Assembly (NCBI GenBank): GCA_000004985.1
Contig: GG738846.1
Source of the DNA: Naegleria gruberi
Lineage: Eukaryota
Direction: 5' to 3' (one strand)
Length of the DNA: 64,000 nt
The notes below the pieces were generated by a model. That model was not told where the DNA came from. It searched no databases and saw only the letters and a program-made list of their open reading frames with translations. Every line of letters begins with the position of its first letter. Positions within the stretch are counted from its first letter, which is position 1. Of the stretch, positions 1 through 64,000 are shown in pieces. Made by a program: the position numbers and the translations under genes.

Positions 1-193
1 TGATTGGGTAACTAGGAAGAAGAGAGGCTTTGCTGCATCAAATATTTAATTCATGTGATGAAGTACAATTAATAATAAATTGATAGTTGTTTAATCAATT
101 CGGAATGTAATTGATAATGAGAGGAAAATTTAAACATCATGATGCAATGTTTCTTTTTCAAATTACGTTAAAACTCACACCATGTGATTTATT

Positions 194-3100
194 TCAATGC
201 TTTGATGAAGTTGTGGAAACATTAGAACTTGTACTCATTAGACTATCAGTACTGGCACTTGAAAGTCTTCGTCTTGATATCAAATCATTTGAATCGGCAT
301 TTCCATTAGAAAAGACTTCCATTAGACTTTGTAAACGTGGTGAAACAGCTGCTGGTTTGATTTGTTGAGTTTGAAGATTATTGGATTGACCATCTGTTTG
401 TTCATTTCTTTCGAATACTTGAGCTAAAAGACCAATCTTGGACATTTTCCTCTCGAATGGTGGTCTAGGAGATGTTTCTGTTGAAGAGCTAGTTGGACTA
501 CTGCTAGTTCCAAAAGGTGATAAATCTGAATCCAAATTCGTATTTGACATTGCAGAGTTTGGTGTTGTTAAGCTGCTTGAATTTATCAAATCAAAGATAG
601 ATTCTGTGAATTTGGACTTGTTGGAGAGGAGGAAACTGGCACCAACACTTCCACTGGCCATTGAAGCATTGGCAGCTGTTTTCCTTCTTGAAGACATAAC
701 CAAATTCTGATAAGCTTCAGTATTGGTGAATCTACTGTATGTATCGAATAATACCATTTCAACTTCCTTGTTTAGTCTGTCGAATAAATCGAGAGGAAGT
801 TTAACAAATGTTTCATCTTCACCTTTAGTTCTGAAAATTTGTCTTGCAGCTGTGGAAATTAGACGCTTGTTCACATTGACTTCTGAAGGAGAATCAGAAA
901 CAAGAAACTTATCATACATTTTCTGAGCGAATTTCCATCTTGCCTCCATATCTGTAATTGTTTTATACTTCTCGACATGATCGTAAAACTCAATATTTTC
1001 AGTACTGCACTCAATTTCTGAAAATGCACGAAGGTAGGATCTATAGTTGGTATTTCTCAATACCTCCTCGAAAGAAATTGGTTTAGAGGTGTCATTACCA
1101 ACAAATTGTTCAAACATCAAACAATTACTTGAAAAGTCAACTGGAGAATAGATAACTTGGAAGGCAAGGATTGGGAAATTTTGTAAATTGTTTACAGGAA
1201 GATTGGCATAATAGTCTAATTGCGTTTCGGTAATATTTGATTTTTTCAACAATTCAAAGAATGGAGCTTGATTGGATTTTCTTAGATGTTTGAGAATAAA
1301 ATTCAACACTCCAAATATTGAACCATTCACAGGACTGAAATCTTCCTTGTATTGGTGGAATAATGCTGGTAATTCAATGGAACTTTCTGTGCAAGCAAAG
1401 TTTTCATTGATATATCGTTTAGTACTTGACTCGATAATTCTTTCCATTGTTAATTGATCTATAGCTTGTGGTAAAGGGCTTGATTTTCTTCCGTCGGATA
1501 TTATGAAATGTATTCTTGGATCGAATTGGGATGAGAATGAGTCGTATGAATATTGCTTCTCCAGGAAATTTAGTTGATACTCTCTGAGATAGAACTTCCA
1601 TTCAGGTAACTGCTGTTCTCTCAAAATATAGTTCATGATATCGGACATACTGAGCTTATATCGACCAATAAGATAATTTGGTTCATTATAGAATTTTTCA
1701 TATTCTTCTTCAATGGCAATATACTTCTTTTCACAAAATGCGTGTGCTAACATTAAATTATGCAAATTGATAAAGAAACTCTTCTTTTGATTTCTATCCA
1801 GTTTGATCGGGTCAAAGTTTCTGAGCATGCTCGTGTATCTAATGGTTAGCTTGTAATTTTCCGATTGCTTGAATGAATAGTAGTCGATAGCTTGTTCAGA
1901 AACTAAAAAGTATTCCTTCTGTATAATTGCCATTAAATTTTCCAAAATAATCAATAATTTGATAGTATAGGTTGGAGCATCCAGTAAGAATGCACTATCT
2001 TGCGGTATTGAAATGGCATTAATTGCCTCTAATGGTACACTTCCTTTGTGGAATAGATTTGATATAAGCTCTCCCTCAGATAGGAGAGATGCCTTCTTCT
2101 TTTCTGGAATCACGTTGAGTATTTGACCGTTGTAAAATACAGGATTATCATTATCAACATATCTGTAAATGGTATTTGGTGAAAATTCCAAGTATTCGTA
2201 GGCGTTATATGGTACAGGTGATAAAAGTACAAGATTATTTGAAATGTCTCTACATCCATTAACATTCTTCCTCTGTGTATCCAAAATGAAAGATAATAAT
2301 TCTACAATATCAGTATCTGTCAAGTAACCTTGAGCTTTTTTCTTTAAATAATTGAAAATACTCTCACCATCTACAGTTAGTTTTATCTTTTCTATATGGA
2401 TAACGTTAGTTTCTTCTACAATAGTATCCCTCCTCTCTGGTTCTTGATTCAATTGGGTATACCGTCTAGTTTCTGGCCTTCTTCTTTCGAATTCAGATCT
2501 AGTTGTACTGGATGACGTCCTAGCATGGCCTTGATGAGTGCCAATTGATAAAATCTTGTTCAATTTTTGTTTGAAATTATTTTCCTCCAACTCAAGCCAA
2601 TTGGATCGAGTATAAATAATCTTATTAACACTCGGTGGACACTCAGATTTCATTTCATTCACTAATTTCCACATGTCTGAGTATTTCAAACCATCTGGCA
2701 GTAAATAGTTATGTGTCTCGTGTTCAAATAAAGGATTACAAAATTCCTCAAACTCTGTTTCCAAATTGACATTGATTTTAAATTCCTCTTCCAAGACACT
2801 TTCTTGCCATTCTTTACTTGTCAAAGTGGCCGTTATTGGATTAGTACTAACTGGTTGATTGCCATGCTTGATACTCATTCTCTTCAGTGTACCAGAAGCT
2901 CGAGATGATTTTCGCTTTTCTGCCTTCTTTTGAAGTGAAAAAGTTGAAGTTGTTGAGAGAGGATCTTTCAGTTTGGTAATTTTGTGTTTCATAAATTGTT
3001 GTAATTCTCTCTGGGCTGTTTGTGTTCTACAGAGACCACTCAAGCTCAGTGGATTAATAACCTCAGTCCACGAATCGGCAGGTGTTAAACTATCCAAATG

Positions 3101-4087
3101 TGAAACAAATTTTGAATCTTCTCTCGGTTTGCCATAGTGACATGTGTGATAAAACATGAGTAAATGATCTGGAATTTCTTCTTCAATTTCACAGAGTGGA
3201 TTGACAAAGTCATTAATTTCCTCTTCAAAGAGAGGATTCGAATAATTTATCCACACTCGCTCATTTTCACTATCATTCTTATAGGAAGAACTTTCCAATC
3301 GACTCACTTGATTCTTATCTATCAGAATATCCTTCAACGTCAGCAGTGAATTGTTATTATTATTATTATTATTTGTGGCCAACTTTGAACTACTATTTCT
3401 TTCATTATCATCATCATCATTTGCAACAATACCAAAATCATGAACATCATTCGATAGTGTTGAATTAGTGGAAGATTCGGTTTTTTGTTCAGTGGAATTC
3501 AGCTCAAATTCAAAGTCATCACTATCCAAATCAATTCTCCTCTGCACATAGTCATGTTCCTCATCGAGGTCCTTTCTAAATCTCACTAGAAAGATGGCAC
3601 ATGCTCCCGAAAAATCCCTCTTCATTAATTTACACTGTTCATGATGAAGTTTGGATGGTAAAATTTGATGTGAAATGTGTTGCTTCTTATTGTAGGCTCT
3701 ATTTCTATTGTAGCCGTCAATTGTATTCAACATGAGAGAATCTGATGAACTATCGAATGTAAAGGAGGAGGAAAAAGTCGATCGATTACTTGTACCAACA
3801 CCACTCAAAACACTACTACTCGTATTTTGATCATTCGATGATGAAGAGAGGGTATTATCCTGACATTCGTCGTTATGCATTGAGTCATCAAAATTATTTT
3901 CTTCGCAAATTGATAATGTCGATGATACTGATGTTGAAATAATATCATGTGATGATGATAGGGCGCTACTACAAATAATGATCGTATTGTTGTTTAGACT
4001 ATTGATAGTATCGGTCATTGCAATTTTCTTGTTTGTTTTTGTTACAAGACGACGACGACGATGATTCTGAAGTGCAAGAGTCAGCAA
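194..4087 (-). CDS. RGS-domain protein (regulator of G-protein signalling domain at C-terminus), Asn/Ser-rich, 1297 aa
   Basis: Single uninterrupted 1297-codon ORF. The last ~130 aa match the RGS consensus (FEEVLRNTNYRSYLRAFSEIECSTENIEFY ... KFAQKMYDKFL ... EVNVN ... VLFDTYSRFTNTEAY). There is a poly-N tract (NNNNNNNN) and S/T-rich low complexity. No other domain recognised. Confidence 0.6.
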   Translation of the reverse strand: MLTLALQNHRRRRLVTKTNKKIAMTDTINSLNNNTIIICSSALSSSHDIISTSVSSTLSICEENNFDDSMHNDECQDNTLSSSSNDQNTSSSVLSGVGTSNRSTFSSSFTFDSSSDSLMLNTIDGYNRNRAYNKKQHISHQILPSKLHHEQCKLMKRDFSGACAIFLVRFRKDLDEEHDYVQRRIDLDSDDFEFELNSTEQKTESSTNSTLSNDVHDFGIVANDDDDNERNSSSKLATNNNNNNNNSLLTLKDILIDKNQVSRLESSSYKNDSENERVWINYSNPLFEEEINDFVNPLCEIEEEIPDHLLMFYHTCHYGKPREDSKFVSHLDSLTPADSWTEVINPLSLSGLCRTQTAQRELQQFMKHKITKLKDPLSTTSTFSLQKKAEKRKSSRASGTLKRMSIKHGNQPVSTNPITATLTSKEWQESVLEEEFKINVNLETEFEEFCNPLFEHETHNYLLPDGLKYSDMWKLVNEMKSECPPSVNKIIYTRSNWLELEENNFKQKLNKILSIGTHQGHARTSSSTTRSEFERRRPETRRYTQLNQEPERRDTIVEETNVIHIEKIKLTVDGESIFNYLKKKAQGYLTDTDIVELLSFILDTQRKNVNGCRDISNNLVLLSPVPYNAYEYLEFSPNTIYRYVDNDNPVFYNGQILNVIPEKKKASLLSEGELISNLFHKGSVPLEAINAISIPQDSAFLLDAPTYTIKLLIILENLMAIIQKEYFLVSEQAIDYYSFKQSENYKLTIRYTSMLRNFDPIKLDRNQKKSFFINLHNLMLAHAFCEKKYIAIEEEYEKFYNEPNYLIGRYKLSMSDIMNYILREQQLPEWKFYLREYQLNFLEKQYSYDSFSSQFDPRIHFIISDGRKSSPLPQAIDQLTMERIIESSTKRYINENFACTESSIELPALFHQYKEDFSPVNGSIFGVLNFILKHLRKSNQAPFFELLKKSNITETQLDYYANLPVNNLQNFPILAFQVIYSPVDFSSNCLMFEQFVGNDTSKPISFEEVLRNTNYRSYLRAFSEIECSTENIEFYDHVEKYKTITDMEARWKFAQKMYDKFLVSDSPSEVNVNKRLISTAARQIFRTKGEDETFVKLPLDLFDRLNKEVEMVLFDTYSRFTNTEAYQNLVMSSRRKTAANASMASGSVGASFLLSNKSKFTESIFDLINSSSLTTPNSAMSNTNLDSDLSPFGTSSSPTSSSTETSPRPPFERKMSKIGLLAQVFERNEQTDGQSNNLQTQQIKPAAVSPRLQSLMEVFSNGNADSNDLISRRRLSSASTDSLMSTSSNVSTTSSKH

Positions 4088-4275
4088 TCAAAAGAAGGGC
4101 GGATTTTAAAATCGTTTCACACCTGTGTCGCTGATTCTATTTTTTTTTGATATGACTGTTCGTTATCAAAAGTTGTGTTTGTAAATCAGGTACAAAGCTA
4201 CTTGACTGTTCCGTTAAAAGTACGTGACGATTGATTGAAATCAGTGATAATCAAGATTTAATTCAATTATTTTCA

Positions 4276-6183
4276 TTAATTTCTGTAATAAAACGATCCT
4301 CTGTTTGCTACTTGTGTTGCATTTGCAGCTGAATCAGCAGCAGCTTGTTTTTCTCTATTATATTTTCGTTTCAAGTAGGCGATAACAACTACGGCAATTA
4401 CAAGACAAGTGACAAAAGCAAGCAATATTGAGGCTGCGCCAACTCTAAAGTGGAAAGGAATAATTTGGCTCTCATCAGAAGGATTGCTTTCTTCTGGAAC
4501 TACCTCAGATTGTTCAACATGCAATATTTCACTACCATGCAATGTGAGTCCAATCTTTTTTAGATGTGCAACATTGGCTACACTTGTGTAAATTGAAAAT
4601 GACCAAACACCAGTGGCAGTTTCATTCCAGAACTGAACAGATGTGAATGTTTGATCCTCAATATCACTAGAGTGGTCATTTCTTCTACCTCTGCCCATCA
4701 TACTAATAGTTCCAGCTGGGGAACGAAGAGCAAAATAAACACTACCTCTAGATGGCACTGAAACAGTGAGACTGATAACAGCTGATTCTACTTTCATTTT
4801 CTTTTTAACTTCAAAGAGAACAATGGTTGGACTGGTGCTACTCTCGGAAAGTTTGAGTCCCTCTGAACCCAATTCAAGATCTGGTCCAAATGATTCAATG
4901 AGATATGGAGAGGAAATTAATGACCAACTCATTGCTGCTTGAACAGCTGCATAAGCATCAATTCTACCAAATCCATAATGAATGTTGTGATAGAGGCCGG
5001 CTCCATTCTTAATCCATTCTGAATGAGTGAGGTCAGTTCTTTTTGCTGTTGCAACAAGAATGTGTTGAACATCTCTCCATGTTAAATCTCTTCTTGCCTG
5101 CAATATGAGTGCCAAAACACCAGCTGCGAGAGGGCATGCAGAGCTAGTACCTCCAAATGAATCATAGCAATCCCCACTGGTGTATCCATTACTTCCTGTT
5201 CTATCAATGGTGACAATCTTACTTGTGAAAGAATAACCACCATTGTAATAGTTATTTGATGGAGCATTAATCAATGTGCTTGTACCAGATTCACTATAGT
5301 CACTTCTCTTACCACGCCAATCAGTGGCAGCAACGCAAATAGTGTAGGGACTATTGGCCAATTCATCCCAATCAGAAGAGTCTCCATACTTGGCACCATT
5401 ACCACTTGCCCAGACATAGATATTTCCAAGACCATTTCTTCCCTTTTGAATACCATTTACCAATGCCATAATAGAGAGTGGATATCTTTCAACGGTTACA
5501 CCATCATCAGAAGGTCCATAACTATTACTATAAATATCAATTCTATCATTGAAATGAGAAAGAGCTTCAGCAACAACTGAATCAGAATAGGCATCACCTA
5601 AGGCACGAATTGAGGCAACATTGGATTCAAAAGCAGCTCCAACACCACACTTGTGATTATTGGATCGGCCACAACAAACACCAGCACAAGAAGTACCATG
5701 ATTATCACCACTACCTCCTGGAGCTCCATACTCCGAAGGAGTTCCATAAGAACTCACATCCTTACTCAAATCTTCTTGAAAACCACATTCCAGATCAGGA
5801 TGATCATACTGCACACCATCATCAACAATTGCCAATGTTATATTGTATCCAGCTAAACGATATTTCTCCCAAACAGGCCAAATATTTACATCATTTCCAG
5901 GTGAACCAGAATCTTGATCTCCAAAACCAACCGATTGTGATTGCCCATTATTCTTCAAGTGCCATTGCTTTGGGTAGAGTGGGTCTTGTCCAATTATTTC
6001 CGAAACTGATACATTATGTTGATGAGAGAGTAAATAAAATTGTGAACATTCTGATAATGGTTTTCCACTGACCATTGATGTGGGTGATACGACAAGTAAT
6101 AGCATCACCATCATCATGATTAATAAATATGTTGTTATCATCATCACTCGCTTGATATTATTATTGTTCATCATATTTATCAT
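4276..6183 (-). CDS. Kexin/furin-like subtilisin proprotein convertase (S8 peptidase with P-domain and C-terminal TM anchor)
   Basis: 635-aa ORF. N-terminal signal/TM peptide. Catalytic triad motifs DDGVQYDHPDL (Asp), HGTSCAGV (His), GTSSACPLAAGVLAL (Ser). A P/homoB-like domain follows, then a hydrophobic segment (LLAFVTCLVIAVVVIAYL) and a short cytoplasmic tail, as in Kex2/furin. Confidence 0.85.
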   Translation of the reverse strand: MINMMNNNNIKRVMMITTYLLIMMMVMLLLVVSPTSMVSGKPLSECSQFYLLSHQHNVSVSEIIGQDPLYPKQWHLKNNGQSQSVGFGDQDSGSPGNDVNIWPVWEKYRLAGYNITLAIVDDGVQYDHPDLECGFQEDLSKDVSSYGTPSEYGAPGGSGDNHGTSCAGVCCGRSNNHKCGVGAAFESNVASIRALGDAYSDSVVAEALSHFNDRIDIYSNSYGPSDDGVTVERYPLSIMALVNGIQKGRNGLGNIYVWASGNGAKYGDSSDWDELANSPYTICVAATDWRGKRSDYSESGTSTLINAPSNNYYNGGYSFTSKIVTIDRTGSNGYTSGDCYDSFGGTSSACPLAAGVLALILQARRDLTWRDVQHILVATAKRTDLTHSEWIKNGAGLYHNIHYGFGRIDAYAAVQAAMSWSLISSPYLIESFGPDLELGSEGLKLSESSTSPTIVLFEVKKKMKVESAVISLTVSVPSRGSVYFALRSPAGTISMMGRGRRNDHSSDIEDQTFTSVQFWNETATGVWSFSIYTSVANVAHLKKIGLTLHGSEILHVEQSEVVPEESNPSDESQIIPFHFRVGAASILLAFVTCLVIAVVVIAYLKRKYNREKQAAADSAANATQVANRGSFYYRN

Positions 6184-6590
6184 TAAACACTCTTCAAAAT
6201 TCCTTTTAATTTAAATTCCTAAAAAACAATATATATACAAATCCACACTAATAACAACACTACTATTGCTCAACAAAGTACAGCGGGTTATTTAGAAGTT
6301 TTTGATGAGGAATTTTTTTAGCATCTATTAAATATCCAAAGCAGTTCGAGAGTAGAACATAATTAGATGCCTGACAAGATAATGTTCTTAGAGTGATGAT
6401 CTATTCATTATCAGCTTAGTTTAATTTGCTAACAGTCTGTGCTTATTCCATGTCGATAATTCTTTAAATTCAAAAATCATAAATTGAGAATAAGGTAAAA
6501 AAAGGTAAATAATTGTACATTATTAAATTTTATGTGTCACATTTAAATTACATTAGAATCTATACAAAGTTTCCAAAAAAACTTGAATTA

Positions 6591-7365
6591 TTAATCAGAA
6601 TCATCACTATCACTATCTATGCTCTTGGATCCTTGCAATGGTACATAGTCAGCAGAAGAATCTCCACTGCCTCCCTTTCCACCACCAAATTTAGTGGCAT
6701 AGACGTGTCTACAACAATCAAACATACATACAATACAAGCAACAGTTGCCAAACACAAAGAAATTGGTGGAACAATTTGTAAGACAATGTTTGCATCCAT
6801 AACAGTTTTGTAAGTGTCACCCTTAATAATGAACAAGATATAATAAACAATTACACCAATGTGCAACAAGGCAGCGATAATATCAAGAATGATACCAACA
6901 ACCTTTTGACAGAGGCCAATAATCAAAGCTAAAAGAGTCAATACTGCCACAATGAAAACTATTTCCAAATATTAGTTTCTCCAAAATGTATCGATAACTT
7001 ACAAGGACACATATGTAACCAGAAGGTACCATTCGAACAAACATCATCGGAAGCACTACTTGTCGATGCACAGAAAGTTCCTTTAAAGATAAATGGCACA
7101 GACTGTATTCGGGTAAGAAGTAACACAGAATTTAGCACGATCATTATACAAATCATATTATCCACAAATCATGTCCGATATTAATATTTGACCATCATGA
7201 TGAATATATACAACCAATTTACAATGATGACTCTCGATAAACAAAAGCATAAATAATAATACTAACAAATTCAAAAGCCAAAAACAAAACAGTTATGGCC
7301 AATATAATAATTGTAATAATATGTCTCTTGAGAGTCTTGACGATTCCTCCTCCTGCGGCAGCCAT
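6591..7365 (-). CDS. Small ~200-aa four-pass membrane protein, 3 exons: complement(join(6591..6958,7003..7102,7267..7365))
   Basis: ATG at 7365 (MAAAGGGIVKTLKRH..., TM1). Donor GTTAGT follows 7267 and acceptor ...gaatacag|7102. Exon 2 carries a Cys-containing loop (SVPFIFKGTFCASTSSASDDVCSNGTFWLHMCP). Donor GTAAGT at 7002..6997 and acceptor ...ggaaatag|6958. Exon 3 is the ORF-track 125-aa ORF with three further TM helices and an acidic SD-rich tail. Phases are consistent (0 and 1). No family assignment. Confidence 0.45.
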
Positions 7366-7817
7366 AGTACTATTGATTGTGTTTTAAATTCCAAGCAGCT
7401 GCTTCTTGTTTTTGAAAGGGTGGTTGGATATTTTTTTAAATAAAAGAGAGCTCTGTGCCGCACTCTGAAATATTTTGTTTCAGCATTGAAGATGAAAAGT
7501 AATGAGGTGGTGAATTATTTTACCCTTTCGCTGAACATCAATATTTTTATTATTATGATACTACAACAATGTCAAAGTAAGAAAATAGAGTGGTTGGAAA
7601 GCATTGTGTCTTGCTACATGTATCATAATTAAGAAGAATAAATATTGAGAATCGATTAATAAATTTCTTTTGTAAGGATTCTAAATGAAGATCAATTCCA
7701 TGTTTGTTTTGACGTAAAACACTCCAATATACAGTGTTTCTACTTTGACAAAAATAGCCAGGTATACTGATTGTACAATTTTGGAGGGAAACTAGACAAA
7801 GAATACAATAAATTATT

Positions 7818-10688
7818 TTATTCATTGTAATTTTCATAATTATTATTATAATTATTGTTGTAATTATTGTTGAACTTTTTATAGCCTCCTTGCTTCCAAT
7901 TTGATCCACCTTCTTCATTGTAAGATTCAGAATTACTATTATCATTATAATTATTGTCGTATTTGTTGTTTCGATAATTGTCTCCATAACCCTTATTGTT
8001 ACCATAGCTGTTGTTGTTGTTATTATAGCTATTGTATTTGTTTTCATATGTATTATTATAAGAGTCATCAACTTGCTCATTTTGATAATTAGTATCATTG
8101 TTATTGTCGTAATTATTTTCAGAATACTTGTTATAGTTATTATTTCTATTAAATCCACCCTTGTTATAGTTATCTCTATTATTTCTATAATTATTGTTAT
8201 TATCTTGATTGTTTTGGTCGTATCCTTCTTGTTGCTCGTTGTTATTATTGTTATAGTTATTATAATTGTTGTTATAGTTTCCTCTATCATTTCTATTATA
8301 ACCTCCTCTATCATTGTAAGAGTTGTTGTTATTGTTTCTATCTCCAAAATTATTGTAATTATTATTGAATCCTCTATCAAATGTCTTTTGTTGGAAACCA
8401 TCTTTGAATTTCTTTCTATGTGGATTAAGAACGTCAACACTGGCTAAACCTCTCTTGAGAGATTCTACTTTTTGCTTGTGTGAAGTGGCAATAGACCGTT
8501 TGATTTCAAAAGTCTTCTTTGGATTGACAAGATAGTCTCTTTGATGTTTGATAATGTTATCTGTACCTAGAGTGTTATTATTGAGCTTGTTCATGAAACT
8601 TTCTACAGGTGCAGCATTCTCCATTCTTTCAATAGTTTGTTCAACAAAGACTTGTTGGAAGTGGAACAGAGGATCCTTAGCTTTGATTTCAACTTGTAAT
8701 TTCTTACTGACCAAAGATTTCATATCGAGAGATTTTGGCTGTAAGGATTTGCCCTTGCTGTAGACATCAGTCTTGCTTCTAATTGTATCTCCCTTAGCTG
8801 TTATATTGGCAAGTAAACCTGCCTTAAGAAGTACAGGATCTTGTCTTACCAATCCTGGATTAGCCTCTTCAAATTCAACATTGGATGGAGGTTCCATATC
8901 GTGAGAAACTGGCTTACCCATTGCAAGTCTTATTTGATTGGAAATTTCCATCTCAACAGCTTCCTTATACTTGTCAGCGAATGCCTTGTTAAAATGCTCA
9001 ACAAGTAAACTAGCACGATATTGGTTTTCAAACACTTGGTCCATATCAATGTGAGGATATGGAGTTAGGCCATCCTCAATACCATATTTTGATTCAATTT
9101 CCTTCTTTAAATTTTCCCATTCTGCCTTATCAGCATATGGTTGAACAAATGTGACTGAAACACCAACATTACCAGCTCTGGCAGTACGTCCAACACCGTG
9201 AATATACTCTGTACATGATTTAGGCAAGTCAAAGTACAAGACTGCAGCAACTCTCTTGTAATCAATACCTCTAGAAAGGTGAGAAACTGTTGTACTGTGC
9301 TTGGTTTTATCAATACCTTTGGCACGTCTTTCTAATTGTTCAATCATTTCGGTAAATCTATTGGCAACATATAATTCATCCTTTGCTTTTTGATCTTCTT
9401 CCTCATTGTTTGCTTCTGGTTCCATGGTACTGATCAAAACTTGATATTCATTAGTATTGAATCTCTTAATAATATCAATTTTAGAAAGTGTTGGATAGAA
9501 ATATGGCAACATGGCACAATTTACACCAAAAGCTTTGAGTCCAAAATAGACAAAGAATAACTTATTTGCAGGCACGTAAACTATCACTCTGCCTCCATAA
9601 AATTTGTGATTGATAAAGTGATAGAGAAGCATTATAGAGTTAACCTTGATGTTTGGAAGTTTGGCTTGCATAATGTTCATATCTACATAGTATTGATAGA
9701 GTTTTCCTTCTAATGCTTGTGTTCTTCTGTCAAGTTGAATAACAACTGGATCTTTAAGTAATTGTTGTCGAAGTGTAACAGCTTGTTCTGCTTTCAGCGT
9801 GGCACTTGTGAGAATACATTGGAAAATACCTGGTAAATTCTTATTTACCAAAGTTTTAATCAATTCAAGTTGACTACGAATAATTTGATCAGCTTCATCG
9901 ATAATAACAAGTTTGAGAGACTCCTTTAAGGAAATTGATGAATTATTCAATGCATAGGTAAGAGATTCTGGAGTTGTTATCAAAATTGGATGTTGGATAT
10001 CACATAAATCCTTAATATCTTGTTGTAATTGATTCAATTCACTTCTGAAATAAATACAATTGCATTCATCTCTACAAAAATGTGCTAATAACTTCCATTG
10101 TTGATGTACTTGAATGCATAATTCCTGAGAAGGAACAAGATAAAGTACTCGTACACCTCTCTTTTCAACTGATGAGTTATCTAATGTTGTCACATTGTTG
10201 TTAATTAAATTTTCTGCAATTTTCTTCACTCTATTTGTTTCTTGTGTAATTTGATTAATTTTCTTCTCATGTAAAACCATTTGAATAGAAGGTATCAAAA
10301 AAGCTGCTGTTTTACCTGTTCCTGTTGATGAACTGCAAACAATATCCTTTCCTGACAAGGCAATAGGAATGGCAATTTGTTGTACACGAGTTGGTTCGTG
10401 AAAACCTTGTCTAAACACTGAACTTATTATTCTTCTATCCAAACCGAAAGACTTCCAACTTTCAATCACTGGAAATTCCTTGCAATCATTCGGATCCTCT
10501 ATGACTTGAATTTTATGTTTTTTAATGTGGAGGTTATCCGATAAACTAGAGAATTGTTTTTTAGCTATTGTGTGTACTTCCTCATCGGCTGTATAATATT
10601 CAATATTGCTCTCATCTTCATCCGAATAGTCAGAGTGGTTATCCCTGCTCGTCGACGATTCATTATTCTTTTTCTTGTTGTTCAACAT
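7818..10688 (-). CDS. DEAD-box ATP-dependent RNA helicase with ~190-aa Asn/Tyr/Gly-rich C-terminal low-complexity tail
   Basis: 956-aa ORF. Helicase motifs present: Q motif (TRVQQIAIP), motif I (SSTGTGKTAAF), DEAD (VIIDEADQII), SAT (LTSATL), motif VI (HGVGRTARAG). The C-terminus is dominated by NNYNN/RNN/GYDQNN repeats. Probably a nucleolar ribosome-biogenesis type. Confidence 0.85.
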   Translation of the reverse strand: MLNNKKKNNESSTSRDNHSDYSDEDESNIEYYTADEEVHTIAKKQFSSLSDNLHIKKHKIQVIEDPNDCKEFPVIESWKSFGLDRRIISSVFRQGFHEPTRVQQIAIPIALSGKDIVCSSSTGTGKTAAFLIPSIQMVLHEKKINQITQETNRVKKIAENLINNNVTTLDNSSVEKRGVRVLYLVPSQELCIQVHQQWKLLAHFCRDECNCIYFRSELNQLQQDIKDLCDIQHPILITTPESLTYALNNSSISLKESLKLVIIDEADQIIRSQLELIKTLVNKNLPGIFQCILTSATLKAEQAVTLRQQLLKDPVVIQLDRRTQALEGKLYQYYVDMNIMQAKLPNIKVNSIMLLYHFINHKFYGGRVIVYVPANKLFFVYFGLKAFGVNCAMLPYFYPTLSKIDIIKRFNTNEYQVLISTMEPEANNEEEDQKAKDELYVANRFTEMIEQLERRAKGIDKTKHSTTVSHLSRGIDYKRVAAVLYFDLPKSCTEYIHGVGRTARAGNVGVSVTFVQPYADKAEWENLKKEIESKYGIEDGLTPYPHIDMDQVFENQYRASLLVEHFNKAFADKYKEAVEMEISNQIRLAMGKPVSHDMEPPSNVEFEEANPGLVRQDPVLLKAGLLANITAKGDTIRSKTDVYSKGKSLQPKSLDMKSLVSKKLQVEIKAKDPLFHFQQVFVEQTIERMENAAPVESFMNKLNNNTLGTDNIIKHQRDYLVNPKKTFEIKRSIATSHKQKVESLKRGLASVDVLNPHRKKFKDGFQQKTFDRGFNNNYNNFGDRNNNNNSYNDRGGYNRNDRGNYNNNYNNYNNNNNEQQEGYDQNNQDNNNNYRNNRDNYNKGGFNRNNNYNKYSENNYDNNNDTNYQNEQVDDSYNNTYENKYNSYNNNNNSYGNNKGYGDNYRNNKYDNNYNDNSNSESYNEEGGSNWKQGGYKKFNNNYNNNYNNNYENYNE

Positions 10689-10739
10689 TTTTTTTGTTCA
10701 AGTTTTTTGTTATTGTTGTTGTGAATTAAAAGTACATTT

Positions 10740-12683
10740 TTAATTGGAGAATAGAGAAGCATAATCTGCATAGTCTCTATCCTGACTACTTCCAGGCACT
10801 GTTATGGCACTTACTCTTGAGAGAAACTGTATTTCAAGATCATTTTCTTCATCTTCCATCATTCTTTTGATTTTTTCACTATTAACAGTTAATCCCAATT
10901 GTTTCAAAACATTGGAATCTCTTGCTTTCTTCCCTTCTTCTACTCTTTTGGGACTGGTAGATTTTGGAGAGTCATCAGTTGGAATGGCGTACTTGTTTCT
11001 CAAAACTTCGACAGGGACTTCAACATCCTCATCTTCTCCTGGCATATCTTCCTCAGCTGAATCTCCATCATCACCTTGACTATATCCCACCTCTGATTGT
11101 TTCATTTCTTCCTCATACATTTCATTGAGTCCATTCTTTTCCATCAATTCTTCCAGAGTCATCAAGTTATCCAATGGTGTATAATTTCTATCAGATTGCT
11201 CTTCTTCGTCTTCCTCTTCCTCGTCAATAAAACTTGATTCTTCGTCATCTGCATTTGATGGCTCTTCAGATTGTGTCACTTGACGTTCTTTAAAATTAAT
11301 GTATTGACTTCTATTTCTTATTATACTATCAAGGTCAATATCTTTTTTCTGTCTCAATTTTTCGAGTCTTGGTTCAATAAATGCTCTTTGGTCCTTTGTT
11401 GACATTACTGAAGTGCTATTGACAAGATGAGAAACTGCTCTATAGTAGAACAAGTAAGTAGTAATTACATCCATAACATCAGTAAGCATATCCTCTTGAG
11501 TTTGACTATCCAACATTTTTCCAATGAATAATTCCAAAACATCAAATATTGGATTAATGGTTTCAACCTCACATTCAATTTCTAGTTCCTGTAAATATGA
11601 CCACGTTTCCTTGCAAATGTGTATTACATCTCCTTTAGATATGGCACCTCTGAAACCCTCATCTTGTTTTTCAGAAGCCATTCTCATAAGAAGTTCTTCA
11701 ACTTTGGTTGTTAACAATCCAATTAGATCAGCAGTGGCACTAAAGCTTTGGTCAGCAGTGTCTTCAGAGATAATACTCTCTGTGTCTTTCTCAGAACTAA
11801 TCATTGCTCTGACTGATGTAGCGACAGATCCACCATCACTAAATGGTAATGTTCTAGAAAGACTTGAGGATGATTTGTTGAATCCAACATTTTCAATCTT
11901 CTTTGGAGATTTGAGCTTTTCAATTTCGTTTTCTTCCTTCTTTCTTATTTGACTCAAAAAATCCAAACATTCCATTCTGGAGGAGTTTGTAGTAATGAAT
12001 TTCATTTCTTTCAATACCACCAAAAGAAATTCCAAGTTATCGGCATATATTCTCTTTAAAATGTTCATTTCTTGATCTATGAGAGGTTCCATATCATTTG
12101 ATTGGTCCTCATTATCAGTAGTATTTAAATCATGTTTGATTGAAGTCTTCTTTGGAGTTAGGTTACTTTCCTCCAATTCTTCTTGTTCGAGCCTCTTAAG
12201 AATACCATCTGCAATTCTCAACTCTTGTTGTAACTGTTTTGTTGTTTTTCTATCATCTCTTATTGAAGAGGATGCTGGTGAAGGATTTTGTATTCTTCTC
12301 ATCTCATCCCTTAACTCTGTAAGGTTAGATTGTATTAGTCCGATCTTAGCTTCCATTCTTGTGAGTTTGCTTTCCCTGAGTAATTCCTTTGAACTTTCAT
12401 TATCTATTTTATCCATAGGATCTTCATTATATGATAATTCACTTCCTTGATCTAATTGGTATAACTCATCATCATCAAAAAATAATCCCTGATTTGGTTT
12501 TGTATACTTTCTCAATCGTCTTTGCAATTCTGCCTCATAGGAAACTTCTGAAGGAGTTGAACTTGTCGAACGAGCATCACCTTCATTTTGAAGATATGAT
12601 GACTTCCAAGCTCCTGCAGCAGCAGCCATAGTGGATGATGAAGATGAACTCTTTCTTGATTGAGGCTTTTTGTGTTGGTACAT
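10740..12683 (-). CDS. Hypothetical acidic coiled-coil protein, 647 aa
   Basis: Long ORF with heptad-like charged segments (LTELRDEMRRIQ..., LKRLEQEELEE...) and a highly acidic C-terminal tract (DDEESSFIDEEEEDEEEQSD). Ends 51 bp upstream of the helicase ATG. No recognisable family. Confidence 0.4.
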   Translation of the reverse strand: MYQHKKPQSRKSSSSSSTMAAAAGAWKSSYLQNEGDARSTSSTPSEVSYEAELQRRLRKYTKPNQGLFFDDDELYQLDQGSELSYNEDPMDKIDNESSKELLRESKLTRMEAKIGLIQSNLTELRDEMRRIQNPSPASSSIRDDRKTTKQLQQELRIADGILKRLEQEELEESNLTPKKTSIKHDLNTTDNEDQSNDMEPLIDQEMNILKRIYADNLEFLLVVLKEMKFITTNSSRMECLDFLSQIRKKEENEIEKLKSPKKIENVGFNKSSSSLSRTLPFSDGGSVATSVRAMISSEKDTESIISEDTADQSFSATADLIGLLTTKVEELLMRMASEKQDEGFRGAISKGDVIHICKETWSYLQELEIECEVETINPIFDVLELFIGKMLDSQTQEDMLTDVMDVITTYLFYYRAVSHLVNSTSVMSTKDQRAFIEPRLEKLRQKKDIDLDSIIRNRSQYINFKERQVTQSEEPSNADDEESSFIDEEEEDEEEQSDRNYTPLDNLMTLEELMEKNGLNEMYEEEMKQSEVGYSQGDDGDSAEEDMPGEDEDVEVPVEVLRNKYAIPTDDSPKSTSPKRVEEGKKARDSNVLKQLGLTVNSEKIKRMMEDEENDLEIQFLSRVSAITVPGSSQDRDYADYASLFSN

Positions 12684-13075
12684 TTTTTTCTATGAATTTT
12701 TTTGGCAATATTAAAGCGCCAAAATCGTAGTTGTATTTTGAAAAAAAATATTAACACCTTCACTGCCTCGTTGTATTCATTATTAATTTTCTTCCTTCAA
12801 GTTAATGTAATTCTCCTTCTTCGGAAGAAGTGAATTCAAAACAATATTTATTATTTTATTAAGGGTTGAGTCAATGACAATGTATTGAGAAAAATTATGA
12901 GATAAAGAATATTTACAAAAATTGTTGAAAAAGAAGGGATAAAACAGCTTTGGATTCAGAAAAACATTGTTTTTTATTTTCAGATTGGTGGCCCTTAGTG
13001 TGAAATCAAAAAAAGCAACCGCAGCTTTCGGCAAATTAGCTTTCAAAATATCAATAAAAAAATAATCGAAACTAA

Positions 13076-14597
13076 ATGAAAGGACAAAACCGTTACAAAA
13101 CAAGACTTTTCACAAAAGGTGCCAATGGTGATGGAAATATTGGATTCCCTTCCGATATATCTTCAACAATAGAATTTAAAGAAGTGACACTAATTCAAAA
13201 TCACACTTTAGAAGAAAGTAAACAAATATTAGAAATGATCGAACATATTGCTTCTGGAAGATCCAGTATCATATTTTCCAGTACGTGCTTCTTTTAAAGT
13301 ATTTAGACCAATTATTTAAATTATATATTAACTATATACAGCCAGAAATAATAGAGTATTCGTTTGTGGTTTAAATAACTATAATCAAGTGGGTGTAGCC
13401 AATACAGAATCTATTTTCCTATTCAAATCAATCGAACATTTACTTGTTGATCAATTAGAAAGAGCTAGAGTTATGGAAGAAATGGAATTGACTCAAGCAT
13501 TGAAATTGACTAATTGCAGTTCTCACACTGAGAGCTTTCTGAGGGAGAGACTTTACAAAAAGTTTGAAAAGGTGAAATCGATTGATTTTGTAGAGATGGG
13601 ATGGTTTCACTCGATTGTTGTGATTAATAAGGTTTGTTATATATTGAATTGAATTGTTTTTATGAATGATGGAAAGAATATTGTGATGGGAAGTGGACAC
13701 AGTTATTTTGGACAATTGTATGATCATGGATTTAGTGAAATGCATCAGTATTTAAGGGTGGTTCCATATGATTATGTGTCCGTCATTAATGAGATAGAAG
13801 ATAGTGGAAAATTGATTGACCCATTTAGGCAGGACAAGATTACACATCTATCGTGTGGAACATTTTCTACAACCATTGTAATGAATGATACCAAAGTTTA
13901 TTCATGTGGTGAGATTACACCATTCAAGAAGGAATTGTCATTTGAATTGGACATACAACCCTTTCTGGGAAATGACAAGATATTACAAGTGTTCCATTTG
14001 GATACTGGTATTGCATTTTACACAAGCAGTGAATGTTTCATAATGTTAGAGAAACCAGATATTTACACACGAATTGAAAATGTGGCAAAACTGGTTGGTG
14101 GACACCTCAGTAATGATACTTATTATGTCCTTAAGGATTCTCCTAATACTTTGAGAAGATGGGTTTCCACTCCATCAACGGACGAACCATTAAGTTATTC
14201 TCTCTCAAATATTCCTTCCCCTTTTCATTTTGTTCCAGGGTATTACCACATATTATGTATCTCACAAGGAAAGTATATCTATACGGATGCCAGTTTTTTG
14301 GATGAAGGTGTTGGTGTTGTAGATGAGGAGGAGGACTTTGAATTGACTCTATCGACATTAGTTGGGCCAAAGTCTCAAATTGGAGACAAGGATACCAAGC
14401 TCTTAACAAGACTCCTATTGAAAGAGGGCTATTGTGTTAAGAAAATATCTTCTGGCTCTGATTTTTCATTCGTTCTGGTGTATCACGAGTCTTCAAAGGA
14501 ACAAGAGGAAATGAAAAACAAGCTCCATAACCAATCTTCGAGAAGAAATTCTTTCATTGATATGTCAATAGTTTGTCTAGATTTTCAACTTTATTAA
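13076..14597 (+). CDS. RCC1-like repeat (beta-propeller) protein, >=3 exons: join(13076..13280,13342..13631,13677..14597)
   Basis: RCC1-type motifs GSGHSYFGQLYD, VFVCGLNNYNQVG, YSCGEITPF. Intron 1 is GTACGT..tatacag (13281..13341, phase 1). Intron 2 is GTTTGT..ggaaag (13632..13676, 45 bp, phase 0). The 5' start is uncertain and more upstream exons are possible. Confidence 0.5.
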
Positions 14598-14643
14598 TTT
14601 CGGTAGCATGCTCATAAAAGGTATTGCACCAATTCAAATTTTA

Positions 14644-17600
14644 TTAAACCCATGTATTAAATGAATTATTGATTGTTCCATACGAAAGATCATCAAGATC
14701 AGCAAAGCCTTCTGTTTCTGTTGGATTTTCAGAAGAGCTTGGTTCTGAAGAAATCTTTTCGAATAAATCAGCAATTGTTCTTTCCCTGTCAGCATTAGTT
14801 TCATTGTAATAAACAAATTTACCAAACTTGTTCTTTCTTCTGTATCTTCTCCACAACCAGGCAATGACACCAACTGCAAAGAAAGCACCAATGAGTCCAA
14901 CCAAAAACAATGGAATTCCCAAGGCAATAGCAAGAACATCCAATGGCTCTGTTCTAATATTGGCAAGCAATGGAGTTGTCTTTTCAGCAACATCATACAA
15001 AGCAAATGAAGTGAGCGAATCAATTTGTGTTGTTGTAAGATTTTTACAGTTAAAAGCTTGACCAACAGACATTGTGTAATTAGTAAAATCATTCAATGTT
15101 GTCTTGTATGTAGCATCGCAAACTGTTCCCATAACATCGTGAACCAATTTAACAGTGTATTTTTGATCAGCATAGGTTAATCTGAATTCATAGGTTTCTC
15201 CAAGATCATACGTGCAAGGATCTGAAATTTCTGTATCATTGACATGAATTCTACGACCAGTTGCATCATAGCTTAATGATATAAAAAGATGATCAACCTT
15301 AGTGAACCAAACTTCAAACAAATTACCAGAAGTAAATTTGCTTGGAAGGATAATCTTGAAACTAATGATTTTGGAAATATCAAACTTCTTTGAAGATGAT
15401 ACATATTGTCTCAAAACTGGCATTTCAGAACATAATGAAGAATTAATAGTTGGTTTGAAAACCATTGCACTGCCATCTCTACTTTTAGGTAAATCAATCT
15501 TTGTAATGAGAGGAATACCAGCAGCTTGTGGTAACGCAGCAACAGTTTCAACATCTACACTAGTGGTACTAGTTGAGAAAATGCTGGAGGCGCTTTCTTC
15601 TTGAACAGATGGACTGACATATCTGAATCTTGTTTGAGTGGTTGAACTATAAACTCCACTCTCAATGGAAAGTTGAAGATCCAAAAGTACAGTTTCAATA
15701 TTGAGTTGAGGCATCTTGAATTTAATGCTTGATGAGGACACTTTTTGTGCATCAACATTAACATCAATGGATTCATCCTTATTTGATAATTTAACAAAAG
15801 CTGTATGTTCTGGAACGAAAACATCATTGATAACAATGTCATTACCAATATAACCCAAAACTGGACTCACATTATTGATACGATTGGAATAAACTGTGAA
15901 TTGGTTACCAGTATAGGGAACTTCAAGGAGAGGTTCTGCTGATGAAGATTTAAAGTCAACAATTTCAACCTTTGCATTCACTTGGAATGAATTCAAATCA
16001 GCTAATTGAGATGGCAAATTCTTCATTTCCTTAGTATTGACTTGATAAACACCATTGGTTGATGTCTTTTGAATGGAAAGTCTTTGAGTAAATACATTAT
16101 CAACACTGAAAATTAAATAAATTCCCAAAGTTGGTTTAAACGAAACATCAAGATTTCCTTCAAATGTAATTGTTGTACCACCTGAAACTGGTAAATAAAG
16201 CTTTGAGAATTTCTTAATATCAACACTGTATACAGGTGTTGTTTCAGCAACGAATGAGAAGGAAGATTCTGTGGAAGCAATCATTTTAGAAACACCTTGG
16301 AATGGATCCACTGTTGAAATACGTGTTAGCTCAACTGAAATGGATGTTGAATCTTCAGTGTTTGTCAATGTAATCTTATTGTTTTGAGTATCGATAATCA
16401 AATTTTCGACATTGGAAACTGAAAAGTCACCATCAGTATCAAGAGAAATAAAAGTAACATTTTCGGCTTTCAAACTTGGAATGACACCAACAATTTCAGT
16501 ACCATTTGTTCCTACATTGATCAAGAATTGTTCCTTAGTATCTGTATTTGCAACAGCCATAGAGAAAACAGTATTTTCAGTGAATGGAATGTTGACTGTT
16601 TCAATTGGGGTTGTGATGGTAGTTGATGTTAATGGAATAGTTGCCATGACATTCTTTCCATTATTATCTTCTACAATGAATGAATAGGTACTGGTATTGG
16701 TAATCGGATCAAATACAATATTACCTCCCAACAAGAACTTGGTATTAGTATTAATGGTTCCCAAATTATTAACAAGTTTTGCAGAATTAGAATCAAAGTC
16801 TAAAGAATAGAGCTGAGCTTGATTGGATATAGTTTCTGATGTAATGGCAAAGCTTTGATCTTCCTTATTGAATAATACTTTAGATTGTCCCAATGTTAAT
16901 CCACTTGTTGGTTGTTGATTTGTATCAAGAGTGGTTAACGTTTTCACAGTGGCATTGAATGAATTTTCTTGTAAACTAATTAAAGCAAAAACTAAACTAT
17001 CCTTTTGTTGCTTGTGAAGTGAAGGATCGAAACTCATAATCATAACTCCATTTGGACTCTTGGTAGTGGTAACCAATTCTTGAAGGGTTTGATTTTCAGG
17101 AATAACAACCTTATCCAACAATACTTGTGATTGCATGACAATAGTTTTACCACATTTAGCATCTACAAGAACCATTTCATAGACAAGTTGTTCATCAGTT
17201 ACAGTTGGACCAAAAGCTCTTGCAAATGAACCACTACATTGATCAGCAAATGTTGAGTATTGACATTTAGATCCTGTATGACCAGGATTACATTTACATG
17301 TATCAGGAGAAATACAAATACCATTACTACAGTTAACACTTCCAAAACAGAGTGGAAGTTCACATTGGAGTCCAACATAATTCTCACTGCATGAACAAGA
17401 ATTATTCGAAATGCAATTACCATTACCAGAACAAGCTAGTGAACTGTTTTGAGAAATTCCAAAACAGAAAATCTTTGGAGGTTCTTGACTTGGACTACTG
17501 TTATTATTATTGTTATTATTACTATTGGTATTGGAATTGTTTGTAGAATTATTGGAAGAGGAGGTATTTGTGGACTTGTAAGATTGAGTTATGGTTTGAA

Positions 17601-18742
17601 CAATGTTATTGATAACACTCATTTGAGATGTAATTGTTTGTTGGGTTGTATTACTTGTTAATAATTCAAAGAAAACGAGTTCACCAGTAAATGGATATGG
17701 ATTAGGAAGGTCATTGGTTCTACCAATCAAAATGTTATCAGAGTTTGGAATGGAAGATGTGTTATCTTGATAAACTACCTTACTATCCATGACAACTACC
17801 AAACCTGGATCAGTAAATTCAACTAAAAGTGATACTGGTTTGCTTTGCAATGAACTATTTGAATAGATAACCGTATTAGAACCAAGCAAAGAAAGACTAA
17901 CATTTTGAGAGTTCAAGAAGACTTTGAGACCAGTACCAATATCCAACAAGACTTGAGGATTGGAGGTTGTTGGTGTTGTGGATGGTTTGGCAACTAATGA
18001 AAGAACAAAGTTGTCAGTAAGTGGTGAAGCCAAATCCAATGAAACAAATGAATCACTGGAGAGCAATAAGGATGAGTTGGATGATGATGAGGTAGTGGTA
18101 CAGTTTTTAACAACTGCTAAACCAATCTTACAGTCACTTCCGTCCTTTGTAACAGACCAGGTGATATCTGGATTATTTGACGAATCTTGACTATTGGTGA
18201 TGCTTTGAACATTATTAATGACATTAACTAAAGTTTGATTATTGACATTATTGGTTAACAATTCGAAGAATGATAATTCACCGTTGAATGGATAAGTATT
18301 AAGTAAGTCATCAGATCTACCTATCAAGATGTTGTTAGAATTTGGAATTTGTGTTATGGCTGGATTTTGATATTTAGAATTTCCATCAACAAATACACTC
18401 AAACCTGGATCTGTGAATTGAACAACAAATGATGTGGCGTCAATATTATTTGGATTGGTTGTTGGATAAGTGCAAATAACTGTTTCAACACCATCGATAA
18501 CCAAAATGACATGTGGATATCTAATAATTACTTTGAGACCAGTACCGACATCCAATAACACTTGAGGATCAGAAGTGGTTGTTGAAGGTTTAGCAACAAC
18601 TGAAACAATAAAGCTATCAGTGAGAGGAGCGCTCAAATTCAAAGAAATGAATGACTCATTTGATAACATCAATGTAGAATTAGAAGCTGTTGCACAATTT
18701 TTAACAACTGCTTGTCCAATCTTACAGTCAGAACCATCCTTT
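14644..18742 (-). CDS. Giant adhesion-type membrane protein, C-terminal part (LamG-like modules, EGF-like repeats, beta-sandwich domains, TM helix, cytoplasmic tail)
   Basis: The frame continues the DGSDCKIGQ module directly from the upstream ORF. EGF-like Cys pattern: CSGNGNCISNNSCSCSENYVGLQCELPLCFGSVNCSNGICISPDTCKCNPGHTGSKCQ. Single TM (IALGIPLFLVGLIGAFFAVGVIAWLW) followed by a stop-transfer RRYRRKNK and a ~75-aa tail. The ORF-track N-terminus MQMLSLQHH... is out-of-frame read-through, not a real start. Confidence 0.6.
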
Positions 18743-21000
18743 AGTAATTGCCCAAACAACCTCTGTGTTGGTAGTATTTGACACCGGTGCTGGATTGCTT
18801 GGTGATGTTGAAGAGACAACATTTGCAACTGTGCTAATTACATTGGATAAAGTTTGATTGTTAACATTGTTAGTCAATAGTTCAAAGAATGATAATTCAC
18901 CATTGAAAGGATAAGCATTCAGTAAATCATCAGATCTTCCAATGAGAATATTGTCAGAATTTGGAATTTGTGAAATGACTGGGTTTTGATATTTAGAATT
19001 TCCATCAACAAATACACTCAAACCTGGGTCGGAGAATTTAACAACGAATGAGTTTGCATCAGGACTGCTTGGATTTGAGGTTGTTGGATAAGTGTAAATA
19101 ATTGTTTCAACACCATCTAGAACCAAAATAACATGTGGATATCTAATAATTACTTTGAGACCAGTACCGACATCCAATAACACTTGAGGATCAGAAGTGG
19201 TTGTTGAAGGTTTAGCAACAACTGAAACAATAAAGCTATCAGTGAGTGGAGCGCTCAAATTCAAAGAAATGAATGACTCATTTGATAACATCAATGTAGA
19301 ATTAGAACCTGTGGCACAATTTTTGACCACTGCTTGTCCAATCTTGCAGTCAGAACCATCCTTTGTAATAGCCCAAACAACCTCTGTGTTGGTAGTATTT
19401 GACACTGGTGCTGGATTGCTTGGTGATGTTGAAGAGACAACATTTGCAACTGTGCTAATTACATTGGATAAAGTTTGATTGTTAACATTGTTAGTCAATA
19501 GTTCAAAGAATGATAATTCACCATTGAAAGGATAAGCATTCAGTAAATCATCAGATCTTCCAATGAGAATATTGTCAGAATTTGGAATTTGTGANNNNNN
19601 NNNNNNNNNNNNNNNNNNNNNNNNNNNNNNNNNNNNNNNNNNNNNNNNNNNNNNNNNNNATGGATAACCATTAAGCAAGTCATCAGATCTACCAATGAGA
19701 ATACTATCAGAATTTGGAATTTGTGAAATGGCTGGATTTTGATATTTTGAATTTCCATCAACAAATAATGACAATCCAGGGTCTGTGAATTGAACAACGA
19801 AAGAGGTTGCAGCAAGATTTCTTGGATTTGAGGTTGTTGGATAAGTGTAAATAACAGTTTCCACGCCATTAACAATCAAAATAACATCAGGATATCTGAG
19901 AATGACTTTGAGATCACCAACATCCAATAAAACTTGGGTTACAGGACTAGTTGATAAAGGCTTTGCCACAACTGAAACGATAAAACTGTCAGTGAGTGGT
20001 GCACTTAAATTCAAGGAAATGAATGAATCATTGGAGAGTAACAAAGTAGAATTGGAAGCTGTTGCACAATTCTTTACCACTGCTTGTCCAATTTTACAAT
20101 CAGAACCATCTTTGGTGATTGCCCAAATAATTTCTGTATTTGTAACGTTTGATGAAGGAGTGTTAGTGGTTGTGTTTGTAGCAGTTGGGCTTGGAGTGTT
20201 GGTTGTTGAAGAAACTACACTTGATACAGTGTTGATAATGCTTGACAATGTTTGATTTGTTACATTATTTGTCAACAATTCAAAGAATGACAATTCACCA
20301 ATAAATGGATAAGCATGCAGTAAATCGTCAGATCTTCCAATCAAAATATTGTTAGAATTTGGAATTTGTGCAATGGTAGAGTTTTGATATCCCACTTGAT
20401 TATTCACGAGAACGGATAAACCAGGATCTGTGAATTGAACAATTACTGGCATTGGAGTAATAGAGTTTGGATCAGAAGGAAGAGTATATACTACATATTC
20501 CACACCATTAACAATCAAAATAACATATGGGAATCTTACAACAACCTTAAGGTCATTACCGATATCCAACAAAACTTGAGTTACAGGATTTGAAGATAAA
20601 GGCTTTACAACAACTGAAACAATAAAGCTATCAGTGAGTGGTTCATCCAAGCTCAAAGAAACAAATGATCCATTAGAAAGCAACAAGGTAGAGTTTGATG
20701 AGGTGGTACAATTTTGAACAATTGCCTGTCCAATCTTACAATTATTACCTTCTTTAGTAATAGACCACAAAACATCTGTTGGTTGTGTTGAAGCATCACT
20801 TATTGAAGGATGATATTGACTAGCAATAGCAGAAAATATAGCACTCAAATTATTGGAAGCACTTGGCAATACTGAGAATGATAACAAGTCACCACTGAAT
20901 GGATAAATAGGAGATGAAGGACTTCTTCCCACTAGGATATTACCAACATTTGAGGTGTCGAAAATGTCAGTGTTGTAAACAAGATTGGAACTCAAGAAAA
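17600..21000 (-). repeat. In-frame tandem repeat array, ~610-bp unit (one LamG-like module each), adjacent copies near-identical
   Basis: 18841..18993 is identical to 19451..19594 over at least 150 bp. The 610-bp period is also seen at ~18230 and ~20060. Outer copies are progressively more diverged. An assembly gap lies inside the array. Confidence 0.8.
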
Positions 21001-23650
21001 CTTTCAAATTTGTTCCATTCACAACCAGTGCAATAGAGAGTAGAGAATCACCATTGGAATGGGATCCAATGAGGATTTTATCATTACTGCTTGTAATCAA
21101 ATAAATGTTCGGAAGTTGAGTGACAATCATGGTATTGAAAAGTGAGACAACTACTTGTGTAATGTTATTGTAACCAGAATCTGGAAGAACTGTCACTAAA
21201 ACAGTGTATGAATTAGGCATTAAAGTGACAGAATAATTCAAGAATGAATTATTTGAGAGGTGTACAGTAGCATTGTCAACCATTTGACAATTAACAATCT
21301 TGACCTCAGATCCAATAACACAAGAACCATTCAATTTTTCAATAACCCATTCAATTGTCTTGTTGGATGGAAGGGCAATTGGTTCGGTAACACATGACTT
21401 GATGGTATATTGAGGTTCTTCTCTTTCAAGTATTAAATCACGAAGATTGAACTGTGAAGGTTGAAGCTCTGGTGCATTAGCTCCATAAAACATCATGTTA
21501 TACAAGAGATCGGAGGCTTGTTGTTCAATAACTGATTGTTCATCACAGAATTGCATTGGTTCAGTAGAAAATAATTCTGGTTCAGACATCCACCAATCAT
21601 ATTGCTCCTCCTCATCAATAGTCTCAGAGGTAGTTGTGGTAGAGTTTTGCACAGTCACACAATCATGAACATGATATTCAGCAAACAATGTTTCACCAGT
21701 TAAAATATCTTGTGTGAGTAAGCTAGTAGTCAATTGGTTAGCATCAACACCCAACATGAGACCATACAATAAATCATCAACTTCCTTTGTTTCTTTGGCT
21801 GCTTGGTCACATAAAACATATTGTTGCTCAGTAGCAGCGTCATCAGAAAGAGTCTCAAAAAGATAAACTCCTGAAATGGTCCAATCGAATTGAGGTGAGT
21901 CTAAAGTTTCTTCTACACTGGTTGTTGAGGTAGAGTTGGTTGTGTTGTTACCTTGGTTGATTGTGCATTCTTTGAGAATATATTGAATTTGTTCGATACC
22001 ACTAATTGAGGAAGTATCAACAAGATCAGTGAACAAACTTTGATAGTCAGAATTACCTAATTGCATTCTCAAAAGTGCATCATAGACTTGTTGATTATCC
22101 AATGATTCTTGATCACAAAATTCTTTCACCAAACTATCGGTACTATCACCATCATCCTCAAAAAGGAATGGACCGGTAATAAGCCAATTAAATGAATCAC
22201 CATCATCCTCTTGTGAAGCAACTTCTAATGGAGCAATTTGAGTGGTGTTTGTAACATTACTGACTATTGTTGGAACAGTGCAATCTTTGAGAACATATTC
22301 AATCTGTTCTACTGTACTAGTAATTGTGGAAATATCAACAAGTTCTGTAAACATGCTTTGATAGTCAGAATTACCCAATTGCATTCTCAAAAGTGAGTCG
22401 GCAAACTGTTGGGCATCCAAAGAAGCTTGATCACAAAATTCCTTCACCAAACCACCACCATTGCTACTACTACTCGTAGCATCATCGGCAGCGTCGAACA
22501 GATATGGACCAGTAATAAACCAATCAAATGAATCACCAACTTCTTGTGGGGAGGCAATGTCTAATGTTACAATTGGAGTGGTAGTATTGGTTGAATTGTT
22601 GACAATTGGTGTTGGTGGAACAGTACAATCTTTGAGAACATATTGAATTTGTCCAATGCCACTCAAAATTGAAGAAAGGTCAACAAGCTCAGTAAAAGAA
22701 CCCAAGTCAGAGCCTCCTAGAGCAGTTCTCAACAGTGAATCAGTAAGTTGTTGATCATCCAAAGAAGCCTGATCACAAAACTCTTTCACCTCAAAATCGC
22801 CACCACTGCTACTACTACTAGTAGCATCATCAGAGCCAAACAAATATGGTTCAATCAACCAAGCCAAAGAGCCATCATCTTGTTGAGTTGTTGCTGTTTC
22901 TGTTGTTGCTGAAACCATACCATCAACGCTAGTGGAAGCATAGCTTGTAGAGTTTGTTGCGTTTGAAGTTACATTAACAATTGGAACAGAACAATCAATA
23001 AGGGTATACTCTGGTTCTAAACCACTTATAATATCATCCAAATTAACATAACTCAACAAGTCAGATTCATAGGAGGAAGAGAATAACATTTTAAGGTACA
23101 TGTCTTCTTGTTGTTGAGCCTCCAAAGAAGCTTGATTACAGAAGGTAGTTGCTGCCTTTTCGAACAAATATCCATCTGCAATCATCCAACTGAAATCACT
23201 GGTAGAGGTAGTATCAATGGTGGTTGTACTTAAACTATCAGTGGTAGTAGTACCAGTAGTACTAGTATTAGATGTTGTTGTTGTTGTTACATTTAAAGTA
23301 GTAGTATTAGTTGTGATATTGGCAGGAATAGCAACTACTTCACATGCTGAATCCAACTTCAAGTAGTAAAATGATGTAGAGTCTATTAAGGATTGATAAT
23401 AATCAATATCTGTCTCATCCATTTGATTAACACAAGCCGTTCCATCAGAATTAACACTCATTCCTTCATCATCAAGAGCACTCCCAAGAATTAATTGTGT
23501 TAAAAAATCATCACCATCATCAGTGCCAAAAATTGAAGAAAGACTTTGTGCGTTTACCATGTTATTTTCATTAGGGGAGCCTGAAAACATTAATCCAGCT
23601 GCCCACATGACAACAAACGTTGTGAAGAGGAGAAGAAGCGATGTTTTCAT
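18743..23650 (-). CDS. Giant adhesion-type membrane protein, N-terminal part (signal peptide, 5-6 copies of a ~110-aa FCDQASLD..VLKDCTVP module, tandem LamG/ConA-like modules); it continues into 14644..18742 after a 1-nt frameshift
   Basis: Probable start at MKTSLLLLFTTFVVMWAAG (ATG 23650, signal peptide). Repeated modules VVWAITKDGSDCKIGQAVVKNC ... ILIGRSDDLLNAYPFNGELSFFELLTNNV, laminin-G-like. The frame is broken at ~18743 by one extra base relative to neighbouring repeat copies (attacTaaaggatgg versus attacaaaggatgg). A 65-N gap lies at 19595..19659. Confidence 0.6.
19595..19659. other. Assembly gap (65 N) inside the tandem repeat array
   Basis: Run of N. It is flanked by repeat-unit sequence on both sides, so copy number here is unresolved. 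Confidence 0.95.
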
Positions 23651-23940
23651 CGACTTGCTACTTCCTCCACGACGTTGAATACTACTGCTACACGACAATC
23701 GAGCTTGATTGTTCATGATGTGATGGTATTCGTGTGTTTTTTTCTTTGCTGAAGAGGCAAGATGTTGCGTGCTGTAAGCATAATCGTAAAACATGTCCTT
23801 AATAAGAACAAGGTAATCCTCAATATTTTCCGCATAGTTAATCCAAGATGGAACGTTCCAAATACGCTTGTGTCTAGAGTGTTATCTTGTCAATTAAGGC
23901 CTCATCCCTTTGTTTGTGATGATCATCAATTATTATTTGT

Positions 23941-26900
23941 TTATTCACAACTTGGAGAGGTGGTGTACGAAAGTACATTCATTTCCTTTTGGAATTTAAA
24001 GGTTTCTCGCCACTTGACAAATTCATCTTTGAGAATTAGTCTTTGGAAAATATCGAGATTATTCTTGACCACTTCATATTGAATTTCCTTAAATACAGAA
24101 TATGGCAAGAGACCATCTGGATTGAGTGTTAAATTTGTCATGGCATTGGCAAAATCAGTATAGCATCGAGCAGGCAAGTTGATTGGGTATGGTGATGTTG
24201 GTGCAAAATATGTAGCATGTAAATAAGTTACATAGTCCAAGTCCAAGGTTCCAGTTTGTCTCACTTTTTCCAAATCCTCATAGAGATTAAAGTTTTCAAT
24301 TGAGAATTCGTTATTGGAATAATTTCGGTGAAGCCATCTAAAATTAATATCTGTCAAATATTCTTCCCATTGAGCTTCCAATCTCTCAAAATCATCCAAT
24401 GGTTGATTATCACCAACACAAGTATCTCTGAGCTTTCTAATGTATGTTGCAATATCAACTATCATAACATTACCACCAACAAGTAACAAGCTACATAAGA
24501 AGAAGGCCACAAGACACAATCTATTAACAACCAATGAATTCCAAATGAACAGATCAAGAATGAGTACAATGCAGGTAACGAACATTGCTGCCAACGTGAA
24601 AATATCAATTCTGAGATAGAAAGGATCATCAAACAAGAAATAGTGTCTGAAACCCTTGTCCTTGATTGTCCTAATGTTCAGTATCATGTCAACCACAAAT
24701 ACAAGCATTACCACAACACTCAAAAAGCCAAACTGTGAAGCCAACGACAATAGGGATGCATCAAACTGTAAAGACCACTCGAATCTTTTGAATCGTTGAA
24801 TAACAACACCATAGAGAATTCCATAGTAAACTCCATACCAAATTCCTGCAAGAACCAAGCTCAGTGTAACAGAAACCATGAAGGAAATCTCTGGTCTCGA
24901 CACAATTCTGTAAAGTTTCATTCTACTTGTGTGAGATTTGTTTTCTCGTTTGATTGGAGAGAACTCTCTCAATTGATACAAGTTTCTCAATAAGAAGAAT
25001 CTAATAGTCACCACAATATAGCTCGAACACAACAGTGAAATGCAATAGTCTGGAACTGGTATCAGCGCAAATAAGGACATGCCAACATTCTTGAATACAC
25101 TCATCAAGATTGGTTCTAAAAAGAATAGACAAGTGAATATAATGCACATTGGAGCAATAAAAGGAACAAACAATCTTCTTCTCATTGCCTTATTATTATC
25201 AATCATGATACTGTAATTTACAACAAGTCCAATATAGAAAACCAAACATAAAATAATGACAAGGAATAACATGGCATCCTTATAGGTGAGATCCCAGTAT
25301 TTGGTTGGATTGTTATAGTGGAAAACACCCAAGTATTGATTATAAGAGCTGTAGCAGCTTGGACGAGCAATATCTTGGTAAACCAGCTCGGAAACTGAAA
25401 TATTTCTATTGTGTTCATTTGTAAATAGCCTAAACATTGTATGATCAAATTCAGTAAGAGGAAGCGATAGAGATGATGCTTGGAAACTACTATATCCCTC
25501 ACTGAATGTGGTTGAAATACGTGGAATTTCGAAAAGGTAACTATGATAGTCCTTTACAGATATAGTATCAAAAATTGAACAATTAATGGTACCATTAGTC
25601 CATAAATTGACAATGGAGAAGGACTCATTGAAGACAGAGTAAATTTCTTTAAAAACAGCAGCCTTGACCTTGTTGAAGGTATCCTCACTCTTGAGAGTTG
25701 CAACACGAACCGATCTTGGAATTGTCTTGAGCTTTGTTGGAATATTTGTTGTGAATATTTGTGCATAGTCAGATGTTTTCATATTATCAAGCTCAGATAT
25801 AGACCTTGGATCTAGGGTTTCATTCCTATCTAAAAAGTAAATATTATTCTTAATTGCCAATAGCATTGTGTCAACTTCTTCTGGTGTTACAAGAATCAAA
25901 TCACAAGAGCTGTACCAGTTTCTATTGAGGAATGAGTCGTGGCCCATAATAGGTTCATAATTTGTAATACTCAAAGAGTCACTCGTTGAGGTTTTGGTAT
26001 CAATATACTGATATTCTCTATTGCCATCCTTAAGGGTAATACCAACAACAGATTTAGATGCTCGAATAGTAAGATTTCTGACAGCCTGATCACAACAAGT
26101 GCAAATACGTGCAGTTTTCAAAAGTTGGAAGGTAAAGTTTGAAGTTTTAAATTTAGGAACTATTCCAACCAAATTATGATAGTAAAACACAACCACTTGA
26201 TTACTCATCTTGATAATGTTTGTCGATCCATCAATTTGGTACAAATCAGAATTGTCATTAATAAATTCATTCATACTGGTTGTATTGAGCAAGTTGACAT
26301 TTCCAATTTCAAATGTGGATTCATCGAAAGAACCAGTCTGATCATACAGAGGAACTAGTTTGGAAAAATCTCTTAAAATTGTATTGGATTGGAAAAGATT
26401 TTTGTAGGAAGAAACATAGAGGCCTACATTAACATCAACTCTAGAGGTTTGTGTTCCTTCTTGAACACTTCTTTTCTGTTGGGCAACATGTCTGGTATTC
26501 TGTGAAGAAAGGTTATTAATGATGGTTGAAGGAGCTCTTGCATCGATACCATTGTTAACTTGCTTTTCATACATGCAACTCAGATAAGCATTCAATGGAA
26601 TTGAGCATTTACCATTCAGTGGGGAGAAGATTGACGATTTGGTGTCAATAATAGGAATAGGCTTATTTTGAACTGGTTGGAGTGGGTGTGAATAATAGAT
26701 TGAGGACAACATGCCATAATTCATCGAACAAATAGACAAATCCATCAATTTGCTCATACAGAAATCAATACAGACCCTTCTCTGTTCACTACTACATGCA
26801 CAATATGAATACTTTGGGCATGGGAAAATGTCATAATCGACAGTGTCTCCACAAGTAATTTCAGATGGTAAATCAGTACAAGTGCCTGAGGTTGTATTAC

Positions 26901-28062
26901 AATAGCTCGAGTAGCAATCAGTGTTGTCTACACATGATTCGCCATTATAGTTACCAAATAATCTCAAACATTTTGAGTTTTCACATCTGACTGGTTGATT
27001 TCCAGGCCACTTTCCAGTGTCAAGATTTTGCTTTAGTGAAATACCACTACTTTCCAGACCTCCTATACAATCTGTATAAATAGAGCAATTGCTAGTGGTA
27101 TAATTCTTACAGATCAGAATTGTATTAGAGTATTCAACTGGGACAGGATTCAAATCGTCACTACATTTGCCAAAGATTGGTTTAGAATTAGGATTATAAT
27201 AATCTGGGAATGAGAAACTTGGCAGACAAACACCATTACAAGTAGAAGCAGCTGGGCATTTCTTGTAGACTGTAATAGGATTACCCTCTTCATCCTCAAT
27301 GTTGGCAAGTCCACAACTTTCATACAGGACAACATCAACTCTTCTCAAACATTTCTTTGTTGCAGCTAGGACAGATGGTAGATGGCAATAACTTGAACTA
27401 TCACAATTATCATAACTATTGGTAGTATAATTAACCAATGCCTTATCAAGTAAACTTTCAAAATCTGAATCTGGAGCGAATGGACAAGTGCTTCCTTCAG
27501 GAAGAACAGGATTTTCCTGTAAATAGCTACACTTTCCAGCATGACAATTCACAAAAGGATTAGTGACATGTCCATAACAATTCATACGATCAGTACAAGT
27601 GTCATTAATCATTCTTGTTTGAACATAGGTACACTTGAGAGTAGTTGGAGAGCAAGCCAAGTAAGGCAGTACACAATTTGTTTCATCAGCCCATGGTTGG
27701 GATGGATCATAGAAAGGATCACCATAAGGAATTACACAACTCTTCGTATCAACAGTTTCTAACAAGAATTCGTCCAATGGCTTACAAGAGAAAGCTCCAC
27801 TAATCGAATCTGTCATTCTAACATAACCAAACGGACACATGTTACCAAAGAGATAGAAATCATTGTACACATTTGTTGATATGTTTACATTATAGAAGGG
27901 AATGATGGAAGTTGTGGCCACTGAACAAACATCTAATTGTGCAAGAGTAGTACCTGAATTGCAAATGATGAATAGTAATATAAATAATACCACTAAAAGA
28001 AGAGCACGATGATTACTCTTCAATGATGATGAAGAAGAAGATGATGAAACATCCATTTTCAT
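23941..28062 (-). CDS. Receptor-like protein: signal peptide, ~800-aa Cys-rich ectodomain, seven TM helices, C-terminal RGS-like domain (7TM-RGS architecture)
   Basis: 1373-aa ORF. N-terminal hydrophobic leader (LLLVVLFILLFIICNS) and many Cys in the first 800 aa. Seven hydrophobic segments between ~aa 870 and 1160 (DAMLFLVIILCLVFYIGLVV ... LCLVAFFLCSLLLVGGNVMIV). The C-terminal 130 aa match the RGS profile (FSIENFNLYEDLEKVR ... YLHATYFAPTSPYPINL ... FKEIQYEVVKNNLDIFQRLILKDEFVKW). Confidence 0.6.
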   Translation of the reverse strand: MKMDVSSSSSSSSLKSNHRALLLVVLFILLFIICNSGTTLAQLDVCSVATTSIIPFYNVNISTNVYNDFYLFGNMCPFGYVRMTDSISGAFSCKPLDEFLLETVDTKSCVIPYGDPFYDPSQPWADETNCVLPYLACSPTTLKCTYVQTRMINDTCTDRMNCYGHVTNPFVNCHAGKCSYLQENPVLPEGSTCPFAPDSDFESLLDKALVNYTTNSYDNCDSSSYCHLPSVLAATKKCLRRVDVVLYESCGLANIEDEEGNPITVYKKCPAASTCNGVCLPSFSFPDYYNPNSKPIFGKCSDDLNPVPVEYSNTILICKNYTTSNCSIYTDCIGGLESSGISLKQNLDTGKWPGNQPVRCENSKCLRLFGNYNGESCVDNTDCYSSYCNTTSGTCTDLPSEITCGDTVDYDIFPCPKYSYCACSSEQRRVCIDFCMSKLMDLSICSMNYGMLSSIYYSHPLQPVQNKPIPIIDTKSSIFSPLNGKCSIPLNAYLSCMYEKQVNNGIDARAPSTIINNLSSQNTRHVAQQKRSVQEGTQTSRVDVNVGLYVSSYKNLFQSNTILRDFSKLVPLYDQTGSFDESTFEIGNVNLLNTTSMNEFINDNSDLYQIDGSTNIIKMSNQVVVFYYHNLVGIVPKFKTSNFTFQLLKTARICTCCDQAVRNLTIRASKSVVGITLKDGNREYQYIDTKTSTSDSLSITNYEPIMGHDSFLNRNWYSSCDLILVTPEEVDTMLLAIKNNIYFLDRNETLDPRSISELDNMKTSDYAQIFTTNIPTKLKTIPRSVRVATLKSEDTFNKVKAAVFKEIYSVFNESFSIVNLWTNGTINCSIFDTISVKDYHSYLFEIPRISTTFSEGYSSFQASSLSLPLTEFDHTMFRLFTNEHNRNISVSELVYQDIARPSCYSSYNQYLGVFHYNNPTKYWDLTYKDAMLFLVIILCLVFYIGLVVNYSIMIDNNKAMRRRLFVPFIAPMCIIFTCLFFLEPILMSVFKNVGMSLFALIPVPDYCISLLCSSYIVVTIRFFLLRNLYQLREFSPIKRENKSHTSRMKLYRIVSRPEISFMVSVTLSLVLAGIWYGVYYGILYGVVIQRFKRFEWSLQFDASLLSLASQFGFLSVVVMLVFVVDMILNIRTIKDKGFRHYFLFDDPFYLRIDIFTLAAMFVTCIVLILDLFIWNSLVVNRLCLVAFFLCSLLLVGGNVMIVDIATYIRKLRDTCVGDNQPLDDFERLEAQWEEYLTDINFRWLHRNYSNNEFSIENFNLYEDLEKVRQTGTLDLDYVTYLHATYFAPTSPYPINLPARCYTDFANAMTNLTLNPDGLLPYSVFKEIQYEVVKNNLDIFQRLILKDEFVKWRETFKFQKEMNVLSYTTSPSCE

Positions 28063-29220
28063 GAACGCGCGATAATTATGTTGCTGGTCAATTAATCGCT
28101 TTCAATATTGGTTCCAATAAACAATATTATCAGAGAAGAGATGAATGTGTGTACGTTTTTTAATTGTGCAGAAATCTCTAGAAACGAATCAACACCAAAT
28201 TTTTATGGAGCAAAGGAAAAACACTTGATGCACTTCTCGGTTTTTATAATTGTGTCTCTTCGTAAAACCAGCAAGGAAACTTTGGTTGTGATTTTTTTTA
28301 GTGGTGAGGCAAGTGCATCAAGATTATGAAAGGTTTAGTGGAGATTATGAAAGGGTTTCGAAAAAGACCTCTGTCATGTTGGGTTAAATTATAAATGACA
28401 GAAAATGATAAAGTGTTGTAATGAAGTTGAGTTATTGTGTTTAAATAGTTGGAAAATGTGTGAAAACGGAATAATCCCGGTTTATGACATTATTACACAC
28501 TACTAGCCTTTTTGGAATGATGCCTAAAAATTGTTGAAAATGGACAAAACGTGTGTGTTAATATTTTACGAAACTAAACGAATCACTGTACTACAGTATG
28601 TTTTGCCAAAATCCATTCAACGACATTTGAAATATTCAGTTAAGCCTTGAAAAATATGAACAAATTCAATTATTAATTAAAGATAATACTAAATAACTGT
28701 TTACAGTGGAAAGAAGGATATAAAAGCAATCTAGAAGATTTTTTACAACCAAAAAGGCTCGGTAAAAGATGGAACATTTGATATTCAATAAAGAAAAGAA
28801 TGGTCGCCCATTTGTTTGATTTTAGTACCTTTTTTCTATTAATGTGTGTAGATGAGGTGTTCGACACAAAAAGCTAAATCCTTAATACCATTACAAAATT
28901 TCATGGATTCAGGAATATATTTGAAACAAATGAAAAGTGAAGACAAGATCTTTGAACTAGTTGATGGTTTATTTCCAGATCTCCAACAATTTTGTATCAA
29001 TAACCTCTTCATCCAATTCCAGCCAAAATAAAAGATAAATAAAAGGAGAAGATCAATATTTGGGTCCTTTTTCTTTTGATTCAAATTTTCGTTCAGGTAA
29101 AAGAGAAACTGAACGAATTTACGCTCTGATTTGATTGTTCCCAATAATAATTGAACTTTATCCTTTAATCAATCATAGTTTATCATCACTTTTATCACCT
29201 CATCTTCTTCTTTTTAGATA

Positions 29221-30390
29221 ATGGCTTATCTATTTTTAAAATACAAAATCAAAAAAAAAATGTCAAGTGCACTGGAAAAGAAACAACTCGAAATTTTGGA
29301 CCGACAAGAGAAAATCAAGAAGGAAGCACAACAAAAACAATCATCGGAAAAAACAGAGGAACCCGAGAAAAAAAAGAAGAGAAAATCATCAAAAAGTGGA
29401 GAGGAGAAGGAAAAGAAGAAGAAGAAAAAATCAAAATCAAAGGATGAAGCTGGTGGTCCGAAACATGCCCAATTTTACTCGGCAGGAACTTATGAAGAGG
29501 AGGCAGAGAGTGCCGCTGTTCAAACACCTGTAGCTGCCTCTTCCGAGACAACAGAGGCCACTCCTACATTGACTAAACAAGAAAAGGCACAAAAAAAGGC
29601 CACGAAGGAACATACACTTGGGTTGATTACTTTTAAAATTATTGAATTTTTGCAGGAAGACACTTCTAAAAAGTATACATTTCAACAAATTTTGGAAGCC
29701 ATTGATCATAGCAGTTGTACCAATGAAGTTGACGAGGAGGAGGAAAAGGAAAAAACTGGAGTTAAATTTGAGGATTCACTTGCTGCTCATCTTGACGATC
29801 GGATAAAGAAGGCCATCTATCTGAAATTAATGCAAAATCACAAGGTGGATTATCAAGGACCAACCACAAAGAATATCGATGAAAATGCTACCTTTTGCTT
29901 TAAGGCTATCCATCAGTCTATCAAGGAAAAAAAACACGTATTGGAATTATTGCAAAATCCAGAGTTTGTAATTAGTGGAATTCCTGTATCTGAATTGGCT
30001 GAAAGTTACAAGGGTGTATTAAATGATATTGAAGAGCTCAAGAAGGAAAAGGCTGTCATTTCCATACCCAACCAAGATAAGAAGTGTGACATTTTGTACT
30101 TTAATGATGTGAGTGTAGATATGCCAATAGTTGATGTTAAACTGAGAGATTTGTGGAGGGGAACAAGAGAGAGACGTATTCCTGCATCAGATTTACCATC
30201 CCTCCTACAAAAAGTTGGTCTTCCCGCTATACAAACTGTTGAATGGCCAGAAGATGAACACAGAAAGAAGAAGGAAGCTGAAAGAGAAGAAAATGCAAAG
30301 AATACCAAGACTAAACGTACTCGTAAGATGAATGTCAAGAAGATGACCAATAAGCACTTGGCTGAAGAATTTGTTGCTCACCAAAAGTAA
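29221..30390 (+). CDS. General transcription factor TFIIE beta subunit (TFIIE2/Tfa2-like)
   Basis: The C-terminal half aligns with TFIIE-beta: KKCDILYFNDVSVDMPIVDVKLRDLWRGT matches [26 protein letters not shown], and the basic tail ...MTNKHLAEEFVAHQK matches KTHNEHLAGVLKDY. K/E-rich N-terminal region. The true start may be the internal MSSALEKKQ (29260). Confidence 0.65.
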   Translation: MAYLFLKYKIKKKMSSALEKKQLEILDRQEKIKKEAQQKQSSEKTEEPEKKKKRKSSKSGEEKEKKKKKKSKSKDEAGGPKHAQFYSAGTYEEEAESAAVQTPVAASSETTEATPTLTKQEKAQKKATKEHTLGLITFKIIEFLQEDTSKKYTFQQILEAIDHSSCTNEVDEEEEKEKTGVKFEDSLAAHLDDRIKKAIYLKLMQNHKVDYQGPTTKNIDENATFCFKAIHQSIKEKKHVLELLQNPEFVISGIPVSELAESYKGVLNDIEELKKEKAVISIPNQDKKCDILYFNDVSVDMPIVDVKLRDLWRGTRERRIPASDLPSLLQKVGLPAIQTVEWPEDEHRKKKEAEREENAKNTKTKRTRKMNVKKMTNKHLAEEFVAHQK

Positions 30391-30861
30391 ATTTTTCATC
30401 CTTCCAGAGAGAGTAGAAATAAGTGTTGATGTTTTCATGAAATAATAAGGTTGTGAAATAAAGCCAATCGAATGAATACTATAAATTTCCATCATCTCAA
30501 CATTAAAGGGTGAGAAATTAAGTTATTGATGTGTGCATCAATCGATAATTATATTCGAAATACTATAATTAAATTGTGAAATAAACAACAACCCAAACGA
30601 ACGAATACAAAATCATCATACCGAGCTGTTCATTTGTTGATTGAAGCAAACGTGATCATCTTTTAAAAATAAACTTATTAAATCTATCGAAGCCTTTGGC
30701 GTTGTTGTATTCTTCTTGCAAGCCATCACGGAAGAGCAATCGTGTTTACAAAAAAACTTCCGATAGGAAATAAAACACACAGTCAAATCGTTCCGAGACT
30801 AGCCTTCACAACAACAGCGAAAAAAAAAATAACAAGAAACCCCTCGCTATACAACAACAAG

Positions 30862-33053
30862 ATGTCTACCGAAACATTCAAGTTCCAAGCTGAGATTAAT
30901 CAATTGATGAGTTTGATCATCAATACCTTCTACAGCAATAAGGAAATCTTCTTGAGAGAATTGATATCCAATGCTTCTGATGCTTTGGATAAGCTTCGTC
31001 ACATCAGTTTGACTGAACCATCAGTCTTGGACACTGAAAGGGAATTGTGTATTCGTATCATCCCTGATAAGGTTAACAAGACTTTAACCCTCATTGATAC
31101 AGGAGTTGCGATGACTAAGGCCGATTTAATTAATTGTTTAGGTTGGTGTTTTTACATTATTTCTTGATTTCTTAACAAATTATTATTATATAACGTGTAT
31201 TTTACATTATTTCTGAAATTTATTAACAAATTATTATTACAGGTACTATTGCTAGATCTGGAACAAAGCAATTTATGGAAATGCTCCAAGCTGGTGCTGA
31301 TGTTTCCTTGATTGGTCAATTCGGTGTTGGTTTCTACTCTGCTTACTTGGTTGCCGATAGAGTTGTTGTCACCACTAAACATAATGATGACGAACAATAC
31401 ATCTGGGAATCTGCTGCTGGTGGTAGCTTTACCATTACTTTGGATGAAACTGGCGAAAGATTGACTCGTGGTACTAAGATTGTTTTGCACATGAAGGAAG
31501 ATCAATTGGAATATTTGGAAGAAAGAAAGTTGAAGGATTTGGTCAAGAAACACTCTGAATTCATCGGATATCCAATTTCTTTGTATGTTGAAAAGACTGA
31601 AGAAAAGGAAGTTGAAGAAGATGAAGAAAAGAAGGACGAAGAAAAGACTGACGAACCAAAGATTGAAGAAGTTGATGAAGATAAGGAAAAAAAGACCAAG
31701 AAGGTTAAGGAAGTTACTCACGAATGGGAATTGTTGAACAAGACCAAGCCATTGTGGACTCGTGACGCCAAGACTGTCACCAAGGAAGAATATGCTTCAT
31801 TCTACAAGGCCTTGACCAATGACTGGGAAGAACATTTGGCTGTCAAGCACTTCTCTGTTGAAGGTAACTTTGAATTCAAGGCTATCCTCTTTGCTCCAAA
31901 GAGAGCTCCATTCGATTTGTTCGAACCAAAGAAGAAGCTTAACAATATCAAATTATACGTTAGAAGAGTCTTTATCATGGACAATTGTGAAGAATTAATT
32001 CCAGAATACTTGAACTTTATCAAGGGTATTGTTGATTCTGAAGATTTGCCATTGAACATTTCCAGAGAACATTTGCAACAAAACAAGATCATGAAGGTTA
32101 TTAGAAAGAATTTGGTCAAGAAGTGTATTGAAATGTTCTCTGAAATTTCTGAAAATAAGGAAGATTGGAAGTCATTCTATGAAGCCTTTGGAAAGAACTT
32201 AAAGTTGGGTATTCACGAAGATTCTCAAAACAGACAAAAGTTGGCTGAATTGTTGAGATTCTCCTCATCCACTAGTGGTGAAGATTGGACTTCATTCAAG
32301 GAATATGTTGAACGTATGAAGGAAGGTCAAGAAGACATTTACTACATTACTGGTGAAAGCAAGAAGGCTGTTGCCAACTCTCCATTCATTGAAAAGTGTG
32401 CCAAGAAGGGTATTGAAGTCTTGTACTTGACTGACCCAATTGATGAATACATGGTCCAACAATTGAAGGAATTCGATGGTAAAAAGTTGGTTTGTGTTAC
32501 CAAGGAAGGTTTAAAGTTGCCAGAAACTGAAGAAGAAAAGAAGAAGAAGGAAGAATTGAAGGCCTCATTCGAAGCTTTGTGCAAGTTGATGAAGGACATT
32601 TTGGGTGATAAGGTTGAAAAGGTTGTCGTTTCTGACAGACTTGGTGATTCTCCATGTTGTTTGGTTACTGGTGAATATGGTTGGTCATCAAACATGGAAC
32701 GTATCATGAAGGCTCAAGCTTTGAAGGATAACTCAATGGCTGCTTACATGGTTTCCAAGAAGACTATGGAAATTAACCCAGAAAACTCAATTGTCAATGA
32801 ATTGAGAAAGAAGGCTGAAGCTAACAAGGCTGACAAGACTTTGAGAGATTTGGTCTGGTTGTTGTTCGACATTTCATTGTTGACTTCTGGTTTCTCATTG
32901 GAAGAACCATCAACCTTTGCTGGTAGAATCCACAGAATGATCAAGCTTGGTTTGAGCATTGATGAAGATGAAATCGTCACTGATGCTGAAGTCAAGAAGG
33001 AAGAAGTTGCTGAAGAACCAGCTGCTGAATCCTTGATGGAAGATGTCGATTAA
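30862..33053 (+). CDS. HSP90: Cytosolic heat-shock protein HSP90 (Hsp82/Hsp83 family), 2 exons: join(30862..31141,31243..33053)
   Basis: [44 protein letters not shown] ... [11 protein letters not shown] ... [16 protein letters not shown] ... C-terminal MEDVD. A 101-bp intron (GTTGGT..attacag, phase 1) splits NCLG|TIARSG. The ORF-track segment 30742..30861 is 5' leader. Strong yeast-like optimal-codon bias (TTG, AGA, GGT, GCT, TCT, AAG, CCA) indicates high expression. Confidence 0.95.
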
Positions 33054-33285
33054 GAAGATTATTTCTTGAAATAAACCAATTTTGTAAAGCTTTAAAAAAA
33101 ATAGAAAAAGTTGATTTTAAACTGTGAAAAGATAATTTAATTGAAATCGATGTACAACCCATAGTCCAATCATCTCCATTCATTTCCTTCCATACACTGA
33201 ATCATGTATTGAGAATAAAAGAATTGAGGAATTGGAAAAGTTTAACATCTCAGGGAACTTGATTTGGTGAAACAAGAGGAATAAA

Positions 33286-43616: not shown

Positions 43617-44218
43617 ATGAACAAGTTAGTTGCTTCATCTGCCTCTCGTGCTGTATTGTCAAAGAAGAGTGCTCCACTCATTTCTGCCTCATTCAAGTTT
43701 AATTCTGTTCAGAGTCAAACCAGATTTATTCAAACTTTGAGAAAGAAGAATAATCCAGGTTTCTTTGATGTTGTCTCCGGTATTGTAAGTAAACATTAAG
43801 GCTTACCCAATAACTGAAATAATATCACTATCAAATATTACTGTACATGTGTGATGTATTTTCATGTTAATAGTATGAAAACAATAATAGTTACAAACTT
43901 GACTTGAAGCCATTCGAATTCAGAGAAGGTGAACCATTCTTCTTGTACAATTATTTGGGTGTCGTCATTATTACTGTCCCAGCTACATTGGCTCTTCTCT
44001 TGTCATTTGCCTTCTTGATTTGGTACACTCTTGAAGATTCTCAAGTTACTAGAACTCGTTCAAATCCTCATCCATTCCTTGAAATTAAGAATGGTTTGGA
44101 CATGACAAAGACCTATGTTCCATTCTTGACTGGATCCATCAAGTATGGTATCTTGAATGCTGATTACAAGATGTTGTTCTGGAATGAACTTAACAGAGCC
44201 AAGAATAGAGATCTCTAA
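43617..44218 (+). CDS. Small mitochondrial-type single-pass membrane protein (possible respiratory-chain or ATP-synthase supernumerary subunit), 2 exons: join(43617..43784,43874..44218)
   Basis: N-terminal presequence-like region (MNKLVASSASRAVLSKKSAPLISASFKFNSVQSQTRFIQTLRKK: basic, hydroxylated, no acidic residues). An 89-bp intron GTAAGT..gttaatag (phase 0). Exon 2 has one TM helix (GVVIITVPATLALLLSFAFLIWY). Exact family not recognised. Confidence 0.45.
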
Positions 44219-44386
44219 ATCATTTAATTCAAACAGAGTTAAATAATAAATTGTACATTGTAAATAGTAAATTCTCCTTGGAAATCAAGTTATCCACTAT
44301 CTTTAGCTTCATCCAATTATACTGTTACTAAAATATTCATATCATTCCACTATTACAAGATTTAAATTGGTTAGTTTATTGTACAA

Positions 44387-45796
44387 TTAGTTAATACCAC
44401 AATAAGCATTAATAAGTTCTTCGAATATTGTTGCTTGAGAGTTATTTTGGCTTAATACAGCTTCACACAATCCTGGGAAGTCAGACTGGTAATTGTAAAG
44501 TTATATAAAAATTAGTGCCAACCAGTAGTACTTACAGATAAGCTCAAATAATCAGTCAAGAAGAGCAATAAATCAAAATCTGAAACTCGTTGAACGAATT
44601 TTTGAGATCTTCTTTCCAGAAGAACTGACTTGAGTTCCACCATATTTTGGAACATTTCATTACCTGGTCTATTTCTTGGAGGGAAGCCAACTTGGAAGCT
44701 ACTCTTGTGTGGAGCAATAGCAACGTTACTCACTAATAATAAAGCATCAATATCATTTGTCATTTTTCTTTCTATTTCGACTTGCTTCTTAGCAATTAAG
44801 AATTCTAGATTTTCTGGATTCTCCGAAAGCAAACCCTTTTCCCAAAGTTCTACACATTGTTTGCTAACTTGATAGGCTTCGAATTGAATTTCTCCAATCT
44901 CGTTTGCTATTCACATTGTATAAAATCAAAAAAAGTAAATACTACTTACGACAAGCTGTAATTGTTACAAATGAAGGGCCATATTTTGATTGATATTCTG
45001 CAGCCTTGATAATTTCAGGACCTAACAATGGATACTCTCTTTGTCCGTCATGTGAAAAAATCCAACCCACTTTCTTCATTCCCAACATGGATGCCAAAGT
45101 GTCAGCTCTATCATTAAAAACTGTATCTTCGACTTGTTTGAATCCTTCAGGCGTACTGTCTTGTTTTGGTTCAAATAATACCTTAATATAAACATCCAAA
45201 TAATCATCATCCACATTAATGTTTTCATCCTTTGTGGCCTTCTTTTTTTCTTCTTCTGTTGGTTGTGGCTTCTTTCCTTCTTTTGTTTCACCGTAGAGGA
45301 AGGCAAATCTTTGGAATTGGAATCTAGTTTGAAGGAGGAATTGTTGGAATGATTGACCTACTAATTGATCCAAATAAGCAGTCGAACAAATGGCATACTT
45401 TTGATGTTTGATTGTAATTTTAACTTGATTTACAAGATCTAAATATTCACTCAAAGTCCAATGCTTTTTTCTTTCTCTCAAACCCAAATTATCCAAATCT
45501 TCACTATCCCTAAGTTGACTCTTTTTTTCCTCTTCAACTTCTTGTTTTGATTTGTGTTGAGTAGTATCATAAACAAATTCAATCATATCACCATGTTTTA
45601 ATTGAGAACCTTGAACTGTATCAGTGTTTTTCAGTGGTGTCTTTTCGCGGAACTTGGTAACAGAAATACTTGAGTGAGGAATTGATGTTTCCTTTTCGAT
45701 GAGTTTTTTGATATCCAAAACTGTTTGATCTGCTGATAATTCTAAACGGAATGTACCGTCCTTTCCTCTTGCTCTAATCAACAACATATTGTACAC
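44387..45796 (-). CDS. NPL4: NPL4 homologue (Cdc48/p97 cofactor), compact, 3 exons: complement(join(44387..44485,44536..44906,44950..45796))
   Basis: UBX-like N-terminus MLLIRARGKDGTFRLELSADQTVLDIKKLIEKE, similar to human IIIRVQSPDGVKRITATKRETAATFLKKV. MPN-core motifs FAFLYGETKEG and LGMKKVGWIFSHD. TITAC|PNEIGEIQFEAYQVSKQCVEL and FPPRNRPG ... DFDLLLFL align with the NPL4 C-domain. Introns are GTAAGT..gtgaatag (43 bp) and GTAAGT..aattaccag (50 bp). The Cys-rich zf-NPL4 segment appears replaced by a charged linker. Confidence 0.7.
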
Positions 45797-46207
45797 TTAA
45801 AATTCCACTGGAAATCCTTTTCTTCGGAGAGTAATAAATTGTTTGAAAACTTGGTAATATCCAATAACTATAAAATCACACAACAATAAAAATCTTCTCG
45901 TTCTTGCGTTTCAGAGAGGCTATGAAAATTCGAGAGAGAGAGGGCACAACTTTTTCAATATCAAGATGTTCCTCTTTTTTGTTTGAAGAAAAAAATTTAA
46001 AATTAGAACAAAGCTTCCGTCTCAAAGCCTTCTCTTATCATCTTGCAAGATTACGAAGATAATAAACAGTTCGTTACCTTACCACTTTACATTGTAAAGA
46101 GTTCATAAAGTTGTTTGGAAGATATTGTTATTCTTATTGAATTTGTCCAGTATCTTGCGAGAGCAATAATAACAGATTAAAAAGAATTAAAAACAAAATA
46201 TTTAAAA

Positions 46208-46807
46208 ATGAAACAAACATCATCGCTGTCGGAAACCTTTGCATTTGTTAATAGTGATGAGGATGAACCCAAGTCGATCTTTTTGGACATTGAAAAGAGT
46301 AGTGATGAAAAATTAGCAGAGCAAGAAATTACACAAAAACGAAAGAGAAAAATAGAGGAAACAATTAATTATTTTAATTCGATTAAAAAACAAAAGAATC
46401 AACAACAGGCTAATACACCTCCATTTGATGAGGATGATATGTGTTTAATTACTTTGGAAAAGGATAATTTATTAGAGTTATCGGATTTATCGGATGATGA
46501 TAGATCAAAGAAGGATGAAACCAAGATTAATACAAAACAAGTTGTACATAACAAGGCCTCAAAATTGGATCAAGCCTTGTCGAAATTGAATGAAAAGAAA
46601 AAATCTACAATTTCACAAAGTAAACAAGATTGGAAACAATATAAAGAAAAGGAGGGAATTGAGCACGAGTTGAAACAATACACCAAAGATGGTTATTTGG
46701 AAAAGCAATCATTCCTTGAAAGAACAGAAATGAGAGAGTTTGAAATTGACAAGGATTTAAGAAATGCCGAAAGAAAGAGAAAAGAACAACAAAATGCCAA
46801 CAAGTAA
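46208..46807 (+). CDS. BCNT-C domain protein (CFDP1/Bucentaur, Swc5-like SWR1-complex subunit)
   Basis: C-terminal ~75 aa match BCNT-C: KSTISQSKQDWKQYKEKEGIEHELKQYTKDGYLEKQSFLERTEMREFEIDKDLRNAERKRK. Acidic N-terminus. Divergent from the NPL4 gene (412-bp spacer). Confidence 0.65.
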   Translation: MKQTSSLSETFAFVNSDEDEPKSIFLDIEKSSDEKLAEQEITQKRKRKIEETINYFNSIKKQKNQQQANTPPFDEDDMCLITLEKDNLLELSDLSDDDRSKKDETKINTKQVVHNKASKLDQALSKLNEKKKSTISQSKQDWKQYKEKEGIEHELKQYTKDGYLEKQSFLERTEMREFEIDKDLRNAERKRKEQQNANK

Positions 46808-47320
46808 CAGAATTGAGTTTATGGAACCAATGCAAGGAAAAATTCACTAACCTATCAGGTTGTAAAGTTTATACTCATTTGAATCTTTGGAGTCTGAATT
46901 GCCAAAATGAAATAACTCATCTTCAATAATTAATTACCTAAACATTTAAGTCTAACACAAACCAGAAAGTTTCTACACTTGAATATCTGCCCTTTTAGAA
47001 ATTTGGAATAAACTGTTCCAATAAACACTACCCTATTCAATATACCTAATGAAAACACATTTAAAGAATCTCCAGTTGTTAATTCATTTATTTTGATATT
47101 CGTTTCATTAGAAACTCAATGATTACCTTCAACTAAATGCAGAAAAATATCAATTATTAAATCTAACCTGAATCTTACTATATTAAAATTCTTACATTTC
47201 AACTTTCTTTCTCATTCAACATTTTACTTTGCCTAGTTTTGTTCCTCTCTTCATTCGAACCAAGTTTGTGCAAAAAAAAATTTCATCAATTTTAAATTAA
47301 GATAAAATTAATAATAAAAA

Positions 47321-48127
47321 ATGGCTCCAAAAACACCAGCTGTTGCTGTTCAAAGCAAGAAAAAAAAGGAAGGCGTAAAAAAGGAAGCTAAGCCTGAAGC
47401 TTCTGAAACTACAACAACAACAAAAGTAGTAGTATCAGAACCAACAACAACAAAAGAACCTGAATCATCAACTACAACTGAAAAAAAAAGAGGAAGAGGA
47501 AGACCATTGTTAACGGATGCTGAAAAGAAAGAAAGGAGTATCCTCAGAAAACAGGCTTATGACAAAAAAAGAGAACCCAAGAAGAATAGAGAACTCACAA
47601 ATCCATGTATTCAAAGGATAGCTCTCAAAGCTGGTGCTCACAGAGTCAATAGTGGTGTTTATGATGTTGTCAGAACAGTCTATAATGAACTTTTGGAAGA
47701 TATTCTCTATCGTTCTGCTATTTTTACTATCCACGGAAACAGAGCCATCATTAAAGCCAAAGATGTCGAGGGTGCCATCACTAGTGAATACTTATCTAAA
47801 ATCCCAAGAATTTATCCAAATGCAAAAGATGCCGAAGCTTTGGCTTCTCTGACAAAGGAAGTTGGAAAGAATGGCTCAAAGGATTACGTTGCTCGTGATG
47901 ATTCTGAAGATGAAGATGAGGAAGAATATGAACCTCAAAAGAAGAAGAAGAAGACTGTGAAGAAAGCTGCTGAAACTCATAACGATGAAGAAGAACACCA
48001 AGAAGAAGCTCCAGCCGAAGAAGAACAAGAACCAGAAGAGGAACCAGAAGAAAAGAAGCCAGCAAAGAAGTCTTCTAAGAAATCTGAAAAGACTGAAAAG
48101 AAGTCTGAAAAGAAAACCAAGAAATAG
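47321..48127 (+). CDS. Histone-fold protein with H4-like fold, AT-hook (KKRGRGRP) and lysine-rich H1-like N- and C-terminal tails plus acidic tract, 268 aa
   Basis: Central segment NPCIQRIALKAGAHRVNSGVYDVVRTVYNELLEDILYRSAIFTIHGNRAIIKAKDVEGAI parallels histone H4 [58 protein letters not shown]. N-tail MAPKTPAVAVQSKKKKEGVKK... with GRGRP AT-hook. C-tail EDEDEEEYEPQKKKKK ... KKSEKTEKKSEKKTKK. Confidence 0.55.
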   Translation: MAPKTPAVAVQSKKKKEGVKKEAKPEASETTTTTKVVVSEPTTTKEPESSTTTEKKRGRGRPLLTDAEKKERSILRKQAYDKKREPKKNRELTNPCIQRIALKAGAHRVNSGVYDVVRTVYNELLEDILYRSAIFTIHGNRAIIKAKDVEGAITSEYLSKIPRIYPNAKDAEALASLTKEVGKNGSKDYVARDDSEDEDEEEYEPQKKKKKTVKKAAETHNDEEEHQEEAPAEEEQEPEEEPEEKKPAKKSSKKSEKTEKKSEKKTKK

Positions 48128-48218
48128 AATTCACAATAAATGGATTGTGTGATTGAAATGTTGCACCTAATTTTACAATTTATAAAACTACACCATTTTC
48201 AATTATTGAAAAAAAACC

Positions 48219-49277
48219 TTAATTCTGTAAAGTTCTCATAACAATATGAAACAAACCCAATTCATGATTTGTTCGGATGCAATTCACTCGATAAACGTTG
48301 AAAGTTCCTTGTAAAAAGTCGTGTGAACGTACTTTGATTTTCAATGAATAATCCCTGACAGCTCCTGGCATTGCTTTACCTGCACTCAATAAATCATAAA
48401 AAGCAATGTAATAGATAATGGATTGAACAACGGCTCCCTTAAGAACAAGTTTACCTGTCACACCCAATTGAGTAGCATAGACAATACTCATACAATTTGC
48501 GCTATATTGATCCAAATGAATATCTTGTGCTCGTCTTGCTTCTGCAGTTGTCAGTATAATTCTGATATATCTAAATGCAAGAGGGGTTTTAGGGTCATCT
48601 TGAGAAACATCAAGAAATGCAGGTGTTTGAGCTCTTGTTGTTTGGACATCATAGAGAATTTTAATTCTCTGTCTTCTTCTTTCTCTAGTTTCCATTCCAG
48701 CTCTTGTGCTTTCTTCGACATAGGTCGGTACAATCAAATGTGGCATATATTTTACAACTTCATATATTTTACCTGATGATTTCTTAATAGTTCCTTTTTC
48801 TGTTAATTCTTCTTGAATTCTCATATCTTCAGCTCTTTTGACTAGAACATCCAATTCGTCCTCAGCAGCATCACCTGCCACATTAGATTTAGAAAAATGT
48901 TCGATTATTTTCCCATTAGTTTCATTGACATCAATAGTAGTATCTAATTTCCTAAACTCTGAAATTGTTCTATCATTATCAAAGGTTGGCAAAGTTTCCA
49001 CTATTTGAATTTTGGGAGAGGGAATTTTAAATTGTCGGAAAGCCTTTTCCAATTCATCAAAATCAATTGAATTATCCACTAGTATTTGTGTTTCTCCAAA
49101 TGATTGATAATTATTATTATTATTTGCATCATGATGATTGTCATCGGAAGAATGATTTATATTTAATTCTGATGGAATTAAATGTTGAATTATTTTCTGT
49201 AACCGATGATATACTTTAGAACCAATAATTGGCGTTATTACTTGATGTTCATGATGATATTCTGTTTTGTGCGACAT
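48219..49277 (-). CDS. Hypothetical protein, 352 aa
   Basis: Uninterrupted ORF with a His/Asn-rich N-terminal third and an ordered C-terminal half (RYIRIILTTAEARRAQ ... GKLVLKGAVVQSIIYYIAFYDLLSAG). No family recognised. Confidence 0.35.
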   Translation of the reverse strand: MSHKTEYHHEHQVITPIIGSKVYHRLQKIIQHLIPSELNINHSSDDNHHDANNNNNYQSFGETQILVDNSIDFDELEKAFRQFKIPSPKIQIVETLPTFDNDRTISEFRKLDTTIDVNETNGKIIEHFSKSNVAGDAAEDELDVLVKRAEDMRIQEELTEKGTIKKSSGKIYEVVKYMPHLIVPTYVEESTRAGMETRERRRQRIKILYDVQTTRAQTPAFLDVSQDDPKTPLAFRYIRIILTTAEARRAQDIHLDQYSANCMSIVYATQLGVTGKLVLKGAVVQSIIYYIAFYDLLSAGKAMPGAVRDYSLKIKVRSHDFLQGTFNVYRVNCIRTNHELGLFHIVMRTLQN

Positions 49278-49744
49278 TGAAGCATTTTTTTTGTAAGATT
49301 TATCAAAATATTCGACCTTACAAAATTAATAATTGTTGACTGACTGACTGAAAATTGAAACAAATAACTGTGCTAATAATACATTATTAATTTTTAGAAT
49401 TAATTGTTAATTATCCATTATTTATTATTGAGATAGCATGGCTATTTAACTAATCCAAATCCGGACGTTATGTTCTAAACCTGGCAATAATTGATACATC
49501 TTTAAATATTGAACCCGCGCTATCCATTTCTGTCGTAATCTAAATGATGTAATTATTGAAATTAATTTTTTTATTGTGTTAGTAGTACTGGGAAGAAGGG
49601 AGGTGAATAATGGTGAAGAAAATGTGTGGAAAGTGTTCAAATTGTACAAATATTGAAAACTCTGTGAGTGGTTCAATAATTCCATGTGATGACAAAACAT
49701 CAATATCACATTACTTTAGGAACAACCATAACAAAGCTAAATGA

Positions 49745-51084
49745 TTATTGTTGTTGACTTGATCCAGGAATAATTCCGGTAGATCCCATAGTGTTTGGAA
49801 CAGAAACACCTCCAACAGAGGCACCTGATTGTGGATCCTCAGCTCTCTTCTTATCCAGTATGACCCAATCATATTCGTAATCCATAACAAACTTTTGACG
49901 AACAAATAAATCACGGAATAACTTTCTTAAATATTGATAATCTGGCTTATCTTCAAATCCTAGAGAACGAGCATAATTGAGATAAGTGGCAAATTCAGGT
50001 GGATAACCTTCACACAAAGTCTTGATACCAGTACTAGTCTTTTTCTCACAAATTCTGTTATACTTTTCCAATTTAGTTCTGGCCTTCAATCCTTGCCATG
50101 GCAATGATCCACGATTAAAGTACATAAAGACATAACCCAAAGATTCCAAATCATCTCTTCTTGATTGTTCGATACCCAAGTGGTTGTTAATACTGGCATA
50201 ACGAGCAGTACCAGTCAAATGTTTGTTATCACGGTATGGAATGTGTACGTGCTTTGAGTCTCTGTACTTCTTGGCCAAACCGTAATCGATGAGGTAGACA
50301 ATTTCTGACTTTTTAGCAGGTCCCATCAAAAAGTTGTCTGGTTTAATATCTCTGTGGATAAAGTTCTTGGCATGCAAGTATTCTACACGTTTCAACATTT
50401 GATCAGCCAACATTAAAACAGTCTTTAAACTGAATTTACGACCACAACGGTTGAATTGTTCTTCGAGAGAGGAACCGAGAAGATCCATAACCATTACGTT
50501 GAAATCTCCTTCGATACCATACCATTTAACCTTTGGAATGCCCACAGCTTCCTCTTCCAGATAGCCAGAACGTCAAAATTATCATGATAATGGGCAGTTT
50601 AAATTTTTGAAGAGTTTGGTGTTGTTAAATATGAATGTATTGTGTTATTCATCATAACAAGTCATAGTAGTAGAAGTAAATATTACCGAGAGTAGTACAA
50701 TTGTAAGAATAGATGACGAGATTGTATACAAAAATGTTGTTATACAATATTGATGGTTGATGTAGTCATCACATCAATACAACAGAATAATAAATTTAAA
50801 ATATTATGGAATAGAGATGATAAATTCAAAGTATTAAAGGACAGGTGTTGGGCTTGTAACCAGCGTTAAAGTAAATGAAACATACCTTTCTTTGAGAGGT
50901 TCAAGAGCTTGAGCAAACGAGCTTCATAGAGAAGTTGTGGATGTTTAGCTTTTCTGTGTTCCAATTTTACAGCAACCTTTTCCAAGGTTTGCTTGTTTGT
51001 AGCAATGAAAATTTCACCAAAGGCTCCACTTCCAATCTTTTTACCGAGAACAAACTTGTCTCCAACTCTATGTTCAATAGACAT
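49745..51084 (-). CDS. Casein kinase I, 2 exons: complement(join(49745..~50538,50886..51084)); intron ~300 bp
   Basis: Exon 1 [61 protein letters not shown], then donor GTATGT at 50885. Exon 2 [29 protein letters not shown] ... [12 protein letters not shown] ... [10 protein letters not shown] ... [29 protein letters not shown]. The exact acceptor (50538 or 50544) is not resolved. Gly/Gln-rich C-terminus. Confidence 0.85.
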
Positions 51085-52077
51085 GTTGTTGTTGTTGTTG
51101 TTATTGTATTTTTAAAACGTTTTTTTTAAAACTTTGAAAGTCTCCCCTAAAGTGGTGAATGAATAAATTCTCGAAAGTGCAATGTCTTCCTTCTGCAAGT
51201 AGTTGATGATCTAAACTTTTGGCGACAAAAGAAAAGCAAGTAGTTGCCGTATTTTTTAGTGAGAGGTGATGAAAACTGGTTCAAGGTTCAAGAGCACTCA
51301 AATCGTCAATGGCATGATTCATTGAAAAATTTAATTGGCGGGAAATCTTATAATGATGGGACATGTAAGAAAGAACTCTACAGTAGTATTAGTGGTGGTG
51401 CTTACAACATTATGTAACAATTATTAATATTAGGATGAATACTTTTGCAGGTATATGTTGATAATTTATCACATTCGAATTTCCTTAATACAAATATTAA
51501 TTATTAATATTCATAGACTAACATTAATAGGAACATAAAGTGTTGAAGGGAGTGGAGGTCAAGGGATCAATATATAGTATTTAGACTTTCGTTTATAATT
51601 GAACGTCATCCTAATTCCAAAGTGAGTTCATGAAAGGGGGTGTCGAAGATTTACCATTGGGAATGCCTCTAAAAAACCAAGTATTGTGAAAAAGATGGGA
51701 GAGATTGGCTTTCCAACAAGTTCAGAAGAACTTGAAAAGAGAATTGTACCAATTGGATACTATGGAAACTTCTTTCTTTTGCTTTCTATGCTCTTATATT
51801 GGAAAAGCTTTATTACTTAACTTTAAAACTTGTGGAATACCTTGGTGAAGAATCCTAACTTTACACCAACAAAACAATCAAGTTTTAACATGCACAAACT
51901 CTCTCTCTGTTTAAAGGAAAAGCTGTGAATTATCAGAATCTCAATCATTGATGCAGATAAGGTGGAGAGTTCCAATTTCTTTAATTGTTCAAAGACTAAG
52001 GTGTTTTACAATGAATTTTCAAATGTTAAATGTGATTATAGATCTCAATTAATCAACTTTCATTACAAGTTGACAAA

Positions 52078-52849
52078 ATGAATGAAGAAAGTTATTCGAA
52101 TCCATTACTAGCTCTCCAAACTAAACTTGATACCGTACAACATTACAAACCATTTCAAGAAATTAAAAATTCAATCTCAATTAAACAAATTGATTGGGAA
52201 AAGGAATGTTTAAACATTATCATTTGTGGAGAAGGAGCTGTTGGAAAAACAACATTAATTCAAAATTATTTTATGGAGAAATTCCTGTCTTTTACAATGA
52301 TGGAGTTTATAATGAAAACTTGATTAAATATATGGATGTGGATACAAGGAAACATGTCAAGGCATTGGTGTTGTGGATACTGAAGGTCAAGAGTAAGTTG
52401 GTTGAAAATTTTCCAATTGACCAGTGTGAGAAAATTAGAGATTATGATCGATTGAGACCTCTTACATATCCAGAAACAGATTTGTTTTGTATTTGTTTCA
52501 AGAATACGATCTAGGTCTTTCAATAAGATTCCATCTCGGTGGTTTCCAGAAATTAATCATCACTTGCCAAATTCTCCAATTGTTTTGGTGGCCTGCAAGA
52601 TTGACTTGTCAAGAGATGAAGAAATGAAACGAATGAGATATAGATATTTTGATTCTCCAGTTAAACATGAAGATGCTATTAAAATGGCCGAGAATATTGG
52701 AGCAGTAACATATATTGAAACATCAGCTACAGGAGGGAAATATTTCAGATTTTGCAGAGATTATTACTAAATCATATACCATGTTTAGAGATGCCAATTA
52801 TCCAAAGTCAAAGTCAACGAAGAAGAAGAAGAAATGTGCTATTTGTTAG
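52078..52849 (+). pseudogene. Rho/Rac-family small GTPase locus, at least 4 frame disruptions (probable pseudogene)
   Basis: Recognisable pieces: P-loop GEGAVGKTTLIQNY (frame 1), GEIPVFYNDG...ALVLW (frame 0), DTEGQE (frame 2), 46-bp intron GTAAGT..aaaattag (52393..52438), DYDRLRPLTYPETDLFCICF (frame 0), RIRSRSFNKIPSRWFPEINHHLPNSPIVLVACKIDL...AVTYIETSATG (frame 1), GNISDFAEIITKSY...KKKKKCAIC with CaaX (third frame). The shifts lie at ~52270 (T-run), ~52376 (between LW and DTEGQE), ~52500 and ~52737 (extra G). The conserved switch-I Thr is also absent (IPVF instead of PTVF). Confidence 0.55.
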
Positions 52850-52927
52850 ATTTCAACAATCCAAAATCTCTTCAATGTTGATTTTTGAATTTTCTTCTCC
52901 AATTAATAATCATCATCATGATTACTA

Positions 52928-55900
52928 CTAATTAATGGGTTGATAGTATTGAGGAAAGGTTTTTTTTGATTCATAAAGTAAATATTGCAATTGTCGAGAG
53001 ATAGACTCAAAGGATGGTCGACTATTTGGATCCTCACTCCAACACAATTTCATCAAATCCAAATACTTATCCGAAATGGCAACAAGAGACGAGGTAGAGA
53101 AGGAATTATTGAATGGCAGTACAAATTCCTCAAGCCACAATATTTCCTCCTCTCTATTGGTGAATGGAATAACTGGTCTTTCTCCATTCAATACATGAAA
53201 GAGAATGTTGAATTCATTCATTTTTGAATTGTTTGGTATGAATTTGTAAACTTTTTTGGAATTGTAATTCAAATATGGAGCTTCTTCAAAAAATAATTCC
53301 CACATGATAATTCCAAATGAATAAACGTCTACTTTTGTGGTATATTTTGGAGAGTCATTAATCATCTCAATTGCAATGTAACATGTACTGCCTATTTGTT
53401 TGGTAGCTCCAAGACTTGTAGACAAGACCTTACTGAGACCAAAATCACATACCCTAGCATTGCCTCCATCTGAGAGAAGTATATTTCCTGGTTTTAAATC
53501 TCTATTAAATAAATACATAAATTCATATCAGAAAGATTACAAAATTGAGAAACAAACCTGTGAACTATTTGTTGAGAGTGTAAATATGACATTCCAGTGG
53601 CAACATCAACAAGAATACTCAGTTTTTGAGCAAGAGTCAAAGATTCCTTTCCTATTTTACAATTATAAATCAACTTGTCGAGACTTCCTCTAGGATAATA
53701 TTCCACAATCATAAACTTTCTATTGTCAGAGATACAGACACCATATAATTTAACAATGGAAGGATGATCTAACATGTTCAGTACAGCAACTTCTCTTTCA
53801 AATTCTTCATCTTGCAAGGTATCATCTGTTTTCAAAGATTTCAATGCGACATCTTTTGATTTCCACTTTCCAAGCCAAATAGTTCCATTTCCTCCTTCTC
53901 CAATCTTGTTAATTATTTCAATATCTTCCAATGGAATAATCAATCGTGACTTTTTCACACTTGATGAGCTCGAATGATTCAAAAGCAATGGTGTAGACAT
54001 ATTGGAAGAGCTACTCACAAAGAATAATTGTCTATTATTAATCTTTCTCTCCATCATTTCCTCTGCCTTTAGTTTCTTATCAAATAGAGATGCCTTCTTA
54101 TAGACATTTCTGAAACATCTCACCAATAAGAAAATCGCTACTAACAACACAACAGTCAAGAGCATACCAAAAATTACAGAGACGGGTATGACTGTGTATA
54201 AAATGATTGGATTGAAACTATCATTTTCTAAACATACAAATACAGAGTGGAGAGGATTTTTCAAGCTCATACCTTTTGGACAATCAAGAATATTGAAAAT
54301 GAAATTCATTTGAAAAGATTCCAAGATCATGGTTGCATTCACCTTTTTCTTTTGAACATTTAAATTCAAAGAGAGGTCATTAATTATGTTAGTATGCTCT
54401 TGAGTTTGGTAGAGAATATTTGCATCTGTTGAACAATGAATTGTTGCAGGTTGACTCAAGAATTTCAAACGTTCTCCATTGTTGATTATGAAATCAGAAA
54501 ATATGATTGAGGAAATAACTTGTCCTGGATAAATGTCAATTTCCAAAACAGTTTCAGCTCCCACATTGTATTTCACAATGTTCTCAGTTGAATATTCAAT
54601 TTCCATGTGAAAAGTTGCATTAGATATTGCAAATGCAAATGTAGGTCCATAATTGTAAGCAACATTATTAGAAATTATAGCACGTTGAAAATCGATTTGT
54701 TTCGTTGCATAGACACATCCTCCAGAATTATACGCCAAATTATTACGGCAAGCACCAAATAATTTGTTTCTTCCAACATCTCTCTCAATTTCCAAATAGA
54801 GAGCTCCTCCACTATTCTTACTAGTATTATTATCAAATACAAATGCACAATTATCTAAAACGTAATTAGTTCCTATTTCCTTTCTATAGTATAGAGCTCC
54901 TCCATTATTCAATGCAGTGTTTTGAATCATGTCTGTAAACAAACTATATATTGATTCTCCATAAAAGAAGACAGCACCTCCATTTCTGGCTGTATTATTG
55001 GAGAAGGTAAATCCCTCAAATGATAAAGTGCTATATCCATAGGCATAGAGAGTTCCATCTCCATCATTGATATTTGAATCGGCATGACCAATTGCTATTC
55101 TGATATAGGAACCCTCTGAAAAATCATTCACTGACCTCATCATTCCATAACCATTCTCAAAACTACAGGCAGACATGAAAATAGTAGATACCATATCAGT
55201 GACTATTGGCATGGTGTTGCAATTTTTAAAGCGAGTTCTCACGAGTCTAAGGGAATAAGTTGCTGAAACTGATAATATTGGTTCATCTGTATTGAACTTT
55301 GTCGTTTCAAAATTGGAATCCTGAATCAATATTTGGTCTGCATTATTAACACTAAGGTATAATGAATCTTTTGCAATGAGACTATCAATGGTAGATGCTC
55401 CACAATAACGTAGAATAATTCTAGAAATGAGAAGAGTGTTGGAATTCTTGATCATTACATTATCAAATCTAAAGAGTTCTAATGTAGAATTATTCAATAT
55501 TGAATTCTCTATATGAAATAATTGAGAGGTAACCACAATATCAGTATCTGAATCCAAATGATATTTAAAGAAACTATTCAAAAATTCAGTGTTTAACATT
55601 TTGACATATTCAGAACTCATTCCATACATTTCACAATCAATAATCTTACTCTCCTTTACCAAAAGTCTATTAATTGAATTGAGTGCAGAATTTGCAAGTA
55701 CTGATCCACTCAGAGTAATATCACCATCAAATACTCTATATCTGTACATGCTAACAAAACTACCAATTTTTGAATCAATGAATCGAATGGTTTTGTACTT
55801 TTGAATGTATCTGAAATTATCCAAAGAAACATTCAAGAAGGTAATTGCCTGAGCAGACACACCACTCAAATCAAAGCCAGCCCAACTATAGGTAACATTA

Positions 55901-56454
55901 CTATTTTCCTCTGCATTAAACAATTCGAAAAACAATTCATTATAGGAATAGGAAGAGACTCCAACAGCAGGAAAGGGAAATACTCGACGATTCTCCCTAT
56001 CCATTATGAGTCTGATAATAACTGAATCTGCTGGTGCCTTCTTTTTATGCACTTGTTTCAAGAAGGCATCCACTTGTGCCAGGTTGACACATGGATTTTC
56101 AATGGTGGTACAATTCTTTGGATCCGTGGTAGGATTACTCAGTGCAGATGTAGATGATCGACTACTACTAGTAGTATGAACAGCAATCGGCTTGACATAT
56201 AAAACAGTTCCATTCACTGCTATATTATTATATATTTGAAAGATATTCTCGGAGGGCCATGAATAATTATAATAATAATATTCAGCATGATTATCATTAG
56301 CAACAATACTAGGATCATTATATTTACATTCTACCCAAAGATTGTGTGAAAAGGTGCAGAACAGTAAAATCTGCACAAAAAACAGAAACCTTGAGCGGGT
56401 AATTGATTGTTGTGGTTTGCACATTTTCTTTTTTGATGGGCAATTGATTTTCAA
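52928..56454 (-). CDS. Receptor-like protein kinase (TKL-type): signal peptide, ~700-aa ectodomain with parallel beta-helix-like repeats, TM helix, cytoplasmic kinase; 2 exons: complement(join(52928..53501,53558..56454))
   Basis: Ectodomain repeats NGGALYY / NSGGALYLE / NSGGCVYAT. TM segment IILYTVIPVSVIFGMLLTVVLLVAIFLLV. Kinase motifs IGEGGNGTIWLGKW...VALKSL, HPSIVKLYGVC, then IVHR|DLKPGNILL split by a 56-bp intron GTTTGT..tttaatag (53502..53557, phase 2), CDFGLSK, DVYSFGIIMWELF. Confidence 0.8.
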
Positions 56455-56817
56455 CTTGGAAATAGTGGTGTTAGGTTAGTGTGCCTTATTCTTGAGGCCA
56501 ATGGGCAATGAATTTAATTCACACAGAAATGAACTGCAACTTCTGAATTGAATATTGATATTTATTTTGTGTCTAGTTTAGTTTTAAAGAGTTGGGGATC
56601 ATGTTTCATTATTTGAACGTGAACTGTTGATCGTTCCTCGACGTCACCTGGATCATTTTCAAACATTGGTGGATACTTTCTATCAAAAACTGGTTCAACC
56701 ATGTAGCCTCTTTCTTTGGCCCGTGTGAAAAATTCCAAATCTTCCTTAATAAGCCAAGGTCTGTGATGACTGTTTAGAGTTCAAGTTGACAACTGAAAAT
56801 TCTCAATGTTTTTCTAC

Positions 56818-57517
56818 TTACGTATAGCTCACATAAATAATAGAATTTTCATGAGATAAATAATCACAACTGTCCAATAATTGATAATGACAAACATGAT
56901 TAAATAAAACATCACTCAAAATTAAAACATCATAGGTATGCTTTTCACCTGCAAAAGTTTCGTCCAATTTCTCACCCCAAGCATGACCTCTCACTTGAAC
57001 TCGTTTATCTTCCTTATCAAAATTTAATTCCACATTCACAGCCAAATTTGGAATCAAATCTCCATGATCAATATCTGTAATTACTACTTTAGAAGATCCC
57101 AATTTTCCACAAACTAGAGCTGGCAAACCACCAGCAGCTCCCAATTCAACAACACTCTTGTCCTTTACCAAATGTTGATTGTTGTAAAAGTATTCTCCAA
57201 TACACTTGGCAGCATTATATAAATAATTTCCCCATAAAATGTGTTCACCTTTATATTTCAAAATTTCATAATTTTCATCACACACACAAAATATTGTTTT
57301 CAATAATATTTTAAAAAACATCGGAAATCATGATGATCTTACCAATTAAACTAACTTTAACTTGAAAATCTGTTCCTTCAATATCAAATGTTTCAATTCG
57401 GGTTGGTCTTGGTTTTTTATAATAATTGTCATCCACTTTGAACATGTCTCCCTCATCGAGAGCAAGTACTAAATCCTCATCAGCCATTTTTTTAAAGTTA
57501 ATATTTTGATGATTCAA
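56818..57517 (-). CDS. METTL21/EFM-family protein-lysine N-methyltransferase (class I SAM MTase), 2 exons: complement(join(56818..57248,57343..57517))
   Basis: Exon 1 MNHQNINFKKMADEDLVLALDEGDMFKVDDNYYKKPRPTRIETFDIEGTDFQVKVSLI, then donor GTAAGA. A 94-bp intron ends ...tataaag. Exon 2 GEHILWGNYLYNAAKCIGEYF...KDKSVVELGAAGGLPALVCGKLGSSKVVITDIDHGDLIPNLAVNVELN ... VLILSDVLF. This matches the family VWDAA..L..YL..gk.VLELGAGtGL..i.aa.lGa.V..TD pattern. The start may be the second ATG (57487). It lies only 32-62 bp downstream of the preceding gene's stop. Confidence 0.65.
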
Positions 57518-57549
57518 TTAATTTGGTGAATTTATTGAATCCTTCTCAT

Positions 57550-59277
57550 TTACTTCTTTTTCTTCTTCTTCTTCTTCTTTTTCTTTGCTGGTTCACCTTG
57601 TGATGGGTTTGTGGAAGACTCGGCTACTGGTGGTTTAGAAGGTGGTGCAGAGGATTTCTTTGCTTTCTTTGATTGTTGGGCTGCTACTAATGGTTTAGAA
57701 GGTTTAGAAGAATCAGAGGATTGTTTGGATTTCTTTGAAGGTTGAGGAGCTACTTGAGTAGTTGCAGAAGAATCAGAGGATTTTTTGGATTTCTTCGATG
57801 AAGGTTGAGCTATGTCATTATCATTTTGATTCTTTCTTTTCTTTGAGGAATTATTTGGTGGTGTTACTACTGCTGGCGTTGCAGATGCATCACTTTGTTT
57901 CTTCTTTTTCTTCTTCTTCTTTTTCTTTGCTGGTTCAGCTACTGCTGGTTGTGGATTAGAAGATGATGATGCAGATGCAGAATCAGAAGATTTCTTTGAT
58001 TTCTTTGCTTGTTGGGCTACTACTAATGGTTTAGAAGAGGAAGATGATGATGAAGAGGATTTCTTTGATGAAGACTCTTTCGATGATTTAGAAGATGCTT
58101 TCTTTAACATCTGGGCTACTACTAATGGTTTAGGAGATGATGATGCAAATAATTTCTTTGGTTTCTTGGGAGGCTCTTCCACTTCTGATAAAGAATCATC
58201 ATCATCATCGTCTTCCTCTAGTTTCTTCCTTTTCTTTGAGGATTTCTTTGGTGGCTCTTCTTCTTCCATACTGAATGATTCATCATCATCATCATCATCA
58301 TCATCGGAATGGTTTATATTTGAATTAGCACGTGTTTGTCGATTTCTTTGTTCTTGTGCCCGTTGTTGATCTCGTTCTTGCTTCAATCGAGCAATAAATT
58401 CACCACCAGTGTTAGTTAATCTCTCCATCACTTGAGGCTTTTTGAGAGCATTATCCAAATGTGTTAAAGCAAACAAATTGGAATCAGGATTGGTAATATC
58501 AGCATTCTCCAAAATTGAAAAGACTTGATCGATACTATTAAGACCAGACGCCTCCACTCGTTTCTCCAAAGCCTCCTCCTCTGGTGTAAAGAAATTATAC
58601 CTCCTGGCAAGAGCATTAAAATTGACGCTCTTATTAATATCATATTTTCCTTCCATTAATTCTTTGCCAGTGAGGAAACTCTCTGCATAAAGAGTCCGGT
58701 GCTTTTTGGCCATAGTTATCACCCATCCCCATCTACACATATTCTCCAACTTTTTCTCAATGTAAATAGTGATTCTTTCAAGTGCAGCTTTTGTCATCTT
58801 CAATTCATTCATATTTCGTATTGGTTTTTGCCAATTTCTAAATCTATCATCAAAGTACCTAAGTTCATTATTAAGTTTAGGTGATTCTTTAATTACAAAT
58901 TTACATGCTCTAGCAATTCGCTGCGCCGGAATTGATTTTAATTTACCATTTTCAATTTCCAATTGAAATAATATTGTTAATATTTGTCTTCTCATGACGT
59001 GAAGTCCTGGTGCTATTTGCATAATGTGTGCCAGTCTGGTGTGCTTTTTAACAGGTTTTCTCTTCTTTTTCTTTAATTCAATCCAATCACCCTCATCAAC
59101 AACTTCAGCCAGCTCATCGGTCTCCACTTGGTTAGCTGCTAAAATTTTGTCTAATAATTTCGAACGATCTCCAATTTCCCCATCATATTCATCAACAGTT
59201 GGTGTCTTGTGCTTTTGCTTTTGTACGACACCATCGATCTTTTCAAGAGGTTTGTTGATGTTCTTCTGTTTTGGCAT
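57550..59277 (-). CDS. Hypothetical nuclear-type protein with ordered N-terminal domain and long Lys/Ser/Asp-rich C-terminal tail bearing repeated KPLVVAQQ.KK.KKSS motifs and poly-K runs
   Basis: 575-aa ORF. N-terminal 300 aa are non-repetitive (…LAHIMQIAPGLHVMRRQILTILFQLEIENGKLKSIPAQRIARACKFVIKES...). The C-terminal 250 aa hold poly-D (DDDDDDDD), three or four SKPLVVAQQAKK-type repeats and two KKKKKKKKKK(K) tracts. Confidence 0.4.
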   Translation of the reverse strand: MPKQKNINKPLEKIDGVVQKQKHKTPTVDEYDGEIGDRSKLLDKILAANQVETDELAEVVDEGDWIELKKKKRKPVKKHTRLAHIMQIAPGLHVMRRQILTILFQLEIENGKLKSIPAQRIARACKFVIKESPKLNNELRYFDDRFRNWQKPIRNMNELKMTKAALERITIYIEKKLENMCRWGWVITMAKKHRTLYAESFLTGKELMEGKYDINKSVNFNALARRYNFFTPEEEALEKRVEASGLNSIDQVFSILENADITNPDSNLFALTHLDNALKKPQVMERLTNTGGEFIARLKQERDQQRAQEQRNRQTRANSNINHSDDDDDDDDESFSMEEEEPPKKSSKKRKKLEEDDDDDDSLSEVEEPPKKPKKLFASSSPKPLVVAQMLKKASSKSSKESSSKKSSSSSSSSSKPLVVAQQAKKSKKSSDSASASSSSNPQPAVAEPAKKKKKKKKKKQSDASATPAVVTPPNNSSKKRKNQNDNDIAQPSSKKSKKSSDSSATTQVAPQPSKKSKQSSDSSKPSKPLVAAQQSKKAKKSSAPPSKPPVAESSTNPSQGEPAKKKKKKKKKKK

Positions 59278-59365
59278 TTTTTTTGAATAATTTTTTTTTC
59301 TATCTATTAAAAGAAGTCATCATTAACAATAGCATTGATTGTTGAACAAATATTTACATTTAAGA

Positions 59366-61825
59366 TTAGTAATTTAATTGTTTCATGAGTTGGGAAAAGG
59401 AAAGATTCATAGGAGATGCTGAGGCTTGTGGTTTTTTCATTGGTGAAATGTATTGATCTCGGATTTTGGAAAGTGAATTTAACCGTTCTCTTCTTACTGG
59501 TTGGTGAGAGGTCGAAGATAATGAACTGGTGTTAAAGTCACTACCAGTTGTTTCAAGAAGGTTGTGGAAAGAATTGTTATCAAGCAATAAATTTTCCAAA
59601 TTGTCATTCATTGGAACTGTTGTTTCATTGTGGTCTGTTTCAGATTGAGTTTCAGAATCTGAATAAACAATCTCTTGAGCCCTCTCATTCACAGAAAGTA
59701 ATGATGCACCATTTAGATATGGATAATTGGAAGACAGATTGGATAAAAAAGTTCCAACAATATCATCCTCATTGAAACATTGATCCTCCTCATCAATTTC
59801 CTCTTCACATTCTATAAGAACTGATCCATCACAAGGTGCACCATCCTCGTCATTGTGGTCTGTAGCAGCTAGTTCCTCCTCTTGCTCATCATCATAATAA
59901 ATAGGTAACTTAACTTCAATGTGAGGAACGTTCATCAACATATCAAAGTAGGGATAGGATGGTTCACTGTGTTCTGAAATAATATCTGATGTGTTGGCTA
60001 TATCTGCTACTGAGATTGATTCAGGAGAGGTCATTTCCTCCTCAATTACTTGAACCTTATTCTGTTGTGTTGGAATTGAGCCGTAATGGTCTTGTAATTG
60101 CAATAATTCTGTTCTCCCACTATCAGCACAGGAATAAGTAGAATGAGTTTCTTCCTCTTCTTGGTCATTCTCATTGGAAACTATTTGATCTTTTGTCAAG
60201 ATTACAATATTCTTCTTGAATATTTTGCAAGTTTCAGTTAGGAGAAATATTGAGCGAGAACTGAGCTTGTTCTGGCTCAAATCCAAATAAAGTAATTTAC
60301 TGTTGTTCTTGAGACATAAATTAATAGTATTTGTACATTCGTCCGTTATTCCATTATTCTTCAAATAAATAGTGTGAATACTTGAATTGACAGACAAGCT
60401 GCTGAATAATTTTTTAGTGATAAAATCTCCAAGGTTATTACCCTCCAAATTGAGAATGTTAATATTGATACTGTTATTGAAACTAAAATAGTAATCATTT
60501 GAAAAGAGGTCACATTCATTCAGCTCGATGCTTTTTAAAGATTTTGCATATTGCAACAGTTGACTAATTATAAAATGGCAATTCTGTTAAATGTAAGTTC
60601 ACGTTTAAATAGAAATACTTACTTGAAGATTATTGTTCGATAAGTTCAAGTATATCAAATTGGTATTAAGCATCATTCCATAACAAAGAGCTTTACACCC
60701 AAGAGCTGTGAACCTGTTGTTTTTCAAATGAAGCTTTTTCAAGTTATTCTTTTCAGTTAGATATTTTCCAATTGAAACAATACCCTTATTTGAGATTAAA
60801 TTGTTGGAAAGTATTAACTCTTGAAGAGTTGAACTTTGTTTGAGATTTTCGCATAAACACTTGATATCATTGCAAACCAATCCATTATTTGAAAGGTCTA
60901 ATATTTTGATTAGTCTAATTTCTTTGAATGGAAGTGAAAGCGTGTTAAATTTGAGATGACAATTGCTTAGATTCAATAAATTAATGTTTTTGTAATTTAT
61001 CAAATAACTAAGAGAATCGAACAAATCATCCCCACTTTCATTGCTCAAATCAATATCAAAACAAGTTGTTTCATTCATACCAGAAAGTGGTGAAAACAAA
61101 ATCAGCTCATCAATACCATTAATATCCTGCTTGATTGTTTCCAAAACCAGTGAGCTGTTAGTATGTGAATTATTGTTATTATTTGATTGTTCCTCTTCCT
61201 GTACTTGATTATCAATACTATTATTCAAATGTGATGAATCTTCCAAAACAAAGCTATTATTATTACTATACAAGTCCTTAATGTAATCCAATCCACTAAT
61301 TGATGAAGCAATCGTCGGTGGATTTGGTTCTTGCAATGATGAATGTTGATAAATTGATTGTAGGGACGATTCCAAAATATCAGAATATAATTTTGAGGCA
61401 TGAAAACTTTGATCCTTACTCTTTGGTTGTTGATTAACTTGTTGATTATTACCAAATTGTGAAGAATTAGAGAGTGATTTTGATGAGAGAGAAATCTTAA
61501 TATCCTTATTCTTTTCAAAAGTTGGGGCTAACTGAATCGAAACTGTTGGAGGTAGTGTTGACGCTGGTATTTGCACAAGTGAAACCGGATGATAATTAAC
61601 CTTATTGGAGCCTATTGAAGAAGTGTTCTGATGAGAGGGAATGGATTGTTGTTGCTTCTTATTTGGCAATGATGAAGAATTCAAATTCAAGCTACTATTA
61701 TTGCTGCTGTTATTGCTTAATATTGAATTATTGAGACTCGCCGATGATAACTTGTTACGGTAGAGTGAGGCAGTGGAACCTTTTCTAACTAGAGGGGAGG
61801 CATAATTCTCTCTGATACTATCCAT
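59366..61825 (-). CDS. Leucine-rich repeat (RNI-like) protein with Ser/Asn-rich N-terminal region, 2 exons: complement(join(59366..60583,60623..61825))
   Basis: LRR units LKQSSTLQELILSNNLISNKGIVSIGKYL, LKKLHLKNNRFTALGCKAL, LIYLNLSNNNLQ|NCHFIISQLLQYAKSLKSIELNECDLF, ILNLEGNNLGD. The 39-bp intron GTAAGT..ttaacag (60584..60622, phase 0) joins the two ORF-track ORFs in the same frame. Confidence 0.6.
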
Positions 61826-61930
61826 CTGGAATTGTGATGATAACAGGAGCAGAAGTTGGTGTGTTTGAGATTGTTTTTTTTTAAATTTGCCGCCAATTTT
61901 TGGATACGTAACGGCAATTTATTAAGGCAA

Positions 61931-63514
61931 TCAATCGGTGATTTCATAAACTGAGAATAATCTATCATTGGATGATATACAAATGGCAAATAGATTACGT
62001 ATCGTTGAGATTGTAAATTTGGTAATTTCATCTTCGAATTGTAGATATTTGACAATGTTATTGTCGGCAATATAGAGGATGGTGTGTGGAGTCTTGACAA
62101 TGAAACGATTCTCCTTGTAGAGATAGACCTCGTCGACTGTTTCATCGGCCAATCCACAAACAATTTGAATTGGTTCCTGTCTATCCTCTAATGTATCATT
62201 GAAAATGTAGAGCGTATTATCGGACACATAATAGTAGTGCTCAGATGAATTTTTACAATATTCATAGTTGAATTTGAGATGTTTTTGAGCATCTAATACC
62301 TCCATGACATTAAAGTAATGGGAGTTCAATATCTTTTTTTGTAAACTTTCAATACTTTGATTAAATTTGTCAAAATTGTAAAACTTGAAATTAGATTCAA
62401 CGTTTGGATTAATGTTTGATTTTTGTGATTGAATATCGGAAAGGCAAATTAGTATAGATTTGATATTTTCACAAACTTTAACCTTCCATTCATAATAGTA
62501 ATCATTGACTAGTAAAAATAATTCTTGTAAGTCCAAGTCATTCAGATTGGATATTAAATATTCCAAATATGAAAATATCAAACTAAATCCATTATCAATT
62601 CTATCAATAATATGATTGAAAGAGATTAACAATTTAGCATAAAAGGCTTCTTCAACGCTTGCAAACAGTTCCATATTAATATAATTCAAACGTGTAGATA
62701 TCAATTCAAAAATATCCAAATGTTCTAGTTTTACAAATACAGAGTTGGCAAAGAAGTCACTCCAACTTTTAGTGATATCTTTCCTACATTCATTAACATT
62801 CTCTAGAATTGGCAAAATATTTAATGATTTTCCAAACTTGTCAATATTCAAATCCTTCTTGTGGTTCACCTTTTTAATATGGTCCAAAGACTTGAGTCTC
62901 ATAATAGGTAATTTACCATTCAACAATAAGAGTGCTGAATAATTATTATCTAGTAATTGATTTTTCAGATACAAAATCAATAAATTCTTACTAGTTTCAA
63001 ATTTGATACATGATGTTGGCTCTAATTGTTGTTGCTGCTGATTCTGTTGATTTTGTTCCATAGCTCCCGAAACAGCCATATGGTTCGGATCAAACTTTAT
63101 CAGAAAAGTATCCAAATAATGTTCAGTTCTTGTCTTTTCCAATTTAATCCACTCAATATCATAAATTAATTCATCGCACATTAAATCCACAATAGAATTA
63201 TTATTGACTTGAATTTCCTCCAACTTGTTATCAATATGATACATTTTCATATGATTATCCACCTGATTAATTTTAATAATATATTCTCCACATGGACTAA
63301 ATTTAATTCTCTCATCACTAGAGTGCTCGATCATCAAAAGCCTCTCCATACTCGGAATTCTATACAGAAAATTATTCACCAACAAGATATCCATCGTTGT
63401 ATTCAATTCAATGGTATGAATGCTCTGAGGAAAAGCATACGATGAAATAAACTCTCCAAATTGATAGGCAGAAGTATCATCATCTTCCATGGCCACTTGT
63501 TCTTCCGAAGCCAT
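61931..63514 (-). CDS. Hypothetical protein, 527 aa
   Basis: Uninterrupted ORF, moderately hydrophilic, with a poly-Q tract (QNQQNQQQQQ). No family recognised. Confidence 0.35.
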   Translation of the reverse strand: MASEEQVAMEDDDTSAYQFGEFISSYAFPQSIHTIELNTTMDILLVNNFLYRIPSMERLLMIEHSSDERIKFSPCGEYIIKINQVDNHMKMYHIDNKLEEIQVNNNSIVDLMCDELIYDIEWIKLEKTRTEHYLDTFLIKFDPNHMAVSGAMEQNQQNQQQQQLEPTSCIKFETSKNLLILYLKNQLLDNNYSALLLLNGKLPIMRLKSLDHIKKVNHKKDLNIDKFGKSLNILPILENVNECRKDITKSWSDFFANSVFVKLEHLDIFELISTRLNYINMELFASVEEAFYAKLLISFNHIIDRIDNGFSLIFSYLEYLISNLNDLDLQELFLLVNDYYYEWKVKVCENIKSILICLSDIQSQKSNINPNVESNFKFYNFDKFNQSIESLQKKILNSHYFNVMEVLDAQKHLKFNYEYCKNSSEHYYYVSDNTLYIFNDTLEDRQEPIQIVCGLADETVDEVYLYKENRFIVKTPHTILYIADNNIVKYLQFEDEITKFTISTIRNLFAICISSNDRLFSVYEITD

Positions 63515-63810
63515 TTCAATTAATTCTGGTTATTTTTTAAATAAAAATAACAAAATAAATAAATGAAATTGGAAAAAACAAGAATTGGATTGTCATACAG
63601 CCACAAAATACATTTCCAAAATTCGAAATACATCAAGAGACGCAAATAGTTTTCATCATTTCAAAGATGGAAAATGAGCTCATGTGATGATTATTGGTAA
63701 AAATCTTCAATAATAGGCACTCGATTTCAAATCTTGAACTATTCAAAAAATAACTTGTCATGCTTAAGTCAATTCTGTTCAAAATCTTGCATTTATTGGT
63801 CATTTTGTAA

Positions 63811-64000
63811 CTACTCATAGCATCTGTCATAATATTCATTGATTGAGGAGTGTGAAATGCAAGCCGCAAATTTACCCCTGCTCATATCGTACAATTCCTT
63901 AATGGTGTCATATTTGGCATCAGGGTCATTCCTAACAATCTTTGCATGGACAACCAATTGATGAATCAATGAATGATCCTTCTCAATAAAGTGATGATTG
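63811..64000 (-). CDS. 3' end of a gene continuing beyond the window (C-terminal 60+ aa: ...EKDHSLIHQLVVHAKIVRNDPDAKYDTIKELYDMSRGKFAACISHSSINEYYDRCYE)
   Basis: The open frame on the minus strand runs from the window edge to TAG at 63811..63813. Identity not recognised. Confidence 0.4.
   Translation of the reverse strand, partial: NHHFIEKDHSLIHQLVVHAKIVRNDPDAKYDTIKELYDMSRGKFAACISHSSINEYYDRCYE

What the first reader, a model, noticed from the sequence alone, without database searches (positions are those of the whole stretch)
23941..28062. Self-contained receptor-GAP: large Cys-rich ectodomain + 7TM + C-terminal RGS domain
Seven clear hydrophobic helices are followed directly by a ~130-aa region matching the RGS profile. 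This places a G-alpha GTPase-activating domain on a heptahelical receptor, the 7TM-RGS principle best known from plant AtRGS1 and some fungal GprK-type proteins. Here it is preceded by an unusually large (~800 aa) Cys-rich extracellular region, suggesting ligand-regulated GAP activity. A second, unrelated RGS-domain protein sits at 194..4087 in the same window.
Basis: partly seen in the sequence, partly recalled or inferred. Interest (0 to 1): 0.5.

Follow-up and report, generated by a model that had tools for sequence, protein, structure and literature searches.

The report
Naegleria seven-helix receptor carrying RGS domain
This is an intact Naegleria gruberi gene for a cell-surface protein with a large cysteine-rich outer domain, seven membrane helices and an internal RGS domain that probably switches off G proteins. 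It belongs to a receptor class already described in Naegleria, so it is real but not a new principle.

Summary
A single 1373-aa ORF on the minus strand (23941..28062) is identical to N. gruberi NAEGRDRAFT_77883, which UniRef names "RGS domain-containing protein".

- **Architecture:** signal peptide, ~880-aa ectodomain (Cys-rich only in its first ~460 aa), seven TM helices (residues 925-1203), then a C-terminal RGS domain (~1224-1360).
- **RGS evidence:** alone it scores below Pfam's cutoff (19.6 vs 23.9 bits). The family evidence is solid:
  - 41 of 53 relatives hit Pfam RGS.
  - The family profile hits solved RGS10/17/7/4 (best E 2e-9).
  - The Gα-contact residues are conserved.
- **Topology:** the positive-inside rule puts the RGS domain in the cytosol.
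- **Ectodomain:** it matches nothing known, and no GPS/GAIN was detected. 42 of its 44 cysteines are conserved in at least six of eight Naegleria/Willaertia homologues.

The 7TM-RGS class with complex ectodomains is published for N. fowleri (28 genes, GAP activity shown), so this is a new member of a known kind. Its ligand and regulation are unknown.

The parts
23941..28062 (-). Complete single-exon CDS, 1373 aa plus stop. Equals N. gruberi NAEGRDRAFT_77883.
   Evidence: ORF list. 100% identity over the full length to P0001.
27943..28062 (-). Residues 1-40: Ser-rich n-region, hydrophobic core ALLLVVLFILLFIIC, then ...TTL-A. Probable cleavable signal peptide.
   Evidence: Hydropathy peak 2.59 at residues 20-38. 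Reading it as a signal peptide is inferred from the sequence, since no dedicated predictor was available.
26575..27942 (-). Residues 41-496: Cys-rich extracellular region with 38 Cys and several C-x5-6-C-x3-13-C-x3-7-C modules.
   Evidence: Cys positions. Nearly all Cys are conserved in 8 Naegleria/Willaertia homologues. No Pfam hit at E<=10. The AF2 model is only partly confident here (pLDDT 50-83).
25291..26574 (-). Residues 497-924: Cys-poor membrane-proximal extracellular region. It contains a CxCC triplet (654-657), the invariant block EPIMGHDSFLNRNWY (703-717; nt 25912-25956) and the stalk motif CYSSYNQYLGVFHYN (903-917; nt 25312-25356).
   Evidence: Invariant columns in alignment A4. 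Coordinates. No Pfam hit, including GPS/GAIN. AF2 pLDDT is 20-48, so no fold can be assigned.
24454..25290 (-). Residues 925-1203: seven transmembrane helices with the GPCR-type fold. Family motifs are KRRL (ICL1), TIRFFLLRNLY (cytosolic end of TM3), FLFDDPFYLRID (ICL3/TM6) and GG in TM7.
23983..24393 (-). Residues 1224-1360: cytosolic RGS domain (Pfam envelope 1241-1333). Residues aligned to RGS4 Gα-contact positions are S1254, E1256, N1257, N1295, D1337 and R1341.

Best explanation
The gene encodes a plasma-membrane receptor-GAP of the heterolobosean 7TM-RGS class.

**Proposed layout.** A signal peptide directs a disulfide-rich ~880-aa ectodomain to the outside. Seven GPCR-fold helices span the membrane. 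A canonical-type RGS domain sits in the cytosol about 20 residues after TM7.

**Proposed mechanism.** The RGS domain binds the switch regions of one or more of N. gruberi's many Gα subunits in the transition state and accelerates GTP hydrolysis, holding (possibly self-activating) Gα in the off state at the membrane. Binding of an unknown extracellular ligand or surface to the ectodomain would change the availability or orientation of the RGS domain, by conformational change, clustering or endocytosis as in AtRGS1, and so release or tighten that brake.

**What is shown and what is inferred.**
- Shown here: the architecture, the topology by charge rule, RGS homology and predicted fold, conservation of contact residues, and conservation of the whole protein across Naegleria and Willaertia.
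- Inferred from literature on N. fowleri paralogues: GAP activity.
- Inferred by analogy only: regulation by a ligand.
For: - The ORF is intact and identical to an annotated N. gruberi protein.
- There are 115 relatives in an exhaustive HMMER search, and most of the 45 top hits checked by hydropathy show an N-terminal hydrophobic segment, an ectodomain, six to eight TM segments and a C-terminal tail.
- 41/53 relatives hit Pfam RGS, best 2.2e-11.
- The family profile hits RGS10 at 2.1e-9, and RGS17, RGS7 and RGS4, across the whole RGS box.
- E1256, N1257 and N1295 are invariant and S1254, D1337 and R1341 nearly invariant across 26 family members. They align with RGS10's KEFSEEN, QVN and DSYSR.
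- K+R is 20 on the inside loops and proximal tail against 4 on the outside loops.
- 42 of 44 ectodomain Cys are conserved in at least 6 of 8 homologues.
- N. fowleri has 28 7TM RGS genes. The isolated RGS domains of the cloned members accelerate GTP hydrolysis on several Nf Gα subunits, including the self-activating Gα5 and Gα7 (PMC9283941).
Against: - The single-sequence RGS score is below Pfam's gathering threshold, and phmmer against PDB finds nothing. The domain is therefore divergent.
- RGS4 S164 is Ile here, and the α5-α6 region reads PINLP rather than EVN.
- The four N. fowleri proteins tested biochemically are not the orthologues of this gene. None of their primer-encoded peptide sequences (N- or C-terminal) occurs among the relatives retrieved here.
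- No ligand, no Gα partner and no expression data were obtained.
- The ectodomain fold could not be predicted (pLDDT 45).
- Topology rests on hydropathy, the charge rule and AF2, not on a dedicated predictor.
Confidence: 0.72

Rival explanations
1. The C-terminal domain is an RGS-homology scaffold without GAP activity, as in Axin, GRK2 and some sorting nexins. It would tether a Gα or another partner to the receptor rather than switching Gα off.
For: - The Pfam score is sub-threshold (19.6 bits).
- There is no single-sequence PDB hit.
- Not all RGS domains are GAPs (PMC3971589).
Against: - The residues aligned to RGS4 S85/E87/N88/N128/D163/R167 are retained and are invariant or nearly invariant family-wide.
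- Canonical GAP RGS domains (RGS4, RGS3, RGS10, RGS17) are the best structural and profile matches.
- The Naegleria 7TM RGS domains that were tested do have GAP activity.
Confidence: 0.12
2. The seven-helix core is a working GPCR that activates G proteins (GEF), and the fused RGS domain is a built-in timer. The protein would then be a bifunctional GEF-GAP rather than a pure receptor-GAP.
For: - The 7TM core has the GPCR fold.
- An invariant Arg lies near the cytosolic end of TM3 (R1021, within TIRFFLLRNLY), and ICL3 carries a strongly conserved block (FFDDPFYxRID). Both are positions where GPCRs contact G proteins.
- Canonical GPCRs and 7TM-RGS proteins coexist in several lineages (PMC3971589).
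Against: - There is no sequence similarity to any GPCR family.
- The motifs are not DRY/NPxxY equivalents by any test run here.
- At least some Naegleria Gα subunits self-activate and need no GEF.
- AtRGS1, the best-studied 7TM-RGS protein, has no demonstrated GEF activity (own knowledge).
Confidence: 0.1
3. The ectodomain is an adhesion or structural surface module, and the 7TM segment is only a membrane anchor that keeps a constitutively active GAP at the cortex. There would be no ligand-dependent regulation.
For: - No ligand-binding domain of known type was recognised.
- Ligand control of the Naegleria 7TM RGS proteins is explicitly stated to be undetermined (PMC9283941).
Against: - A single TM helix would suffice as an anchor, yet the seven-helix core carries the most conserved motifs in the family.
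- The stalk just before TM1 is nearly invariant across genera, which suggests ectodomain-to-helix coupling.
Confidence: 0.05
4. The ORF is an annotation artefact or a decaying pseudogene.
For: The immediate upstream neighbour does carry a frameshift and an assembly gap.
Against: - The reading frame is open for 4.1 kb in a 35% GC genome.
- Full-length homologues at 30-48% identity, with conserved Cys and motifs, exist in N. lovaniensis, N. fowleri and Willaertia magna.
Confidence: 0.01

Closest known systems
Naegleria fowleri 7TM RGS protein family (28 genes; Bosch, Jeck & Siderovski 2022, PMC9283941)
   Same: - Same genus and same order of parts: large complex extracellular N-terminus, seven TM helices, C-terminal RGS domain.
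- N. fowleri proteins FDP41_000658, FDP41_001505 and FDP41_008317 are sequence relatives of the window protein.
- RGS domains of this class accelerate GTP hydrolysis on Nf Gα subunits.
   Different: - The members characterised there (Nf 7TM RGS1-4) carry EGF-like repeats, lectin domains and GPS motifs. The window protein shows none of these at sequence level.
- None of their primer-encoded peptide sequences is found among the retrieved relatives, so they are not its orthologues and may have a different 7TM lineage.
- No member of this subfamily has been tested.
Arabidopsis AtRGS1 (plant 7TM-RGS)
   Same: - Seven TM helices followed by a cytosolic RGS domain in one polypeptide.
- A proposed receptor-GAP acting on a self-activating Gα (summarised in PMC9283941 and PMC8584482).
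   Different: - AtRGS1 has essentially no ectodomain (own knowledge), whereas this protein has ~880 extracellular residues.
- All named relatives found by the exhaustive search are Naegleria or Willaertia, so no specific relationship of the 7TM cores is detectable.
- A direct comparison was not possible because AFDB libraries were unavailable.
Adhesion GPCRs (class B2, GAIN/GPS)
   Same: A very large modular ectodomain precedes a seven-helix core, and a conserved stalk lies immediately before TM1.
   Different: - There is no GPS or GAIN match and no 7tm_2 match.
- The fold search shows no preference for class B.
- The cytosolic output is an RGS domain, not G-protein activation.
GPR158/GPR179 with RGS7-Gβ5 (mammalian class C orphans)
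   Same: A seven-helix receptor with a large ectodomain positions an RGS GAP at the membrane. GPR158 and RGS7 both appear among the structural matches. That ligand binding to GPR158 modulates RGS7 activity is from my own knowledge.
   Different: There the RGS protein is a separate polypeptide recruited in trans, whereas here it is fused in cis. There is no sequence relationship.
Fungal GprK-type 7TM-RGS proteins
   Same: Chytrid fungi, filastereans and ichthyosporeans are also reported to have 7TM-RGS proteins (PMC3971589).
   Different: They have short N-termini. No sequence relationship was detected in the searches run here, and no direct comparison was made.

Membership tests
RGS domain (Pfam PF00615) | Single-sequence score at or above Pfam's gathering threshold (23.9 bits) | tested here: not met
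   19.6 bits for the full protein and 20.3 bits for the C-terminal 474 aa. E is about 1e-3, which is significant but sub-threshold.
RGS domain (Pfam PF00615) | Homology to bona fide RGS domains at family-profile level | tested here: met
   41/53 relatives hit PF00615, best 2.2e-11. The profile of 26 relatives hits solved RGS10 (2.1e-9), RGS17, RGS7, RGS4 and 31 other chains over the whole box. BLASTP to the 55.7-bit RGS domain of the protein at 194..4087 gives E 3e-5.
RGS domain (Pfam PF00615) | All-helical RGS-box bundle fold | tested here: met
RGS domain (Pfam PF00615) | Gα switch-contact residues (RGS4 S85, E87, N88, N128, D163, R167) present | tested here: met
   S1254, E1256, N1257, N1295, D1337 and R1341. 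The mapping goes through the profile alignment to RGS10. RGS4 numbering is from my own knowledge. RGS4 S164 is Ile1338 here.
RGS domain (Pfam PF00615) | GTPase-accelerating activity on a Gα subunit | not testable with these tools
   Shown only for other Naegleria 7TM RGS domains (PMC9283941).
7TM-RGS receptor-GAP architecture (Naegleria 7TM RGS / AtRGS1 type) | Seven TM helices N-terminal to an RGS domain in one polypeptide | tested here: met
7TM-RGS receptor-GAP architecture (Naegleria 7TM RGS / AtRGS1 type) | RGS domain on the cytosolic face | tested here: met
   An N-terminal signal-like segment plus an odd number of TM helices fits this topology. K+R is 4, 8 and 4 in ICL1-3 and 4 in the proximal tail, against 1, 3 and 0 in ECL1-3. 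This is an inference from the positive-inside rule. No dedicated predictor was run.
7TM-RGS receptor-GAP architecture (Naegleria 7TM RGS / AtRGS1 type) | Sequence membership in the heterolobosean 7TM-RGS family | tested here: met
   115 relatives, 48 of them at E<1e-10, spanning the 7TM and RGS parts together. Named ones are all N. gruberi, N. fowleri, N. lovaniensis or Willaertia magna.
7TM-RGS receptor-GAP architecture (Naegleria 7TM RGS / AtRGS1 type) | 7TM core homologous to that of AtRGS1 | not testable with these tools
   No AtRGS1 sequence or structure was accessible, because afdb50 was unavailable. No plant protein was seen among the named hits.
GPCR seven-helix fold | Structural match to solved GPCR transmembrane domains | tested here: met
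GPCR seven-helix fold | Assignment to a specific GPCR class (A, B, C, D, F, T, cAR) | tested here: inconclusive
Adhesion GPCR | GAIN domain with GPS motif immediately before TM1 | tested here: not met
   No GPS or GAIN Pfam hit at E<=10 in the ectodomain or at E<=0.01 in 53 relatives. The structural test is uninformative because the ectodomain model has pLDDT 45.

The most novel reading that the evidence does not exclude
The subfamily may use a non-GAIN, adhesion-GPCR-like mechanism. The nearly invariant stalk CYSSYNxYLGVFHYN, 8-22 residues before TM1, would act as a tethered element. The invariant ectodomain block EPIMGHxSFLNRNWY would be a cleavage or latch site. Ligand binding or mechanical pull on the Cys-rich ectodomain would then be relayed through a GPCR-fold core that carries its own conserved TM3 Arg and ICL3 DDPFY motifs, switching a fused GAP. 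That would be a mechanosensitive off-switch receptor, evolved independently of animal adhesion GPCRs and of plant AtRGS1.
Probability: 0.08. Interest if true: 0.6.

Novelty: new member of a known kind. Interest (0 to 1): 0.25.

Why it matters
Receptor-GAPs invert the usual GPCR logic, because the receptor holds a self-activating G protein off until a signal arrives. Naegleria has the largest known expansions of Gα and RGS genes: 229 RGS proteins in N. gruberi (PMC3971589) and 28 7TM RGS proteins in N. fowleri (PMC9283941).

This gene adds a well-conserved subfamily whose ~880-aa ectodomain and seven-helix core match no described family. It is a reasonable candidate for finding what such receptors sense. 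It also has orthologue-level relatives in the pathogen N. fowleri. It does not change the known principle.

Tried and rejected
1. The single-sequence word-index search found only the protein itself. Relatives appeared only with the exhaustive HMMER search.
2. Two profile-seeded word-index searches returned few proteins (14 and 5). The MSAs for structure prediction were therefore shallow, at 14 and 9 rows.
3. phmmer of the full protein and of the C-terminal 170 aa against PDB gave no RGS hit.
4. Pfam at E<=10 on the 7TM segment and on the ectodomain gave nothing. NCBIfam gave nothing relevant.
5. AF2 of the ectodomain failed, with mean pLDDT 45. A Foldseek search with that model gave only noise, with E>0.8 and probability <=0.13. 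A GAIN-like or lectin-like fold can therefore be neither claimed nor excluded structurally.
6. The AFDB comparison, intended to test the relationship to AtRGS1, was unavailable.
7. Synteny with the closest N. fowleri relative showed no shared neighbours.
8. Matching to the four biochemically tested Nf 7TM RGS proteins through their primer-encoded peptide sequences (N- and C-terminal) gave no match among the retrieved relatives.
9. Anantharaman 2011 and Bradford 2013 could not be read.
10. My initial guess of a dictyostelid origin from base composition was wrong. The window is N. gruberi.
Full report
**What is there**

The window has about 34% GC and long, mostly uninterrupted ORFs. The finding's coordinates, 23941..28062, hold one 1373-aa ORF on the minus strand. 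It is 100% identical to Naegleria gruberi NAEGRDRAFT_77883, labelled "hypothetical protein" by NCBI and "RGS domain-containing protein" by UniRef. The window is therefore N. gruberi nuclear DNA, and the gene is a single exon.

**Anatomy**

| Residues | Feature | Evidence |
|---|---|---|
| 1-40 | Ser-rich start, strongly hydrophobic core, small-residue end (…TTL-A): probable signal peptide | |
| 41-496 | Cys-rich region, 38 cysteines | |
| 497-924 | Cys-poor region, 6 cysteines | |
| 925-1203 | Seven hydrophobic segments | |
| 1224-1360 | All-helical C-terminal domain | |

**Is the C-terminal domain an RGS domain?**

On its own the sequence scores 19.6 bits (E 0.0013) against Pfam RGS, below the 23.9-bit gathering cutoff. 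phmmer against all PDB chains finds no RGS protein. Taken alone, the match is only suggestive. Five independent lines make it firm:

1. An exhaustive HMMER scan of 1.84 billion representatives with residues 500-1373 found 115 relatives, 48 of them at E<1e-10. Most align across the seven helices and the C-terminal domain together. Of 53 of these scanned against Pfam, 41 hit RGS, best 2.2e-11.
2. A profile of 26 trimmed relatives hits 35 distinct solved RGS chains across the whole RGS box. These include RGS10 (2.1e-9), RGS17, RGS7, RGS1, GAIP, RGS4 and EhRGS-RhoGEF.
3. BLASTP of the target's last 170 residues against the neighbouring protein at 194..4087 aligns exactly onto that protein's 55.7-bit Pfam RGS domain (E 3e-5).
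5. The family's invariant or nearly invariant RGS positions fall on the motifs KEFSxEN, YEVNxP and DTxxRL. The profile alignment pairs these with RGS10's KEFSEEN, QVN and DSYSR. In the target these are S1254, E1256, N1257, N1295, D1337 and R1341. By my knowledge of the RGS4-Gαi1 structure, they correspond to S85, E87, N88, N128, D163 and R167, the residues that clamp switch I and II.

Canonical GAP-type RGS domains rank above the non-GAP RH domains of Axin and sorting nexins in both the profile and fold searches.

**Seven helices and orientation**

No class can be assigned:
- Foldseek has no hit below E 1e-3, and classes A, B, C, D, F and T are interleaved.
- Sequence identity is 6-14%.
- Neither the target's 7TM segment (E<=10) nor any of 53 relatives (E<=0.01) hits a Pfam 7TM family.

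Loop charges follow the positive-inside rule. K+R is 4, 8 and 4 in the loops after TM1, TM3 and TM5, and 4 in the first 25 tail residues, against 1, 3 and 0 in the alternate loops. Together with an N-terminal signal peptide and an odd helix count, this places the ectodomain outside and the RGS domain in the cytosol.

**Family features**

The 7TM-RGS family has its own conserved signature:
- KRRLxxPY after TM1
- YxxTxxRFxYLRNLY at the cytosolic end of TM3 (Y1015 and R1021 invariant)
- NRKxIKxKGxxYFLFFDDPFYxRIDL between TM5 and TM6 (D1146 and P1147 invariant)
- GG in TM7

All relatives that carry a source name are from N. gruberi, N. fowleri, N. lovaniensis or Willaertia magna. The remainder are unnamed environmental contigs. 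This looks like a heterolobosean expansion.

**The ectodomain**

Eight long homologues (1188-1365 aa; N. lovaniensis ×4, N. fowleri ×2, Willaertia ×1, one unnamed) align over the whole ectodomain at 24-32% identity. Of its 44 cysteines, 42 are conserved in at least six of the eight homologues, as expected for a disulfide-bonded extracellular structure under selection.

Two blocks stand out as invariant:
- EPIMGHxSFLNRNWY (residues 703-717)
- The stalk CYSSYNxYLGVFHYN (903-917), which ends 8 residues before TM1

No Pfam family is detected, including GPS, GAIN, EGF and lectins. The AF2 ectodomain model is unreliable (mean pLDDT 45), and a fold search with it returned only noise. The ectodomain's fold and ligand remain unknown.

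**Comparison with what is known**

The principle is established and, more to the point, already described in this genus.
- Bosch, Jeck & Siderovski (2022, PMC9283941) report 28 seven-transmembrane RGS proteins in N. fowleri.
- Several have complex extracellular N-termini (EGF-like repeats, lectin domains, GPS motifs).
- The isolated RGS domains accelerate GTP hydrolysis on several Nf Gα subunits, including the self-activating Gα5 and Gα7, through a canonical interface.
- They state that ligand control is undetermined.
- De Mendoza et al. (2014, PMC3971589) count 229 RGS proteins in N. gruberi and note 7TM-RGS architectures in many lineages.

N. fowleri relatives of the window protein exist (FDP41_000658 and others). 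They are not the four proteins tested biochemically.

Relative to AtRGS1 the architecture is the same. This protein, however, has a huge ectodomain, and no specific relationship of the helical cores could be tested because AFDB was unavailable. Relative to adhesion GPCRs, the defining GAIN/GPS feature was tested at sequence level and not met.

**Mechanism**

The most likely mechanism (about 0.7) is a membrane receptor-GAP. The cytosolic RGS domain accelerates GTP hydrolysis on one or more N. gruberi Gα subunits. The conserved ectodomain, stalk and seven-helix core provide a route by which an extracellular cue could modulate that activity.

- Shown here: architecture, topology by charge rule, RGS homology and predicted fold, and conservation.
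- Inferred: GAP activity, from paralogues in N. fowleri.
- Inferred by analogy only: ligand regulation.

The rivals are a non-catalytic RGS scaffold (0.12), a bifunctional GEF-GAP receptor (0.10), a constitutive anchored GAP or adhesion protein (0.05), and an artefact or pseudogene (0.01).

**Verdict**

The finding is a new, uncharacterised member of a known and published class. Modest residual interest lies in the unassigned ectodomain and the lineage-specific 7TM family.

Noticed in passing
window 14644..23794 (-), junction at 18721-18745, N-run at 19595-19659: The two large ORFs 14644..18828 and 18728..23794 appear to be one ~3,050-aa gene. It has an N-terminal hydrophobic (signal-like) segment, several repeats of a module about 200 aa long (…WAITKDGSDCKIGQAVVKNC…), teneurin-type EGF repeats and one C-terminal TM helix. 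A single extra G splits it: AAAGGATGG where other repeat copies read K-D-G. It also contains a 65-N assembly gap. This is either an assembly error in a repeat or a real frameshift.
   Followed up: partly
window 194..4087 (-): A soluble 1297-aa protein with DUF547 (80 bits) followed by a full-scoring RGS domain (55.7 bits, residues 1005-1129) and no TM segments. It is one of N. gruberi's many non-membrane RGS proteins. Its RGS domain aligns to the target's at E 3e-5.
   Followed up: partly
window 25912-25956 and 25312-25356 (-): Two ectodomain blocks are invariant across nine Naegleria/Willaertia homologues. They are EPIMGHxSFLNRNWY (residues 703-717) and the pre-TM1 stalk CYSSYNxYLGVFHYN (903-917). 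The stalk motif also occurs in shorter-ectodomain relatives (P0008-P0010). Their function is unknown, and a latch, cleavage site or tethered element is conceivable.
   Followed up: partly
window 24604-24639 and 24976-25008 (-): The family has its own cytosolic signatures in the seven-helix core. One is an invariant Arg near the inner end of TM3 (TIRFFLLRNLY). The other is an invariant DP in FLFDDPFYLRID between TM5 and TM6. These are positions where GPCRs usually contact G proteins. No known motif matches.
   Followed up: no
window 29221-30390 (+) and 37682-39061 (+): Genes for both subunits of general transcription factor TFIIE (the beta-type TFA2 winged helix and TFIIE alpha) lie about 7 kb apart on the same strand. 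HSP90 (31275-33053) and a G-patch/GCFC protein lie between them.
   Followed up: no
window 53494..56454 (-): A receptor-like kinase with an N-terminal hydrophobic segment, a Chlamydia-PMP-type repeat, one TM helix (~residue 760) and a protein kinase domain. The ORF covers only the first half of the kinase domain (profile 1-128 of 258), so an intron or a truncation follows.
   Followed up: no
P0002 and P0118 (N. lovaniensis C9374_004501 and C9374_004496): The two closest N. lovaniensis relatives sit five locus tags apart on the same 663-kb contig, which suggests a recent local duplication. Only one N. gruberi member of this long-ectodomain subfamily was identified among the named hits. The closest N. 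fowleri relative (locus L001) shares no neighbouring genes with the window.
   Followed up: partly
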